A DNA stretch of 63,294 nucleotides, the filler included. It is 3 parts of 3 records of this genome, joined end to end, with 100 filler letters (N's around TTAATTAATTAA, not from the genome) between each part and the next. Parts side by side here need not be neighbours in the genome. Positions count along the whole stretch, not along the records: positions 13,334 to 42,028 come from SRR2962707_1126; 2 more parts are not named here. One strand, 5' to 3'. Below are positions 1 to 63,294 of this stretch, one piece after another. How positions within the stretch are numbered: the stretch's first letter is position 1; each line of letters opens with the position of its first letter. The position numbers and the translations under genes were made by a program. The notes under the pieces were generated by a model, which made no database searches, was not told the origin of the DNA, and saw only the letters and a program-made list of their open reading frames with translations.

Positions 1-93
1 CAGCGTCGAACACAGGTTCAGCCGGATTTCTCCAATAAACTTAAGGACATAGATGCCCTGTTTTTCAGCTTGCAGGATCTTGTAACCAGCCAT
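1..93 (-). CDS. rssC: STAS-domain anti-sigma factor antagonist (RssC-like), N-terminal part, truncated by window edge
   Basis: Manual translation MAGYKILQAEKQGIYVLKFIGEIRLNLCSTL; lies directly downstream of an rssB-like gene, as in Pseudomonas. Confidence 0.75.
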   Translation of the reverse strand, partial: MAGYKILQAEKQGIYVLKFIGEIRLNLCSTL

Positions 94-107
94 TGAATCC
101 ACTGCCA

Positions 108-1316
108 CTATGTCGACGTCGGGCCATTGGTATCAGGATCGGTATCCGTTACTGATACGATAGCAATATCGTCAGGTAACTCTGTGATCTCGTCGAGATT
201 CAGAGCGTCGCCCAGGGAAGCAATAGTGTGACTACCTCCCGAGACGAGTTCAAGTAGTGTCTTTTCCTTTTCATCCAGGCTTTTGGCCTTGATGACCTCC
301 AGTATACCGTCTGAGAAAAGAATCAGGTGGAACGGTTTGTCCAGTGGAACTTCGTAAACCTCCCATTCCGGCGTCTCGAACAGCCCCACCGGCAAGCCAC
401 TGCCTTCGAGGAACTCTGTCTTGCCGCCCTCCAGGGAAAGGATCGGCATCGGGAAATGGGCGCCTACCGAATAACGAAGACTTCTGTCAGACGTTGAAAT
501 GATGCCCACGAACACCGTTACATGCTTGCCCAACCCGGTATCGAGCAGTTCGGAATTAATCCGCTCAAGGAAACGATCGGGAAACAGGATGTCATCACTG
601 GAACCACGCCTGAGATTGCGCTGAAGGCGGTTGGTCAGGTTTTTCAGCAACACCGTTACGAACGCCGAGCTGGCACCGTGGCCAGACACATCGGCGATAT
701 ACACCAGCACCTTGTCTTCGGTTATTCGGAAATAGTCCAGGAAATCCCCGCTGAGAAACAGCGAGGGCTTGATGAGGTGATTGACGGAAAAGCCGGAAAG
801 CACCTGTTCCCGGTCTGGCAACATTCTGAGCTGGACCTTACGGCCGGCGCGCTGGTCGGCACGTAATTCCGCAATGCCATCCCGCAAGTCCCGGTTCGCT
901 TCTTCCAGTTCCTGACGATAAAGCTGGTTGAGCCGGTTCACACGCACCCGATCAAACAGCTTGCCAATAACGTCATCGAGGGCGCCACGATCATCGGAAC
1001 AGGGTTTAAGCACGATATCGGCCGCGCCCGCTCGCAGCGCATTGACGATTTCGGAGGCATCTGCGGTGGAATAGCAGGCAACGATGGGGGTGAAGGTTTC
1101 CGCGTCTTCCAGCCGACCGGCAAGCTCACCAATGGCGTCCGGCGAGAGGTCGGCAAAAATGATGTCCGGAATATTATCGTCGAACAGGGAACGGGCGGAA
1201 GCCAGGTCCGGATAACCGGTAACGTAGAATCCCCTGGCCTCAAGGTATCGACCCAGTTCCGAGCGGGCACGTTCATCCGAATCGATAATAAGAATGCGCT
1301 CGGTGCGCGATGTCAT
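108..1316 (-). CDS. rssB: Response regulator with PP2C/SpoIIE phosphatase domain (RssB-like)
   Basis: N-terminal receiver domain; PP2C motifs SGDFLDY, ADVSGHG, FSDG, DDIAIV. Confidence 0.85.
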   Translation of the reverse strand: MTSRTERILIIDSDERARSELGRYLEARGFYVTGYPDLASARSLFDDNIPDIIFADLSPDAIGELAGRLEDAETFTPIVACYSTADASEIVNALRAGAADIVLKPCSDDRGALDDVIGKLFDRVRVNRLNQLYRQELEEANRDLRDGIAELRADQRAGRKVQLRMLPDREQVLSGFSVNHLIKPSLFLSGDFLDYFRITEDKVLVYIADVSGHGASSAFVTVLLKNLTNRLQRNLRRGSSDDILFPDRFLERINSELLDTGLGKHVTVFVGIISTSDRSLRYSVGAHFPMPILSLEGGKTEFLEGSGLPVGLFETPEWEVYEVPLDKPFHLILFSDGILEVIKAKSLDEKEKTLLELVSGGSHTIASLGDALNLDEITELPDDIAIVSVTDTDPDTNGPTST

Positions 1317-1430
1317 GGCGATTGCCCTAAACTACCATCGGTAAACAGGAAATTGGGGTTCTGATACCTATTCTGGCACGCCCCTGTGATATAACAAGAC
1401 ATGTTTGATGTTTTTGGGAGGTTGTAATCT

Positions 1431-2897
1431 ATGAGAAGTGCCGTCAATGACCTGCTCGGGGCTTATGACAAGCTGATCATGGACCCGGTCCATGGCGGAA
1501 TTCCGCTTTACCGGCATGAAATCAAGGTTATCGACCATCCCCTGTTCCAGCGCCTGCGCAACATTTGCCAGAACGACATCCTCAGCCTGGTTTTCCCGGG
1601 GGCGACCCACTCACGCTTCCTTCACAGTATTGGCGTGATGCACGTGGGCACACGGATGTTCCGTTCGATGATCGACGCCTACCTGCGGGAACGCCAGCTC
1701 AGCGACCAGACAGATCTGAGCCTCAGCCAGCTTGATGCCATTGACTACCTCGCCAAGACCATTCGCCTGGGCTGCCTGCTGCACGACAGCGGACATTCCA
1801 GCTTCTCCCACCAGTTCACCCAGGCGCGGCGCATCCACGACCTTATGTCGCGGCCCGACCGGTTTGATGACCTATGGAGCGGTGTCGACTATTCCGTGTA
1901 TCACAGTGAACGCCCGGAAGAACTGGAGCACGAGCACTATTCCGTGAGGGTTGCCCACGAAGTGCTGTCGTCCATTGACCTTGAGACCGCCGGCCTCGAT
2001 CCAAGAGACGTGATCGGCATCATGGAGACCACGGATGTGCGGCCCAGCGATGCGTTCTGCCGCCACGCACGCACCTTCTGGAATTTCATCGCCGGTAACG
2101 ACGCGGACTCCGGTGTTCTGAGCGAAGCCGACACCCCCCGGCTGGTGATGGACCTGATGTCGTCCATTGTCTCCGGTGAAATCGACGCCGACCGGGCCGA
2201 CTACATGCTTCGGGACGGCTTTCACTCCTCAGTCACCATCGGTGGCTTCAACCTTGACCACCTGCTGAGCAACCTGCGCTTCGGCTGGGACGTGCGCGAG
2301 CCCTGGCTCGGCCTGGCCATCACCCAGAAGGGCCTTGGCGCCTTGGAGGACTTCGTCTACAGCCGCCACCAGATGTACCGCAAGGTCTACGCCCACAAGA
2401 CGGCCCTGGGTTTCGACTGGCTGTTGCGGGAAGCGATCAACGAAGTGCTTGAAGACCCGGAGATATTTGATTGGGTGGATACCTGCCTGAGCGACATGCG
2501 TTACTTCGCAGAACTGACAGACAGCTTTTTCTGGGAGGCTTTTCGCAAAGTGGCGCGGAAAAAGTCTGGCAGTTATTCACGCTGCATTGTGGACCGGGCC
2601 AAACTGAACCACTTGGACACCCGGGAAGATCTCACTGTCGCCGGCATCGAGGATCACAGCCGTTGGCTGGCCCGGGAGCTGGACCTGGACCCGGGCGAGG
2701 TTGTGACCTGCTCCATGCGGGCACGGTTCTCGAACATCCAGGACAATTTCAACGGCATCAAGGTACTGGTGCGTGATCCGATCAATCGTGCCCGTTCCCT
2801 GCGCAAGATTACCGATATCAGCGCCTTCTTCAGCAAGTTCAGCGACGGTACCATCACCCACTTCTACGTTCGGCCAACCGTACTGACCGGCAAGTAA
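1431..2897 (+). CDS. HD-domain phosphohydrolase (SAMHD1/dNTP triphosphohydrolase-like)
   Basis: DPVHG, FQRLRNICQ, HSRFLHSIG, LLHDSGH, DADRADY, R..MYRKVY.H motifs. Confidence 0.85.
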   Translation: MRSAVNDLLGAYDKLIMDPVHGGIPLYRHEIKVIDHPLFQRLRNICQNDILSLVFPGATHSRFLHSIGVMHVGTRMFRSMIDAYLRERQLSDQTDLSLSQLDAIDYLAKTIRLGCLLHDSGHSSFSHQFTQARRIHDLMSRPDRFDDLWSGVDYSVYHSERPEELEHEHYSVRVAHEVLSSIDLETAGLDPRDVIGIMETTDVRPSDAFCRHARTFWNFIAGNDADSGVLSEADTPRLVMDLMSSIVSGEIDADRADYMLRDGFHSSVTIGGFNLDHLLSNLRFGWDVREPWLGLAITQKGLGALEDFVYSRHQMYRKVYAHKTALGFDWLLREAINEVLEDPEIFDWVDTCLSDMRYFAELTDSFFWEAFRKVARKKSGSYSRCIVDRAKLNHLDTREDLTVAGIEDHSRWLARELDLDPGEVVTCSMRARFSNIQDNFNGIKVLVRDPINRARSLRKITDISAFFSKFSDGTITHFYVRPTVLTGK

Positions 2898-2904
2898 GTT
2901 GGGT

Positions 2905-3918
2905 TTAGTCCGCCAGCATATGCGCGACCAGGCCACTGGCACTATTGAACGCGCCCTCCACGCGGCCGCCGCTCAGCCAGTCCCCGGCCAGCCCGATGCG
3001 CTGGTCGCCATACCAGCGAAAACCGGGTTGCTCCGTGGGCGAGGATTTCGCATAAAGCCACCGGTGCGAAATCCAGTCGTCAGGGCAGACAGTAACACCG
3101 GTTACCTTCTTAAACGCCTCAATCATGGCAGCCGACACCTTGTCCGCCGAGGTATTTTCGTGCTCCCGAGACCATTGAGGCGTTGCATGGAGAACCCACC
3201 ACTGGCCGGAATCGTCCCTGCCCGGTTTGCTCGAGTTATTCGCAATCCAGTCGAGTATCGGGTTCTGGCACCGCATCCCATCATAGGGCTGTTCCAGCGA
3301 CTGCCGAAAATAGACAGCGGTTGCCCAGCACGGCTGGATATGGCTAACGTGGCCCTGCATCTGGTCCGAGAGCGCTGTGAGCCTACTGTTGCTGAACAGC
3401 TCCCGGGTCTGAGCCGGAGGTGCCGTGACGATAACCGCGTCAAAGGGCCCATAAGACTCGCCGTCTGTATCGTTCAGCAACCACTGTTGACCCTGGCGAA
3501 CCAGGCTATCAATGCGCGTTTGCGCCTGGACGTCTGCAGCGGTGGAAAGCCCGCGGGTGATGGCGGTCATCCGGGGAGCGCCGACGTAGCGGGTCTCTTG
3601 CGGGAACGGCTCCCATTGCCCGGAGGTGGTCTGGTAACCAAACCGCCCGGGCCACGGCCTGAAACTGCCTTCGGCATAACGGTTCAGGAAGGCGGAGAAC
3701 GCAGGATTCCTGATCGTAAAGTATTGCGCCCCGATGTCTACGGAGCCACCCGCAACACGCTTTGCGGCCATGCGACCGCCCGGGCCGCGGCTTTTCTCGA
3801 AGATCGTCACTTCATGGTTCTGCTCCTGAAGCAGAAGTGCTGCACTCAGGCCGGCCATGCCTGAACCAACAATGGCAATCCGGCGTATAACAGGCATCTG
3901 ATCGGTTTGGTTAAACAT
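2905..3918 (-). CDS. NAD(P)/FAD-dependent oxidoreductase (renalase-like)
   Basis: IAIVGSGMAGL, EKSRGPGGRM, DIGAQYFT, HRWLYA, GDW..GGRVEGA; start placed at ATG 3918. Confidence 0.85.
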   Translation of the reverse strand: MFNQTDQMPVIRRIAIVGSGMAGLSAALLLQEQNHEVTIFEKSRGPGGRMAAKRVAGGSVDIGAQYFTIRNPAFSAFLNRYAEGSFRPWPGRFGYQTTSGQWEPFPQETRYVGAPRMTAITRGLSTAADVQAQTRIDSLVRQGQQWLLNDTDGESYGPFDAVIVTAPPAQTRELFSNSRLTALSDQMQGHVSHIQPCWATAVYFRQSLEQPYDGMRCQNPILDWIANNSSKPGRDDSGQWWVLHATPQWSREHENTSADKVSAAMIEAFKKVTGVTVCPDDWISHRWLYAKSSPTEQPGFRWYGDQRIGLAGDWLSGGRVEGAFNSASGLVAHMLAD

Positions 3919-3928
3919 CGTATAACGT

Positions 3929-3955
3929 GCATCCAAATTCGGTTGTTGGAACGTA
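3929..3955 (+). promoter_or_regulatory. Possible RpoE(ChrR-type ECF) promoter for the desaturase-cfa operon
   Basis: GCATCC-N17-CGTA resembles the TGATCC...CGTA consensus; it sits upstream of an operon type known to be RpoE/ChrR controlled. Confidence 0.3.
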
Positions 3956-4035
3956 GAACCCGTCAAGCGTCTGGTTGAGATTCTTCAACGCCCAGGCTTT
4001 ACAGGTTAAACCACGAACGAAAGGGCAATCAGGGT

Positions 4036-4992
4036 ATGACCCGAGTGCAACACTGGCTGACAAACATTCTGAGATGGTTCGACTCCGCTGCGGGTTCGGA
4101 TCACCTCGACACAAGCTCGCGGGCTTTCAATTTTCTCAGGGTGGTTCCCTTTATAGCACTTCATCTGGCCTGTCTGCTGGTCATCGTCACGGGCACCAGT
4201 ACCTTTGCGGTCATCTTTGCAATTGGCTTTTTCGCCGTGCGCATGTTTGCCATCACCGGCTTCTACCATCGCTACTTTGCCCACAAAACCTTCAAGACCA
4301 GCCGTGTTGCACAGTTTTTCTTCGGCGTCCTGGGCGCCAGCGCAGCCCAACGTGGGCCGCTGTGGTGGGCCGCCCATCATCGGCACCACCATCAACACTC
4401 GGACGACGAGAAGGACTTGCACTCACCACACCAAGGCGGGTTCTGGTGGTCCCACGTTGGCTGGTTTACCTGTGACGCGGGCTTTGCCATGGATGAGCGC
4501 CGGGTGAAGGACTGGATGAAATTTCCCGAACTCCGCTTTCTCAACCGCTTTGACTCATTGGTACCGGCGGCAGCCGCGGTCGGTATTTATGCCTTGGGTG
4601 AAGCTCTGGCGGCGTGGGCGCCCGGCCTGGGCACCAATGGTTTGCAGCTGCTGACCTGGGGCTTCTTCATATCAACGGTGTTGCTGTTCCATGCCACGGT
4701 GTCCATCAATTCCCTGTCTCACGTCTGGGGAAAACGCCGTTTCGAGACTTCCGACGACAGCAGGAATAACGTCTGGCTCGCGCTCATCACCATGGGCGAA
4801 GGCTGGCACAACAACCACCATCGCTGGCCGCAATCCGTGCGCCAGGGATTCCGGTGGTACGAGGTGGATATGACCTGGTACGGACTGTGGCTACTCGCGC
4901 GTCTTGGCATCATATGGGACATGAACCCTATTCCAGAACACATTCAGGAAGAAACCCGCCAACTGGATTCCATGAGGAGGAAACACTCATGA
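4036..4992 (+). CDS. Acyl-CoA (delta-9 type) fatty acid desaturase
   Basis: His boxes YHRYFAH, HRHHH, HNNHH; hydrophobic segments. Confidence 0.9.
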   Translation: MTRVQHWLTNILRWFDSAAGSDHLDTSSRAFNFLRVVPFIALHLACLLVIVTGTSTFAVIFAIGFFAVRMFAITGFYHRYFAHKTFKTSRVAQFFFGVLGASAAQRGPLWWAAHHRHHHQHSDDEKDLHSPHQGGFWWSHVGWFTCDAGFAMDERRVKDWMKFPELRFLNRFDSLVPAAAAVGIYALGEALAAWAPGLGTNGLQLLTWGFFISTVLLFHATVSINSLSHVWGKRRFETSDDSRNNVWLALITMGEGWHNNHHRWPQSVRQGFRWYEVDMTWYGLWLLARLGIIWDMNPIPEHIQEETRQLDSMRRKHS

Positions 4993-5456
4993 GTACCGCC
5001 TCTATCATCGAAATGGGCAACCAGAATTCATCCGTCCAGGAAACTCTTGGGCGCTTCACGCAACTCTTCAATAACCTCTGCGCCGGCAACATGGCGGAGC
5101 TGTCCAGCGTGTACAGCGAAAACGTGACGTTTACCGATCCGTTCACGAGCGTGCGGGGAATTGGTGAACTGACAGAATACTTTTCCGGGGCCTACGCCAA
5201 CGTGATTTCCTGCGGTTTCGACTTCGGCGAGCCCGTGGTCAACGGCGAGGATGTGTGCATTCCCTGGGTGATGCACCTCAGGCACAAGCGTATTCGGAAG
5301 GGCAACCCGGTTGCGGTGGAAGGCATTAGTCAGTTGGTTATTCGTGAGGGGCGCGTTCTCTCCCATCGGGATTATTTCGACATCGGCCAGTTGCTCTACG
5401 AAAACCTTCCGTTACTGGGTGGCGTGATCCGTTGGATAAGGAATCAGGCGGGATGA
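4989..5456 (+). CDS. NTF2/SnoaL-like protein
   Basis: FTDPF, HRDYFD.G..LYE..P motifs; ATGA overlap with desaturase stop. Confidence 0.85.
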   Translation: MSTASIIEMGNQNSSVQETLGRFTQLFNNLCAGNMAELSSVYSENVTFTDPFTSVRGIGELTEYFSGAYANVISCGFDFGEPVVNGEDVCIPWVMHLRHKRIRKGNPVAVEGISQLVIREGRVLSHRDYFDIGQLLYENLPLLGGVIRWIRNQAG

Positions 5457-6253
5457 GTGAACGGCTTGGAACAGCATCCAACATCTGGATTACCGGGGCC
5501 AGCTCAGGGATCGGAGAAGCCGTTACCCACGCGCTGGTAGACCAGGGGCACCGTTTGGTGATCACCGGCCGACGGCAGGAGGCATTGGACGGCTTGAGCG
5601 CATTGGCGCCAGAGCGAGTTGTAGCAGCGCGGGCGGACACCACGAGCCGGGACGACCTACAGGGTATTTCCTCCACCCTGGAAACCCACGGCGACCTCAA
5701 CATGGCCATCCTCAACGCCGGCACCTGTGAATACCTGGAAATCGCCGACTACGACAGCGCTGTGATTGAAAACAACATCAACACCAACGTGGTGGGCACC
5801 GCACGCTGTCTGGATATTGCCTTGCCGGCTCTGCGGCGCACTGTCGCGAAGGGCCAACCGGCGACGCTAGTGATTGTCAGCTCATCGGCGTGGTGGTTTC
5901 CCTTCGGCCGTGCCGAGGGGTACGGGTCCTCCAAGGCCGCGCTCACCTACTTTGCACACGCGCTACGAGCGGATCTGGCGCCCGAAGGCATCGACGTGGT
6001 GGTGGTTTCGCCGGGGTTTGTGAAAACGCCGCTGACCGACAGAAACGATTTTCCGATGCCGTTCCTGGTCTCAGCGGAAGACGCCGCGGGCCGTATCGTC
6101 AAAGGACTGCGTAAAGGCCGTAACGAAATCGCTTTTCCGAAGCGATTCACCTGGACACTGAAGGCTCTGGGCGCCCTGCCCCAGGGGTTGATTGATCGCA
6201 TGGCCGCCAGCATGAGCCGCAAAAGCAGGAATGAACAGGAAACCAGTGGATGA
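5453..6253 (+). CDS. Short-chain dehydrogenase/reductase
   Basis: TGASSGIG, NAG, YGSSK, PGFVKT motifs. Confidence 0.9.
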   Translation: MSERLGTASNIWITGASSGIGEAVTHALVDQGHRLVITGRRQEALDGLSALAPERVVAARADTTSRDDLQGISSTLETHGDLNMAILNAGTCEYLEIADYDSAVIENNINTNVVGTARCLDIALPALRRTVAKGQPATLVIVSSSAWWFPFGRAEGYGSSKAALTYFAHALRADLAPEGIDVVVVSPGFVKTPLTDRNDFPMPFLVSAEDAAGRIVKGLRKGRNEIAFPKRFTWTLKALGALPQGLIDRMAASMSRKSRNEQETSG

Positions 6254-7515
6254 GTAACGAACGTCAACGTATTGCAGTCATTGGCGCTGGGGTCTCCGGC
6301 CTTACAACAGCCTGGCTCTTATCCGAAAAGTACGATGTGGAGCTGTTTGAAGCTGGCGACTATGCCGGAGGCCACACCAACACAGAGATGGTTACCGCCG
6401 GTGGTCGGGAGTGGCCGGTCAACACCGGTTTTATCGTCTTCAATGACTGGACGTACCCCAATTTCATGAAGCTGATGGACCGCTTGGGTGTTGCGTCGGA
6501 GGTCAGCGACATGAGTTTCAGTGTTGACTGTCATTCCTCCGGGCTACAGTACAACGGCACCAGCCTGAACACCCTGTTCGCCCAACGCAGAAACCTGCTG
6601 AATCTACCATTCCTTCGTATGATCCAGGAGATCCTGCGCTTCAATAAGGAATCCCGGGCAGACCTGGCCGCTGGCAACATCGCAGACACCGAAACCCTGG
6701 GCGAATACCTGAACCGCAACGGCTACTCGCGCTACTTCCGCCAATACTACATCGTCCCCATGGGGGCTGCGATCTGGTCGGCGCCGGAGATTGTCCTGGA
6801 GCAGTTCCCGATCCGATTCTTTCTCCAGTTTTTCAATAATCACGGCATGTTGTCGGTAGACGATCGTCCGACCTGGCGGGTCATTTCCGGCGGCTCCGCG
6901 CGCTATGTCGATGCGATGATGGAACGCCTGGGCGAACGCATACATTTGAACAGCCCGGTCAGTTCCGTCGTCCGTGAGCCGGACCATGTGGTGGTCACCG
7001 TCAATAACGAGCACCACCACTTTGACCAGGTGGTATTTGCCTGCCACAGCGACCAAGCCCTCGGCATGATCGCCGATCCTTCCGCCGAAGAACTGGATAT
7101 TCTTGGTGCCATTACCTATCAACGCAATGATGTGGTGTTGCACACCGACAGTTCGGTACTGCCATCAAATCGCAGGGCGTGGGCGGCGTGGAACTATTTC
7201 ATACCGCAACACAGCACCGAGCCTGTGTCTGTGACCTATAACATGAACGTACTGCAGAATTTCGATGAGGCACCGGAAACCTTCTGTGTCACCCTCAACC
7301 GCAGCCAGGACATTGATCCGGAGCGCATCATAAAACGCTTCGACTACGCACACCCCGTGTTCACCCTGGAGGCCGTGGCGGCCCAGAAACGCTATGACGA
7401 AATCGGCGGCCACAACCGCAGCCACTTCTGTGGCGCCTACTGGTTCAATGGCTTTCATGAGGACGGTGTGAGCAGTGCGCTCCGCGTTACTCAGGCTTTG
7501 GGAGTGGAGCTGTAG
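6250..7515 (+). CDS. FAD-dependent oxidoreductase (amine oxidase family; UfaD/RSP1091-like)
   Basis: IAVIGAGVSGL, GGHTNT, GFIVFND.TYP, GAYWFNGFHEDG. Confidence 0.85.
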   Translation: MSNERQRIAVIGAGVSGLTTAWLLSEKYDVELFEAGDYAGGHTNTEMVTAGGREWPVNTGFIVFNDWTYPNFMKLMDRLGVASEVSDMSFSVDCHSSGLQYNGTSLNTLFAQRRNLLNLPFLRMIQEILRFNKESRADLAAGNIADTETLGEYLNRNGYSRYFRQYYIVPMGAAIWSAPEIVLEQFPIRFFLQFFNNHGMLSVDDRPTWRVISGGSARYVDAMMERLGERIHLNSPVSSVVREPDHVVVTVNNEHHHFDQVVFACHSDQALGMIADPSAEELDILGAITYQRNDVVLHTDSSVLPSNRRAWAAWNYFIPQHSTEPVSVTYNMNVLQNFDEAPETFCVTLNRSQDIDPERIIKRFDYAHPVFTLEAVAAQKRYDEIGGHNRSHFCGAYWFNGFHEDGVSSALRVTQALGVEL

Positions 7516-7517
7516 CC

Positions 7518-8441
7518 ATGAACGCTGCCCTACCGCAAAACATGGTCGCCAATCAGCTTCACAGCCAATGGCTGGAGGGCACGATTCGGCATCGTCGCAA
7601 GGCACCGGTCCGCCACGAATTCAGCTACAGCACCGGCATGCTGGCCCTGGACCTGCGCGAGTGGCCATCCATAACCCATATCAGCCGCCTGTTTTCCCTG
7701 GAACGCTTCAACTGGTTGTCCCTGTACCGCCGTGACTATTTCCGGCCCGAGACCGACAACCTCCTGCAGGCCGTGAGCGATCAGGTACAACAGGCGACGG
7801 GATGGCGCCCGGACGGCGCGGTGCAACTCATTACTCATCCCCGTTATTTCGGGTATGTGTTCAATCCGGTCAGTTTCTACTTCTGCTACCACGCCGGCGA
7901 CCGCCCGGATCATGGAGCCGTGCCCCGGGTCATCATGGCTCAGATCACCAATACACCCTGGAAAGATCGCCATGTGTACTGCCTCGAAACCACAGGCGCG
8001 GAACCAACCAGTGCCGGCTGGCGCACTGAGCGCTTCGATTTCAGCAAACGCTTTCACGTATCGCCCTTCAATCCCATGGATCAGCATTACCAGTGGACGT
8101 TCAGTTTCCGCGGCCCTGAACTTCGAATCCACATGGGTGTGAAACAGGACGAACGCAAGCATTTTGATGCCACATTGGTGGTCCGACGCACCCCCCTGGA
8201 TCGTAAAGAACTACACAGGAGCCTTAGGCAGTTTCCACTGGAAGCGCTGAAGGTGGTGGGCGGTATTTACTGGCACGCCCTGAAGCTCAAGCTCAAAGGG
8301 GTGCCGTTCTTTACCCATCCAAACAAGCTGCCTGAAAACGACCCGGCGCACCGGCGCGGCGCAGAAGACTCAGGCCGGGATGTCACCGAACCCACAGCCC
8401 AGAACAAGACAACCGGAAAGGTAAGCTCATGGAGAACCTGA
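7518..8441 (+). CDS. DUF1365 family protein (UfaO/RSP1090-like)
   Basis: HRR..P..H.F.Y, FNPVSFYFC, NTPW, KRFHVSPF, IYWHALKL. Confidence 0.85.
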   Translation: MNAALPQNMVANQLHSQWLEGTIRHRRKAPVRHEFSYSTGMLALDLREWPSITHISRLFSLERFNWLSLYRRDYFRPETDNLLQAVSDQVQQATGWRPDGAVQLITHPRYFGYVFNPVSFYFCYHAGDRPDHGAVPRVIMAQITNTPWKDRHVYCLETTGAEPTSAGWRTERFDFSKRFHVSPFNPMDQHYQWTFSFRGPELRIHMGVKQDERKHFDATLVVRRTPLDRKELHRSLRQFPLEALKVVGGIYWHALKLKLKGVPFFTHPNKLPENDPAHRRGAEDSGRDVTEPTAQNKTTGKVSSWRT

Positions 8442-9697
8442 ACACCTCGCTTGAATCCACTGGCACTGGCCAGGCGCCGCTCACCAGCCGGTGGGCGAAA
8501 GCCCTTGTGTGCCAGCAGCTTTCCCTTCTTGAAGCGGGAACACTGACGATTCGTGAAGCCGGGATGGAAACCCTGACCTTTGGAGACAGCGACAGCCGAT
8601 TCGCGCCGGCGGAGCTGGTCATCCACGACCACAGCACCTGGAAGGATCTGCTAACGGGCGGCAGCGTGGGTGCCGCTGAAGCCTATGTCGCAGGTGACTG
8701 GTCAACGCCGGACCTGGTGGCCCTGTTGCGGTTCTTTACCCGAAACGTTGATCGAATGAACGCCTTCGAGGACCGATTCAGTTGGGTCACCAAACCGGCC
8801 TTGAAGGGCCTGCACTGGCTGAATCGCAATACGAAGGAAGGTTCCCGCAAGAACATCAGCGCCCACTACGACCTGGGTAACGACCTGTTCGAGACCTTCC
8901 TTGACCCCACGATGATGTATTCCTCCGCCATCTACCCAGGCCCAGAGGCGACGCTGGAGCAAGCGGCGGTTCACAAACTGGATACCATCTGCCGAAAACT
9001 GGACCTGCAACCGGGCGACCGGGTGATCGAAATCGGCACCGGCTGGGGTGGATTCGCCGTGCATGCGGCCAAACATTATGGCTGTCATGTGACGACCACG
9101 ACGATTTCCGCCGAGCAGCTGGAACTGGCGAGAAAAAAGGTCAGCGACGAGGGCCTGGAAGCGCAGATCACCCTGCTGTTTGACGACTACCGCGACCTGG
9201 AAGGCCAGTTCGACAAGCTGGTGTCCATCGAAATGATCGAGGCGGTGGGCCCGCAATTTCTGGACAGCTACTTTTCTCAAATCAGCCGCTTGCTGAAACC
9301 GGACGGCCTGGCCCTGGTGCAGGCCATCAATATGCCCGAGCAGCGCTACAAGCGCGCCCTGAAGAACGTCGATTTCATTCAACGATTTATTTTTCCGGGC
9401 AGTTTCATTCCCTCTTTTGGCGCGATGCTGGACTCCGTCCGCACCGGTTCGGACCTGGTAATGACCCACGCTGAAGATATCGGCTTCCATTACGCCCGCA
9501 CGCTGCGGGACTGGTGCGATCGCTTCATGGCGAACCGGGATACGCTCGACAGCCTTGGCTACGACAAGGCCTTCCGCCGCCTGTGGCATTTCTACTTCGC
9601 CTATTGCGAGGCCGGCTTCAGTGAACGAGCCATTGGAGTTTCCCAGATCCTGTTCGCCAAGCCAGGTAACAAGCGTGAGAACATCCTGAGCGTATGA
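8429..9697 (+). CDS. cfa: Cyclopropane-fatty-acyl-phospholipid synthase family SAM methyltransferase
   Basis: NISAHYDLGN, MMYSSA, EIGTGWG, SIEMIEAVG, FIFPG, YCEAGF. Confidence 0.9.
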   Translation: MENLNTSLESTGTGQAPLTSRWAKALVCQQLSLLEAGTLTIREAGMETLTFGDSDSRFAPAELVIHDHSTWKDLLTGGSVGAAEAYVAGDWSTPDLVALLRFFTRNVDRMNAFEDRFSWVTKPALKGLHWLNRNTKEGSRKNISAHYDLGNDLFETFLDPTMMYSSAIYPGPEATLEQAAVHKLDTICRKLDLQPGDRVIEIGTGWGGFAVHAAKHYGCHVTTTTISAEQLELARKKVSDEGLEAQITLLFDDYRDLEGQFDKLVSIEMIEAVGPQFLDSYFSQISRLLKPDGLALVQAINMPEQRYKRALKNVDFIQRFIFPGSFIPSFGAMLDSVRTGSDLVMTHAEDIGFHYARTLRDWCDRFMANRDTLDSLGYDKAFRRLWHFYFAYCEAGFSERAIGVSQILFAKPGNKRENILSV

Positions 9698-10215
9698 TCC
9701 ACAATGATACCCTGCGCAATGTCGTGAACTTCGCCCTGTTCCAGGCTGGCTGGTTCGTATGCGTGCTCTATCCGGGCCTGATGGCTGCCGGATTCGTGGT
9801 CCTGCTATTGGTTTTCCACATGCTGTTTGTCAGCCAGCACCGCTCCATCGAACTGCAGTTTATCGGCGCCGGCACGGTTCTGGGCGGTGTACTGGACGGC
9901 ATCTGGTTCCAGACCGGCATCCTTGATGATGGCACTGGCAGCGTACAGATCACACCGGTCTGGCTGGTCGGCATCTGGGCCATATTCATGACCACCCTGA
10001 GCCATTCCCTGTCATGGATTGGCAGCAAACCCTGGCTGCCCTTTGTGTGTGCCCCCATCGCCGGGCCTTTTGCCTACTGGTCCGCCAGCGCGCTGGGCGC
10101 CGTGCAACTTCCGAATCTCACACTTTCTTTGGCTGCGCTGGCATTGGGCTGGCTGGTTGTATTCCCGAGCCTTCTCTATCTCCGCAAGGCCCTCTATCCG
10201 GAGCTGATACGATGA
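9694..10215 (+). CDS. DUF2878 family membrane protein
   Basis: NFALFQAGW, P.WL..IW..F.TTL.HSL; usual partner of this cluster. Confidence 0.75.
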   Translation: MIHNDTLRNVVNFALFQAGWFVCVLYPGLMAAGFVVLLLVFHMLFVSQHRSIELQFIGAGTVLGGVLDGIWFQTGILDDGTGSVQITPVWLVGIWAIFMTTLSHSLSWIGSKPWLPFVCAPIAGPFAYWSASALGAVQLPNLTLSLAALALGWLVVFPSLLYLRKALYPELIR

Positions 10216-10943
10216 GGTCCAGCGCCCTTTTGCTCGCCTGCGCCCTGCCCCTGTCGGCCGCGGCCGCCGAGATGCGCTTTACCGGCCAGGCGATGCCGTT
10301 GAACGGCGACAACCTGCTCTATGAAGAGCAGCACGTGGTCACAGGCAAGTGCACCGATGGCCTTTTCCGACCCGCCTCCCACAACGTGACTTACCTTCGC
10401 AGTAACGGTGAGCCATTTGCTGAAAAGACGCTGTCTTACGAACAATCGACGTTGCGTCCAGCGATGACCTTCCGACAGCCGGGTTTCAATGAAGTCATGG
10501 AGATCCGCAACCGGGATGACGCGACGCTGGAAATCGAGTGGCAGACTCCGGAAGGCGACACGGAAAACTCGACGGTGGAGGTCACCCGGAAACTGGTGGC
10601 AGATGCGGGCTTCGACAATCTGGTCCGCAACCACTGGCCCGAGGTCACTTCCGGTGACCGCATCGAATTCAACTTTCTGGCGCCCACACGGGGCAAAGCC
10701 TATGGCTTTGTACTGGAGCCTGCGAAGGACGACCGCATCAACGCCACACATACGGTGCTGATAGAGCCCTCGAGCACAATCCTGAGCTTTCTGGTTGACC
10801 CGATCCTCCTGGGCTATAACGACAACGGCGCGCTGACGGACTACCTTGGGTTGACCAATATCCGCAAGGATAAGGACTCAAACTACACCGCCCATATCCG
10901 CTATGCCGTGGACACCGCTCCGGATTGTGAACTGACCCGCTGA
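10212..10943 (+). CDS. Secreted hypothetical protein
   Basis: Signal peptide MRSSALLLACALPLSAAAA; VADAGFDN motif; ATGA overlap with previous gene. Confidence 0.7.
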   Translation: MRSSALLLACALPLSAAAAEMRFTGQAMPLNGDNLLYEEQHVVTGKCTDGLFRPASHNVTYLRSNGEPFAEKTLSYEQSTLRPAMTFRQPGFNEVMEIRNRDDATLEIEWQTPEGDTENSTVEVTRKLVADAGFDNLVRNHWPEVTSGDRIEFNFLAPTRGKAYGFVLEPAKDDRINATHTVLIEPSSTILSFLVDPILLGYNDNGALTDYLGLTNIRKDKDSNYTAHIRYAVDTAPDCELTR

Positions 10944-11050
10944 ATCCGTCCTTGCAGCCAAGGCGGACACACCGACCTGTTGTGGTAGACTTGCGGTTTC
11001 CTGACACACCCTGACAATCGCCAAAACTGCAAAACAGAAGGTTTCCGCCG

Positions 11051-11863
11051 ATGATGTTTGTCTCATTCAACGTCAACAGTATCCGCACGCGGCTGCATCA
11101 GCTTGAGGCCGTGATTGATAGCCTGAACCCGGATTTTATCGGCCTGCAGGAAACCAAGGTAACCGACGAGGAGTTCCCGGAGGACGCCATTCGCGAACTC
11201 GGCTACCACGTTCACTTCCATGGCCAGAAGACTCATTACGGCGTTGCTCTTCTTTCCCGCCAGGCGCCGGACAGCGTCCAGAAAGGCTACCCGTGGGACG
11301 GAGAGGACTCCCAACGCAGGCTGATTACCGGCCACTTCACGGTCAATGGCCGCAAACTTACGGTGATCAACGGTTATTTTCCCCAGGGCGAGAGCCGAGA
11401 CCACCCGATAAAGTTTCCCGCCAAGGAAAAATTCTACGCGGACCTGATGCGCTACCTGGACGACCTGAAAGCCGCCAACGGTGAGATTGTGGTAATGGGC
11501 GATATGAATATCTCGCCTACTGACCAGGACATCGGCATCGGTGCCGACAACGCCAAGCGCTGGCTGAGAACCGGCAAATGCAGCTTTCTTCCGGAAGAGC
11601 GTGAATGGCTGGGACAGGTCGAAAGTCGTGGTTTCACGGACGTGTTTCGACACCTGCACCCCGAGGAATCTGACACCTTCAGCTGGTTTGATTACCGCAG
11701 CAAGGGCTTTGACAGGGACCCACGCCGCGGCCTGAGGATCGACCTGATCATGGCCAGTGACCCGCTTCTACCCAAGGCGGAAGAAGCAGGCGTCAGCTAC
11801 GATATTCGCGCCATGGAGCGGCCTTCGGACCATTGTCCGGTGTGGGCTCGTTTCTCGCTTTGA
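11051..11863 (+). CDS. xthA: Exodeoxyribonuclease III
   Basis: [34 protein letters not shown]. Confidence 0.95.
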
Positions 11864-11885
11864 ACCCACCTCGCCGGGCCGCGAC

Positions 11886-12515
11886 ATGAAAAAAATGAAA
11901 ACCCGCGACCGTATACTTGAGGCCAGCCTGATGCTGTTCAACAGCATCGGCGAGCCCAACGTAACCACCCTGTTGATTTCGGACGAACTGGAGATCAGCC
12001 CCGGCAACCTCTATTACCACTTCAAGAGCAAGGGCGATATTGTCGGGGAACTGTTTGCCAGCTATGAACACGAAATGCACGACCTGCTGGCGGTTCCGGA
12101 AGACGCGACCATCAGCCTGGACCAGCAGAGTTTTTTCCTGCATCTGTTGTTCGAAACCGTCGCCCGCTACCGATTCCTGTATCAGGATCTGGTGAACGTC
12201 CTGTCCCGATACGAGCAGCTTCAAACCCGCTTCCGGCGCATTCTGAAAAAGAAAACCCATGGTTTCAGGGTCATCTGCGAGAGCTTTCGACGCCAGGGCG
12301 TCATGGAGATTACCGATGGGGAGCTGGATGCACTCTGCGACCAGTTGACGCTCACCGCCTGCTATTGGAGCAGCTTCGACAGCCTGTCGCATCTGGATGA
12401 CCGCGACTCCATGGACCCGGGCCGCGGTGTTTACCAGATGATGCACTTGCTATTGCCCTACCTGGGCCCGGATGAAAAAGAACAGATTTACCTGATGAGC
12501 CGGGATTACCTCTGA
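11886..12515 (+). CDS. TetR-family regulator (PhaD-like)
   Basis: MKTRDRILEAS..LFN..GEPNVTT..I..EL.ISPGNLYYHF; convergent with a phasin. Confidence 0.85.
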   Translation: MKKMKTRDRILEASLMLFNSIGEPNVTTLLISDELEISPGNLYYHFKSKGDIVGELFASYEHEMHDLLAVPEDATISLDQQSFFLHLLFETVARYRFLYQDLVNVLSRYEQLQTRFRRILKKKTHGFRVICESFRRQGVMEITDGELDALCDQLTLTACYWSSFDSLSHLDDRDSMDPGRGVYQMMHLLLPYLGPDEKEQIYLMSRDYL

Positions 12516-12537
12516 CATCAACGGCCGGAAGCGAGCA

Positions 12538-12957
12538 TCATTCCTCTTCGGAGCGGTCCTCGGTCTGCTCCCTGAGGCGTTGGAGTTCCGCTTCCAGGGC
12601 CTGAATCCGGCGTTCCATGGCTTCGATTTCGTCCCGACGGTGAATACCCAATCGACGCAACGCGCCGGACACGCGCTCATCAAACATGTTCTCGAGGCGG
12701 TCCCAGGTGCCAGTGGCCTTTTCCCGCACATCGTCCACACGGTCTTCCACTGTGCGTACGTGCTTTTCGACCACGCCGCGGGTCTTACTCTCCAACTGCT
12801 CGCCTTCCTGAACCAGACGCTCAAAGAAGCGACCAGCGTCCTCCTCGGCCTTGGTGTAGGCACCGAGCCCGGCCAGCCAGATCTGCCGCGCAGACCCTTT
12901 TATTTTACCCGCCAGCTGCTCGTCGTTTTCCGGCGTGTTTTCGTTTTCGTCAGACAT
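12538..12957 (-). CDS. Phasin family protein (PhaF/PhaI-like granule-associated)
   Basis: SARQIWLAGLGAY, FERLVQEG, WDRLE..FDERV..AL.RLG. Confidence 0.9.
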   Translation of the reverse strand: MSDENENTPENDEQLAGKIKGSARQIWLAGLGAYTKAEEDAGRFFERLVQEGEQLESKTRGVVEKHVRTVEDRVDDVREKATGTWDRLENMFDERVSGALRRLGIHRRDEIEAMERRIQALEAELQRLREQTEDRSEEE

Positions 12958-13233
12958 GCAAAACCTCGGAGGCGTTGGACTCTCAATGGCTCATTATTGT
13001 ATTACAGCGGGCACTGAATTTCAGTCAACAGGCCAATATCTCTGCGTCAGGGCTGAAACCAAATCGCCTGAAAGGCCCACAGCGAGCGGCTTTAGTATAA
13101 GCACACTTTCAATATGAAAAAATGTGATCAAACGAATCGCTCACTGGCTTGAAGTGTTCAAAATATGGTCAATACTTCACTGTACCGGTGTCCCTGCTGA
13201 TGCCGGTTTGTCTGGAAGTCTTTCATGGATACT

Positions 13234-13333
13234 NNNNNNNNNNNNNNNNNNNNNNNNNNNNNNNNNNNNNNNNNNNNTTAATTAATTAANNNNNNNNNNN
13301 NNNNNNNNNNNNNNNNNNNNNNNNNNNNNNNNN
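13234..13333. other. Artificial contig spacer (N44-TTAATTAATTAA-N44)
   Basis: N runs around a six-frame stop 12-mer; abrupt change from GC-rich to AT-rich sequence and from gammaproteobacterial to Bacteroidota genes. Confidence 0.97.
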
Positions 13334-13347
13334 AATGGTATAAAATG

Positions 13348-13383
13348 AAAAATCCCGTAAACATTGATGGTTTACGGGGTTTT
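13348..13383 (-). terminator. Hairpin/terminator next to the tRNA 3' fragment
   Basis: AAAAATCCCGTAAAC-attgatg-GTTTACGGGGTTTT inverted repeat. Confidence 0.6.
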
Positions 13384-13405
13384 GTTGGAGCTTATTCCGC
13401 TCTCA

Positions 13406-13418
13406 GCGGAGAAAGAGG
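13406..13418 (-). mobile_element. Probable att site: displaced 3' end of tRNA-Ser
   Basis: Minus strand reads CCTCTTTCTCCGC, like the Bacteroidota tRNA-Ser 3' end (…GAATCCCTCTTTCTCCGC). The match stops after 13 nt, and no tRNA body is present. Confidence 0.55.
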
Positions 13419-13629
13419 AACTACATCTTTTTGGATTTTTTGAGGATTTATAATGTCTTGAAGAGGGTTGAAAATTGACTGACACCTAATTGGACAAACT
13501 TTAACATTTTTAACATTTTACAGTTATATTTTGCTCATAAATAAACTATTATGTTCTAAGATTGGAATATTAAGTCTAATATTATTTAATCTATGAATAA
13601 AAGTCGAATAGGAGGTTTAAGTCTTTTAA

Positions 13630-15177
13630 CTAACTATTTTTAAAAATATCATGAAATGCGCTCTCTATCATTTTAATCTCATCATCTTTTAATTCCTCAA
13701 AATGTTTCTCTCGTTTATTTTTTGAAAGTTTCCCTTGATTTTGATTTAAAAATTTAATTAATAAATCTACTTCATGGTCTGGTAGGGTTATATGGTTGTT
13801 TATAAACTGTGTCAAGTGGTCATATTTCTCCAAATAATCCAATTCTTCGGGAATAATTTTTTCAATAGTGTCTGCTACACAACTATATATAAACTCCGCT
13901 TGTTTTGTAAGATCAAAATAACGGTAAAGATCCCCAGTTTCATTTAGTATTTCTACATTATGATTAGGCGTTTCTTTCCATTGGATTAAATCGATTCTAG
14001 GTGATGAGAAATCTTCTAATATATCTTGATATTCGTCGATACGTTCCAAAATAGCTGATGATACTGGAAAAATAACGCCTCTTTTTGTGTACCCCATTCT
14101 AGTGAGTATATGATGGATAAAATAACGATGAATTCTACCATTACCATCTGACAAAGGGTGGATAAAAACAAAACCAAAAGCTATGGTTGCTGCTGCTAAT
14201 ACAGGGTCATATCCCGCCGCCTGTAAAACTGCATTCGTTTCAAGTAAACCATCCACCAAAGAAGGTAAGTCTTTAGCGCTGGCAGATATATGATCCGGCA
14301 TTGGCGTAAAGGTTTCTCTATCGTGTTCACCTATAAAACCTTCCCCTTTTCTTATACCCATATTGCGTAGCTTTTTATTTCCAATTACAATATCTTGCAA
14401 ACGTTCGATTTCCTCAAGGCTAAGAGGTGTTTTACCCGACAATCCAATTGCTTTACCCCAATTTCGAGCTCGCATATTTGGAGGATATTCTCCTTCAATG
14501 GCAAAAGAAGCCTTGGAATCCTTCAATAATAAAAATGCGGCAGTCCTTCGTACCAAATCTTTATTTCTTTTCCCTAAGCCTGTTTCAATAGCTTCGGATA
14601 ACCTCTTTTGCAGATAATGTTCAATTGTTTTCGTTTTACGTATCATCGGACAAAAACCTGGTGTTCCCGGTAAATTGTTTTTGACACGATGTCTCGTTGA
14701 ATTTGTGGCTGCTATGGTAAACTGCAAGGTATCATCAACAATAGCAACATAACTTCCTTTCTTGAGGTCTGGTATGTTTAATTTTTCTCCTAATAGCCAT
14801 TCATATAAGAACCATGCCTTTCTAGTGTATTGACTTGTAGGTTCTTCTTCCCACATGGTTATAATGATCTCTTTTCCTAATGTTTCAAAAAATTTCTTTA
14901 AGATATAAAGATCTAGTGCTTCATATTTTAGCGCAAAAACCAAATGACTTTTCAAATCATTGCTTGGTTTGTGTCTAACGGTAAATACTTTCCAGTTTTC
15001 TGTATCATACCGTTGATGTTTTTCGGTTGCCATGGCAAGGGTATCTGGTAAGGGAATAGCTAGCCCACATTGGCTTTCAAGTACTTTTATCAATAAAGTA
15101 TACCCCACTAAAAAACCTTGTTCGGGTAATGTTCGGCCGTGAAAAACAGTTACTTGCTGTGAAAAATAATTACTCAT
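13630..15177 (-). CDS. Fic family protein
   Basis: Fic motif HPLSDGNGRIHR; SFAIEGE motif. Confidence 0.9.
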   Translation of the reverse strand: MSNYFSQQVTVFHGRTLPEQGFLVGYTLLIKVLESQCGLAIPLPDTLAMATEKHQRYDTENWKVFTVRHKPSNDLKSHLVFALKYEALDLYILKKFFETLGKEIIITMWEEEPTSQYTRKAWFLYEWLLGEKLNIPDLKKGSYVAIVDDTLQFTIAATNSTRHRVKNNLPGTPGFCPMIRKTKTIEHYLQKRLSEAIETGLGKRNKDLVRRTAAFLLLKDSKASFAIEGEYPPNMRARNWGKAIGLSGKTPLSLEEIERLQDIVIGNKKLRNMGIRKGEGFIGEHDRETFTPMPDHISASAKDLPSLVDGLLETNAVLQAAGYDPVLAAATIAFGFVFIHPLSDGNGRIHRYFIHHILTRMGYTKRGVIFPVSSAILERIDEYQDILEDFSSPRIDLIQWKETPNHNVEILNETGDLYRYFDLTKQAEFIYSCVADTIEKIIPEELDYLEKYDHLTQFINNHITLPDHEVDLLIKFLNQNQGKLSKNKREKHFEELKDDEIKMIESAFHDIFKNS

Positions 15178-15354
15178 AGATAATTTTATGAAAAATGATA
15201 TACAAATATAGCATGAAAAGCAATTACTTTACATGAAAAGTAGTTATTTTTTAATAAACAACATGAAATTTGATTATTCCTGACGAGATTATAAACTTTA
15301 GTTAATTTAACCAAATAGGATTGTGCATTCATACGAAATCTTATTAGTATATAG

Positions 15355-15438
15355 CTATCCAATATTCTCGAAAATTAAACTCGCAAAATATTTCTCGAAA
15401 AAGGGACGGCATAAAGCCGTTCCGCTGTCTCTTTTTAT
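15355..15438 (+). repeat. 84-bp direct repeat, copy 1
   Basis: Matches 31092-31175 at 79/84 positions by manual alignment; contains hairpin GGGACGGC-ATAAA-GCCGTTCC. Confidence 0.9.
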
Positions 15439-15476
15439 ATACGTTTGCCATCACGTTCCTCAGCTACTACATCGAA

Positions 15477-15695
15477 TTAGCCCATAGCAGAAGGCCAAAT
15501 ATTGTTTTTGATACAGTCTTTGATTTTAAGCATATCACCGTCAATATCATCTACGCCAAGTACTTTCCCATACTTATCAATGCCAATATAGATTAGACCA
15601 CCTTCAAAATAATTGAGAAAAGCAATTACTTCCTTTTCCATATCCAGATCTTTGGTGAGTTTCTCTTTGTATTCTATACGATTTGTTTCGGGCAT
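15477..15695 (-). pseudogene. AlbA_2/Schlafen-like DNA-binding domain fragment
   Basis: MPETNRIEYKE...KEVIAFLN..GGLIYIGIDK.GKVLGV; only 72 aa and ends beside repeat copy 1. Confidence 0.75.
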
Positions 15696-16023
15696 TATCA
15701 GTAATTTAGCGTAAAAATAATCTTTTCAGGTAAAAATAGAAGCCTTTTCTAAAAAAGCTGCCATATAATTATGGGGTTTAATCACGGTTTTCTTTTTGTA
15801 TACTCCTAGTGCAGTCTTTATAGGTGAATACTTTTTGGAAGTCTATTTATAATATCTGTTATATATGTAGTGATTTTCAATAAATCTATTTTTTAAATAT
15901 TTATAAAAGATTTTTTAGGAGCATTTTTAAATGGCAGGTGTGCCTGCTGCACAAGTTAGAAAAAATTTGACGTAGGATTGCTATTAATTTTTTATTGGAT
16001 TCATAACTTGAAGTATTCTACAG

Positions 16024-16058
16024 CTTTAAATTAACTTTAGAATTCCCAAATACATTTG
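16024..16058 (+). promoter_or_regulatory. Operator/promoter motif 1 (CTTTA 11-bp tandem + -7 box)
   Basis: CTTTAaattaa CTTTAG N10 TACATTTG upstream of PAP2. Confidence 0.75.
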
Positions 16059-16122
16059 ACATAAAATAAGAAAATCACAATAAACTATGTAATGTGATTT
16101 CAATGATATTATACTTATAAAA

Positions 16123-16902
16123 ATGTATATGACTCTTAGAAAGAAAGAATTAACTTTTGTAATGCTCCTCTTTTTGTTTGCTGGTTTTAGTCAAAAGAAA
16201 ATAGACAAAGATTCCTTATCAGTTAAGGATACATCGAATATCAATTTTCAATATAAATCACTTATTATCCCTTCTGCCCTTATTGGTTATGGTCTTTTGG
16301 CCACTGAAAGTCATACTTTGATTGATTTCAATGGAGAAATTAAAGAAGAAGTAAATGAACATATTGATAAGAAGTTTACTATTGACGATATCTCTCAGTA
16401 TGCTCCAGCTGTGGCAGTGTATGGTATAAATTTAGCTGGAGTTAAGGGGAGAAATAATTTAAGGGATAGAACTATTATCTTGGGGACTGCCTATTTGATT
16501 ATGGGATCGAGTGTTACTGGGTTAAAAGCTATTACTAGAATAGAGAGACCCGATGGGACTTCTCGAAATTCATTCCCTTCAGGCCATACTGCCACAGCGT
16601 TTATGGGTGCTGAATTTTTATATCAAGAGTATAAAGACGTTTCTATTTGGTATGGAATTGCGGGCTATGCTGTGGCAACAGGAACAGGTTTTTTTAGGAT
16701 CTATAACGACAGACATTGGTTTAGTGATGTTATAGCTGGGGCTGGGATAGGGATTCTTAGTACTAAAATCGCTTATTGGATTCATCCCTTTATTAATAAA
16801 AAAATATTTCTCAATCATACTAAAGAAAAAAGATTTGATAAAGCATTTGCTCCATTTTACAATGGTAGGGAGATGGGTGTGGGAGCTGTGATTCGATTTT
16901 AA
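16123..16902 (+). CDS. PAP2 family phosphatase
   Basis: K....RP, SFPSGHT, RIYNDRHWFSDV. Confidence 0.9.
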   Translation: MYMTLRKKELTFVMLLFLFAGFSQKKIDKDSLSVKDTSNINFQYKSLIIPSALIGYGLLATESHTLIDFNGEIKEEVNEHIDKKFTIDDISQYAPAVAVYGINLAGVKGRNNLRDRTIILGTAYLIMGSSVTGLKAITRIERPDGTSRNSFPSGHTATAFMGAEFLYQEYKDVSIWYGIAGYAVATGTGFFRIYNDRHWFSDVIAGAGIGILSTKIAYWIHPFINKKIFLNHTKEKRFDKAFAPFYNGREMGVGAVIRF

Positions 16903-16957
16903 CTAATAAACCCGTTATACTATTTCGTTATTTCTTGAGCTTCTTGAATAGTACGCT

Positions 16958-16992
16958 CTTTAAAATAACTTTAGAATTGAGAGATATATTTG
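16958..16992 (+). promoter_or_regulatory. Operator/promoter motif 2
   Basis: CTTTAaaataa CTTTAG N10 TATATTTG upstream of TolC operon. Confidence 0.75.
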
Positions 16993-17013
16993 TTTATCCT
17001 ATAAAGTAAATTT

Positions 17014-18294
17014 GTGCGAACTATTCTTTTTTATAGCTTTTTGTTTTTGTGTACTAGTTCTATAATAGGACAAGAACAAAAGAACCTGGAATATTTTATT
17101 AATCAAGCAAAGGAACATTTGCCAAGTGTAAAGGAAATTGAAAACCTCAAACGGATAGGGGAGTTACAATATGAGGTTATCAAGGCTCAAAACAATGCAT
17201 TTCAGGTCAACGCTACAACAGATGTATTAGTAGCTCCTTATTTTAATAATGATGGAAAGTTTATTGACATTACTACAAATCCTTCTAATAATGCCTATGG
17301 TTATGATGTGGGCATTACAAATGGAGGACTTTATTCTGCACAAGTTAATATTACCAAATCCTTATTTAATAAAAAATTGTTGGATGGACTCTTATTACAA
17401 AGTAAACTAACCAATGAAGGAGTATTACTTTCATCGGAGGCCATAGTGCATACTTTAATTAAAAACATTACTGACACCTATATACTGGCTTATCAACAAC
17501 AATTAAAAATCGAATTTGCCGATGAGATTTTAGCGGTACTTAGACAAAGACTTGATGTGGTTGCGGTATTGGTTAAAAACGGAATTCTTTCCAGTAGTGA
17601 CTATTTATTGTTAAAACTTGATTTAGATACAAAAAATATTGAACTTCAGCAATATAGTACAGCTTTCAATACTACTATAATTCAACTGTATTCCCTATGT
17701 GGAATTACAGCTGAAAAAACAGAAAGTTTGCTCCCTCCAATATTGGATTACAAAGAGAATCCAAAAACTTTCTTTTACCTGAAAAAATATCGAAATGACA
17801 GTTTACAACTCAAGTCTGATGAGCAGGTTTTATTGAATCGGTATAAACCAAATTTGTCATTTTATGGAAATACAGGTGTTAATGCGGTGGAACTTTCACA
17901 TATTAATCATAAAATTGGAGCCAGTGTGGGTTTACATCTTGACATTCCTATCTATGATGGGAACAGGCGAAAGTATATGCTGGATCAATATAAATTGAAA
18001 AAGGAAAATTTAGAAAGGTATAAGAAAAATGATGCCGTTAAGCTGAATAATGATCTAAAGGCATTGCATAATCAGGTAGACGCCTTACAGAATCAAATGA
18101 TTCTGCTTAATAAACAATTGGATCAGTATGCCCATATCCAAGAAATCTATAAAGAAAAGTTCGTGCAGGGACAGGTTTCTATTGTTGATTATTTAAATGT
18201 GATTCAGAATTATAAATCGAACATGTATACCAAATTACAAGCACAAACAAATTTATGGCTTTTAAAAAGTCAGTTTAACTATACAAATTGGTAA
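17014..18294 (+). CDS. TolC family outer membrane efflux protein
   Basis: Signal peptide, helical repeats, LDIPIYDG; first gene of TolC-MFP-RND operon. Confidence 0.8.
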   Translation: MRTILFYSFLFLCTSSIIGQEQKNLEYFINQAKEHLPSVKEIENLKRIGELQYEVIKAQNNAFQVNATTDVLVAPYFNNDGKFIDITTNPSNNAYGYDVGITNGGLYSAQVNITKSLFNKKLLDGLLLQSKLTNEGVLLSSEAIVHTLIKNITDTYILAYQQQLKIEFADEILAVLRQRLDVVAVLVKNGILSSSDYLLLKLDLDTKNIELQQYSTAFNTTIIQLYSLCGITAEKTESLLPPILDYKENPKTFFYLKKYRNDSLQLKSDEQVLLNRYKPNLSFYGNTGVNAVELSHINHKIGASVGLHLDIPIYDGNRRKYMLDQYKLKKENLERYKKNDAVKLNNDLKALHNQVDALQNQMILLNKQLDQYAHIQEIYKEKFVQGQVSIVDYLNVIQNYKSNMYTKLQAQTNLWLLKSQFNYTNW

Positions 18295-18296
18295 TT

Positions 18297-19220
18297 ATGA
18301 AGATAGATATCTCAAAATTCTATTTGGTATTCATTTTTTTGATAATAGCGATTGGATGCAATACACCTCCTGTACCTCAAAATAAAGCTAAGACCTTTGT
18401 TAGGGTTCAAACAACAACAGTTAAAAAAGGTACTATTGATCAATATCGTTTATTTAATGGAGTTACCAAATATCAGCGAAAGGAAGCTATCCGAGCCAAC
18501 GTAACTGGATATATTTCTACAATCAATTTTGAGGTTGGTAATTCTATTAATAAAGGGCAAGTTTTATGCTACATAAGAACAAAAGAACAACAAGCTCTTG
18601 GAGCTGCTGTAAAAATAGATAGTTCTCTGGCAAAACTTACCATTCCTATGGATATAAAAAGTAAGGCGACTGGGGTAGTTTCCATTATAAATTATAATGA
18701 GAATAGTTATGTTTCAGAAGGGGCTATTATAGCCACTGTTACACAACCAAATTCGTTGACTATACAAGTAAGTATTCCTTTCGATCAAAGTAAAGAAATA
18801 AACAAGGGAATGCCTTGTGAGGTTATTTTAAAAGACACCACCATCAATGCTAAAATTAGTCAACAATTGCCCATAATTGAACCTTTGACCCAAAATCAAC
18901 AATTTTTAATTGAAATGCCAAAGATTGTTTTACCAGAAAGCTTAAAAGTACAGATTCGAATGTTGGGAAAAATAGCTATGAATGCGATGGTACTTCCCAA
19001 ATCTGCCATACAGACTAATGAACTGCAAAATAAGTTTTGGGTTATGAAAGTTTTAAATGATTCTTTAGCTGTAAAAATTAATGTAATTCCATTATTGGAA
19101 AATGATTCTTTGGTTCAAATAAAATCAACTATGTTAGATTATAAAGATACTATTATTATTAAGGGAGCATATCAATTACAAGATACTACTGTAGTCCGTA
19201 TTGAAAATCCAGCGCCATGA
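18297..19220 (+). CDS. RND efflux periplasmic adaptor (MFP) lipoprotein
   Basis: Lipobox IAIGC, lipoyl-like halves, LPKSAI; between TolC and RND. Confidence 0.85.
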   Translation: MKIDISKFYLVFIFLIIAIGCNTPPVPQNKAKTFVRVQTTTVKKGTIDQYRLFNGVTKYQRKEAIRANVTGYISTINFEVGNSINKGQVLCYIRTKEQQALGAAVKIDSSLAKLTIPMDIKSKATGVVSIINYNENSYVSEGAIIATVTQPNSLTIQVSIPFDQSKEINKGMPCEVILKDTTINAKISQQLPIIEPLTQNQQFLIEMPKIVLPESLKVQIRMLGKIAMNAMVLPKSAIQTNELQNKFWVMKVLNDSLAVKINVIPLLENDSLVQIKSTMLDYKDTIIIKGAYQLQDTTVVRIENPAP

Positions 19221-22200
19221 ATGTTAACTTCGTAAAATACAAATATCCTTTTTTGATTTTGGCAATACTCATCTTAGCTGGTGGGCTTTTTTCTTACCAA
19301 AAATTAAAAACAGGATTGTTTCCGGATATCACTTTTCCAAAGATCAAAGTAATTGCTGATGCAGGACAACAACCAGTGGATAAAATGATGACAGCGGTTA
19401 CCATTCCTCTAGAAAATGCATTGAGACGAACAGAAGGATTACAATATATTAAAAGTACTACCTCTCGTGGAAGTTGTGAGATTTCCGTATTTCTAGATTG
19501 GGATATGGATATTAATATAGCTAAATCTCAAATAGAATCCTATATTAATCAATCACAGGGAAGTATTCTCCCAAACACCAATTTTTTAGTAGAGAAAATG
19601 AACCCTTCCATATTGCCAGTTATAGGCTATTCTTTGGAAGGAGATAATTACTCTTTGGTAGATTTAAAGAAAATAGCTAAATATCAAATAAAGCCCTATT
19701 TGGCTGCAAGTCCAGGAGTTGCAGATGTGGTGGTGGTTGGGGGGAAGGAAAAAGAGTATCAGGTGGTATTGGATCCTGTAAAGTTCAATAAGTTTGGAAT
19801 TGGTATTTCTACAGTTAAGAATGCTATTGTCAATGCCAATATTCTTCAATCCAATGGGTATATTGCAGATCATAATCGTTTGTATCTAACACTTACTGAT
19901 AATGCCATAACTCAAAGAACCGATTTGGAAAATATCCCAATTATTAATACTTCCAGTGGATTTATTCGCTTAAAGGATATTGCTTCTATTGATATTAAAG
20001 AGGTAAAAGAATATGTTAGAATTTTGGCCAATGGGAAAAATACACCTCTTATTGCCATAGTGAAACAATCAACAGCCAATTTAATGGAGGTTACCACTGA
20101 AACAGAGAAAAAAATTGATGAATTGGCAAGCATTTTGCCCAAAGGAATTTATCTAAAACCTTGCTATAAGCAAGCCGATTTTGTAGGTGAAAGCATTCGT
20201 AGTATAAAAGATGTCCTATGGATTGGACTTTTATTAGCATTGTTTGTTGTTGTTTATTTTTTAAAATCAATTTCAGCAAGTTTATTGGTGCTGTTTTCCA
20301 TTCCTATTTCTTTATCGCTTACCTTGATTGGTTTAGATATTATGGGTTACTCGTTTAATATTATGACCCTTGGAGCTATTGCAGCTGCAATAGGCCTGAT
20401 GATAGATGACGTGGTAATTGTGATAGAACAAATCCATAAAATTAGAGAGGAAAATCTTGAAGAATCTATTGGAGGGATTGTTCACAGAAGTATTCAATAT
20501 TTATTTCCAGCAATGATAGGGTCATCTCTTAGCACATTAGTTATATTCATCCCTTTTATACTTATGACAGGAGTAGCAGGGGCTTATTTCAAAGTAATGG
20601 CCTTTACAATGGTTATTGCGCTCATTGCTTCCTTTGTCGTTTCGTGGTTGGTGTTACCCGTTTTAGCGATTTTTTTATCCAAGGGATCTCATAAAAAGAA
20701 TATAAAGAGACAAAGTACCAAATGGATACACTTTATTTTAAGGCGTCCAATTATTGGAGTTTTATTTGCTTTTTTATGTGTTTTAATTCTACTGGCTGTT
20801 CCTTCTAGATTAACCACGGGTTTTTTACCCGAAATGGACGAGGGGAGTATTGTGTTGGATTTTAATAGTCCACCTGGTACAACCTTGGAGGAAACCAACC
20901 GAATGCTTTCAGAGGTTAATCATATATTGAACAATCAAGAAGAGGTGGAGGCGTACTCTGCTCGTATGGGAACTCAAATGGGCTTTTTTATTACGGAACC
21001 AAACCGTGGGGATTACCTCATAAAATTAAAAGATTCTAAAAATAAAACTACAACAGCCGTAGCCGATGAAATAAGACAAAAATTAGAGATGTCAATTCCG
21101 CAACTTACGGTAGATTTTGGCCAGGTTATTGGTGATATGTTGGGAGATTTAATGAGTTCTGTACAACCAATAGAAATAAAAGTATTTGGATCGGATGTGA
21201 AAACACTTCAAATACTTTCAAAACAAATTGCTGCTGAGATAAAACAGGTGGATGGAACTGTTGATGTAAATGATGGAGTAATTGTTGCCGGACCTACGCT
21301 CTCAATAATACCAAATACCTATACACTTTCTCAATTGGGACTTACAGCAAATGATTTACAATTACAATTACAAACCCAAATAGAAGGGATGGTAGTGAGT
21401 ACTATATATGAAAACGAACAAATAGTGCCTATTCGTTTGATATATTCCAATATTAAAAATTTAGACATTGATAATATCAGGAATACTAAAATAATATTAC
21501 CAAATGGATCATCAATTGCTATTGATAAAGTAGCTTCCATAACTTTAGGAAAAGGAGTGGCTGAAATTAATAGAGAAAACCAAAAATCCATGGGGGTAAT
21601 TACTGCACGATTGGATCAGCGTGATCTAGGATCTGCCGTAGTGGAAATCAAGAATCTAATAACCGAAAAAATCAGTATTCCAAGTGGATATCACATAGCT
21701 TATGGGGGAGCTTATAAAGAACAACAACAGGCATTTCAGGAATTGTTATTAATTCTAATTAGTGCTTTTTTATTAGTCTTTATGATTATTCTCTGTTTGT
21801 TTCGAAAGCTTATTATTGCTATTATGATACTCATTATAGGAGTGCTCGGGGTTGCAGGTTGTTTGTTAAGTCTTTTTATTACAGGAACCCCATTGAATGT
21901 TGGAAGTTATACAGGGATTATCATGATTGTTGGGATTTTAGGGGAGAACAGCATCTTTACCTATTTACAGTTTTTAGAGACAGATACAAAGTGGTCTGTT
22001 TTAAAAAGGATCGAATATGCCATAGCTGAAAGGTTGCGACCAAAGCTAATGACAACTACCGCCGCAATGATGGCTTTGATTCCTTTGGCACTTGGTATCG
22101 GAACGGGTGCACAATTACATCAACCATTAGCTATTGCGGTTATTGGAGGGCTACTATTTGCTTTGCCACTTTTATTAGTGGTATTGCCTACAATGCTTGA

Positions 22201-22225
22201 ATACATTGAAAAAAAGAGAAAGTGA
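19217..22225 (+). CDS. RND efflux permease (AcrB/CzcA family)
   Basis: 1002 aa; FPDITFP, GLMIDDVVIVIE, FLPEMDEG, RLRPKLMT, QPLAIAVIGGL. Confidence 0.92.
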   Translation: MNVNFVKYKYPFLILAILILAGGLFSYQKLKTGLFPDITFPKIKVIADAGQQPVDKMMTAVTIPLENALRRTEGLQYIKSTTSRGSCEISVFLDWDMDINIAKSQIESYINQSQGSILPNTNFLVEKMNPSILPVIGYSLEGDNYSLVDLKKIAKYQIKPYLAASPGVADVVVVGGKEKEYQVVLDPVKFNKFGIGISTVKNAIVNANILQSNGYIADHNRLYLTLTDNAITQRTDLENIPIINTSSGFIRLKDIASIDIKEVKEYVRILANGKNTPLIAIVKQSTANLMEVTTETEKKIDELASILPKGIYLKPCYKQADFVGESIRSIKDVLWIGLLLALFVVVYFLKSISASLLVLFSIPISLSLTLIGLDIMGYSFNIMTLGAIAAAIGLMIDDVVIVIEQIHKIREENLEESIGGIVHRSIQYLFPAMIGSSLSTLVIFIPFILMTGVAGAYFKVMAFTMVIALIASFVVSWLVLPVLAIFLSKGSHKKNIKRQSTKWIHFILRRPIIGVLFAFLCVLILLAVPSRLTTGFLPEMDEGSIVLDFNSPPGTTLEETNRMLSEVNHILNNQEEVEAYSARMGTQMGFFITEPNRGDYLIKLKDSKNKTTTAVADEIRQKLEMSIPQLTVDFGQVIGDMLGDLMSSVQPIEIKVFGSDVKTLQILSKQIAAEIKQVDGTVDVNDGVIVAGPTLSIIPNTYTLSQLGLTANDLQLQLQTQIEGMVVSTIYENEQIVPIRLIYSNIKNLDIDNIRNTKIILPNGSSIAIDKVASITLGKGVAEINRENQKSMGVITARLDQRDLGSAVVEIKNLITEKISIPSGYHIAYGGAYKEQQQAFQELLLILISAFLLVFMIILCLFRKLIIAIMILIIGVLGVAGCLLSLFITGTPLNVGSYTGIIMIVGILGENSIFTYLQFLETDTKWSVLKRIEYAIAERLRPKLMTTTAAMMALIPLALGIGTGAQLHQPLAIAVIGGLLFALPLLLVVLPTMLEYIEKKRK

Positions 22226-22271
22226 TAAAAGGAATATTGATTTTTAAATTGAAAGAACTAACTTTAATACT

Positions 22272-22949
22272 ATGAAAATATTAATTGCAGAGGATGAATT
22301 TTCTTTACAGCAGTCTATTGCCATTTATCTTGAAAAGCAAGGGAATGTGTGCGAAGTGGCTTCAGATTTTAATGAAGCGTCTTATAAGGTGTCACTATAT
22401 GATTATGATATTGTTATACTGGATCTCAATTTGTTGACTGGGAGTGGGATTGATATCTTGAAGCAGTTGAAGAAGGAACAGGATGCTAATACCGCTGTTA
22501 TTATTATATCTGCAAATAATTCTTTGGATGATAAATTAAAAGGTTTGGATCTCGGAGCAGATGATTATTTAACAAAACCATTTCATTTAGCGGAGCTTAA
22601 TTCCCGAGTAAAGGCCATCTTAAGAAGGCAAAAGTTTGGAGGAGGTACAATTGTTGTTTTTAACGAGATTAAAATAGATACTGATGGACATTTGGTTACA
22701 GTGGGAGAAAAAGTGATTGTACTCACTAAAAAAGAATATGATTTGTTACTTTTTTTTGTAACCAATAAAAATAGGGTACTATCCAAGGAAATTATAGCAG
22801 AACACCTCTGGGGAGACAACAGTGATTTAATTGACAATTTTGATTTTATTTATGTGCATGTCAATAATTTACGAAAAAAACTCACGAAAGAAGGAGCAAA
22901 ATATATTAAAACAGCCTATGGAAGTGGGTACAAATTCATAGATGATTAA
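22272..22949 (+). CDS. OmpR-family response regulator
   Basis: ED..LDL..GADDYLTKPF receiver; winged helix LTKKEYDLL...VHVNNLRKKL...YGSGY. Confidence 0.93.
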   Translation: MKILIAEDEFSLQQSIAIYLEKQGNVCEVASDFNEASYKVSLYDYDIVILDLNLLTGSGIDILKQLKKEQDANTAVIIISANNSLDDKLKGLDLGADDYLTKPFHLAELNSRVKAILRRQKFGGGTIVVFNEIKIDTDGHLVTVGEKVIVLTKKEYDLLLFFVTNKNRVLSKEIIAEHLWGDNSDLIDNFDFIYVHVNNLRKKLTKEGAKYIKTAYGSGYKFIDD

Positions 22950-24206
22950 ATGAATAAGAATAGGAAAAAGGTAGGTCTCATACAAAAGACTTCCAATATT
23001 TTTATAATGGTAAGCTTACTGTTAATGTCTTTAAGTTCAATTGCGCTTTATTTTTATTTACGAAATATTTTGGAAGTGGAAATTGAGGAGCAGTTGTATT
23101 CTACAGCTGCTAGGATTGAAAGTTCACTGGAAGCGGGTAAAAATCCATATTCATTGCCGCCAGTAGTAGAAGTAGCTACTTCCAATAAATCTCTTCCTGA
23201 TATTTTGAAAGATACCTTAATTTATGACCCTTCACAAGATGAGATAGAACTTTTTAGGGAACTTTCAAGTTTTAAAAAAATCAATAATATTAATTATAAA
23301 ATCACAGTGCGTGATCTTGTAGTGGAATCTGAAAATATATTGATGGCCATAATTATTTCCTATTTATTAATTATTATAACGGTATTTGTAGTGTTGTATT
23401 ACTTTAACAAAGTAGGAAATTCCTATTTGTGGAAACCATTTTTTAATACGTTGGAACAAATAAAAGAATTTTCTCTATCCACTAAAGAACCAGTAGCACT
23501 GTCAATCTCTAATATTAGAGAGTTTAGTGAACTGAATACCCAAGTAAAAATACTTACTGATAAAGTAAGGGGAGATTATAACAATCTAAAGCAATTTACA
23601 GAGGATGTTTCCCATGAATTACAAACTCCCTTGGCCATCATGCAGGTTAAAATAGAGAGTGTTATAAATGATGCACCATTAAGCAACCAACAATATGATC
23701 AGTTGACATCCATTCAAAAAGATATTAAGCGAGTAACTCAAATGAATAAGGGATTGACACTGCTTACAAAAATAGAGAACAATCAATTTATAAACCCAAA
23801 ACAAGTTTCATTGACTTCTATCGTAGAGGGGAATATTGCTAATTTTAAAGAGATATTCCAACAAGATATTCAGTTCGTAAATGAAAATGAGCTTTTGGTG
23901 ACTATGGATTACCATTTGGCAGAAATTCTATGTAATAATTTAATTTCCAATGCTATTAAGCATCACATAGGTAGTGGGGATATAGTTATTGAAATTACTA
24001 AAGAGCATTTATCTGTATGTAATAAGGGGGAGAAACCAATTTTACATGCAGATCGGATATTCAATCGTTTTTATAAAGAAAATGAGAGTGTGAAATCCAC
24101 TGGTTTAGGGCTTGCCATTGCAAAGAAGATTTGCGATATGTATAATTTTAAGCTTACCTATACATTCGAAAAAGGATTCCATATATTTTTAGTTCAATTT
24201 TCATAA
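22950..24206 (+). CDS. Sensor histidine kinase
   Basis: Two TM segments; SHELQTPL H-box, NLISNAIKH, GLGLAIA. Confidence 0.93.
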   Translation: MNKNRKKVGLIQKTSNIFIMVSLLLMSLSSIALYFYLRNILEVEIEEQLYSTAARIESSLEAGKNPYSLPPVVEVATSNKSLPDILKDTLIYDPSQDEIELFRELSSFKKINNINYKITVRDLVVESENILMAIIISYLLIIITVFVVLYYFNKVGNSYLWKPFFNTLEQIKEFSLSTKEPVALSISNIREFSELNTQVKILTDKVRGDYNNLKQFTEDVSHELQTPLAIMQVKIESVINDAPLSNQQYDQLTSIQKDIKRVTQMNKGLTLLTKIENNQFINPKQVSLTSIVEGNIANFKEIFQQDIQFVNENELLVTMDYHLAEILCNNLISNAIKHHIGSGDIVIEITKEHLSVCNKGEKPILHADRIFNRFYKENESVKSTGLGLAIAKKICDMYNFKLTYTFEKGFHIFLVQFS

Positions 24207-24247
24207 ATAACTAAGTGTTAACCACTAAGTAATAATTTAATTTTCCA

Positions 24248-24282
24248 CTTTAAACCATCTTTAAATTTGCTTTTTAAGTTTA
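24248..24282 (+). promoter_or_regulatory. Operator/promoter motif 3
   Basis: CTTTAaaccat CTTTAA N10 TAAGTTTA upstream of TonB receptor. Confidence 0.7.
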
Positions 24283-24299
24283 TCCAAAATTCAGACATA

Positions 24300-26723
24300 A
24301 TGGATAAAATAAAGATACGATTGTTGTCTTCCTTTTTGGCAATATTTGGTGTTTGCGAAGCGCAGGAAAAAATAACAATTTCTGGAAAAGTAAAAGATAA
24401 TCAAACCAATGAAGTATTACCTTTTACTTCTGTAACAGTAAATAAAGAAACTTCTGAGACGTTTGTAGTAGGAACAATTACAGATGAAGCGGGTAATTTT
24501 CAGATAGAAGGATTGGCATTGGGAAATTATAGTATAAACATCTCTTTTGTAGGCTATGAGCAATCGCAACGGATGATTTATGCAAGCGGAATAAATACCA
24601 CTTTTAATCTAGGAGTAATTCCGTTGAATCCCACATCCGAAACTTTGGAAGCGGTGGAGGTTTCAGTAAAAAGAGAAGTGACCAATGCTGCATTAAGTAA
24701 AAAAAGTTTTTCACTTACCGATAATATTGCTAATTCTGGTGGCTCGGTATTGGAAGCTATGAAATCAATGCCCGGGGTTACTTTTGATCAAGATGGAAAA
24801 GTGTTGTTGAGAGGGAGTGATAAGGTTACTGTGCTTATAGATGGAAAACAGTCCAGTTTAACTGGGTTTGGAAACCAAAAAGGATTGGGAAATATTCCAG
24901 TTTCAAATATTGATAGGATAGAGATCATTAATAATCCTTCGGCTAAGTATGATGCCAATGGCTTGGCGGGAATTATTAATATCATCTATAAAGATGAGCA
25001 AGAAAGAGGATTAAATGGAACTGTAGGACTTTCATCTGGGATAGGGGCTTTCAGTAAGCGAAAGGAGGATCTCCCGATCGATCTGGGTTCTTATTATATG
25101 AATCCGAAATTAATTCCAAGCATAGATTTTAACTATAGAACTAAAAAGTTCAATTACTTTTTTCAGTCAGAATTTATCATTCAAGAAGCGCTTCCCAATA
25201 ATGAGTATACCACTAGATTCTATAATGATGGAAGGAAGATTACATCCCAAGTTCCTGAGAACAGAAAACAGTTCAGGGTTATCTTAAAAGGAGGTATTGA
25301 TTGGAATTTTAATGAGAATAATAGGTTTACTTTTTCAGGGATGTACGATAGAGAAAAACATATAGATACCTCTCAAGTAGCTTTTATCAACCTAGCCTCC
25401 AGTCAAAGAGAACGCTATTATAACTGGAAAGAAGAAGAGATAACAAGTAACATTAATGTGGTAGCAGATTATGAACATTCATTTTCGCAGCCTGGGCAAA
25501 CCTTTAATGCAAACCTACAATATACAAGAGGTTTGGAGGATGAAAGTTATTTTTTGAATGATAGTTCTTCCATTCGGTTGGGGAGGGATGTTACGCATAT
25601 AAAAGCGGTAGAACATACCCTGGGAGTGTCAGCTAATTACGCACAGGCACTAGCAGCTGGGAAGTTGGAGGTGGGCACCAAAGTTAGAGTTCGCCGTCTT
25701 CCTGTGGATTATATTGTTGAAAGAGGAAATAATTCAATTATTTATGAAGGGCTCGGGGATTATTCCGATTGGGGAGAGAATCTCTTTGCAGGGTATGCAA
25801 ACTTTGTATATGAAAGAGCACATTTTGAAATAGAAGCAGGTTTAAGAGCTGAGTATACCGAGGTTTTTTATACTCTCGACCCTACAAATATCTACTACAA
25901 TTCCAACGACGATTACGACTATTTTAAATTTTTTCCAAGTGTACGATATACTCAAAAGCTGAACCAAAATAACAATATATCCCTTTTTTATAATCGTCGA
26001 ATTGATCGTCCTGGAGAAGCAGAACTCAGGATTTTTCCAAAGTATGATGACCCTGAACTCTTAAAAGTAGGGAATCCCTATTTACGTCCTCAATACACAG
26101 AATCTATAGAATTGGCACATAAATTTTCATGGACCACAGGTTCTTTATTTTCCGCTTTATATCACAAAAAGATAACCGATGAATATCGAAGAATTTATAG
26201 TATTGATGATTCGAATCCAACGTATGATATTATCAATAGAATATATCAAAATACAGGAAAGACGTTGTCAAGCGGAATAGAAATACTTTTTAATCAGGAT
26301 ATTTCCTCTTATTGGGAATTGGGTATGAGTGCAAATTTTTTTAGAAATAAGGTAGCAGCTTATACTGGAACTGTCTTGTTTCCCTATGAAAGATCCTTTT
26401 ATATAGAAGAATCTAAGGCAAATGCTACTATTTTAAAACTAACCAATGAATTTCAGCTGCCTTGGGAGTTACAATTTCAAGTGGTAGGGCTTTATTATTC
26501 ACCAAAAAATATACCGCAAGGAAAGGAGCTTTCTCGTTCTTCGGTAGATATTGGAGTGAAGAAAGTCGTATGGAATAAAAAAGGAGAGGTTGCTTTTTCA
26601 ATGAGTGATATTTTTAATACTTATGGCATTCGACAAGAAATAAACGAAAGCGATTTTACTGCCTTATATCAGAATTATTATGAGACACAGATTGCGAGAA
26701 TATCTTTTAAATATAAGTTCTAA
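24300..26723 (+). CDS. TonB-dependent receptor / outer-membrane beta-barrel
   Basis: CarboxypepD_reg N-domain, plug (IDRIEIINNPSAKYDA), GNPYLRP, C-terminal YKF. Confidence 0.88.
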   Translation: MDKIKIRLLSSFLAIFGVCEAQEKITISGKVKDNQTNEVLPFTSVTVNKETSETFVVGTITDEAGNFQIEGLALGNYSINISFVGYEQSQRMIYASGINTTFNLGVIPLNPTSETLEAVEVSVKREVTNAALSKKSFSLTDNIANSGGSVLEAMKSMPGVTFDQDGKVLLRGSDKVTVLIDGKQSSLTGFGNQKGLGNIPVSNIDRIEIINNPSAKYDANGLAGIINIIYKDEQERGLNGTVGLSSGIGAFSKRKEDLPIDLGSYYMNPKLIPSIDFNYRTKKFNYFFQSEFIIQEALPNNEYTTRFYNDGRKITSQVPENRKQFRVILKGGIDWNFNENNRFTFSGMYDREKHIDTSQVAFINLASSQRERYYNWKEEEITSNINVVADYEHSFSQPGQTFNANLQYTRGLEDESYFLNDSSSIRLGRDVTHIKAVEHTLGVSANYAQALAAGKLEVGTKVRVRRLPVDYIVERGNNSIIYEGLGDYSDWGENLFAGYANFVYERAHFEIEAGLRAEYTEVFYTLDPTNIYYNSNDDYDYFKFFPSVRYTQKLNQNNNISLFYNRRIDRPGEAELRIFPKYDDPELLKVGNPYLRPQYTESIELAHKFSWTTGSLFSALYHKKITDEYRRIYSIDDSNPTYDIINRIYQNTGKTLSSGIEILFNQDISSYWELGMSANFFRNKVAAYTGTVLFPYERSFYIEESKANATILKLTNEFQLPWELQFQVVGLYYSPKNIPQGKELSRSSVDIGVKKVVWNKKGEVAFSMSDIFNTYGIRQEINESDFTALYQNYYETQIARISFKYKF

Positions 26724-26726
26724 CCA

Positions 26727-26761
26727 CTTAAACATTCCTTTAGAATTAGTTCCTAATTTTA
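26727..26761 (+). promoter_or_regulatory. Operator/promoter motif 4
   Basis: CTTAAacattc CTTTAG N10 TAATTTTA upstream of PepSY-like gene. Confidence 0.7.
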
Positions 26762-26789
26762 ATATTATTAACTAAAAATAAAACTTATA

Positions 26790-27242
26790 ATGAAAGTATT
26801 AAAGTTATTATTTATGGTGGTCTCAGTAACAGGGTTAAGTGCCTTTGCCATTAAAAAAGAGGTGCCAGAAAAAGTAGAAGAAGCATTTAATAAAAAATTC
26901 CCTGAAGCTAAGGCCGTACATTGGGATCAGGAATCTGATCATGAATGGGAAGCAGCATTTAAATATGGTGGACATCGGTATTCAGCCAATTTCATGGATG
27001 ATGGTACGTGGAAAGAAACAGAACATGACATTAAGTTGAAGCAATTACCAGACAGGGTTCGAATTTCCTTATTTCAAAAGTTCCAAAATTATAAAATTAA
27101 AGAGCAAGAAATTTCGGAAACAACTAATGGTATTCTATACGAATGTGAAATTAAAAAAGGAAAATCCAAATTGGAAGTAGCTTTTGATGAAAAAGGAGAA
27201 TTAAAGAAAAAAGAAGTGTTAACAGGAGAAGATGAAGATTAG
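26790..27242 (+). CDS. PepSY-like (BLIP/DUF2874-type) periplasmic protein
   Basis: VPEKV..AF.KKFP.A..V.W..E...WEA.F...F..DG.W.ETE repeat pattern. Confidence 0.8.
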   Translation: MKVLKLLFMVVSVTGLSAFAIKKEVPEKVEEAFNKKFPEAKAVHWDQESDHEWEAAFKYGGHRYSANFMDDGTWKETEHDIKLKQLPDRVRISLFQKFQNYKIKEQEISETTNGILYECEIKKGKSKLEVAFDEKGELKKKEVLTGEDED

Positions 27243-27262
27243 GTTTTGATTGTTTCGTATTG

Positions 27263-27298
27263 ATGGGATTTGAATTTATTTTCAAATCCCATTTTTTT
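27263..27298 (+). terminator. Rho-independent terminator
   Basis: ATGGGATTTGAA/TTCAAATCCCAT stem followed by a T-run. Confidence 0.85.
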
Positions 27299-27322
27299 GC
27301 AATAATCGGAATGAAATACAAA

Positions 27323-27357
27323 CTTTAATTTTCCTTTAGATTCTGGTACTAATTTTA
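27323..27357 (+). promoter_or_regulatory. Operator/promoter motif 5
   Basis: CTTTAattttc CTTTAG N10 TAATTTTA upstream of LTA-synthase-like gene. Confidence 0.72.
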
Positions 27358-27384
27358 CCGCTTAAATTTAGATGCAGTAATTTT

Positions 27385-29364
27385 ATGTGGTATTGTCCCC
27401 CTAAACGTTTTGAATTATTGAAGGTTTTTGTTCTTTTTTTTATAAGCCTTTCATTTGTTGTAAGATCAATTTTTTTATTGTGGAATTTAGGTGAGGTGGA
27501 TGTACATTTTATTGATATAATACGAATTTTTATAACAGGTTTGTTTTATGACTTGGGAACAATTTCGTTTTTTACCCTTCCGTATTTGCTGTATTTAATG
27601 ATTATTCCTAATAAATGGATTGGGAGTTTATTTGATCGAATAGCTACCTATACAGGTTTTACCATAGGAATATTGATGCTCTATTTTTCATTTTTTGCAG
27701 AAATTACATTCTGGGATGAATTCCATAGAAGATTTAATTTTATAGCAGTAGATTATCTAATCTATACCTATGAGGTAGTTCAAAATATAAATGAGTCCTA
27801 TCCCTTACCGATTTTAATTTCTAGCATCTTGTTATTGGCTATTGGTACCTTATATTTAATATATAAATGCAAGGTTTTTAAACATATATTTCTGACGCAA
27901 ATAACATTTAAAAAGAAAGTATTATTTTCTTTACCTTGGATTGTAATAGCCATTTGTTTTAGCATGTTTGTTTCCAATGAAGGTGCTGATTGGTCTAGAA
28001 ACCGGTACAATAATGAACTTTCTAAGGCGGGGATTTATTCCTTTTTTGCCGCCTTTAGAAATAATGCACTTTCTTACACGGAATTTTACAAAACCCTTAC
28101 AGAAAAAGAATCTCATGCTTTGGTTAGCAAACAATACGAAGCTTCTGGAAAATTGATTAATCCGAAAAAAAATCCAATATATAGAAATATTTCACGGCAT
28201 GATTCACTTCAAAGTGAAATAACCCCCAATGTTATATTTATTTGTGTGGAGAGTTTAAGTGCAAAATTCTTAGGAGTATTTGGCAATGAAAAGGGGCTTA
28301 CTCCGAACTTGGATAAGCTTTCTAAGGATGGGGTTTTGTTTTCAAATCTATATGCTACAGGAACCAGGACGGTTCGTGGAATGGAAGCCATAACCTTATC
28401 GATTCCACCAACACCTGGACGAAGTATTGTGAAAAGAGAACGGAATACGGGAATGTTTACTATTGGTGAAGTGTTTAAAAATAAAGGGTATACCCGTAAC
28501 TTCTATTATGGGGGAGATGGCTATTTCGATAATATGAATACGTATTTTAGTGGTAATGGTTTTAATATTATAGATAGAGGAAGAAATTTTTTGATTGGAG
28601 ATGAGATAGAAACCATTAGGACGAATATTAATGATGAAGAAGTAAGTTTTGAAAATGCTTGGGGTGTATGCGATGAGGATCTTTTTAGTAAAGTCTTACA
28701 ACAAGCAGATTTGCAGACTGTTAATGGAACACCTTTTTTTGACTTTATCATGACTACTTCTAATCATAAACCTTATACCTATCCTAATGGAAAAATAGAC
28801 ATCCCGTCGGGGAGTGGTCGCGATGGAGCCGTTAAATATACAGATTATGCGATTGGAAAGTTTATTGAAAAAGCTAAAACAAAGCCGTGGTTTAAAAATA
28901 CTGTATTTGTGATTATGAGTGATCATTGTGCCAGTAGTGCTGGAAGGTGGGAATTAGATGTTAAGAATTATCATATTCCTGCTATTATCTACAACCTGCC
29001 TAATAAACACTCAGAAAAGGTTGAGAAACTCTGTTCTCAAATCGATCTTTTCCCAACACTATTCGGTTATTTTAATTGGGAGTATAGTTCAAACTTCTTT
29101 GGGCAGGATATCACAAATAAAGCTTCAGATAGGGAAAGGGCTTTTATTGGAAATTATAGAAAACTTGGACTTTTAAAAGGAAATGATGTAATGATCCTTG
29201 GAGACCAAAAAACTGCTAATTTTTATACATGGGATGATAAAACCAATGAACTGACGAAACAAACATTATCCAATGACTATTTAAATCAGACCATATCTTT
29301 TTATCAAACTGCCGATGATTTATATACCAGCGGTAAGCTCACTTTAAAAAGTTTAAACAAATGA
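27385..29364 (+). CDS. LTA synthase / OpgB-like phosphoglycerol transferase (sulfatase superfamily)
   Basis: Five N-terminal TMs; NVIFICVESL, TGTRTVRG (catalytic Thr), TTSNH.PY, SDH, SQIDLFPTL. Confidence 0.88.
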   Translation: MWYCPPKRFELLKVFVLFFISLSFVVRSIFLLWNLGEVDVHFIDIIRIFITGLFYDLGTISFFTLPYLLYLMIIPNKWIGSLFDRIATYTGFTIGILMLYFSFFAEITFWDEFHRRFNFIAVDYLIYTYEVVQNINESYPLPILISSILLLAIGTLYLIYKCKVFKHIFLTQITFKKKVLFSLPWIVIAICFSMFVSNEGADWSRNRYNNELSKAGIYSFFAAFRNNALSYTEFYKTLTEKESHALVSKQYEASGKLINPKKNPIYRNISRHDSLQSEITPNVIFICVESLSAKFLGVFGNEKGLTPNLDKLSKDGVLFSNLYATGTRTVRGMEAITLSIPPTPGRSIVKRERNTGMFTIGEVFKNKGYTRNFYYGGDGYFDNMNTYFSGNGFNIIDRGRNFLIGDEIETIRTNINDEEVSFENAWGVCDEDLFSKVLQQADLQTVNGTPFFDFIMTTSNHKPYTYPNGKIDIPSGSGRDGAVKYTDYAIGKFIEKAKTKPWFKNTVFVIMSDHCASSAGRWELDVKNYHIPAIIYNLPNKHSEKVEKLCSQIDLFPTLFGYFNWEYSSNFFGQDITNKASDRERAFIGNYRKLGLLKGNDVMILGDQKTANFYTWDDKTNELTKQTLSNDYLNQTISFYQTADDLYTSGKLTLKSLNK

Positions 29365-30242
29365 AAAAAATTCATTTCATTGTAAATCCAATTGCAGGAA
29401 AAGGGAATAAACATATTGATGAAACGCTTTTGAGCAGCTATTTTTCAAAAGACCATTATGAGGTGAGAGTTAAGAGTACAAAGTATAAAGGTGAGGCTGT
29501 AGTGCTGACCCAAGAATCTGTTAGCCAAGGTGCCACTATTATTGTAGCATGTGGTGGTGATGGAACCGTTAATGAGGTAGCTTCTGTCTTAGTGAATTCT
29601 CAATGCATCTTAGGGATTGTACCCATTGGTTCTGGAAATGGATTGGCTTCTCATTTGAAAATACCTAAAGATATTGAAAAGGCACTTTTACTGATTCAGC
29701 ATGAGATAACAACCAGAATTGATGTAGGAAGCTGCAATGGCACTTATTTTTTTAGTAATACAGGCTTTGGATTTGATGCAAAAGTAATACGAAGGTATGA
29801 AGGTTTTACTGGGCGTACCCTTAATAGTTATTTAAAAGCTTGTGTTGTTACTTTTTTTAATAATAAGAATGAAGATTCTCTTGTAGTAACCATTAACGGA
29901 ACAAAAAAGTATAAAGACCCATTTTTAATTTTTGCATCAAACTCCAATGAATTGGGCTATAATTTTAGTCTTACGCCAAAAGCATCACTACAAGATGGTC
30001 TTTTGGATGTTCTTATAATCCCAAAGATGCAGAAGCTACAGTTAGTATGGTTTGGGGTAATGTTAATTTTTAAAAGACATCTAGGTTTAAATGGAGTGGT
30101 TAGTTATCAAACAAATAAGCTAGATATAATAAGAAATGAAGGAAGGTATTTTGAATCTCAAATGGATGGTGAATATAAAACTTTAGAAGAAATAGAGGTA
30201 TCTATTGAATTATTGAAAGACTCAATTATAGTAATCAATTAA
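29361..30242 (+). CDS. Diacylglycerol/lipid kinase (DgkB/YegS family)
   Basis: IVNPIAG, GGDGTVNEV, P.GSGNGLA, G.GFDA, DGLLD, DGE. Confidence 0.9.
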   Translation: MKKIHFIVNPIAGKGNKHIDETLLSSYFSKDHYEVRVKSTKYKGEAVVLTQESVSQGATIIVACGGDGTVNEVASVLVNSQCILGIVPIGSGNGLASHLKIPKDIEKALLLIQHEITTRIDVGSCNGTYFFSNTGFGFDAKVIRRYEGFTGRTLNSYLKACVVTFFNNKNEDSLVVTINGTKKYKDPFLIFASNSNELGYNFSLTPKASLQDGLLDVLIIPKMQKLQLVWFGVMLIFKRHLGLNGVVSYQTNKLDIIRNEGRYFESQMDGEYKTLEEIEVSIELLKDSIIVIN

Positions 30243-30254
30243 TATTCACTTAAA

Positions 30255-30289
30255 CTTTAGAATGTCTTTAGAATCAAGATTTACTTTTA
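30255..30289 (+). promoter_or_regulatory. Operator/promoter motif 6
   Basis: CTTTAgaatgt CTTTAG N10 TACTTTTA upstream of second PAP2. Confidence 0.72.
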
Positions 30290-30355
30290 GTAGCTTAATC
30301 CTAAGAAATACTCATGCCTATACTATTAAAACTACATAACTGATAGCGTAAATTT

Positions 30356-30940
30356 ATGTGTTCTCTTTTTAATTCCCCTACCAAAACCTTCCATTTTAAA
30401 ATTCAGAGGTGCTTTATATTTTTTGTTTGTCTTATTTGCTTTTGGAATTTGAGATTGTATTCACAAGAAAAAGCGATTGAAATCTCAGGAGATATTCTTT
30501 TGTATGCTATGCCTACTATTTCATTAGGATCTACCCTTGTCATTGGTGATAAACAAGGAACTTGGCAGTTTCTAAAAGGTTTTGCCGTAAACGAAGCCAT
30601 GACTTTTGGGTTAAAACTAGCCATTAGTAAGCCACGACCCAATGAAGCTAATAATAATTCTTTTCCATCAGGGCATACCTCCACGACATTTCAGAGTGCG
30701 GCTTTTATTCAAAAACGATATGGCTGGAAATATGGAATACCTGCTTATGCATTAGCTGGGTTCACTGGATTTAGTAGGATTTACGCCGATCAGCATGATA
30801 TACTGGATGTTTTAGCGGGAGCAGTCATAGGTGTTGGAAGTAGTTATTTATTTACGACTGAATATCAAAAGAAACATATGGAAGTTACATTTACTTCCAA
30901 TCGAGATAACATATTACTGGGATTTAATTATAAGTTTTAA
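30356..30940 (+). CDS. PAP2 family phosphatase (LpxE-like)
   Basis: K.AISKPRP, SFPSGHT, SRIYADQHDILDV; exact start uncertain. Confidence 0.85.
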   Translation: MCSLFNSPTKTFHFKIQRCFIFFVCLICFWNLRLYSQEKAIEISGDILLYAMPTISLGSTLVIGDKQGTWQFLKGFAVNEAMTFGLKLAISKPRPNEANNNSFPSGHTSTTFQSAAFIQKRYGWKYGIPAYALAGFTGFSRIYADQHDILDVLAGAVIGVGSSYLFTTEYQKKHMEVTFTSNRDNILLGFNYKF

Positions 30941-31091
30941 CACCAATTTAGCCATATAAATAAGGTAGAATATTTAAAACCAATACTATATATTTAACAT
31001 ATTAGTTTAATATAAATTCATCCAATCTTATGATGTGGGTCACTTATTCCTTTTTAGCATCAAATTATACATGACAACATATTAAATATAT

Positions 31092-31175
31092 CTATCCAAT
31101 ATTTCCGAAAGTTAAACTCGCAAAATATTTCTCGGAAAAGGGACGGCATAAAGCCGTTCCGTTGTCTCTTTTTAT
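31092..31175 (+). repeat. 84-bp direct repeat, copy 2 (continues into a long imperfect hairpin to 31204)
   Basis: 79/84 identity to 15355-15438. Confidence 0.9.
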
Positions 31176-31236
31176 TCCGTTTCCTTTCCACTCCAAAATT
31201 TTGCCTTCCGTTTGGGTTATGCTCAAATATTGTTTA

Positions 31237-31258
31237 ACCTGCCTGTCGGTAGACAGGT
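31237..31258. repeat. Short REP-like palindrome
   Basis: ACCTGCCTGTCGGTAGACAGGT, a variant of the CCTGCCTGCCGGCAGGCAGG palindrome common in Bacteroidota. Confidence 0.55.
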
Positions 31259-31275
31259 CTAAAAATTTCATTATT

Positions 31276-31683
31276 ATGGAAACAAAAACAAAAGCAAGCG
31301 GTGTAGCAAAAAAACAAAGTGCTACCGTTAAAAAGGACGTTCAAAAGAAATTGACCCAAGAGGCAGTTGAGAAAACTGTAAAAGCTGAAACGAAGGTTGT
31401 TTCTCAAAAGCCTGAAATTAGTCTGGATGATCGCATCCAGAAGTTTGAAAAGTTACGAGGTTTGGCAACGCAGCGGGAACGCTTGGCAGAGACCTTAACC
31501 GAACTCACCAAATTCAATTACAATCAGGATGGTTCGAGTAGTTTCTTTATTCGAGATTCCCGTCATCTGGAATTTAAAACCACCAATTCAAATCTTATCA
31601 AATTGGTGACCTCGCATTTACAATCCACTTTAGAACAGCGTAAAGCGGAAATTGAACAGCAGATTGTTCAATTTGAGTTGTAA
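31276..31683 (+). CDS. Hypothetical protein of Bacteroidota mobile elements
   Basis: METKTKASG...; Lys-rich N-terminus, coiled C-terminus with FKTTNSNLI; precedes DUF932-like gene. Confidence 0.7.
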   Translation: METKTKASGVAKKQSATVKKDVQKKLTQEAVEKTVKAETKVVSQKPEISLDDRIQKFEKLRGLATQRERLAETLTELTKFNYNQDGSSSFFIRDSRHLEFKTTNSNLIKLVTSHLQSTLEQRKAEIEQQIVQFEL

Positions 31684-31705
31684 AACTTAATTTTCTATTT
31701 ATTAA

Positions 31706-31740
31706 AAAGCCTACTCGCAAGAGTGGGCTTTTCTTTTTTT
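31706..31740 (+). terminator. Rho-independent terminator-like hairpin
   Basis: AAGCCTACTC-GCAA-GAGTGGGCTT followed by T-run. Confidence 0.75.
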
Positions 31741-31759
31741 AATCTAAAATTTTAACATT

Positions 31760-32557
31760 ATGTATTTAAATCATTTACAACAGGACGAGATTTTTATTCC
31801 ATCAGCAATAAAATCTTTTGAAAGTATTACAGGAATTAAGTCCCGTAGAGGGCTTGAAAATGTCATTGTATCAAATGGCAAAATTGTTAATGTGGTATCC
31901 AAAAGTTATGGGCATATTCCCAATGAACTATTTTTTCATAAAGCAGAACAACTTCTGGTAGATGCCAATCTAAAGTATCGTAAACGAACCATCAATCGAA
32001 ATGACAGGTCGTTTGTGATGGATTTTATCATCGACAATGACAATCTATTTGAACTTAAAAATAAACAAGACCAAATACTACCCATGCTCCGTTTTAAGAA
32101 TTCTTACGATGGGAGTGAAAAAACGTCGGGACATTTTGGATTTTTTAGACAAATTTGTTCAAATGGACTTCATATAGCCCAGTCAAAAATTGCCTTTTCC
32201 ATTAGACACACTAAAAACAGTACGGATTTGATCATGCCTGAATTGGAATGGCTCTTTGAGAAGTTTATGGATAATGAGTTTTATAGTATTTCAAATCAAT
32301 TTCTACAAATGAGCGCTGCTTCCATAAATGATGAAGAAGCCTTTGTTTTCGAAGTGCTGAATCGTATAAAATTATTTCAGTATGCGTGTAGTGCTAAAAA
32401 CAATAATCCTTCAAAAAAAGCAAGAATGGTACTAGATACCCTGTATAAAGAATCCATACGCCTTGGTGAATCACCAAATTTATGGCTTGGCTTGTGTCAG
32501 CTATTAGCAGAAAAGAAGCAGAATTACAAAAAGTCATTTCAAAAATGGCAGATTTAA
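31760..32557 (+). pseudogene. DUF932-like protein, probably C-terminally truncated near 32490
   Basis: VNVVSKSYGH, NSYDGS, GFFRQICSNGL motifs; family-like sequence appears to end at NLWLG. Confidence 0.65.
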
Positions 32558-32731
32558 AAGTGTCATATATTCAAAGTTTATTTCATAAAAAGCAAAATCG
32601 GGCAACAAAGGGCAACAAAAACCTAATCAATCTATTAGCATAGAATTTGCCATATATTACTTGTGTTGGTGAAAGGCTATACCAAGTCCGTACCAACTCC
32701 GAATAAGTAGTAATTTTAAATTTTATATGTT

Positions 32732-33001
32732 ATGGGTGTAATTTCACAAGGAATCCTGGGCGGTGTATCAGGAAAAGTAGGAAACGTAGTCGGTGCTTCT
32801 TGGAAAGGTATTGACTATTTGAGAATTAAGCCTTCAAATGTGGCAAATCCACGAACAGAAGGACAAGTTAACCAAAGAAACAAGTTTACTGTTACTTTGG
32901 AGTATCTTCAACCGAATTTAGGTTTTATCAAGAAAGGGTATAAATCTTATGCGGTGCAAAAAACAGAGTTTAATGCTGCAAGTAGCGAACAAAGGTTGTA
33001 A
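32732..33001 (+). pseudogene. DUF6266-like protein, N-terminal fragment
   Basis: MGVISQGILGGVSGKVGNVVGASWKGIDYLR...NPRT..Q; breaks at 32980 after FNAA. Confidence 0.7.
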
Positions 33002-33832
33002 AACAGCCATTATTGAACCACATAGCATAAAACCAATACCTATTTGGTTACTGTTAAATCCTAATTCATCTTTCCCATATATTGAAAAGACAGTTTCAAA
33101 CAGCGTTACTACAAATTGGATGACAAACGACAGACCCAGTAATACGACAAAATATTTGGTAAATGTGAATCGCAAGCTCGCTTTTTGTGTTGTGAACGTA
33201 TGTACGCGAGTGGTGTTTTTTAACCATTTTGCTACTACAAATAAGACTATAAGTCCTAGAAGAGCGGCAAACAAAAAGGGTACTGAAAATCGGTCTAAAT
33301 GCAGCAGACCTATCGTATATTTTAAATGAAGGTCAGTTTGAGACAGAAAGCCACCAATGACAGGACCAAAAATAACACCAGAGCTAATGGCAACACCCGA
33401 CCAACCCATTATTTTTGTTCTTCGTTTTTCAGAAGTAATGTCGCTCAAATATGCGTTGCTAACTGGAATAACTGATGACGTGAAAATACCACCAAAGATG
33501 CGAGCAACATATAGCATCGTCAATGATGTAGCAAGACCGGTAAGTAATTGCATAATTACAAAGCCGATTAGCCCAACAATGATAATGGGTTTACGGCCGT
33601 ATTTATCGGATAGCCTGCCCCAGAGTACAACGAAAAGAAGCTGGAAGAGCGGATAAATACTGGTCAAAAAACCAATATGAAAGTTAATCGAATCAGTATC
33701 TAGGTTATCTCCTAAAGCTAATCTTTCGGTATAGTAGGGAAGGGTTGGCAATAAAATACCATAGCCCAACATCACTACAAATAAACTCAACAGGATTAAA
33801 AATATCCTGTTGAGTTTTTCTTTTTTGTCCAT
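32918..33832 (-). pseudogene. MFS transporter (TetA/DHA1-like), C-terminally truncated
   Basis: WGRLSDKYGRKP motif A, GPVIGG; only 304 aa, tail reads antisense into the DUF6266-like gene. Confidence 0.75.
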
Positions 33833-35935
33833 TTATTTTTTACCGATTTTTCGCTTTAATAATTGCGCATTGATAGCCACTATAATCGTACTTAAACTCA
33901 TAAATACAGCTCCAACGGCTGGGCCCAAAACAAAACCGGTAGAATAAAGCACTCCAGCAGCTAACGGAATGGCTATAACGTTGTATCCCGTTGCCCAAAC
34001 AAGGTTCTGGATCATTTTATTGTATGTAGCCTTACCGAACAAAATCAAGTTAGCAATATCTTGTGGGTTGCTGTTTACCAAAATAATATCCGCGGTTTCA
34101 GCGGCTACGTCTGTGCCAGAACCTACTGCAATACCTACATTGGCTTGAGCCAGAGCCGGTGCATCGTTCACTCCGTCTCCTGTCATTGCCACAAACTCTC
34201 CCTTACTTTCCAATTCTTTTACTATTTCCACTTTTTGATGTGGCAAAACTTCGGCGTAGTATCCATCCAAGCCGAGTTTATCGCTAACAGCTTTGGCAGT
34301 TCTTTCATTATCACCGGTAGCCATTAAAACTTTTATATTATTCTTTTTGAAAATTTTGATGGCATCGGCAGATTCCGGTCTAATTTCGTCCGCCAATGCT
34401 ATGTATCCTGCCAGTTTTCCATCAATCAAGACAAAAACAACAGTTTCTGCGGCATCGCTATAGGCATCCTCTGGAATAGTTATTTTTTCATCCCTTAAAT
34501 ATCCGGGACTTACAACTTTTATTTCTTTTCCTTCTACGTTCGCCTCGACTCCTTTACCGGTAATTGCGTTAAAGTTTTCAGGGTTCGGAATAATAACTTC
34601 ATCTTCTTTTACTTTTTTAATTATTCCAACCGCAATAGGGTGTTCAGAACTCTGTTCCAATGCACTTGAAAGCCTCAAAATTTCTTTAGGTGGATATTTC
34701 TGATTGACCGACTCAACCCTTGTTACACCAAAATCACCTTTGGTCAATGTTCCAGTCTTGTCGAATAATAATGCCGTTATTTTTCGGGATTCTTCAAAAG
34801 CTGTTCTATTTCTAATCAATAATCCATTCTGTGCAGAAACCGCAGTAGAAATAGCGACCACTAATGGAATGGCAAGACCTAAAGCGTGCGGACACGCAAT
34901 AATCATTACCGTTACCATACGCTCCAAAGCATACACAAAAGGGAAGCCTAAAATTAGCCAAACCGCCAATGTGCCAAATCCAATACCTAATGCGATATAG
35001 GTAAGCCATTTTGCAGCTCTATCCGAGAGGTTTTGCATTTTTGATTTGGACTTTTGTGCTTCTTCAACCATTGTGATCACCTTGTTGAGATAACTGTCCT
35101 TTCCTGTATGCTCAACCTTTACCTTTATGCTGCCATTACCGTTTACCGAACCTCCAATAACCTTATCATCTATTTCTTTCTTAACTGGTTTGGACTCCCC
35201 AGTAAGCATAGATTCATTCAGGTAGCTGGTGCCTTCTGTTATAATACCATCAGCAGGCACCTTTTCACCTGGTTTTACTAATATGACATCATCTTTTAAC
35301 AAATCTTCCAACGGAATATCTTCTATGGTATCACCCTTTACCCTATGGGCTTCTGCGGGCATCATACTTACCAAAAGCTGTAAGGCCTTTGATGCTCCCA
35401 AGACGCTTTTCATCTCTATCCAATGTCCTACCAACATAATAGCGATAAGGGTAGCCAGTTCCCAGAAAAAATCAACTCCTTCTAAGCCGAACACGGTTGC
35501 CGAACTATAAACGTAAGCCACGGTAATGGCCATAGAAATAAGGGTCATCATCCCTGGTGCACCTTTTTTAACTTCGGACCAAAATCCGGTAATAAATGGC
35601 CAGCCGCCATAGAAATACACTACAGAAGAAAGGCCAAATAATATATATTGGTTTCCGGGAAGCAGGAACTCATACCCAATAAACCCTTGGATCATCGGGG
35701 AGATGATGAGGATGGGAATGGTCAAGATTAAGGTTACCCAAAACCGTTTCCTGAAATCGGCAATCATCATTTTATGATGGTCGTGGCCCATTTGACCGTG
35801 ACCCGGATTGTGACCCGAATGGTCCCCACCTTTGTGGTTCATTTTAGAATGGTCTTCTTTTTTGTGTTTCATCTTCGAATGGTCCATTTTAGAATGGTCC
35901 ATTTCATCGTGATTGTGGTGTTCGTGATTTTCCAT
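33833..35935 (-). CDS. copB: Copper-translocating P1B-type ATPase (CopB-like, His-rich N-terminus)
   Basis: MDHSK repeats, TGES, CPHALGL, DKTGTLT, SEHP, GDGVNDAP, YN, MSLST. Confidence 0.9.
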   Translation of the reverse strand: MENHEHHNHDEMDHSKMDHSKMKHKKEDHSKMNHKGGDHSGHNPGHGQMGHDHHKMMIADFRKRFWVTLILTIPILIISPMIQGFIGYEFLLPGNQYILFGLSSVVYFYGGWPFITGFWSEVKKGAPGMMTLISMAITVAYVYSSATVFGLEGVDFFWELATLIAIMLVGHWIEMKSVLGASKALQLLVSMMPAEAHRVKGDTIEDIPLEDLLKDDVILVKPGEKVPADGIITEGTSYLNESMLTGESKPVKKEIDDKVIGGSVNGNGSIKVKVEHTGKDSYLNKVITMVEEAQKSKSKMQNLSDRAAKWLTYIALGIGFGTLAVWLILGFPFVYALERMVTVMIIACPHALGLAIPLVVAISTAVSAQNGLLIRNRTAFEESRKITALLFDKTGTLTKGDFGVTRVESVNQKYPPKEILRLSSALEQSSEHPIAVGIIKKVKEDEVIIPNPENFNAITGKGVEANVEGKEIKVVSPGYLRDEKITIPEDAYSDAAETVVFVLIDGKLAGYIALADEIRPESADAIKIFKKNNIKVLMATGDNERTAKAVSDKLGLDGYYAEVLPHQKVEIVKELESKGEFVAMTGDGVNDAPALAQANVGIAVGSGTDVAAETADIILVNSNPQDIANLILFGKATYNKMIQNLVWATGYNVIAIPLAAGVLYSTGFVLGPAVGAVFMSLSTIIVAINAQLLKRKIGKK

Positions 35936-35953
35936 TATTGTCTTGTTTAAGTG

Positions 35954-36247
35954 TTATCGTAATTTTTTTCTCATAGCTTCCGAAATGTTTTCGGCATAGA
36001 CGCCATAGGCATCTACCAAAAGTCCTTTAATCCCATTTTTTGATGAAATAGCATAAAGCACACTATTATCGTCGGTACTGCTCATACCCTCAAAACGATG
36101 CATCTCGTCAACATTAAAATCTTCTGGGTGTATTTCAATTTTTAGTGAGGCACACTCCAAACATTCTGGTTTTAGGTTAAAATCATATGTATAGCCATTT
36201 CCCTGTAAATCGTTTATGGCTTCAGAAAGTGTATCGTAATTTTTCAT
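35954..36247 (-). CDS. Small conserved Bacteroidota protein of unknown function
   Basis: YDTLSEAINDL...GYTYDF...RFEGMS..DDNSVLYAI...G.LVDAYG. Confidence 0.75.
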   Translation of the reverse strand: MKNYDTLSEAINDLQGNGYTYDFNLKPECLECASLKIEIHPEDFNVDEMHRFEGMSSTDDNSVLYAISSKNGIKGLLVDAYGVYAENISEAMRKKLR

Positions 36248-36253
36248 CTGTCT

Positions 36254-36898
36254 TTATTTATAGTTTATTGTAAAATAGCTGTTATCTGCTTCTGAAAATT
36301 TCTGAAAAGTCAATAATCCTTTTTCATTTAATTTTTCAATAACAGTATAATTGAATTGCTTGATGCGAATACCCCAGGCATAGGCCTTAATATTTATTTT
36401 TGATTTAATAGTGTTTTTGCCAGCTTCTAATTTTCGATCGTAAATTTTTATGATGCTTTTTGAACCGAAAAAATTCAACAAGCCCGAGTCAAAACTCATT
36501 TCCAATTCAATATTTTTCAGATTATCCAAATTGTATAGTTCTTTAAATTTCTTTGAAGTGGTGTTGATTTCTGTTTTCTTTGATTTTGGATTGGAAAACG
36601 GGAAAGCCATTACCACTACACTTGCTTCATCAGGCTTGCAACGATAGGTTGTGGTGTATTTATCGGTCAATTTTTTGTCTTTATCAAACAATTCCGTAAC
36701 TACCTCAATTTCATAGTATCCATTTTTCTTTATTGTTTCACTGGCTTTGAAAGTTTGTTTATTTAAAAAAGAACCATTTTCATCAAAGTTTTCCCGAATA
36801 ACAACTCTGCCTGAAATCTGCCCAATGAGCATTTCAGTTTGTCCAGTCATTGTGATGCTGAATAAAGTGATTAGTACTATAAAGCCTTGTTTTCTCAT
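36254..36898 (-). CDS. Secreted hypothetical protein
   Basis: Signal-peptide-like N-terminus; 4-bp overlap with prs-like gene. Confidence 0.65.
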   Translation of the reverse strand: MRKQGFIVLITLFSITMTGQTEMLIGQISGRVVIRENFDENGSFLNKQTFKASETIKKNGYYEIEVVTELFDKDKKLTDKYTTTYRCKPDEASVVVMAFPFSNPKSKKTEINTTSKKFKELYNLDNLKNIELEMSFDSGLLNFFGSKSIIKIYDRKLEAGKNTIKSKINIKAYAWGIRIKQFNYTVIEKLNEKGLLTFQKFSEADNSYFTINYK

Positions 36899-37788
36899 AT
36901 ATGGTGCATTAATTTTTTTACCTCTTTTGCCATAATATCACTTAAATCTATTCCATTTGAAGAGTGTGGGATGGTATTACAAGTCACTATTTTTTCTACT
37001 CCGGAATCCAATAAATCTTGATAGGCGTTTCCTGAAAAAACGGCGTGAATGCCTACACAAATAGGTGGTTTCATTCCTGCTTTTTTAAGATGTTGTACGG
37101 TTTCAATCATTGTTCGGGCTGTGGAAATAATATCATCTACCAAAATGGGTGTAGCATCTTTATATATATCCACATCGGGAACAGAGACTTCTACATCACG
37201 GTCACCGTGACGCACCTTTTGTAATACCGTAAATGGTGCTCCTGCATTTTTGGCGACTTCTGATACCCATTGTTCACTTTCAGAATCAGGTCCGATAAGT
37301 ACCGGGTTTTCGATATTTTCTTTAATCCATTCTGAAATTGCGTCGGCAGCGTGAATCACTTTATTTGGAATTTGATACACTTCTCCCAACGAACTAATTC
37401 TGTGCAAGTGAGGGTCAACTGTGGTAATGCTATCGGCGAAACCAGAAATCAATTTTCCGAAGAAACCGGAAGTCACTCCTTCTCCTTCATTAAATACTTT
37501 GTCCTGCCGCATATACGCCAAATAGGGTGCTACCAAACAGGTACACATAGCTCCTAATGATTTGGCTGTGTGGCTTAAAAAATATAGTGACAACAGTTTT
37601 TCGTCCGGTTCGTGCAAGGTGCATACCAGTACCACACATTTATCTTTAACATCAGACAATATGCGCGTGTATGATTCCCCGTCAGGGAATTTCCTTAATG
37701 TGGCTTGACCCACTTCAGCATCCATTTTTGTAGCCATTAGTTCTGTGAGTTCTTCATTTCCGGGAAGACTGAATAATATTGTTTTCAT
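36895..37788 (-). CDS. Ribose-phosphate pyrophosphokinase family protein
   Basis: FPDGE, APYLAYMRQD, VDPH, GPD, LVDDIISTARTM. Confidence 0.9.
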   Translation of the reverse strand: MKTILFSLPGNEELTELMATKMDAEVGQATLRKFPDGESYTRILSDVKDKCVVLVCTLHEPDEKLLSLYFLSHTAKSLGAMCTCLVAPYLAYMRQDKVFNEGEGVTSGFFGKLISGFADSITTVDPHLHRISSLGEVYQIPNKVIHAADAISEWIKENIENPVLIGPDSESEQWVSEVAKNAGAPFTVLQKVRHGDRDVEVSVPDVDIYKDATPILVDDIISTARTMIETVQHLKKAGMKPPICVGIHAVFSGNAYQDLLDSGVEKIVTCNTIPHSSNGIDLSDIMAKEVKKLMHHI

Positions 37789-37798
37789 AGTATGTTCT

Positions 37799-39301
37799 TT
37801 AATTTATAGTTATGATGTCGTTATGGTTGTTTTCATATTCCAAGGCATAATTAAGTTCACCTTTGGATTCAGCATATATGGTATAAAGCAGTTGGTTCTC
37901 TTCGATTTGTTCTCCCAAATGCACATTTAGAAGAATCCCTGCCGATTTAGATTGTGGTGCTCCAGAAAGCTTGGCCAGTTTTGCAATTTTACGGTTATCA
38001 ATTCGTTGCAAAACGCCTGACTTTTCAGCTTTAATTTCAATTTTATAAGGTGCTAAAACTGGTTTTGAAAATTGACCTTGCGCCTTACAAATGGCTACGA
38101 ATTTTTCATATGCTTTTCCAGATTTGAGAATTTTATGTGCGGTTTCCTGTCCCTTTCCTTTTTCTACTTTTCCAGAAAGTTCTAATAGTTCAGTAGCTAA
38201 AAGCAATGCTCTTTCTGTTAAGTCTTTAGGTGCATCTTCCTCATTTTTCAAAACTTTTAATATATCTATGGCTTCTAAAGTTGGACCGATACCCCTTCCA
38301 ACAGGCTGCGTGCCATCCGTAACTACAACTTTTACATTCAACCCAACAGCAGTTCCAACGGTTTCCATATGATTTTTTAGTTTTTCTGCCATTTCGGTAC
38401 TGCGAACCTTGGCGGTTTCTCCCACGGGAATATCAATGACCACGTGAGTAGAACCAGCTGCTGCCTTTTTAGAGAGTACTGAAGCGATGAGCTGACCTTC
38501 GCTATCAATATCCAAGGCTTTTTCAATTTTAATGAGCACATCATCGGCAGGACTTAACTGCGCTGTACCGCCCCAAACAAAACATCCGCCTTCTTTTTCT
38601 ACTACGGTCTTTATTTCCTCGGAAGAGAGCGTAACATTGGTCAGTACTTCCATTGTATCTGCTGTGCCTGCTGGCGAAGTGATTGCCCGTGAGGATGTTT
38701 TTGGCATAGTAAGCCCATACGCGGCAACAATGGCAACTACCAATGGTGTTGTCCTATTGCCAGGCAATCCGCCAATACAATGTTTGTCGACCACGATATC
38801 CTTGTTCCAGTTCAGTTGCTTTCCGGAAGCAATCATTGCTTTCGTTAGGTCGGATATTTCATCAATATCCATTCGGTCGCCAGCACAGGCAGTAATAAAT
38901 GCCGAAAGGTGGATGTTGGAATAATCGCCTTCCACGATATCGGTTATGATGTTGTTATAGGCCTTATAATCCAGTTTTTTGTTATAGATTTTTGCCCTGA
39001 CGTGGCTTAAGGATTCAATAGGCTCTAAATGGGAAACATATAATGTATCGTTTGGGGAAACATTGAGTTTTTTCGCAGCAGCATCTGATAGTCCGATTTC
39101 ATTAGGCAACAGAATATCAGAATTCAGGACATTAAGACTTGCTACGATTGATGTATTTGCATTGGATATTCTTATTCGGGTAAGTGCCTCAAACCCTTCT
39201 GAAATACAGACGTGGCAATCTTCGCGCATATACACTACATTTTCGTTTTGGGTATAGATTCCGAGATGTTTGTATTTTAATATGTTTGAGTGTGTGTCCA
39301 T
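37799..39301 (-). CDS. Thymidine phosphorylase family, AMP phosphorylase-like (long form)
   Basis: DKHCIGGLPGNRT, KTSSRAITSPAGTAD, SVLSKK; 500 aa with N-terminal extension. Confidence 0.88.
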   Translation of the reverse strand: MDTHSNILKYKHLGIYTQNENVVYMREDCHVCISEGFEALTRIRISNANTSIVASLNVLNSDILLPNEIGLSDAAAKKLNVSPNDTLYVSHLEPIESLSHVRAKIYNKKLDYKAYNNIITDIVEGDYSNIHLSAFITACAGDRMDIDEISDLTKAMIASGKQLNWNKDIVVDKHCIGGLPGNRTTPLVVAIVAAYGLTMPKTSSRAITSPAGTADTMEVLTNVTLSSEEIKTVVEKEGGCFVWGGTAQLSPADDVLIKIEKALDIDSEGQLIASVLSKKAAAGSTHVVIDIPVGETAKVRSTEMAEKLKNHMETVGTAVGLNVKVVVTDGTQPVGRGIGPTLEAIDILKVLKNEEDAPKDLTERALLLATELLELSGKVEKGKGQETAHKILKSGKAYEKFVAICKAQGQFSKPVLAPYKIEIKAEKSGVLQRIDNRKIAKLAKLSGAPQSKSAGILLNVHLGEQIEENQLLYTIYAESKGELNYALEYENNHNDIITIN

Positions 39302-39329
39302 ATATTATTGGTTGTTGTGATTTTTCGAT

Positions 39330-40706
39330 TTATTCTATTTCTTCGATAGTGTATAATTGCGGAATTTCTGCATCCCAGCCATAAGTTTCCTTGATGCCTT
39401 TTTGCAATGCTTCTGCACTCTCTTTTTCACCGTGTATAATGAAAATGCGTTCGGGTTTGTTTTTTATACTGTCCATCCAGTCCATAAGCTCTGCGTGGTC
39501 TGCGTGTGCCGAAAGCCCTTCAATTTCTGCTACTTGCATTTTAAACGGCACCCATTTTCCATATACTTTTAGTTCTTTTTCACCTTCCAATAATTTTCTG
39601 CCACGAGTGCCTTCAGCTTGATAGCCTACAAAAAGTAAGGTGTTATTTGGATTTTGTGCCTGTGTTTCAAGATAGTTTAGCATTCTTCCCCCTGTGAGCA
39701 TTCCGCTTCCTGCAATCACGATTTTTGGTTTGTTATCTGTTCTTATTTCCATTGTTTCACGATAACTGCTTACGACCGTAAAGTGAGAACACATTTCGTC
39801 ACATTCGTTGTCCTCCAATCTGTGCCAATCGCGAGTTCTATGAAACAGTTCCAATACATTGGCACCCATCGGGCTGTCCATAATCATTTGTACTCTGGGG
39901 ATTTTCTTTTCTTTCAATAATTTCCAAAAGATGAGCATCATTAGCTGGGCACGTTCTACCGAAAAGCTTGGGACAAATAAGCTACCATCTCTGTTGATGG
40001 TATCATTTACTAATTTTTCAATATGTGGAAGTGCTTCTATTTCATCGGGATGAAACCTTCCACCATAAGTGGATTCAATGAAAAGCACATCCGCTTTTTT
40101 TGGTTTAAGGGGTGGATAGAGCAATAAATCATTGGTTCTACCAATGTCTCCTGAAAAGACAAAACGTTTTCCGTGCACATCCAACTCAATATAGGTTGCA
40201 CCCAGAATATGTCCGTTGTATTGGAAGCGAGCCCTAATACCATCAAATAACGGAATCCATTGTGATTGTGGAATTCCTTTAAAGTGTGGGATAGTTTTTT
40301 CTACATCCTTTAAATCGTATAATGGTTCTGCGGGACTGTGTTTGGAATAGCCTTCCTTATTGGCACGTTCGGCTTCCTGTTCTTGTATTTTTGCACTATC
40401 ATTCAAAATGATTTTTGCAATGTCCAAAGTAGGATTCGTACCATAAATGGGACCATTGAAGCCTTGTTTTACCAATCTGGGTAAATAACCTGTATGGTCC
40501 ATATGACCGTGGGTAAGCAAAACAGCATCAATATCACCTACATTAACAGGTGGGTACTCCCAGTTTTTAAGGCGTAATTCCTTTAACCCTTGAAAAAGTC
40601 CGCAGTCTATAAGTATCTTTCTATCTCCTGTATCCACCAAATATTTTGAGCCAGTCACGGTGCCTGCCGCTCCCAAAAAGTGGATGTTTATTTTTTTGTT
40701 TTTCAT
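39330..40706 (-). CDS. MBL-fold beta-CASP metallo-hydrolase (RNase-like)
   Basis: GAAGTVTGS, DCGLFQG, THGHMDH, GHILG, SGDIG, ESTYG, GYQAEGT.GR, SAHAD, IHGE. Confidence 0.92.
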   Translation of the reverse strand: MKNKKINIHFLGAAGTVTGSKYLVDTGDRKILIDCGLFQGLKELRLKNWEYPPVNVGDIDAVLLTHGHMDHTGYLPRLVKQGFNGPIYGTNPTLDIAKIILNDSAKIQEQEAERANKEGYSKHSPAEPLYDLKDVEKTIPHFKGIPQSQWIPLFDGIRARFQYNGHILGATYIELDVHGKRFVFSGDIGRTNDLLLYPPLKPKKADVLFIESTYGGRFHPDEIEALPHIEKLVNDTINRDGSLFVPSFSVERAQLMMLIFWKLLKEKKIPRVQMIMDSPMGANVLELFHRTRDWHRLEDNECDEMCSHFTVVSSYRETMEIRTDNKPKIVIAGSGMLTGGRMLNYLETQAQNPNNTLLFVGYQAEGTRGRKLLEGEKELKVYGKWVPFKMQVAEIEGLSAHADHAELMDWMDSIKNKPERIFIIHGEKESAEALQKGIKETYGWDAEIPQLYTIEEIE

Positions 40707-40720
40707 CGTTATAGTATTTA

Positions 40721-40975
40721 TTAATGTCCACCACAACAGGAAGGCGTATTTCCTTTGTCTTGGTTCGATTTGCTCAATTCCGCTATTTCGTTATATAGAT
40801 TGCGGGAATCCTCTTTTATTACGAGTGCCAACTTCTTTACGGATTTAGGCTCGAAGTGTACCATACCCAATAATATTTCGAGGGCTTCTTCAAGTAGTTT
40901 AGAATCATCTTCCAATGCTTGGTAAAATGGCTCTAAATCTATACGGTTCTGTTCTTTCAGTTCTTCTGTTTTCAT
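40721..40975 (-). CDS. Small hypothetical protein with C-terminal CCGGH
   Basis: 84-aa ORF co-oriented within the operon. Confidence 0.6.
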   Translation of the reverse strand: MKTEELKEQNRIDLEPFYQALEDDSKLLEEALEILLGMVHFEPKSVKKLALVIKEDSRNLYNEIAELSKSNQDKGNTPSCCGGH

Positions 40976-41013
40976 TTGTCCTATTTATTTAGATTAAAAA
41001 TTTAAGTAGTGCT

Positions 41014-41856
41014 CTAATGAATTCCACATAATTCTCTTGAATCTTCGAGAACCTTTTTGTGTCTTGATTTTGGCACTCCTACTTGTTCTAAAATTTTTGG
41101 GGTTTCGTGAAGCTCTTTACAGAGTACGATGCCTTCATCTAATAATTTTGTTTTTTCAGCTTTAGTAAGTGTTGTTAAAGCGGTTAAGGGATGTAGCCCA
41201 GATTTATCTATTCTGTCCTTGAGACCATTTCCTCTTGGATAATCCCAACTGCTTAAAAGCATTCCAACACATTTCCCGTACTGAATGGCATCGGTTGTGA
41301 AACGCGTATTGGTGTACACAGCTCCTTTATGAAGTTTAGCCTCGTGACCTTTTTGGTGTTCCCATTGCTTTTCTACGTCCAAAAACCGTGAATGGATATA
41401 TAATGGGATTTTTACATTACAAAATCTGCCTTGGTCGCTATGGTATTTGCATTCAATCATATAGTGTTTGTTTTCTTTTTGGGCGATAACATCAACTTCG
41501 TGCTGTACACAATTACCTTGAACTATTACACCAACCTGTGTTGAAAATCCTTCGTGTGCCAGTAGTTTGCCTACTAACTTCTCAAATGGGAAGCCAGAAG
41601 GACCTAATTCCATCAGGGCTTTTTTGAGTTTGTATTTTGAAGCACTTACTCTCGACTTACCTTTTAGCATTTTAAATGCCATTTGATAGATTTTTTTGGT
41701 GGTAATGCCTTCATATAATTGGTCTTCAACTTGCCCTACTATTTGCTGAATCAATTCTTCACTTGCTTGCGAACGTCTTAATGAATTGATAAGTTTATCC
41801 ACATCAAAGGCTACCACGTCGCCCGAATATTTTACTATGTTTATTGGATGTTTCAT
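41014..41856 (-). CDS. ATP-cone domain + Mrr-like PD-(D/E)XK nuclease
   Basis: IVKYSGDVVAFD..KL..SL...T..I ATP cone; G..FEK, HEVDVIA...IECK, TNTRFT.DA. Confidence 0.85.
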   Translation of the reverse strand: MKHPINIVKYSGDVVAFDVDKLINSLRRSQASEELIQQIVGQVEDQLYEGITTKKIYQMAFKMLKGKSRVSASKYKLKKALMELGPSGFPFEKLVGKLLAHEGFSTQVGVIVQGNCVQHEVDVIAQKENKHYMIECKYHSDQGRFCNVKIPLYIHSRFLDVEKQWEHQKGHEAKLHKGAVYTNTRFTTDAIQYGKCVGMLLSSWDYPRGNGLKDRIDKSGLHPLTALTTLTKAEKTKLLDEGIVLCKELHETPKILEQVGVPKSRHKKVLEDSRELCGIH

Positions 41857-42028
41857 TTTTTAATATGTATGGTCATTACAGGAAGTTCTGAATGATTGGT
41901 TACACCTTCGGCAATACTTTTTGAAAATAGGCTCAAAAAACCTGTCTTTCCGTGGGTACTCATCGCAATTAAATCTGCTGGCTGATGTTTTAAAAATGTA
42001 TTAATACCTGCCTCTACTGAAGATTCGT
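41853..42028 (-). CDS. Universal stress protein, C-terminal part (truncated by contig end)
   Basis: Manual translation …ADLIAMSTHGKTGFLSLFSKSIAEGVTNHSELPVMTIHIKK*. Confidence 0.8.
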
Positions 42029-42128
42029 NNNNNNNNNNNNNNNNNNNNNNNNNNNNNNNNNNNNNNNNNNNNTTAATTAATTAANNNNNNNNNNNNNNNN
42101 NNNNNNNNNNNNNNNNNNNNNNNNNNNN
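42029..42128. other. Artificial contig spacer (N44-TTAATTAATTAA-N44)
   Basis: Same structure as first spacer; ORFs on both sides are cut. Confidence 0.97.
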
Positions 42129-43454
42129 CTTAAGCTGCTCTTTGTACCGTTCATTTTCTATTGATTCTTTTATCAATGAAAGGTTTTCAAGAGAAACGCT
42201 CGCCTGGTTAACAAACGTGGTGACAATGTTCACCATCTCGCGGTTGAAGGCTTCAGAAACCTCATTAAGTAATACGATATATCCTATTTGCTTATCCTGC
42301 ACCTGGATTGGAAGAGCTATAATGGATTTGTAAGCGGAATGCTTAATTGAGTCACTAAGGCGGTTGAGATTAAGGTCTTTTTTGAAGTGAAAGTTCACCA
42401 CCTCTTTGATCGTGGGACTTTCAATTTTGGATTTGATTTCGTCTACCTGCTCATCTTTCAGGTTCCTTATGATTTGACGGATGCCTTCATCATCATGTGC
42501 CTCCAGCCAGGCCGCATCAGCAAATACTGCGCTCATCGAGCTTTCCAGCAACGTTTCATAGGTTTGATCTGTGGTTTCACCTCTTGGTACAGATTGACTT
42601 AGTTTTTGAAAATCCAGCGCTTCCTTGAGCTTCTGTTCAAAAACAGATGATGTTGGAAGGTTGAAAAGAGTTACAAGAACTGAGATCAATGCGTAGGCGA
42701 AAAGGAATAAGAAAAGCCCGTCAATAAAGACCCGATCAAGCATATTGAGGACCAACACACCTGTGCCTGAGAATTTCAGCAGGTTGAGGAAGAAATGATA
42801 CAGATAGATTCCGGACAAGATGATGAAAAGAATGCCTTTCCACTTCTGCTTAAAATTCAGGTAGGCTACCCATTTGAGGTTAAACACCAGAATCAGCGTG
42901 AAACTGCTCAAGATCACCAATGCAACATTGAAGTAATTCTCACCCAATGAGACATTGAAAAAATCAAAAACCATGGAAGCGACCAGGGCTATCTCAAAAA
43001 AGCTCCAGAGCTGAATCAGGTTTTTGGACTTCTGGTACAGAATCAATCGTTTCCATACTACTAGTGTGGAAATCATGAAAATCACCACAAGTCCTGTTAA
43101 GATGTTGTAAAAGAAGTTGATGGTAAGAGGGCTTTCCACCAAACTGCTGGAGGCAAATACGGTGAAGAACAGTTGAATCCCCAACGAAATAAGTGTGGTC
43201 ACCAATCCGGTGATGAATACTTTCCAAAGGAGATCAGTGAAATTGAGTGTATCAGCCTTGGTGATCACATACCGATAGTATGCGAATGTGAACAAGACAA
43301 AACCTGTAAAAAAGAGCTGAGGAAAGAAACTCGAGAAGTCTACCTTCATGTCATAGCTCCTCACAAAAAGCAAATAGATATTCGAGCCGGCAAACAGCAG
43401 CCAGAATATTATTGCTCCCAGAAAGCTTAATCGTATTTTGAGCTTGGTAGACAC
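42129..43454 (-). CDS. Multi-TM membrane protein with GAF domain, probably SpoIIE/PP2C phosphatase (3' end missing)
   Basis: About 8 TMs, LFNLPTS, GAF (SIIALPI...QASVSLEN), ends ERYKEQLK at the gap. Confidence 0.7.
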
Positions 43455-43520
43455 GGCGACAAAAATACCAACCTTATGCTACAATTGGGGTTGGTTACCG
43501 CAGTAACGGGTTAAAGAATG

Positions 43521-44003
43521 TTAAGCGGATGGAATGAGCGAAATGATCTTCTGAAGGTGTTGCTCGTCCACCTCATCGAAATCGTGGAGTTTATCACTGT
43601 CTACATCCAGTACTGCAATGATCTTATTGTTCATGTAAACTGGAATAACAATTTCTGATTTAGAAGCACTTGCGCAGGCAATATGTCCTGGAAATTCGTC
43701 CACATTGGGTACTATCAACGTTTTTTCTTCCTTCCATGAAGAACCACAAACCCCTTTCCCTTTCTTTATACGTGTACAAGCGACAGGTCCCTGAAAAGGT
43801 CCAAGTACGAGCTCGTCGGGTGAATCTACAAGGTAAAATCCAACCCAGAAGAAGCCGAGACCTTCTTTAAGTGCGGCAGCAATATTGGCCAAATTGGCAA
43901 CCAGGTTTTTCTCACCAAATAAGAGCCCTTCAATCTGCGGCAACAGTGATTGGTATTTTTCTTCCTTGGTCGCGTTGGATAGGATGGTTAAGTCTTCAGC
44001 CAT
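43521..44003 (-). CDS. msrC: GAF-domain free methionine-(R)-sulfoxide reductase
   Basis: WVGFYL, LGPFQGPVAC, GKGVCG, FPGHIAC, SEIVIP, LDVDS. Confidence 0.88.
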   Translation of the reverse strand: MAEDLTILSNATKEEKYQSLLPQIEGLLFGEKNLVANLANIAAALKEGLGFFWVGFYLVDSPDELVLGPFQGPVACTRIKKGKGVCGSSWKEEKTLIVPNVDEFPGHIACASASKSEIVIPVYMNNKIIAVLDVDSDKLHDFDEVDEQHLQKIISLIPSA

Positions 44004-45021
44004 TGGGATTCTTATATACAGTTAGTTGATCGTCTTCAATTTCCAGATTGCTCAATTCAATACCTTCAATAATTGGGGCAGCTATTCCCCGATCAAATTT
44101 GGCCTTGGAAGTGAAAATTCTAGCTTCATCCCAACAATTATTTTCGATAAAAGAGTTCAAAATAGTAGCGCCACCTTCTATAATGACCGATTGTATTTGA
44201 AGATCATAGAGACTGTCCAGTACTGAATATGGATTAGTTTCTTCGAGTTTTATCCATTGGATTGATCCGGATTTCTCCGATCTCATCCTATTAAAAACAA
44301 TTGTAGGAGCTGCTTCATTAAATAAATGATACTCTTTAGGCACTTCAAGCTTTCGATCTAAAAGTATTCGGATTGGATTTTTGCCTTCCCAATCCCTGGT
44401 GGTAAGAGAGGGATTGTCATGGATAGCTGTGTTCTTACCTACAAGTATGGCATCCTCTTCAGAGCGCCATTTATGGACTAGTTGCCGAGAAGAAGCATTG
44501 CTGATCCATTTCGAGTCAAAGTTTTCCCTGGCGATAAAGCCATCAGCCGTTTGTGCCCATTTTAGGATGATATAAGGCCTGTTTTTTGAGTGATAGGTAA
44601 GAAATCGCTGATTCAATTCGATAGCCTCTTTTTCCAATACACCAACAACGACTTCAATGCCTGCATCCTGTAGTTTTTTGATGCCTTTACCATCCACCTG
44701 ATCGAATGGATCTTCACCGGCAATCACTACTTTTTTTACATTTTTCTCTACAAGAAGATCTGCGCAAGGAGGTGTTTTTCCATGATGTGCGCATGGTTCC
44801 AGAGTGACATAAACAGTGGATTCTTTAAGTATTTCGGGATGCTCCACTGCATTCACTGCATTGACTTCAGCGTGTGCCTCACCATACTTTTTGTGATATC
44901 CTTCACCGATGATTTTATTGTTGTGGACAATCACGCACCCAACCATTGGATTGGGGGAAACCGATCCTCGCCCCAACTCTGCCAGTTCCAGTGCACGTCG
45001 CATGTATTGAATGTCGTCCAT
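43996..45021 (-). CDS. ribD: Riboflavin biosynthesis deaminase/reductase
   Basis: PNPMVGCV, HAE, TLEPCAHHGKTPPC, KWAQTADG, IEGG. Confidence 0.95.
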   Translation of the reverse strand: MDDIQYMRRALELAELGRGSVSPNPMVGCVIVHNNKIIGEGYHKKYGEAHAEVNAVNAVEHPEILKESTVYVTLEPCAHHGKTPPCADLLVEKNVKKVVIAGEDPFDQVDGKGIKKLQDAGIEVVVGVLEKEAIELNQRFLTYHSKNRPYIILKWAQTADGFIARENFDSKWISNASSRQLVHKWRSEEDAILVGKNTAIHDNPSLTTRDWEGKNPIRILLDRKLEVPKEYHLFNEAAPTIVFNRMRSEKSGSIQWIKLEETNPYSVLDSLYDLQIQSVIIEGGATILNSFIENNCWDEARIFTSKAKFDRGIAAPIIEGIELSNLEIEDDQLTVYKNPNG

Positions 45022-45044
45022 CGAATGTAGCTTCGCTATTGAGT

Positions 45045-45884
45045 ATGCAAAACGCAAAGCAAATCTGGCAAGAATCAGCGAAATGGCTTGAAAAAGTTTA
45101 TGATCGGAGGGAATCGGAAAACATAAGCTATCTTCTGCTTGAAGATCTATTCGGAATTGGCAGGGCAGATATTTTGACAGAGACTGAGCGATTAGTTGAT
45201 CCGGATCGACTTGAGCAATGCCTTCTCCGTCTTATGAATCACGAGCCTATTCAATATATAACGGGCATTACGGATTTCTATGGACGCAAGTTCCGAATAC
45301 AACCCGGTGCTTTGATTCCAAGACCTGAAACCGAAGAACTGGTTGAGCTAATCTTAAGAGAGAAGTGCGTGGATAAACCCAAGATACTTGACGTTGGGAC
45401 AGGATCAGGGTGTATAGCGATTAGTTTAGCTCTTGAGTTGGAAGGAGCAGTAACAGGAACCGATATTTCCACCGATGCATTGATCATAGCATCTGGAAAT
45501 GCAGCCAATCTTGGTGCTAATGTTGAGTTTATTAGGCATGATATTTTGACCGAACCTTTGATGGTTGGTGAGCTGGATATCATCGTTAGTAATCCACCTT
45601 ATATCCCTGAATCTGACAGGCAAGACATGGGCAGAAACGTGCTTGATTTTGAGCCATCAGAAGCCCTATTTGTAGCGGATGATGACCCGCTGCTATTTTA
45701 TAGAAGCATTGCAAAAGCCGGACTGAATGCACTTAAGCCGGATGGCAAACTTTATTTTGAAATTCATGAACGATTTGGTTCTGAAGTGAAAGAGATGCTG
45801 GAACAGCTTTCGTTTCAAAATGTAATTGTTCATCAAGACATGCAGGGAAAGGATCGAATGGTGTGTGCTTTAAGAATCTTATAA
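45045..45884 (+). CDS. prmC: Release factor glutamine methyltransferase
   Basis: EPIQYI, LIPRPETEEL, DVGTGSGCI, SNPPY. Confidence 0.95.
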   Translation: MQNAKQIWQESAKWLEKVYDRRESENISYLLLEDLFGIGRADILTETERLVDPDRLEQCLLRLMNHEPIQYITGITDFYGRKFRIQPGALIPRPETEELVELILREKCVDKPKILDVGTGSGCIAISLALELEGAVTGTDISTDALIIASGNAANLGANVEFIRHDILTEPLMVGELDIIVSNPPYIPESDRQDMGRNVLDFEPSEALFVADDDPLLFYRSIAKAGLNALKPDGKLYFEIHERFGSEVKEMLEQLSFQNVIVHQDMQGKDRMVCALRIL

Positions 45885-45885
45885 A

Positions 45886-46773
45886 TTATCGGAAAGAATA
45901 TTTCCATACTGCAAAGCTGTTTGATTCAACACCCGAAATGATAAATGCATCATTTTTATGGTCATAACATGAGGCCGGAAAATCCATTTTAATAGGAGTG
46001 GATTCTTCCAAAATCATCCATTTGTAATCCTTGAAAATCCACATTTCGGAATATACTTCTGCCTTTAATCTCCCACCCACCAAGTAGATACCGTGCGGAG
46101 TAGAAACCATAGAATGTCCAACGCTTGCTTTTGGTTTTTCTTCTAGTTTTAATTCTTTCCATCCCTTTTGATAAACCCATGTATCCGTAAACCAATTACC
46201 AGAGTGATCCCGTCCGCCATACAAAATGATTTGCTCCTTATAGACTCCCAAAGTAGCTCCGTAACGTGGGGAGGGATTAATGTCAGACGTTAACTGCTTC
46301 CAATCTGAACCATCCCATTGCCATAAGTCATTCAAAAATCCAGTTTCACCTTTACCACCGAAAACCAATAATTGTTCGTTGACATATAAACTGGCATGAC
46401 CCCATCTTGAAGGAATCGTTTGATCTAATGCGATCCAGGCTCCCTTTTCGTACTTATTAAGATTGCCGAATATTTCTTTTCCATTCCATCCACCAAAACT
46501 CATCAGATTCCCATTTATGTTGATAAAGAGTGTATTTGCTTCAATTTTTATGTCTGAATCGAGCTGTTTGAGGATACCACTTTCACTAAGAGTCCATAGC
46601 TCATCTGATACACCACCCTCCAATTTCCGACCACCATAAACAAAGATTGTACTTCCATCGGTTGTCATAGAATGAACCAATCTATTGGAAATATTCAACG
46701 GCATTTTCTTCCATTTTTGACCATAAGATGCAAGGCCGAATGTCATGAGAATGAGGACAACTATTTTCTTCAT
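45886..46773 (-). CDS. Secreted Kelch-repeat protein
   Basis: Repeated VYGG/SFGG/VFGG/LYGG/LVGG...W units; signal peptide. Confidence 0.85.
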   Translation of the reverse strand: MKKIVVLILMTFGLASYGQKWKKMPLNISNRLVHSMTTDGSTIFVYGGRKLEGGVSDELWTLSESGILKQLDSDIKIEANTLFININGNLMSFGGWNGKEIFGNLNKYEKGAWIALDQTIPSRWGHASLYVNEQLLVFGGKGETGFLNDLWQWDGSDWKQLTSDINPSPRYGATLGVYKEQIILYGGRDHSGNWFTDTWVYQKGWKELKLEEKPKASVGHSMVSTPHGIYLVGGRLKAEVYSEMWIFKDYKWMILEESTPIKMDFPASCYDHKNDAFIISGVESNSFAVWKYSFR

Positions 46774-48977
46774 AAGTTCAGCCAATAAGTAGCCTTGAAA
46801 ACGATCTGTCTGTTCTTAAGATCCAAACCATTCATTTCGTAATTGTCTGTGTAGACCAGGAAGAAATCGGACATGGGTCGGTATCTCCATTGGAACCGGG
46901 TAAAAAAGTTATAGTTCTCACTTTGGGAGTTGAACTGAACTGCTGATGTCAGGAACATGGAGTTCGAGAAGCTGATTTGTGCATTGGCACGAAGTAGGTG
47001 CAGGTTGGCCTCCCCAAAACTTCCCGGAAGTTCTACACGGTTATAATTGTAGGTGATCCCAAAATTACCCCAAGGCTGAGCTCGAAAATTAAGTCCGGTT
47101 GAAGTATTGAATCGTGTTCCATTGAAGAAGCTGCCAAAACCGGCAATCAGATCAACACTTACAATCTTACGGCGGTCTGTATTGTACCGGATATCTCCTG
47201 TTAGGAATTGATAATTTGCTACTGGTAACGGATCATAGTCATCACCTAAGAGGGAAGTTGGTACTGGCAAATTGACTTCTCGGCTTACAATATTGTACCT
47301 CAACCATGAGGTGTTTTTAAAATTGAAGTTATACCCATGTCCGGTCACTCGCTCATTTAGGCCACTACCATCTTGATTCAGGATAATGTTGGTCCAGAAG
47401 ACAGGTCCATGACTATTCAGCTTCCCTTCTGCCGGAAAGAATCGATAATTTCCCCATGGGTTGATTCGGGTAAATCCCTTTCTTGTAGTCTCTTCTGTGA
47501 TCGCATTGTAATTTTCTAATCTTGGATTAAAGCCTTGTTCAGTGATATAGTTTTCGCCTACAACATCCAGCGACCACCCACCTCTGAGATTTCTTCCATT
47601 GTAATTCCCATCAAATCCATAAAAGTGATTGTCACCTAAGTTTTCATCGGTGAAGGCTGAGTGAAAGCGTACCGTATTGCCAAATTTTCCATCATTTGAC
47701 AGGTAAGAAAATTCCAGGCCACCATTTCGGGCATACTGTCCCTCTTCCAGTGTTTCCCCAGCTGATCTGTTAATGAAGATGGCTTTGATGACCGATCTAT
47801 CCAAGACTTGCTGATGGATAGCTGCAATATGATAGTTTTGAACCACAATGGTGTCGTAATCACTAGTTTGGACATTCATCAGGCCGATGCGTGTCTTTTT
47901 GGTAAGGTTTCCAGTGAGGCGTGCTCCATATCGGATGGGGATTTGTTCACCGTCAATCAATCCAATTCTACGCGAGAAGAACGGCACAATTTGCCAGGTT
48001 CCGAAGTTGTTGAAGATGTCTCCATTTTCAAGGAAGAAATTTCTTCGCTCTGGAAAAAAGATGCTAAATCGGGAAAGGTTGGTGACTTGCTGGTCTACAT
48101 CCACGTTGGAGAAATCCGGATTGACTGTGAGATCTAGATTGAGTGATCCGGTGATGGCGATTTTTGCATCCAGCCCGGTATCGCTGGTTTTTTGATATTC
48201 TGTTTGCTCTTCTTCCTCAAAGTCACGTTGTGTGCCTCCTGATACATAGGGAATCAGTACTACTTTCCCAGATGCCTTTTTAGGATTTTGATCCCAATCT
48301 AATGTCCCCATAAAATTGAGGTCCACTCCACCGTAATTGACAGGGAACTGTGTCCAGGTAGAATAGGAATTTCGCTCCATATCACCCCGGATAAAATTGA
48401 TACCCCACTCAGCGTTGTTGGGCGAATAGCGTAACGTTTTAAAGGGAATGGCGAATTCAGCAATCCAGTATTCGTCGTAGTTCCTGACAGTCGAATACCA
48501 TTTGTTGTCCCAGTTTTGGTCATACTCGGTGCGCGGACCGCTCACGTTGAGTTGGGCTTCTATCTGTGATCCACCGGCGTTTACTCCGAACATAAATCCA
48601 TTCTGCTTATTGTTCATGGGATCAATGACCAATGTGAAATTGTCACTATTCCAGTGACCTTCATCATCGTCTCGTCGAAGCGATTGAACTACCCTGCTCC
48701 CATTGTCGTAGCATGTGGCAAGCACGTATAAATATTCCTCATCATAGGTGACTTTTACAGTGGTGAGCGTCTCTGACCTTCCGGAATCTACCGGCCAATG
48801 ATTCTGGAAATAGGGGATTTCTCTGACACTTTCCCAAGCAACATCCGTTGCTTCTCCATCAACTTGTATGGGCTCATTAGACTTATTGATGGAGTAGCGA
48901 AAGGTCTGGCGGGTTTCCTGACTAAAACAGCATAGCGGCAGTAGCAGGATACTGAATAAGAGATAGTTGGTTTTCAC
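46770..48977 (-). CDS. CBM9-like + DUF5916 outer-membrane protein
   Basis: W.AEFAIPFKTLRY, LTVNPDFSNV, FFPERRNFFLE, PFFSRRIG. Confidence 0.82.
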   Translation of the reverse strand: MKTNYLLFSILLLPLCCFSQETRQTFRYSINKSNEPIQVDGEATDVAWESVREIPYFQNHWPVDSGRSETLTTVKVTYDEEYLYVLATCYDNGSRVVQSLRRDDDEGHWNSDNFTLVIDPMNNKQNGFMFGVNAGGSQIEAQLNVSGPRTEYDQNWDNKWYSTVRNYDEYWIAEFAIPFKTLRYSPNNAEWGINFIRGDMERNSYSTWTQFPVNYGGVDLNFMGTLDWDQNPKKASGKVVLIPYVSGGTQRDFEEEEQTEYQKTSDTGLDAKIAITGSLNLDLTVNPDFSNVDVDQQVTNLSRFSIFFPERRNFFLENGDIFNNFGTWQIVPFFSRRIGLIDGEQIPIRYGARLTGNLTKKTRIGLMNVQTSDYDTIVVQNYHIAAIHQQVLDRSVIKAIFINRSAGETLEEGQYARNGGLEFSYLSNDGKFGNTVRFHSAFTDENLGDNHFYGFDGNYNGRNLRGGWSLDVVGENYITEQGFNPRLENYNAITEETTRKGFTRINPWGNYRFFPAEGKLNSHGPVFWTNIILNQDGSGLNERVTGHGYNFNFKNTSWLRYNIVSREVNLPVPTSLLGDDYDPLPVANYQFLTGDIRYNTDRRKIVSVDLIAGFGSFFNGTRFNTSTGLNFRAQPWGNFGITYNYNRVELPGSFGEANLHLLRANAQISFSNSMFLTSAVQFNSQSENYNFFTRFQWRYRPMSDFFLVYTDNYEMNGLDLKNRQIVFKATYWLNL

Positions 48978-49193
48978 GTTGAGCGTTCGTTGTTTCCTGT
49001 TTATACCAGATTTGAATGGTGTTGTTTCAAGCTTTTGTCAAACTGTATTGGGTAGCTCCTGAACAGCTTAAATGCCTTATTCATAACCTTTTAGGTAGAT
49101 AATGTGGTAGTTGGGAGATAGGAAATGGTTGTTTGTCGATGAAGACCGATTTGTGAACCGGAATTGATAAGTTTGAACGTTTAGGAATGAATC

Positions 49194-50270
49194 ATGAGTC
49201 GGATTAAGCTGGAAGATATTTTATTTAAGCCACCTCGTGTGGTATGGCACCTGGTGTTCTGGGTGGTCTTCATTAGTTTCTTCTCCCTGGTATATGGGAG
49301 TTTCGATGAGAATTATGGGCGACAATACTTGATTCAGTTGACAGACGCGTATGTTCAGATACCAGCAGTCTATTTTACACTCTATTTTTTGATGCCCAGG
49401 TTTCTTTTCAAGGAACGCTATGCAGAATTTCTTCTCTATCTAATTCTGTTGATCTTGCTGTTTAGTGGACTAATGTGGATCAATTATATCTTTATTCAGG
49501 AACCTCTTTTCTGGCCGCAGGATAGCTATCAACAGCATTTGTTGAACTTTGGGAAGATGCTTAAGAATACCACCAAGATCTATCCCGTGTTGTTCCTTGC
49601 TATTGTTTTTAAATGGTTTAAATATTGGTATCGAGAGCAGAAATCGAATCAGTTATTGGTAGAGGAGAAACTTAAGGCGGAGTTGAATTTTTTGAAGGCT
49701 CAAGTACACCCACATTTTTTGTTCAATACACTCAATAATCTTTATGCGCTGACATTAAAGCAGTCTAAAGATGCACCTGAGGTGGTATTGAAGCTTTCTG
49801 ATCTCCTGAATTTCATGCTGTACGAGTGTAATGCGGATGAGATATTAATAGAGAAAGAGATTAAGCTGTTAAAGGATTACATCGCTCTGGAAAAAATTAG
49901 ATATGGTGACCGATTAAATATTTCTTTCAATGTCCTGGGACAATCGGCCGGCACTCAGCTGGCACCTCTAATGTTGTTGCCGTTTGTTGAGAATAGCTTT
50001 AAGCATGGTGTAAGTGAGGAGATGGATGAGGCCTGGGTGAGTATCGATTTAGAGCTGAAGTCGGATTCGATCACTTTGAAAGTGGAGAACAGCAAAAGCA
50101 AGAACGGTGATAGAGAGGACCAGTTTAACTATAAAAAGGGTATTGGCCTCAAAAATGTTCAGAGGAGACTGGAATTGATTTATCCTGAGAAACACCACTT
50201 GAATATGCATGATTCGGAAGATTCATTTCTTATTGTTTTGAAAATAGACCTGAAGCAGGATGCCGCTTAG
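49194..50270 (+). CDS. LytS-family sensor histidine kinase
   Basis: LKAQVHPHFLFNTLNN, YIALEKIRY, FVENSFKHG, GIGLKNV. Confidence 0.93.
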   Translation: MSRIKLEDILFKPPRVVWHLVFWVVFISFFSLVYGSFDENYGRQYLIQLTDAYVQIPAVYFTLYFLMPRFLFKERYAEFLLYLILLILLFSGLMWINYIFIQEPLFWPQDSYQQHLLNFGKMLKNTTKIYPVLFLAIVFKWFKYWYREQKSNQLLVEEKLKAELNFLKAQVHPHFLFNTLNNLYALTLKQSKDAPEVVLKLSDLLNFMLYECNADEILIEKEIKLLKDYIALEKIRYGDRLNISFNVLGQSAGTQLAPLMLLPFVENSFKHGVSEEMDEAWVSIDLELKSDSITLKVENSKSKNGDREDQFNYKKGIGLKNVQRRLELIYPEKHHLNMHDSEDSFLIVLKIDLKQDAA

Positions 50271-50973
50271 ATGCCTCATAGTAGACGATGAACCACTTGC
50301 CATTGAGGTGTTACAATCATATGTGGAGCGGGTGGATTCCCTGGAATTGGTTGCTACTTCCAGCAATGCAGTAAAGGCTTTTGACATTTTGAAGAATGAA
50401 AAAGTTGATCTTCTTTTTCTGGATATTCAGATGCCCAAGCTGACGGGTATTGAATTTCTAAAAATATTGAATCCGGCCCCAAAGGTCATCTTCACCACAG
50501 CCTATAGAGAATATGCGATAGAAAGCTACGAATTGAATGTGGTTGATTACTTACTGAAGCCCATTGCTTTCGATCGTTTTTTGATGGCTATTAATAAGGT
50601 GGTTGGTAATGAGACAGTGGAGGCGAATGCTAAGATGGTGGTGCAGCAGGAGGAGGATCCCTATTTATTTCTTAAGGCAGATAGAAAAATGGTTCGGGTC
50701 TTTTTGAAGGATATCACCTATATCGAAAGTCTGAAGGACTATGTACGAGTAAAGACGACCGATGGTAAGGAGATCGTCTCTCTACAAAAAATCAGCTATT
50801 TGGAGAACAAACTCCCATCTGATTGTTTTCTGCGAATTCATAAATCATATATCGTATCGCTGAAGAAGATTGAAGCATATTCTTCCACCGCAATAGAAGT
50901 GGCGGGAAAGGAAATTCCGATTGGAAGAAGTTATAAATCTGAGGTGATGAAGGTGTTTAAGGAGGATAATTAA
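50260..50973 (+). CDS. LytTR-family response regulator
   Basis: VDDEP, LDIQMP, DYLLKP, FLRIHKSYIV, IPIGRSY. Confidence 0.93.
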   Translation: MPLRCLIVDDEPLAIEVLQSYVERVDSLELVATSSNAVKAFDILKNEKVDLLFLDIQMPKLTGIEFLKILNPAPKVIFTTAYREYAIESYELNVVDYLLKPIAFDRFLMAINKVVGNETVEANAKMVVQQEEDPYLFLKADRKMVRVFLKDITYIESLKDYVRVKTTDGKEIVSLQKISYLENKLPSDCFLRIHKSYIVSLKKIEAYSSTAIEVAGKEIPIGRSYKSEVMKVFKEDN

Positions 50974-52370
50974 TTGTCAGATTTAAACTTCACCCTGACA
51001 CGTACCACATCTTCAATTGACTCCCCATTTTTTTCTGCCGAGTTCCATTTAGGGCCTGTTTGAATCAATCGAATAGCCTCCTGATCACACCCATATCCAA
51101 GGCTTTTCTTTACTTCAATATTTGAAATATCCCCTAAAGATGAGATTGTCATTTGAAGTACAACCGTTCCTTCAATGCCATTTTCAATGGCCGCTTCAGG
51201 GTATTGGAGGTTTTGTTCCAGGTATTCTTTGTAATCTTTATTTCCATTCACTGGTCTGGCTGGCTTATACGATGGACTCTGATCTGTGGTGGTTCCGTAA
51301 CCGGTTACCACTACTTCCTGAAGCTCAGTTGCACCACCCATGGTTACATCTAAGGTTGATCTGGTGCCAACCTTAAATTCCTGACTTTCGAAACCAACAT
51401 ATGAAAAGATGAGTGTCATGTCATTCAACTTTGGAAGCATATAATTTCCATCCAGGTCCGTTTGGGTACCTGTGGTAGTGCCCTTGATTAGCACACTTAC
51501 ACCTGGCAAACCTTCTCCCAAATCATCTGTGACTCGACCGGTCAACGTCATATTGGAGGCATCAGCAGATCTCTTGGGAATGCTGGATACACCTCGAATC
51601 GTGATGACAGAACGATCAAGGTCAGCATCCTGCTCGCTCATCCTTGCTTTGGAAGGCATTGCATTCGTTTGAGCGATTTTAATGGCTGCAGAATCGCTAA
51701 ATCCCTCGTTTTTTATTTGCACACCTGCAACGACCCCTTGCAATTGATTGCTAAGATCGGCATCTGCAAGCTCAACTTCACCAGACACTTCTGTCAGCTC
51801 TAAATCTGCTTTTTTAAGATCCAATTCCAAAAGTTCATCAGTATCCGAAGGGTTAACATTTTCTGCTATTACTTCGACTGGTTTATCGGCTTTTACCTCA
51901 GCTTTTTTTACTTCTTCAACAATCGCTGCTACGGTCTCAGTGTCATCTGTTAATTGCTCTTCTTCAAGGAAAGCCTCTTGTTGTTCATCCTCATTTTGAA
52001 TGGTAGGAATTGTATCGATGGGAGCAGACTGGGAAAGTTCTTCTGGGGTTTCTTTTTCCATTGCCAACTCCGGTTCTTCAGTGACTTCATTAAGTGAGAG
52101 GTATACCACCCAACTTGCCAGTAGGATGAAAGCTACTGATGCGGCTATCTTCAACCACGGGAAGCCAGAAGATTGTTTTTTCAAGATTCGCTGCTTCAGT
52201 ATAGGAAGGTCCTTTAAGGACTCTACGCCAGCACTCTCGAAACCTTCCAGTGCTTCCGTTGCAAAAGGATCATCAAGCACATCACGTTCGAATGCATGTG
52301 CTTCTTTTTGGCTCATTTTGCCATTCAGGTATCGTTCAAATGCTTCGATATGGTTTTTATCCTTTGACAT
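50970..52370 (-). CDS. Anti-sigma-like membrane protein with CarboxypepD_reg domain and C-terminal TonB_C domain
   Basis: ERYLNGKMS..E...FER..L.DPF..EALEG; TM W.KIAAS; GVSVLIKGT...FSYVGF; YPEAA..GIEGTV...LGYGCD.EAIR. Confidence 0.8.
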   Translation of the reverse strand: MSKDKNHIEAFERYLNGKMSQKEAHAFERDVLDDPFATEALEGFESAGVESLKDLPILKQRILKKQSSGFPWLKIAASVAFILLASWVVYLSLNEVTEEPELAMEKETPEELSQSAPIDTIPTIQNEDEQQEAFLEEEQLTDDTETVAAIVEEVKKAEVKADKPVEVIAENVNPSDTDELLELDLKKADLELTEVSGEVELADADLSNQLQGVVAGVQIKNEGFSDSAAIKIAQTNAMPSKARMSEQDADLDRSVITIRGVSSIPKRSADASNMTLTGRVTDDLGEGLPGVSVLIKGTTTGTQTDLDGNYMLPKLNDMTLIFSYVGFESQEFKVGTRSTLDVTMGGATELQEVVVTGYGTTTDQSPSYKPARPVNGNKDYKEYLEQNLQYPEAAIENGIEGTVVLQMTISSLGDISNIEVKKSLGYGCDQEAIRLIQTGPKWNSAEKNGESIEDVVRVRVKFKSDN

Positions 52371-52881
52371 TCTTGCTTTCCATGCAAATTTTCAAATTTC
52401 GTTTTCCGTTTTGTATATGGCTTTTCACTTTTTTCAATTCAAGTCCCGTATTCTCAGTGATCTGCTGATAGCTATTACTTTCAATGAAAAAAAGCTTCAC
52501 ACAGTCTTTCTGCTCATCTTTCAACTCTTCGATGCATTCATCCAGGGCGTCCAGATCATCTTCCAATGCTATTTTCTCTTCTTTAAGATGCACAGCATCA
52601 GGAGATTCCATAAAAATTTCAGAGTTTATCTCCGGTTTCTTTTTACGCAAGATCATCAGGCAATGATTCTTGCCTACCATGTACAGCCAACTTTTGAAAT
52701 GCTTGACTTCCATGTTTAACAGCTTGCTACTGACAGTCTCGTAAATATCCATCACTGCATCCTGACTAGCATCCCGATCTTTCAGGTATTTGAGGCAGAG
52801 ACCGTACACCAGATGCATGTATTGGTTGAACAACTCACCAATGATTTGAGCATCACCACTTCGCCGGTATTCTACCAGCAA
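52357..52881 (-). CDS. ECF RNA polymerase sigma factor (start may extend to CTG 52920)
   Basis: LVYGLCLKY, DAV, FKSWLY...KNHC, SY..I......VKSHIQNGKRNL. Confidence 0.9.
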   Translation of the reverse strand: MLVEYRRSGDAQIIGELFNQYMHLVYGLCLKYLKDRDASQDAVMDIYETVSSKLLNMEVKHFKSWLYMVGKNHCLMILRKKKPEINSEIFMESPDAVHLKEEKIALEDDLDALDECIEELKDEQKDCVKLFFIESNSYQQITENTGLELKKVKSHIQNGKRNLKICMESKNVKG

Positions 52882-52992
52882 TTCTTCATCAGATTTTGAT
52901 ATGGATTTTGACGTGCTCAGAAAAAATTCAAAATAATTTATGGAATCCTAAAAGTAATCGCATCTCAATGACGAATCAAAAATGATAAAGAC

Positions 52993-54855
52993 ATGCGACA
53001 ACTTCTTATTCTTCTTACGATTGTTTTGTCATCTCTAGGAGGTGCCGGCAATGGATTTGCTCAATACGTCAACGGGACGGTAACCGATGAGATGGGAGCA
53101 GCGCTCCCGGGTGTAAATGTTTTGATTAAAGGAACTACGGATGGTGTTCAGACAGACCTCAATGGTTTTTATTCAATCAAAATTGTGGATGAAAAAACCG
53201 TTTTAATATTCTCATATGTAGGGTTTGAATCACAAGAGATCAAAGTAGGAAAGCGAAAGGTGATTGATGTGACCATGGGTGGGGTAGCTGAGTTGCAAGA
53301 AGTGGTTGTGGCGGCTTATGGAACTGCAAGAAAAATGAAAAAGGCTGATTATTCTATGGCTAGTGATCAACTTCAGGGCCGTGCAGCAGGGGTGATGATC
53401 AGAGGGCAGGCGTCTATTGCCTATGAGCAGGAGATGTATCACAATACGGAGGAGTATTCAACTATTCAGGAGAATGAGTTCAGAAAGGTGCTGGACAAAC
53501 CGCTATCTACTTTTTCTATTGACGTAGATGCAGCATCATATAGCAACATGCGAAGGTTTATAATGAATGGCCAGCTTCCTCCAAAAGATGCGGTCAGGAT
53601 CGAAGAAATGATCAACTATTTCAATTACGATTATAAAAATCCGGTTGGGAAGAATCCTTTTTCTATCAATACGGAGGTAGCTAGTGCGCCATGGAATGAA
53701 GACCATTTGATTGTTCAGGTAGGTTTGCAAGGAAAGAAAATTGATCTGGAAGATCTTCCTGCCTCCAACATTGTCTTCTTACTGGATGTCTCTGGCTCCA
53801 TGAGCTCACCAAACAAGCTTCCGCTGCTGAAATCGGCATTTAAGCTGCTGGCAAATGAGCTGCGCCCACAAGATAAAGTATCGATTGTGGTCTATGCGGG
53901 AGCTGCCGGAATGGTTTTGGAACCAACCGGTGGTGACAACAAAGAGAAGATCATGGATGCATTGGATCAATTGCAGGCTGGAGGATCAACTGCGGGAGGT
54001 GCAGGGATCAAATTGGCTTACCAACTGGCTAAGGAAAACTTTGTTGAAGGTGGCAATAATCGGGTGGTACTGGCAACTGATGGTGACTTCAATATTGGTG
54101 CATCGAGCAATGCTGAGATGGAGCGATTGATTGAAGAAAAGCGAAAGGACGGTGTATTTCTGACGGTTTTGGGATTTGGAATGGGTAACTATAAGGACTC
54201 AAAAATGGAAATCCTGGCAGATAAGGGTAATGGAAATTATGCCTATATCGACAACTTGAAAGAAGCGAAGAAAGTACTGGTAAATGAATTTGGTGGTACC
54301 ATGTTTACCATCGCCAAGGATGTAAAAATCCAGGTTGAATTCAATCCCAATGTAGTCCAGGCTTACCGATTGATTGGATACGAGAATCGCAAGCTGAATG
54401 ATGAAGACTTCAACGATGATAAGAAGGATGCCGGTGAGTTGGGAAGTGGGCATTCTGTGACAGCACTCTATGAAATCATCCCGGTGGGTATTGAGAGCAC
54501 ATTCGTAAAGGACATTGATCCATTGAAGTATCAATCAAATGATCAGAAAGTAACTAGTAATACCGATGAGCTATTGACGGTGAAATTCCGCTACAAAGAG
54601 CCCGAAGGATCAACCAGTAAGTTGATCTCTCAGGTGGTGGAAAATGAAGTAAGAAGATCAAGTGAAAACCTGGATTGGTCTATGGCAGTGGTCGGATTCG
54701 GCATGCTGTTGCGAGACTCAGATTTTAAAGGAGATCTTACTTTTTCACACGTGTTGAGATTGGCCAAATCTTCAAGAGGGGATGATGAGTTTGGTTATCG
54801 AAGGGAATTCATTGAGTTAGTTGAGTTAGCCCAGGGAATGAGTCCCGGGCAGTGA
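52993..54855 (+). CDS. VWA-domain protein (YfbK-like) with N-terminal CarboxypepD_reg
   Basis: STFSIDVD.ASY, RIEEMINYF, MIDAS DVSGS, LATDGDFN, TIAKDVKIQVEFNP, YRLIGYENR. Confidence 0.9.
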   Translation: MRQLLILLTIVLSSLGGAGNGFAQYVNGTVTDEMGAALPGVNVLIKGTTDGVQTDLNGFYSIKIVDEKTVLIFSYVGFESQEIKVGKRKVIDVTMGGVAELQEVVVAAYGTARKMKKADYSMASDQLQGRAAGVMIRGQASIAYEQEMYHNTEEYSTIQENEFRKVLDKPLSTFSIDVDAASYSNMRRFIMNGQLPPKDAVRIEEMINYFNYDYKNPVGKNPFSINTEVASAPWNEDHLIVQVGLQGKKIDLEDLPASNIVFLLDVSGSMSSPNKLPLLKSAFKLLANELRPQDKVSIVVYAGAAGMVLEPTGGDNKEKIMDALDQLQAGGSTAGGAGIKLAYQLAKENFVEGGNNRVVLATDGDFNIGASSNAEMERLIEEKRKDGVFLTVLGFGMGNYKDSKMEILADKGNGNYAYIDNLKEAKKVLVNEFGGTMFTIAKDVKIQVEFNPNVVQAYRLIGYENRKLNDEDFNDDKKDAGELGSGHSVTALYEIIPVGIESTFVKDIDPLKYQSNDQKVTSNTDELLTVKFRYKEPEGSTSKLISQVVENEVRRSSENLDWSMAVVGFGMLLRDSDFKGDLTFSHVLRLAKSSRGDDEFGYRREFIELVELAQGMSPGQ

Positions 54856-54865
54856 GTTTTGATTG

Positions 54866-54894
54866 AAGGCGGGGAATTATTCCTCGCCTTTTTT
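54866..54894 (+). terminator. Rho-independent terminator
   Basis: AAGGCGGGGAAT/ATTCCTCGCCTT stem followed by T-run. Confidence 0.8.
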
Positions 54895-54908
54895 GTTACT
54901 TTGACCTT

Positions 54909-55895
54909 ATGCAAAAAGTACAACTCGGAAAATCAGACTTACATATTTCACCCATCGTTTTTGGTGCCTGGGCCATAGGAGGCGCAGCATGGGGTGGCAA
55001 TGATGATCAGGAAGCATTGGAAGCTATCAAAGCAAGTTTCGATCAAGGCATTACATCCATTGATACTGCACCTGTTTACGGTTTTGGTCATAGTGAAAAG
55101 TTGGTTGGAAAAGCCATAAAGGAAATTGGCAGAGATAAACTAGAGATTCTGACCAAGTTTGGTTTCAACTGGAAGTTGGAAAAAGGTGAATATCAGTTTC
55201 CAACTACTGATGGAGGGAAGACCTATTCTTACGCCGGCAGAGATGGCATTATTCAGGAAGTAGAAGACAGCCTTCAACGGCTTGGAACTGATTACATTGA
55301 CCTTTATCAAATTCATCGACCTGATCCTACTACAGAGATTGAGGAGACTATGGCGGTGCTTAAGGAACTTCAGCAACAAGGTAAAATTCGGGCTATTGGA
55401 GTATCGAATCATACGGTTGAACTGATGAAAAGGGCCCAATCCATCATCATGCTTGCTTCTACGCAATCACCTTACAGTATGGTTTACAGAAAAATTGAGA
55501 AAGACATTATTCCTTTTTCGATAGAAGAAAATGTGGGCATACTCGCTTATAGCCCACTTCAGAGAGGATTACTCACCGGTAAAATAACTTCTGATTATGA
55601 ATTCAAAGGAGATGATCATAGGCCAAGCACAAAGTTTTTCAAGGAGCCTAACCGTTCCAGAACGAATGAATTCTTGCAAAAAATAAAACCCATTGCAGAT
55701 GAGCATGAGGTAACACTGGCCCAATTGGTGATTAACTGGACAATTCAAAGACCTGGAATCACTGCCGCTTTGGTTGGTGCCAGAAATGCAGAGCAGGCTA
55801 TTGAAAATGCCAAGGGAATGAGCTTTACGCTTTCAGAGAATGAAATTCAACAGATCAATACAGAATTAGAAAAAGTGGTGATTGAGGAGGTTTAA
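54909..55895 (+). CDS. Aldo/keto reductase
   Basis: DTAPVYGFG.SE, SLQRLGTDYIDLYQIH, IGVSN, YSPL. Confidence 0.92.
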   Translation: MQKVQLGKSDLHISPIVFGAWAIGGAAWGGNDDQEALEAIKASFDQGITSIDTAPVYGFGHSEKLVGKAIKEIGRDKLEILTKFGFNWKLEKGEYQFPTTDGGKTYSYAGRDGIIQEVEDSLQRLGTDYIDLYQIHRPDPTTEIEETMAVLKELQQQGKIRAIGVSNHTVELMKRAQSIIMLASTQSPYSMVYRKIEKDIIPFSIEENVGILAYSPLQRGLLTGKITSDYEFKGDDHRPSTKFFKEPNRSRTNEFLQKIKPIADEHEVTLAQLVINWTIQRPGITAALVGARNAEQAIENAKGMSFTLSENEIQQINTELEKVVIEEV

Positions 55896-56167
55896 TAACT
55901 AAGGGCTACATAAACGATGAATCCTGCAAGGAGTGCGGCTTCAACGGTATTCTGGATTCTTCTGGGTTGATTGATAATGAATTTTTTGCACAAATAACCG
56001 GTGATCCAACTGGCCAATAAGCCAACTACACCAATTAGAAAAAGACTAACCATTGCAAGAACACCCCAACCCTCATGGGCAATATCGTTGTAGAAAACAA
56101 TCGTCCAAAGGATCGTACCGATCAGATGTAGAATGGAAACAGCCGAAAGAATAGTTAGCTTTTTCAC
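55892..56167 (-). CDS. Small membrane hypothetical protein
   Basis: 91 aa, three hydrophobic segments. Confidence 0.55.
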   Translation of the reverse strand: MKKLTILSAVSILHLIGTILWTIVFYNDIAHEGWGVLAMVSLFLIGVVGLLASWITGYLCKKFIINQPRRIQNTVEAALLAGFIVYVALSY

Positions 56168-56184
56168 ATAGCCAAGTTAGCAAG

Positions 56185-56238
56185 TCATCATGAACGATAC
56201 GAGTCTATTTGCATGATTTATCGCATCGTCCATGATGA
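56185..56238. terminator. Imperfect inverted repeat downstream of the TonB receptor
   Basis: TCATCATGAACGATACGA ... TCGCATCGTCCATGATGA. Confidence 0.5.
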
Positions 56239-56247
56239 TTTTTGAAT

Positions 56248-58476
56248 TTAGAACCGGATATTCAAGGCCATCAGGAAGTTTCTTCCGGCTTGAGGATAAT
56301 AGTAATTTTCTCTTACCACATAATCTCCACCCGCATAGCCAAATGTGTATCCATTGGAGGAGTATTCGACATCCAACAGATTGTTGACTAACAAACTGAC
56401 ATTAATTTGTTCAACACTTTTCCATTCGAACGAGTAGCCCAGCCTCAGGTCATTGACAAAGTAGGCATCAATGCTTCGGTCATCATTGCTGGTGTTATCA
56501 AGATACTGTTTGCCTACGTATTTGCTTCGAAGCGAAATGTCGAATGATTTGATGGGAGCCCAGGTCAGTTGACTGCTTCCAATCACAGCAGGTGAAAAGG
56601 AAATGTCCGTATCACTGTATTCATTCTCTTCAATATTGAATTCATCAAAGTTGGTTCCGTAGTTGTAAATGATCTCGGTGAAGTCTTCGATTTTGTTCTT
56701 ACTTATCGTGATGTTGGCATCCCAGGTTAGCTTATCTGAAAATTTGTATGCACCCACTACCTCTATTCCCGTTCGGTAGCTGTTTGGCACATTCTGACGG
56801 ACACTGGTGCCCACATCGTTCAATTCACCGGTCAGCACTAATTGGTTTTTGTAGCTCATCAAATAATAATTAGCTGAAAAGCTGAAGTTCTCTCCAAACC
56901 TGCGATAGCCTGCCTCAAGATTTCTAAGCGTTTCATGTGCGGGTGTTTGACCAGCAGGAGCGTCAATGAAATCACTTCGTACGGGCTCACGATTTCCGAT
57001 TGCATAGGAGGCATATACATTCGATTTTTCATCTAACGTGTAGGTCAATCCAACTTTTGGGTTGAAGAAAGTGTAGTCTTCCTGAACATTAATCACTCTT
57101 CTGTCACTATCAATTCCCTCAGTATTGTAATCTATGGTTCGGATCTGGAGATCAGTGAAGAGGTTAATGTTGGAAGTAATTTGATAGTTGACCTTCAAGT
57201 AGCTGTTGAAATCAGTCTTTAAGCCAACATTGTCATAATACCTGTGCCGGATTGCACCATTGCTGGCATTTTGGGCCCAAATGATTTCACCGAAATGATC
57301 ACCATCGTATTTGTTCCATCCACCACCAAGCGTCAAGCCAAGCGCATCCGAATCATAATTCATTGAATAAGTAAGCCCATAGAAGTCATTGTCAAGCCAT
57401 CTCCTGCGGATCAGGTCTGTGCTGGTGATGGTTTCACTTCCAATCGTAACATTCTCCAATCCATAATCGACAAAATCATCATCATTTCTAAATTGCTCAA
57501 AATACCCTCTGCCATAGGTGTAGTGCCCTGATACATTCAAGGTAAGTGCGTTTCCAAGAGATTGGGAGAGGTGCAATTGGTAATGGTCTTGTTGATAGTG
57601 ATCCACCTCATTGTCATATAGATAGTAGTTGAAGGTTCGACCTGCATTTCGGATGTTTTCGGCTTGTTCATCGGTGTAACCATTGTTAGCAATCACCTCT
57701 TCAATACCTGCCGCATCATTTTCCAGTACTGCTTGAGGTGTACCCCACCAGCTTTGATAAGTCACTTCTTTCCCACCGAATACCAGTGCCTTGAGAATGG
57801 TCTTTTTACCATAATATCCTCCAGACAAAAAGTACGATTGAAGATCAGATGAAGCCCTGTCAATGTATCCATCAGATGCTACCTTGGATAGTCTGGATTC
57901 GAACGACCATTTGTTATTCAGCAGTCCGGTATTATAAATCAATGTATGCTTGCGGGTGTTGAATGACCCAAAGCTGTTGTTGACTTCAGCAAAAGAATCT
58001 TGTGAGGGTACATTGGTTTGCAAGTTTACGGTCGCACCAAAAGCAGCGGCTCCATTGGTGGATGTCCCAACCCCACGCTGGATCTGAATATTGTCTACGG
58101 ACGAGGCAAAATCAGGCATATTCACCCAAAACACACCATGCGATTCCGAATCATTGACGGGCACACCATTGATAGTAACATTGATGCGTGTTGCGTCACT
58201 GCCACGAATACGCAGACCGGTATAGCCAACCCCCGCACCCGCATCTGAGGTGGTCACCAAAGAGGGAGACAAATTCAGCAAAACCGGTAGATCCTGTCCA
58301 AGATTTACCTTTTCTAGTTTGTCTTTCGACACCTCCGAGAAGGTTGTTGGCGTTTTGTCATTGGCACGAGTGGCATAAACAATGACATCATCTAGTTCTT
58401 GTGTTTTCAGGCTGTCTTGCTGCCCAAAAGTGAGGTTTGCAACCAAACACATCGTTGCAATTGTTAAAAATTTCAT
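56248..58476 (-). CDS. TonB-dependent receptor, probably thiamine uptake
   Basis: SDAGAGVGYTG.RIRGSD.TRINVTING...ES.GVFWVNMPD; YYPQAG; directly under a TPP riboswitch. Confidence 0.88.
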   Translation of the reverse strand: MKFLTIATMCLVANLTFGQQDSLKTQELDDVIVYATRANDKTPTTFSEVSKDKLEKVNLGQDLPVLLNLSPSLVTTSDAGAGVGYTGLRIRGSDATRINVTINGVPVNDSESHGVFWVNMPDFASSVDNIQIQRGVGTSTNGAAAFGATVNLQTNVPSQDSFAEVNNSFGSFNTRKHTLIYNTGLLNNKWSFESRLSKVASDGYIDRASSDLQSYFLSGGYYGKKTILKALVFGGKEVTYQSWWGTPQAVLENDAAGIEEVIANNGYTDEQAENIRNAGRTFNYYLYDNEVDHYQQDHYQLHLSQSLGNALTLNVSGHYTYGRGYFEQFRNDDDFVDYGLENVTIGSETITSTDLIRRRWLDNDFYGLTYSMNYDSDALGLTLGGGWNKYDGDHFGEIIWAQNASNGAIRHRYYDNVGLKTDFNSYLKVNYQITSNINLFTDLQIRTIDYNTEGIDSDRRVINVQEDYTFFNPKVGLTYTLDEKSNVYASYAIGNREPVRSDFIDAPAGQTPAHETLRNLEAGYRRFGENFSFSANYYLMSYKNQLVLTGELNDVGTSVRQNVPNSYRTGIEVVGAYKFSDKLTWDANITISKNKIEDFTEIIYNYGTNFDEFNIEENEYSDTDISFSPAVIGSSQLTWAPIKSFDISLRSKYVGKQYLDNTSNDDRSIDAYFVNDLRLGYSFEWKSVEQINVSLLVNNLLDVEYSSNGYTFGYAGGDYVVRENYYYPQAGRNFLMALNIRF

Positions 58477-58562
58477 TTGTAAAACACTTTACAATTTAAC
58501 CATCGGAAAGTGGGGACTTTCCACTATTGGTTATCATACTTGGTTCGGACACAGGTCTTCAC

Positions 58563-58650
58563 CTTTTCCCTACGCCGGTATTATCCGGATCAGGTCAATG
58601 GGTATGATCTCAGCCCTAACTTCCACCGCAGGCGGTTGGGCACCCCTTTT
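58563..58650 (-). ncRNA. TPP (thi-box) riboswitch
   Basis: Minus strand GGGGTGC...GGGCTGAGATCATACCCATTGACCTGATCCGGATAATACCGGCGTAGGGAA. Confidence 0.95.
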
Positions 58651-58661
58651 GTTTGATGACA

Positions 58662-58669
58662 CAAATTTA
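58662..58669 (-). promoter_or_regulatory. Bacteroidota -7 promoter box
   Basis: TAAATTTG (TAnnTTTG) just upstream of the riboswitch. Confidence 0.6.
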
Positions 58670-58701
58670 CAACCGAAGAATGGGTTTAGGTAGCAAATGC
58701 A

Positions 58702-59220
58702 CTATGAATTGAAGTGAGCATCAATGGCATCTACCGCAGACTGCTTCCTTTCACCTTCAATCCCGGAGACAACTGCAAAAGGAAGCTGGTTGTTGGTCAG
58801 GTAATCCTTGTAAATCGTGAAAAAGTGCTTTCGCATAGTCGGATGTTCTCGTTGAGGATCAGGTGTCCAGGGAATATCTATGTTATTGAGCAGGTAGAAA
58901 TCGTAGGTACGTGCCGATATTTGTTCCTCAATCCAGGGATCGGTATTGCCGTATTTGTGATCGCTCCAAACTTTGATCACGATCAGGTTTGTATCGCAAA
59001 ACAGGTAGTTGTTGGCATACTCAGCTTTATCATCTTCCCAGATTAGCTGACCTTCGGCGATAGCTTTCAGGTCATGTTGTTCATAGTCCTGATCTAAACG
59101 ATCCAGATAGAAGCGGGCAAATTCGGGTACCCACTCTGTTTGATAGTGAGCCGCCAGATGCTGGCACAATTCACTTTTTCCGGTTGATTCCGGACCTACA
59201 ATGGCGATTCTTTTAAGCAT
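58702..59220 (-). CDS. NadR-like P-loop kinase (AAA_28)
   Basis: GPESTGKS, VPEFAR, FCDT, DIPW..DP.R; start MLKRIA at 59220. Confidence 0.88.
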   Translation of the reverse strand: MLKRIAIVGPESTGKSELCQHLAAHYQTEWVPEFARFYLDRLDQDYEQHDLKAIAEGQLIWEDDKAEYANNYLFCDTNLIVIKVWSDHKYGNTDPWIEEQISARTYDFYLLNNIDIPWTPDPQREHPTMRKHFFTIYKDYLTNNQLPFAVVSGIEGERKQSAVDAIDAHFNS

Positions 59221-59821
59221 GTTCGTGGACCAGTTTTCTTTTCCATGAAATCCAACCCATCGTGGCGATGTAAGTAAACACCAGGAACTGGAAACTTGTG
59301 AATGGCAAGTCTTTGTAGATGTAAAGCGGAATGGAAACAAGATCACATGCGATCCAGAAAATCCAGTGTTCGATTTTCTTTAAGGCCATTAGGTACATAC
59401 CGGTAATGGCAAGTCCAGTTGTGATGGAATCAATCAACGGCACATCGCTATCGGTGAACTTGATTAGCATGATGTAAATAAATCCGACTGCAAACAGAAA
59501 GGTAAGCACGTTGATGATGTTGCCTCTTCTTGAACTTTTTGTTATCGGAATCTGGCTGGCACCCAAGTCTTTCGTATTCTTCCAGTTCCACCAGCCGAAT
59601 ATACTCATCACCAGGTAGTAAGCATTGATACCAGTATCAGCATACAGCTTGCTCTGGTAGGTGATGAAGATGTAGAGCGTGACACTGATAATTCCGAATG
59701 GATACACCAGGATCTTTTCCTGCTTGCTGAACCAAACACTAGCAATTCCTGCGATAACGGCAATAAATTCCATGGCGCTGGTCTGCAAAAGTTGATCGAG
59801 AAAGTCTTGCCAGATACTCAT
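59213..59821 (-). CDS. pnuC: PnuC-family vitamin/nucleoside transporter
   Basis: GWW.W, DS..T, L.A.K.IE.WIFWI..D. Confidence 0.88.
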   Translation of the reverse strand: MSIWQDFLDQLLQTSAMEFIAVIAGIASVWFSKQEKILVYPFGIISVTLYIFITYQSKLYADTGINAYYLVMSIFGWWNWKNTKDLGASQIPITKSSRRGNIINVLTFLFAVGFIYIMLIKFTDSDVPLIDSITTGLAITGMYLMALKKIEHWIFWIACDLVSIPLYIYKDLPFTSFQFLVFTYIATMGWISWKRKLVHEHA

Positions 59822-59869
59822 TTAACAAAAATATTTTTTTGCAATAGTACTTAATCTCTCAAAGCAACA

Positions 59870-59877
59870 TAATTTTG
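59870..59877 (+). promoter_or_regulatory. Bacteroidota -7 promoter box for guaB
   Basis: TAATTTTG upstream of the ATG. Confidence 0.55.
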
Positions 59878-59914
59878 CACGGCAAATAATAGTAACAGTT
59901 CAGTATTATTTGCC

Positions 59915-61384
59915 ATGATCAACAACGACAAATTCCTTTTCGAAGCACTTACCTACGACGATGTGCTTCTTCTCCCCGGTTATTCAGAAGTACTTCCCAG
60001 AGACACTGACACATCTGCTCAGATCACACGAAATATTCGTTTGAATATTCCATTGGTATCTGCTGCGATGGATACAGTGACAGAAGCCAAACTAGCCATT
60101 GCTATGGCGCTTGAGGGTGGTATCGGGATCATTCATAAAAACATGACCATCGACAATCAGGCTGCCCAGGTGCGAAAAGTAAAACGTTCGCAAAGTGGGA
60201 TGATCCTGGATCCAATTACCTTGGATATAGATGCCAAGGTGGGGGATGCAGAGGCCATCATGCGCGAGAATAAGATTGGTGGAATTCCTGTGGTGGACAA
60301 GGATAAAAAGTTGATTGGTATTGTTACCAACCGGGATTTGCGTTTCGAAAAAGGAATGAAGCGCCCAGTCAAAGAGATCATGACTAAGGAAAACTTAATT
60401 ACAGCTACGGCAGAAGTAGGTCTGAACGAAGCGGAGGCAATCCTTCAGGAGCATAAGATCGAAAAGCTTCCGATTGTAGATAAAAATGGCAAGCTGACCG
60501 GACTGATTACCTACAAAGACATTTTGAAAAACAAAGACCGTCCGAATGCTTGTAAGGATGAATACGGCCGATTGAGAGTAGGCGCTGCTGTTGGTGTAAC
60601 TCCGGATATTGAAGATCGAATCGCTGCTTTAGTGAAAGCAGGAGTGGATTTGGTTTCTATCGATACGGCGCATGGTCACTCAAAAGGTGTTATTGGTACC
60701 GCCAAGCGAATCAAAAAAGCATTTCCTGATTTAGAGACTATTGTTGGCAACATTGCCACAGCAGATGCAGCAAAAGCCTTAGCAGAAGCAGGAGCGGATG
60801 CGATCAAAGTAGGAGTTGGCCCTGGAAGTATCTGTACTACCCGTGTAATTGCCGGTGTTGGTGTTCCTCAATTATCTGCTGTCTATGAATCAGCAAATGC
60901 AGTTAAGAAATCCGGAGTGCCAATCATAGCGGATGGAGGAATCAGATTTTCTGGTGATGTGGTGAAAGCGTTGGCAGGTGGAGCACACACGGTAATGATT
61001 GGATCATTGTTGGCCGGTACAGAGGAAGCTCCGGGAGAGGTGATCTTATACGAAGGAAGAAAATTCAAATCATACCGGGGGATGGGTTCGGTTGAAGCGA
61101 TGGAAGAAGGCTCGAAAGATCGCTACTTCCAGGATGCAGAAGACGACATCAAAAAACTAGTTCCGGAAGGAATCGTAGGACGTGTTCCTTTCAAAGGATC
61201 AGTACAAGAAGTACTGTATCAGATGGTAGGCGGACTAAAAGCTGGAATGGGCTATTGCGGCGCTCAGACGATAGAGAATCTACATGACGCCAAGTTCGTG
61301 AAGATATCTGCTGCAGGTTATGCCGAAAGCCATCCACATGATATTCATATTACCAGGGAAGCACCGAATTATAGTAGGAAGTGA
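59915..61384 (+). CDS. guaB: IMP dehydrogenase
   Basis: [19 protein letters not shown] pair, [19 protein letters not shown]. Confidence 0.97.
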
Positions 61385-61419
61385 TTAGACGTTAGATATT
61401 AGAAGTTAGATTTTAGAAT
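61385..61419 (+). repeat. Heptamer tandem repeat (TTAGAnn x5)
   Basis: TTAGACG TTAGATA TTAGAAG TTAGATT TTAGAAT. Confidence 0.8.
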
Positions 61420-61427
61420 CCGTATGA

Positions 61428-61835
61428 ATGATATCCAAATTATTAGAGAATCAAATTTTGGTAGATAATAGAATATTGAAAAGTGCTCTGTTTATTTTGG
61501 TCTTTATTGGCGGATGCAAGCAATCAAATGAAGCGCTAGTTGACGATTTAAGAATAGCGCATGAATCTCTTGATTTTCTAGAAGTTGAAATTGCATTAAT
61601 CGCCAAGGGGCTAGAAAGAAATAAGCTTTTACCTATAACCAATCCTACCTATTTAGTAATCAAAACAGGCTCGTGCGATTTGAAATATGAGTTTGAGATA
61701 ATCTTTGGTAAAAACCAACATTTAGAATTTTCCTGCAATATCCTGGATAATGAAAACAGTGATTCTGATTTCATAAAATCATTTAGTATAACAGGAAATT
61801 GGGTTTACTGGGTGAATGAAGATATAATAGGCTGA
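61428..61835 (+). CDS. Orphan putative lipoprotein
   Basis: LFILVFIGGC lipobox-like; AT-richer than neighbours; true start may be downstream. Confidence 0.5.
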   Translation: MISKLLENQILVDNRILKSALFILVFIGGCKQSNEALVDDLRIAHESLDFLEVEIALIAKGLERNKLLPITNPTYLVIKTGSCDLKYEFEIIFGKNQHLEFSCNILDNENSDSDFIKSFSITGNWVYWVNEDIIG

Positions 61836-61856
61836 TGGGAGAATGCCATATCAAAC

Positions 61857-61899
61857 ATAGACTTATGTCTTATGTCTTTATACTAATTGTCTAATATCT
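61857..61899 (-). repeat. Degenerate heptamer repeat on the opposite strand
   Basis: Minus strand AGATATT AGACAAT t AGTATAA AGACATA AGACATA AGTCTAT. Confidence 0.65.
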
Positions 61900-62556
61900 T
61901 TATACTAATCTCGCTACTTCTGTTTCTCCACCCAAAGTCAAATCGCCAATCTTCACTTTGATCTCGGCATCCAAAGGAAGGAAAAGATCCACACGGCTTC
62001 CAAATCGGATGAATCCAACTGAGGTACCTTGCTCAACGGCATCACCAACCTTAGGATAGAAGGCAATTCGTCTGGCGACTGCACCTGCTATTTGGCGCAT
62101 GAGTATGGTTACTCCTTTTTCGGTTTTAAACCCGACAGAAGTTCGTTCGTTATCTGTACTTGATTTTGGATGCCAGGCAACCAAAAATTTACCAGGATGA
62201 TATTTGAAGAAATCCACTACCCCTTTGATCGGGCTTCTGTTTACATGTACATTCAGTGGCGACATGAATATCGAAACCTGGATACGGTCTTCTTTGTGGT
62301 ATTCACCTTCATAGGTCTTTTCGATCACGACCACTTTACCCTCTGCCGGAGCGTAGACGATCCCGTCTTTAGGGGGAGTCACCACTGCTGGATCACGGAA
62401 AAAGCGAACAACCAGGATAAAGAATATAATGGCAACTACTGCGAACACCATTTGAACCACAAAGAAGGGGATTAGCCAATACAGGAATGCATAAAGCCCC
62501 CCTACAAGTACCGCCATTAGCGGAATCATCTTAAATCCTTCTTTGTGTATTCTCAT
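61900..62556 (-). CDS. psd: Phosphatidylserine decarboxylase proenzyme (short form)
   Basis: FFRDP, SIFMSPLNVHVNR, QIAG.VARRI, RFGSRVD cleavage motif. Confidence 0.92.
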   Translation of the reverse strand: MRIHKEGFKMIPLMAVLVGGLYAFLYWLIPFFVVQMVFAVVAIIFFILVVRFFRDPAVVTPPKDGIVYAPAEGKVVVIEKTYEGEYHKEDRIQVSIFMSPLNVHVNRSPIKGVVDFFKYHPGKFLVAWHPKSSTDNERTSVGFKTEKGVTILMRQIAGAVARRIAFYPKVGDAVEQGTSVGFIRFGSRVDLFLPLDAEIKVKIGDLTLGGETEVARLV

Positions 62557-62566
62557 AATGTTGGCT

Positions 62567-62621
62567 TGTCATGCTGAACAGAGTGAAGCATCTCAGATTC
62601 TTCGTTTCACTCAGAATGACA
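62567..62621. repeat. REP-like palindromic element
   Basis: TGTCATGCTGA...GAAGCATCT.AGATTCTTC...TCAGAATGACA inverted repeat of a type common in Bacteroidota. Confidence 0.7.
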
Positions 62622-62633
62622 CAGTTATCTTAA

Positions 62634-63294
62634 TTAAAATCCGCCACGGAATTTATACGTCTTAGCCACCTTATCAATCGCCACGATGTAGGCAGCAATA
62701 CGCATACTTACATTGTACTCCTGTGAAGTTTCATATACCCTATCAAAGGCCGTTTTCATAATTCTGTCTGATCGTCGGCTCACTCGCTCACGTGTCCAGC
62801 CGTAACCTAGTCGGTTCTGTACCCACTCGAAGTAGGAAACGGTAACACCACCTGCGTTTGCCAAGATATCCGGCACGGCTAAAATTCCTTTTTCGTTCAG
62901 GATAGCATCAGCTTTGGCTGAGGTAGGGCCGTTGGCACCTTCTACGATCAATTTCGCTTTGATCTTATCCGCATTCTTTTGAGTGATCACGTCTTCAATA
63001 GCTGCGGGTACTAACACATCCACTTCAAGAAGAAGTAATTCTGCCGGATCAATTTTTTCTGCTCCAGCATATCCTTCAAGGGTACCGTTATTGGCATTTC
63101 GGTATTCCATCGCCTTCTTAATGTTGATCCCTTCGGCATTGTGATATGCTCCGGAGAGGTCACTGATCGCCACGATGTTAACACCTCGCTCTTCCAATAG
63201 CTGGGCAGCCCATGATCCTACGTTACCGAATCCCTGGATCGCGCAAGTAGCTTTGAAAGGGTTAATTTTTTGTTTTTCCATAGCAGCCAGTGCA
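62634..63294 (-). CDS. gdhA: Glu/Leu/Phe/Val dehydrogenase (glutamate dehydrogenase), C-terminal part
   Basis: QGFGNVG, EGANGP, PDILANAGGVTVSYFEWVQN; 5' end lies beyond the window. Confidence 0.88.
   Translation of the reverse strand, partial: ALAAMEKQKINPFKATCAIQGFGNVGSWAAQLLEERGVNIVAISDLSGAYHNAEGINIKKAMEYRNANNGTLEGYAGAEKIDPAELLLLEVDVLVPAAIEDVITQKNADKIKAKLIVEGANGPTSAKADAILNEKGILAVPDILANAGGVTVSYFEWVQNRLGYGWTRERVSRRSDRIMKTAFDRVYETSQEYNVSMRIAAYIVAIDKVAKTYKFRGGF

Follow-up and report, generated by a model that had tools for sequence, protein, structure and literature searches.

We analysed a window of 63,294 nt built from three records, in which the N runs at 13234-13333 and 42029-42128 are filler joining separate records and the segment between them is SRR2962707_1126. 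This segment holds a cassette of 11 genes in six units, each behind a promoter module (Table 1). Pfam searches confirmed the gene content underlying the earlier note's claim of one module per apparent transcription unit.

Table 1 Coordinates of the cassette genes, promoter modules and associated features in the window.
Feature	Coordinates	Strand	Basis
Segment with cassette, shared with Galbibacter orientalis scaffold 2	13334..42028	.	bounded by N-run pairs
Promoter module 1, upstream of first PAP2 gene	16024..16058	+	exact match; box end-to-ATG 64 nt
PAP2-family phosphatase, 259 aa	16123..16902	+	Pfam PAP2 1.6e-16
Promoter module 2, upstream of efflux and two-component operon	16958..16992	+	exact match
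Outer-membrane efflux protein, TolC-like	17014..18294	+	Pfam OEP 5.8e-23
RND membrane-fusion (adaptor) protein	18288..19220	+	Pfam HlyD_3/HlyD_D23; NCBIfam RND_mfp under cut-off
RND permease, 1002 aa	19217..22225	+	Pfam ACR_tran 1.9e-194
OmpR/PhoB-family response regulator, proposed binder of boxes	22272..22949	+	Pfam Response_reg and Trans_reg_C
Sensor histidine kinase	22950..24206	+	Pfam HisKA and HATPase_c
Promoter module 3, upstream of receptor gene	24248..24282	+	exact match; proximal hexamer CTTTAA
TonB-dependent-receptor-like outer-membrane protein	24300..26723	+	Pfam OMP_b-brl_3 1.7e-75, Plug, CarboxypepD_reg
Promoter module 4, upstream of PepSY-like gene	26727..26761	+	exact match
Secreted PepSY-like protein, 150 aa	26790..27242	+	Pfam PepSY_like 1.3e-11; signal peptide
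Terminator-like hairpin closing PepSY unit	27262..27293	+	13 pairs and T run
Promoter module 5, upstream of transferase-kinase pair	27323..27357	+	exact match
Membrane-anchored LtaS/OpgB-like alkaline-phosphatase-superfamily transferase, 659 aa	27385..29364	+	Pfam Sulfatase 2e-46
Soluble DgkB/YegS-type lipid kinase	29361..30242	+	Pfam DAGK_cat 2.1e-29
Promoter module 6, upstream of second PAP2 gene	30255..30289	+	exact match
PAP2-family phosphatase, 194 aa	30356..30940	+	Pfam PAP2 6e-13
Terminator-like hairpin past last cassette gene	31140..31160	+	

The first PAP2 protein has a weak LpxE-like NCBIfam match, far under the cut-off, and the second misses the LpxE model as well (46.5 bits vs a cut-off of 177). 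The RND permease carries a 'DD' pair in TM4, in the sequence IGLMIDDVVIVIEQI, which we take to mark a drug/amphiphile-type pump. Because the longest ORF of the receptor (from TTG 24267) runs into module 3, its translation probably starts at ATG 24300, 17 nt past the box. The PDB relatives of the PepSY-like protein, 3u1w and 4fr9, are both uncharacterised. For the transferase, the top NCBIfam models are phosphoglycerol transferase I and LtaS, both under their cut-offs, with PDB matches to 3lxq (3.3e-69) and LtaS 2w8d (3.3e-9); the lipid kinase, whose start overlaps the transferase stop by 4 nt (29361-29364), meets TIGR00147 (125.5 bits; cut-off 118.65).

The response regulator retains D51, S80 and K102. 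Its nearest solved relatives include DrrD and PmrA/BasR, and it falls under the NCBIfam cut-offs for PmrA and PhoB, being an orthologue of neither by those models. The kinase has two transmembrane segments and an acidic periplasmic domain of ~90 aa, for which fold comparison gave no informative match; the protein exceeds the cut-off of an NCBIfam PorY-family subfamily model (407.7 bits vs 350).

Judged by nucleotide identity, the cassette sits on a horizontally transferred island. Matches of 94-99.95% to scaffold 2 of G. orientalis are confined to segment 13334..42028, with 99.95% identity over 17868-31018, whereas the window flanks reach at most ~71% to any sampled genus (64-71% for the right flank against family genomes). 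This supports the earlier idea of a portable cassette, and the arrangement is widespread in marine flavobacteria.

Promoter modules in the window and in relatives

The pattern CTTWA-N6-CTTTAR-N10-TANNTTTR occurs exactly at the six previously reported positions, always intergenic and on the + strand, and a seventh exact match is absent from the whole window. Across 100 dinucleotide-preserving shuffles it was found 0.00 times on average (maximum 0). Allowing ≤2 mismatches gave seven matches, the six modules and one on the - strand within the RND gene, which we attribute to chance. The direct repeat without the -7 box matched seven times (0.57 expected), the seventh match lying on the - strand within the regulator gene, and the proximal repeat plus -7 box six times (0.17 expected). 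Each module consists of two 11-bp-phased hexamers, CTTWAR-N5-CTTTAG(AWT), followed by 10 nt and the -7 box TAnnTTTR.

Retrieval by kinase alignment yielded 80 loci (1.54 Mb, ~31 named Flavobacteriaceae genera). The strict pattern occurred at 134 sites in these loci vs 0 for the reversed pattern, and at 256 sites with ≤1 mismatch vs 3 in reversed DNA, the latter sites covering 79 of the 80 loci. The motif is present upstream of homologous cassettes, and shuffles and reversed controls gave 0-3 hits, which speaks against chance in AT-rich DNA. An unbiased 7-mer count found CTTTAGA in 183/297 upstream regions of unit heads compared with 40/632 controls. Positions left unconstrained by the pattern are kept as well among 131 non-redundant sites (G17 127/131, A18 124/131, T20 118/131), and alignment of 24 diverged transferase upstream regions leaves the motif block as the sole conserved block.

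Placement follows the units. Of the 134 strict sites, 119 stand before a homologue of a cassette gene on the same strand, at most 400 bp away (PepSY 36, response regulator 22, OEP 19, Sulfatase 17, PAP2 13, TonB-dependent receptor 11, DAGK 1); 14 of the remaining 15 precede another ORF, including DUF347 (four), OEP (two), HD (two) and LptF/G. With ≤1 mismatch, sites are found at 50/55 PepSY, 25/26 Sulfatase, 21/30 OEP and 44/80 response-regulator heads and at 26/57 PAP2b-like genes, while operon-internal genes are almost devoid of them (kinase 0/79, membrane-fusion protein 0/30, RND 0/37, DAGK 1/24), as expected if each unit, the regulator's own operon included, has one promoter. Where the genes are arranged differently, as in five further genera, the box still stands at every unit head; the site orthologous to module 1 is retained in G. 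pacificus (locus L046).

The geometry, described earlier as invariant, is rigid in relatives too: the repeat period is 11 in 124/127 cases, 130 of the 134 dimer sites that have a TAnnTTT box keep it at a spacing of 10 nt, and a pattern with an 11-nt spacer recovers none of the cassette sites. A third in-phase repeat is frequent at the relatives' PepSY promoters. No exact TAnnTTT follows 67 of the 201 repeat dimers in the loci at spacings of 4 to 19; these may have degenerate boxes or another role.

Proposed regulatory circuit and its alternatives

Co-occurrence was counted by hand in a family sample of 151 genomes, with a kinase orthologue defined by at least 460 bits. Of the 56 strict hits, 30 fall in the 15 genomes with an orthologue, and 27 of these 30 adjoin the kinase/regulator pair; the other 136 genomes contain 26 hits, close to the rate in the reversed-pattern control (36 across all 151). 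The motif excess is therefore limited to genomes with the kinase orthologue. In five whole genomes, the half-site plus -7 box pattern showed no excess away from two-component genes, consistent with the proposed self-contained regulon. Such co-occurrence would be compatible with the cassette regulator or with a co-inherited factor, which it cannot separate. Together with the recognition helix, the best-conserved part of the regulator (92% among 79 orthologues vs 73-75% for whole domains), it nonetheless argues for the suggestion that the cassette's own OmpR-type regulator binds the boxes. G. orientalis additionally carries a chromosomal paralogue (regulator ~70% identical) with the box before its own regulator-kinase and PepSY genes; as the two paralogous regulators share one box type, either protein may act at a given promoter there.

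On this sequence evidence, we consider it probable that the 35-bp element combines an operator of the regulator with a -7 box and drives class-II activation of an autoregulated six-unit envelope regulon. A dimer of the phosphorylated regulator would bind the two hexamers (three in some relatives) as its operator. With the -7 box at about -12 to -5, they would lie at about -39/-34 and -28/-23, the usual position of the -33 element, which suggests a class-II activator placed like PhoB. A periplasmic signal would act through the membrane kinase on the regulator to switch on six units together: the two PAP2 phosphatases, the TonB-dependent-receptor-like protein, the secreted PepSY-like protein, the TolC-MFP-RND efflux system with the regulator and kinase genes, and the coupled pair of an LtaS/OpgB-like head-group transferase and a diacylglycerol-type lipid kinase. 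Since the regulator and kinase genes lie within the activated efflux operon, positive feedback would result. The sequence data show directly how specific and conserved the motif is, where it is placed and that it co-occurs with the regulator pair; from these we infer that the regulator binds, that it activates and does not repress, where transcription starts, that a signal acts on the kinase and what the gene products do. A search for RNA runs with raw reads that contain the locus found none. Envelope stress, suggested earlier as the inducing signal, is a guess.

Alternatively, the boxes could bind the cassette regulator as a repressor that occludes RNA polymerase (-39 to -23) until a signal lifts repression. 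The site overlaps the core promoter, a position at which OmpR-family proteins can act as repressors. Occlusion, however, would need neither invariant 10-nt spacing nor strict 11-bp phasing, which instead point to protein-polymerase contact, as in Pho boxes. The promoters also look activator-dependent, as a TTTG -33 element is absent from the site logo, and autoregulated operons of the OmpR family are usually activated. We regard repression as unlikely.

We consider it very unlikely that an alternative (ECF-type) sigma or other host factor recognises the whole 35-bp element as its promoter, with the two-component system as cargo under that control. Alternative-sigma promoters do look alike in one respect, having a conserved block upstream of another at a set distance, and an ECF-type sigma gene is located at 52357-52881 of the window; this gene, however, lies outside the transferred island, and the five cassette loci examined have no recurring sigma gene. 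Moreover, the -7 consensus of the primary sigma makes up the downstream block, a tandem repeat, three-fold at many PepSY promoters, stands upstream instead of a single -35-like box, and the motif excess tracks the kinase orthologue among genomes. Recent segment duplication within the island or AT-rich chance, without a shared operator, has a negligible probability and is already contradicted: all six modules fall inside 14.3 kb on one strand, but they agree only at motif positions while spacers and flanks vary, the same positions are kept before orthologues of 45-75% protein identity in other genera, and controls are nearly empty.

Comparison with known systems

The activator reading places the module among several described systems. 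The Bacteroidetes -7 consensus is TAnnTTTG (available text of PMC7366714), the box the earlier note had assigned. All 6 window modules and 131/131 aligned sites carry TAnnTTT(A/G): the last base is G in 2/6 window modules and A in 4/6, and A more often than G among the relatives' sites (84 vs 41). The TTTG of -33 in Bacteroidota primary-sigma promoters is not visible here, as the regulator hexamers would fill that space.

E. coli Pho boxes, located 10 bp upstream of the -10 element according to excerpts of PMC1906773, likewise are tandem direct repeats of 11-bp period that replace the upstream promoter element. Cyanobacterial SphR has three repeats of CTTAACCT, and many PepSY promoters here also have three. 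The cassette regulator misses both PhoB cut-offs (161.5 vs 296.2; Bacteroidota PhoB model 156 vs 270), and its targets, unlike the Pho regulon, include no phosphate-uptake genes.

In enterobacterial PmrA/PmrB (BasR/BasS), whose regulator is also of the OmpR/PhoB family, the PmrA box is CTTAAG/xTTAAT with 5-bp separation, and CTTAAT/CCTAAG in K. pneumoniae (partial text of PMC3973317). As far as that text goes, the module shares the two head-to-tail hexamers and the 5-bp gap (CTTWAR-N5-CTTTAG) and differs in its proximal hexamer, CTTTAG rather than CTTAAG. The operator, earlier thought to lack a recognised precedent, thus resembles the PmrA box in hexamers and gap and the Pho box in placement. 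PmrA/BasR is among the regulator's three nearest solved relatives (132 bits), and V192, H193 and N196 of the recognition helix are common to both in the alignment, whereas H195 and the minor-groove Arg210 of PmrA align with N and Tyr. The pair is not orthologous (PmrA model 157.7 bits vs a cut-off of 330; PmrB model 58.6 vs 314), and the cassette promoters use the Bacteroidota -7 box.

LtaS and DgkB are coupled in Firmicutes, and pap2/dgkA genes occur beside mobile phosphoethanolamine transferases. Although the cassette proteins are under the LtaS, OpgB and LpxE equivalog cut-offs, the transferase, which would release diacylglycerol, is similarly coupled by translation to a lipid kinase and flanked by PAP2 genes.

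Among the genes of the PmrAB regulon are lipid phosphatases and a head-group transferase of the alkaline-phosphatase superfamily, and the regulator shares an operon with a target. The cassette differs in having an LtaS/OpgB-like rather than EptA-like transferase, extra RND efflux, TonB-dependent-receptor-like and PepSY-like targets and no arn genes; it too combines a head-group transferase, PAP2 phosphatases and a regulator co-operonic with targets. As the matches behind the transferase and PAP2 assignments fall far short of every equivalog cut-off, lipid remodelling is proposed by analogy: like the enterobacterial PmrAB regulon, the output would most likely remodel outer-membrane lipids or LPS and expel amphiphiles.

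Putative promoter modules of the cassette

Across the whole window, the strict pattern CTTWA-N6-CTTTAR-N10-TANNTTTR, which joins two hexamers in 11-bp phase to a Bacteroidota -7 box (the module, or box), was found at six positions, all on the plus strand, and 100 dinucleotide-preserving shuffles of the window gave an expectation of 0. The direct repeat alone yielded 7 matches versus 0.57 expected, and the proximal repeat with the -7 box 6 matches versus 0.17 expected. A tolerance of two mismatches added one match, on the minus strand within the RND gene. All six motifs are intergenic, with 17-66 nt between the motif end and the following start codon.

The genes that follow form a cassette of six units, to which Pfam assigned PAP2; OEP, MFP, an RND permease, an OmpR-type regulator and a histidine kinase; a Plug/beta-barrel receptor; PepSY_like; a Sulfatase-family membrane protein (the transferase), whose gene overlaps that of a DAGK_cat lipid kinase; and a further PAP2. 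Both the six positions and the gene list of the earlier note were thus confirmed. The most likely start codon of the receptor is ATG 24300, not a motif-overlapping TTG.

Coordinates of modules and cassette features in the window, and loci of relatives (L-numbers) with additional box-preceded genes
Feature	Position or locus	Remark
Module	16024 (+)	before first PAP2
Module	16958 (+)	before OEP-MFP-RND-RR-HK
Efflux gene (OEP)	17014-18294	
Regulator (RR)	22272-22949	
Kinase (HK)	22950-24206	
Module	24248 (+)	before receptor (TBDR)
Module	26727 (+)	before PepSY
Terminator-like hairpin	27262-27293	3' of PepSY gene
Module	27323 (+)	before transferase-lipid kinase
Transferase (Sulf)	27385-29364	LtaS/OpgB-like
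Module	30255 (+)	before last PAP2
Terminator-like hairpin	31140-31160	3' of last PAP2 gene
DUF347	L057, L076, L103, L123	box-preceded
HD	L080, L108	box-preceded
LptF/G	L116	box-preceded; LPS-export permease
PEMT-like	L071	box-preceded; phospholipid-methyltransferase-like

The -7 box sequence TAnnTTTR is present at 6/6 window sites. In the logo of the aligned sites there is no TTTG -33 element upstream of the box, because the hexamers fill that space. A sigma-70-type promoter scan showed no enrichment (64 found versus 74 expected), the expected result for the phylum Bacteroidota, and no Rfam family was found in 13000-43000. On contigs of four possible-RNA sequencing runs, pieces of the PepSY, regulator and transferase/kinase genes occur; the first bases of such contigs, in one ~5-7 nt past the PepSY box and in two others 45-90 nt further, cannot mark transcription starts.

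Conservation in marine Flavobacteriaceae

Searching genome contigs with the kinase alignment, we assembled 80 loci (1.54 Mb) out of 179 relatives found, covering ~31 named genera of marine Flavobacteriaceae and MAGs. The strict pattern occurred 134 times in these loci and the reversed pattern 0 times. Together with the empty shuffles of the window, this count argues against chance occurrence in AT-rich DNA, the outcome that the earlier note had named as fatal to the motif. For most strict sites (119/134), a homologue of a cassette gene follows within 400 bp on the same strand (PepSY 36, RR 22, OEP 19, Sulf 17, PAP2 13, TBDR 11, DAGK 1); the PepSY-like gene is the commonest target of the box and may be the main output of the system or the kinase's feedback partner. 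Of the other 15 sites, 14 stand before a different ORF. A domain scan of 13 such proteins, with one near-duplicate omitted, identified DUF347 membrane proteins (4), divergent OEPs (2), HD-domain proteins (2), a PEMT-like methyltransferase, an LptF/G permease and an amino-acid permease. The regulon thus appears to acquire new members by gain of the promoter module.

With ≤1 mismatch, the 80 loci held 256 sites versus 3 in reversed DNA; 79/80 loci carry at least one such site and 68/80 a strict one. These sites precede the heads of units (PepSY 50/55, Sulf 25/26, OEP 21/30, RR 44/80, PAP2b-like 26/57) and are nearly absent before internal genes (HK 0/79, MFP 0/30, RND 0/37, DAGK 1/24), with controls of 29/632 for other genes of the loci and 0/297 for the reversed foreground. 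The receptor count of 5/38 is an underestimate because the longest ORF and the box overlap, and the upstream region searched ended 10 nt into that ORF. The arrangement of one box per transcription unit, read originally from the window, therefore recurs among relatives. In five other genera, orthologous genes with 45-75% protein identity stand in a different order, with the box before every unit head. A MAFFT alignment of 24 transferase upstream regions (protein identity to the window <75%) showed the motif block as the only conserved part.

Several positions left free by the pattern proved conserved in 131 non-redundant sites (G17 in 127, A18 in 124, T20 in 118, and A/G followed by A at 6-7), and the half-sites are therefore CTTTAGAWT (proximal) and CTTWARA (distal). 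In a pattern-independent count, CTTTAGA was present in 183/297 unit-head upstream regions versus 40/632 other upstream regions of the same loci.

The geometry is equally constrained in relatives, in line with the 11-bp period and 10-nt spacer that the earlier note saw as invariant in the six window copies. The distal-to-proximal hexamer period equals 11 nt in 124/127 cases. Among 201 repeat dimers of the 80 loci, TAnnTTT follows after exactly 10 nt in 130, after 8 in 3 and after 16 in 1, and the remaining 67 are without an exact TAnnTTT box. A pattern with an 11-nt spacer gave 0 cassette sites and 6 matches versus 12 control matches in five whole genomes. A third in-phase repeat occurs at 29 PepSY promoters and four others, in the form CTTTAGATTTC-CTTAAAnnnnT-CTTTAGAAT; TAGA-N15-CTTT matched in 29/55 PepSY upstream regions (loci L052-L122). 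In the window's PepSY promoter, no third repeat is recognisable in phase with the other two.

Regulator, kinase and the shared island

The cassette's sole DNA-binding protein according to Pfam is its regulator, which has the N-terminal receiver (Response_reg, 1.1e-24, residues 3-113) and C-terminal winged helix (Trans_reg_C, 1.6e-19, residues 147-222) of the OmpR/PhoB family, both above cut-offs. Its translation contains D51 (ILDLNL), S80 (IISAN) and K102 (LTKPF), each ≥95% conserved in 79 orthologues; by the family pattern, we take D51 to be the phospho-acceptor and S80 and K102 the conserved receiver Ser/Thr and Lys. It is accordingly predicted to be a standard phosphorylatable OmpR/PhoB protein. 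Across the same orthologues, the recognition helix (188-205) is 92% conserved versus 73-75% for both domains. The 11-bp period of the predicted sites fits the tandem-repeat operators of this family.

To relate the motif to the system genome-wide, we sampled 151 genomes of the family (150 genera), of which 15 score ≥460 bits with the kinase profile, cleanly split from the next best at 341. By hand count, the strict pattern gave 56 matches in 35 of the 151 genomes and the reversed pattern 36. The 15 genomes with a kinase orthologue hold 30 strict matches, 12/15 having at least one, and 27/30 are located no more than ~12 kb from the kinase on its contig. In the remaining 136 genomes there are 26 matches, or 0.19 per genome, which is not above the control rate. 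A looser pattern (proximal half-site and box) returned 32 matches versus 16 controls in five orthologue genomes, with 16/32 at two-component loci, and hence no detectable regulon outside this neighbourhood. The description of the regulon as self-contained fits this result, and the comparative evidence argues strongly for the module as the putative operator of the cassette's own OmpR-type regulator, as the earlier note had suggested.

Annotation of the kinase calls for caution. Over its full length it scores 407.7 bits with the PorY-family subfamily model NF052314 (cut-off 350). PorY is an orphan kinase that controls type IX secretion together with PorX. Here, the regulator's stop at 22949 abuts the kinase start at 22950, likewise in the orthologous loci examined, and no type IX secretion genes are among the targets. 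Given the OmpR-type partner and this context, automatic annotation would probably mislabel the kinase. Its periplasmic domain of ~90 residues is acidic and conserved. The predicted model of this sensor domain (pLDDT 88.7) had no match to the PDB at E ≤ 0.001 in Foldseek, the best being PAS/LOV-like at E 0.03, and so offers no clue to a ligand. Our guess at the inducing signal would be cations or cationic/amphipathic compounds.

Nucleotide matches to Galbibacter orientalis DSM 19592 range from 94 to 99.95% identity, with 17868-31018 at 99.95%, and are limited to 13334-42028, the stretch between two N-run pairs. The right flank (43500-62500) has only 64-71% identity to 138/151 sampled family genomes, Galbibacter included, and none of the genera sampled in the 151 genomes is close. 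This confinement and the distant flank indicate that the cassette lies on a horizontally shared island, in keeping with its earlier description as portable. In five sequencing runs from two studies, which bear the labels of five organisms, 98-100% of the sampled words of 22000-31000 are present. The N-run pairs (44 N, 12 bases, 44 N; 13234-13333 and 42029-42128) bracket exactly the segment common with G. orientalis scaffold 2, leaving the ends of the island unreadable. Left of the 99.95% stretch on that scaffold (L008 4360-7177), an IS21-type element (rve transposase and IstB) lies directly against what is left of the efflux outer-membrane gene, 151 aa; the G. orientalis copy thus lacks the first PAP2 gene as well as the efflux/RR-HK promoter with its box.

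In the 4.5 Mb of this genome, the strict pattern has seven matches and the reversed pattern 0. Four are island sites and two belong to a chromosomal paralogue (before RR-HK and before a PepSY-like gene); the seventh, inside an ORF, is probably chance. The paralogue, RR-HK-PepSY, lies on scaffold 1 (L009 8752-11348), with a regulator ~70% identical. Since island and resident systems share the same box, they could cross-regulate at the DNA level.

The window also holds other genes. A Fic-domain protein (13630-15177, minus strand) matches PADLOC candidate defence family PDC-S24 over its full length (612.8 bits) and adjoins a 72-aa Schlafen/AlbA_2 fragment (15477-15695). The region 31086-32492 (orf173 and a DUF932 gene) has several G. 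orientalis copies at 70-99% identity, as expected of a repeated mobile-element gene. Inside the island, a minus-strand row at 36254-41856 encodes PRPP-synthetase-like, thymidine-phosphorylase-like, beta-CASP metallo-hydrolase and ATP-cone/Mrr_cat proteins; PADLOC gave it no clear assignment, with a weak CARF_PDDEXK match only. The genes at 49194-52881, outside the island and unrelated to the motif, encode a two-component pair of LytTR type and an ECF sigma factor accompanied by a TonB_C/CarboxypepD_reg protein.

Proposed output and comparison with known systems

In the proposed mechanism, the phosphorylated regulator would bind as a dimer to both hexamers (about -39/-34 and -28/-23) and recruit RNA polymerase with its primary sigma factor, and the six units, the regulator's own operon among them, would be activated. 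The output can be proposed from the gene set. The two PAP2 phosphatases have a weak LpxE-like similarity. The transferase is assigned to its superfamily only: its scores are far from equivalog level for phosphoglycerol transferase I (69.2 versus 572) and LtaS (36.4 versus 970), and the closest structure is 3lxq, that of the uncharacterised VP1736. That the transferase is coupled to a lipid kinase of DgkB/YegS type suggests diacylglycerol as its by-product. For the RND pump, CusA/CzcA and multidrug models score alike, both below cut-off; its TM4 carries an AcrB-like 'DD' pair, which presumably favours the drug/amphiphile type over metal efflux. Further outputs are the outer-membrane receptor-like protein and the strongly targeted, secreted PepSY-like protein. 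The combination of PAP2, head-group transferase/lipid kinase and RND efflux points to an inducible remodelling of the envelope.

Little of the regulation in marine Flavobacteriaceae has been mapped, and the motif provides a testable regulon of one regulator, six window promoters and 256 sites in 79/80 related loci. We tentatively suggest, while holding it to be somewhat doubtful, that the circuit, complete with sensor, regulator and effectors, travels among flavobacterial genera as a single island, with exchangeable box and -7 modules that recruit DUF347, HD, LptF/G and PEMT-like genes in other genomes, as the Bacteroidota counterpart of PmrAB. If so, the circuit would give inducible resistance to cationic/amphipathic membrane-active compounds through lipid/LPS remodelling and efflux, and the class-II activation geometry of PhoB/PmrA would be compatible with the divergent primary sigma factor of Bacteroidota. 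A resident regulator paralogue sharing the box could read the promoters of an arriving island, as the two G. orientalis systems suggest. The cassette also exemplifies the horizontal transfer of a whole regulon together with its cis-elements. The system would be useful for studying OmpR/PhoB activator action at unusual Bacteroidota -7/-33 promoters, and envelope remodelling bears on the tolerance of these bacteria towards antimicrobial peptides and similar compounds in the sea.

Literature searches, largely of open-access journals, returned no description of the regulon or operator. A Bacteroidetes iron-stimulon paper, in its available portion, mentions PepSY-like genes without the flavobacterial cassette system (PMC10434189). 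The earlier note's remark that the operator was not recognised as described holds for this literature, but the element resembles two known boxes.

By NCBIfam cut-offs the regulator is not a PhoB orthologue, with scores of 161.5 versus 296.2 (TIGR02154) and 156 versus 270 (Bacteroidota PhoB, NF053854), and pst/pho genes are absent among the targets. Among solved structures, DrrD (1kgs) and PmrA/BasR (4s04, 8jo2) are its closest relatives. Regulator and kinase likewise fall short of PmrA and PmrB orthology (NF007928, 157.7 bits versus cut-off 330; NF008025, 58.6 versus 314). The targets of PmrAB modify lipid A or LPS phosphates; the cassette has PAP2 and LtaS/OpgB-like enzymes, but every equivalog model is far below cut-off.

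At the DNA level, Salmonella PmrA boxes consist of CTTAAG and xTTAAT, 5 bp apart, and the K. pneumoniae pbgP box reads CTTAAT-N5-CCTAAG, according to excerpts of PMC3973317. The flavobacterial CTTWAR-N5-CTTTAG has the same architecture and 4-5/6 bases in common with CTTAAG, a resemblance rather than an identity. In the accessible part of PMC4660055, PmrA contacts specific bases through Asn188 and Asn196, makes hydrophobic contacts through Thr187, Val192 and His195, and inserts Arg210 into the minor groove. In our HMMER alignment, Val192, His193 and Asn196 are common to the flavobacterial regulator, whereas Asn stands opposite His195 and Tyr opposite Arg210. The module's downstream block equals the Bacteroidetes -7 consensus quoted in the accessible sections of PMC7366714, in which a -33 motif was likewise not recovered in F. 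johnsoniae. E. coli Pho boxes lie 10 nt upstream of the -10 element, as far as the excerpted PMC1906773 describes them, a placement matched by the flavobacterial hexamers, 10 nt upstream of the -10-like element. The predicted operator thus resembles a PmrA box in sequence and a Pho box in placement, and appears to add a new and widely conserved member to the familiar class of OmpR/PhoB operators.
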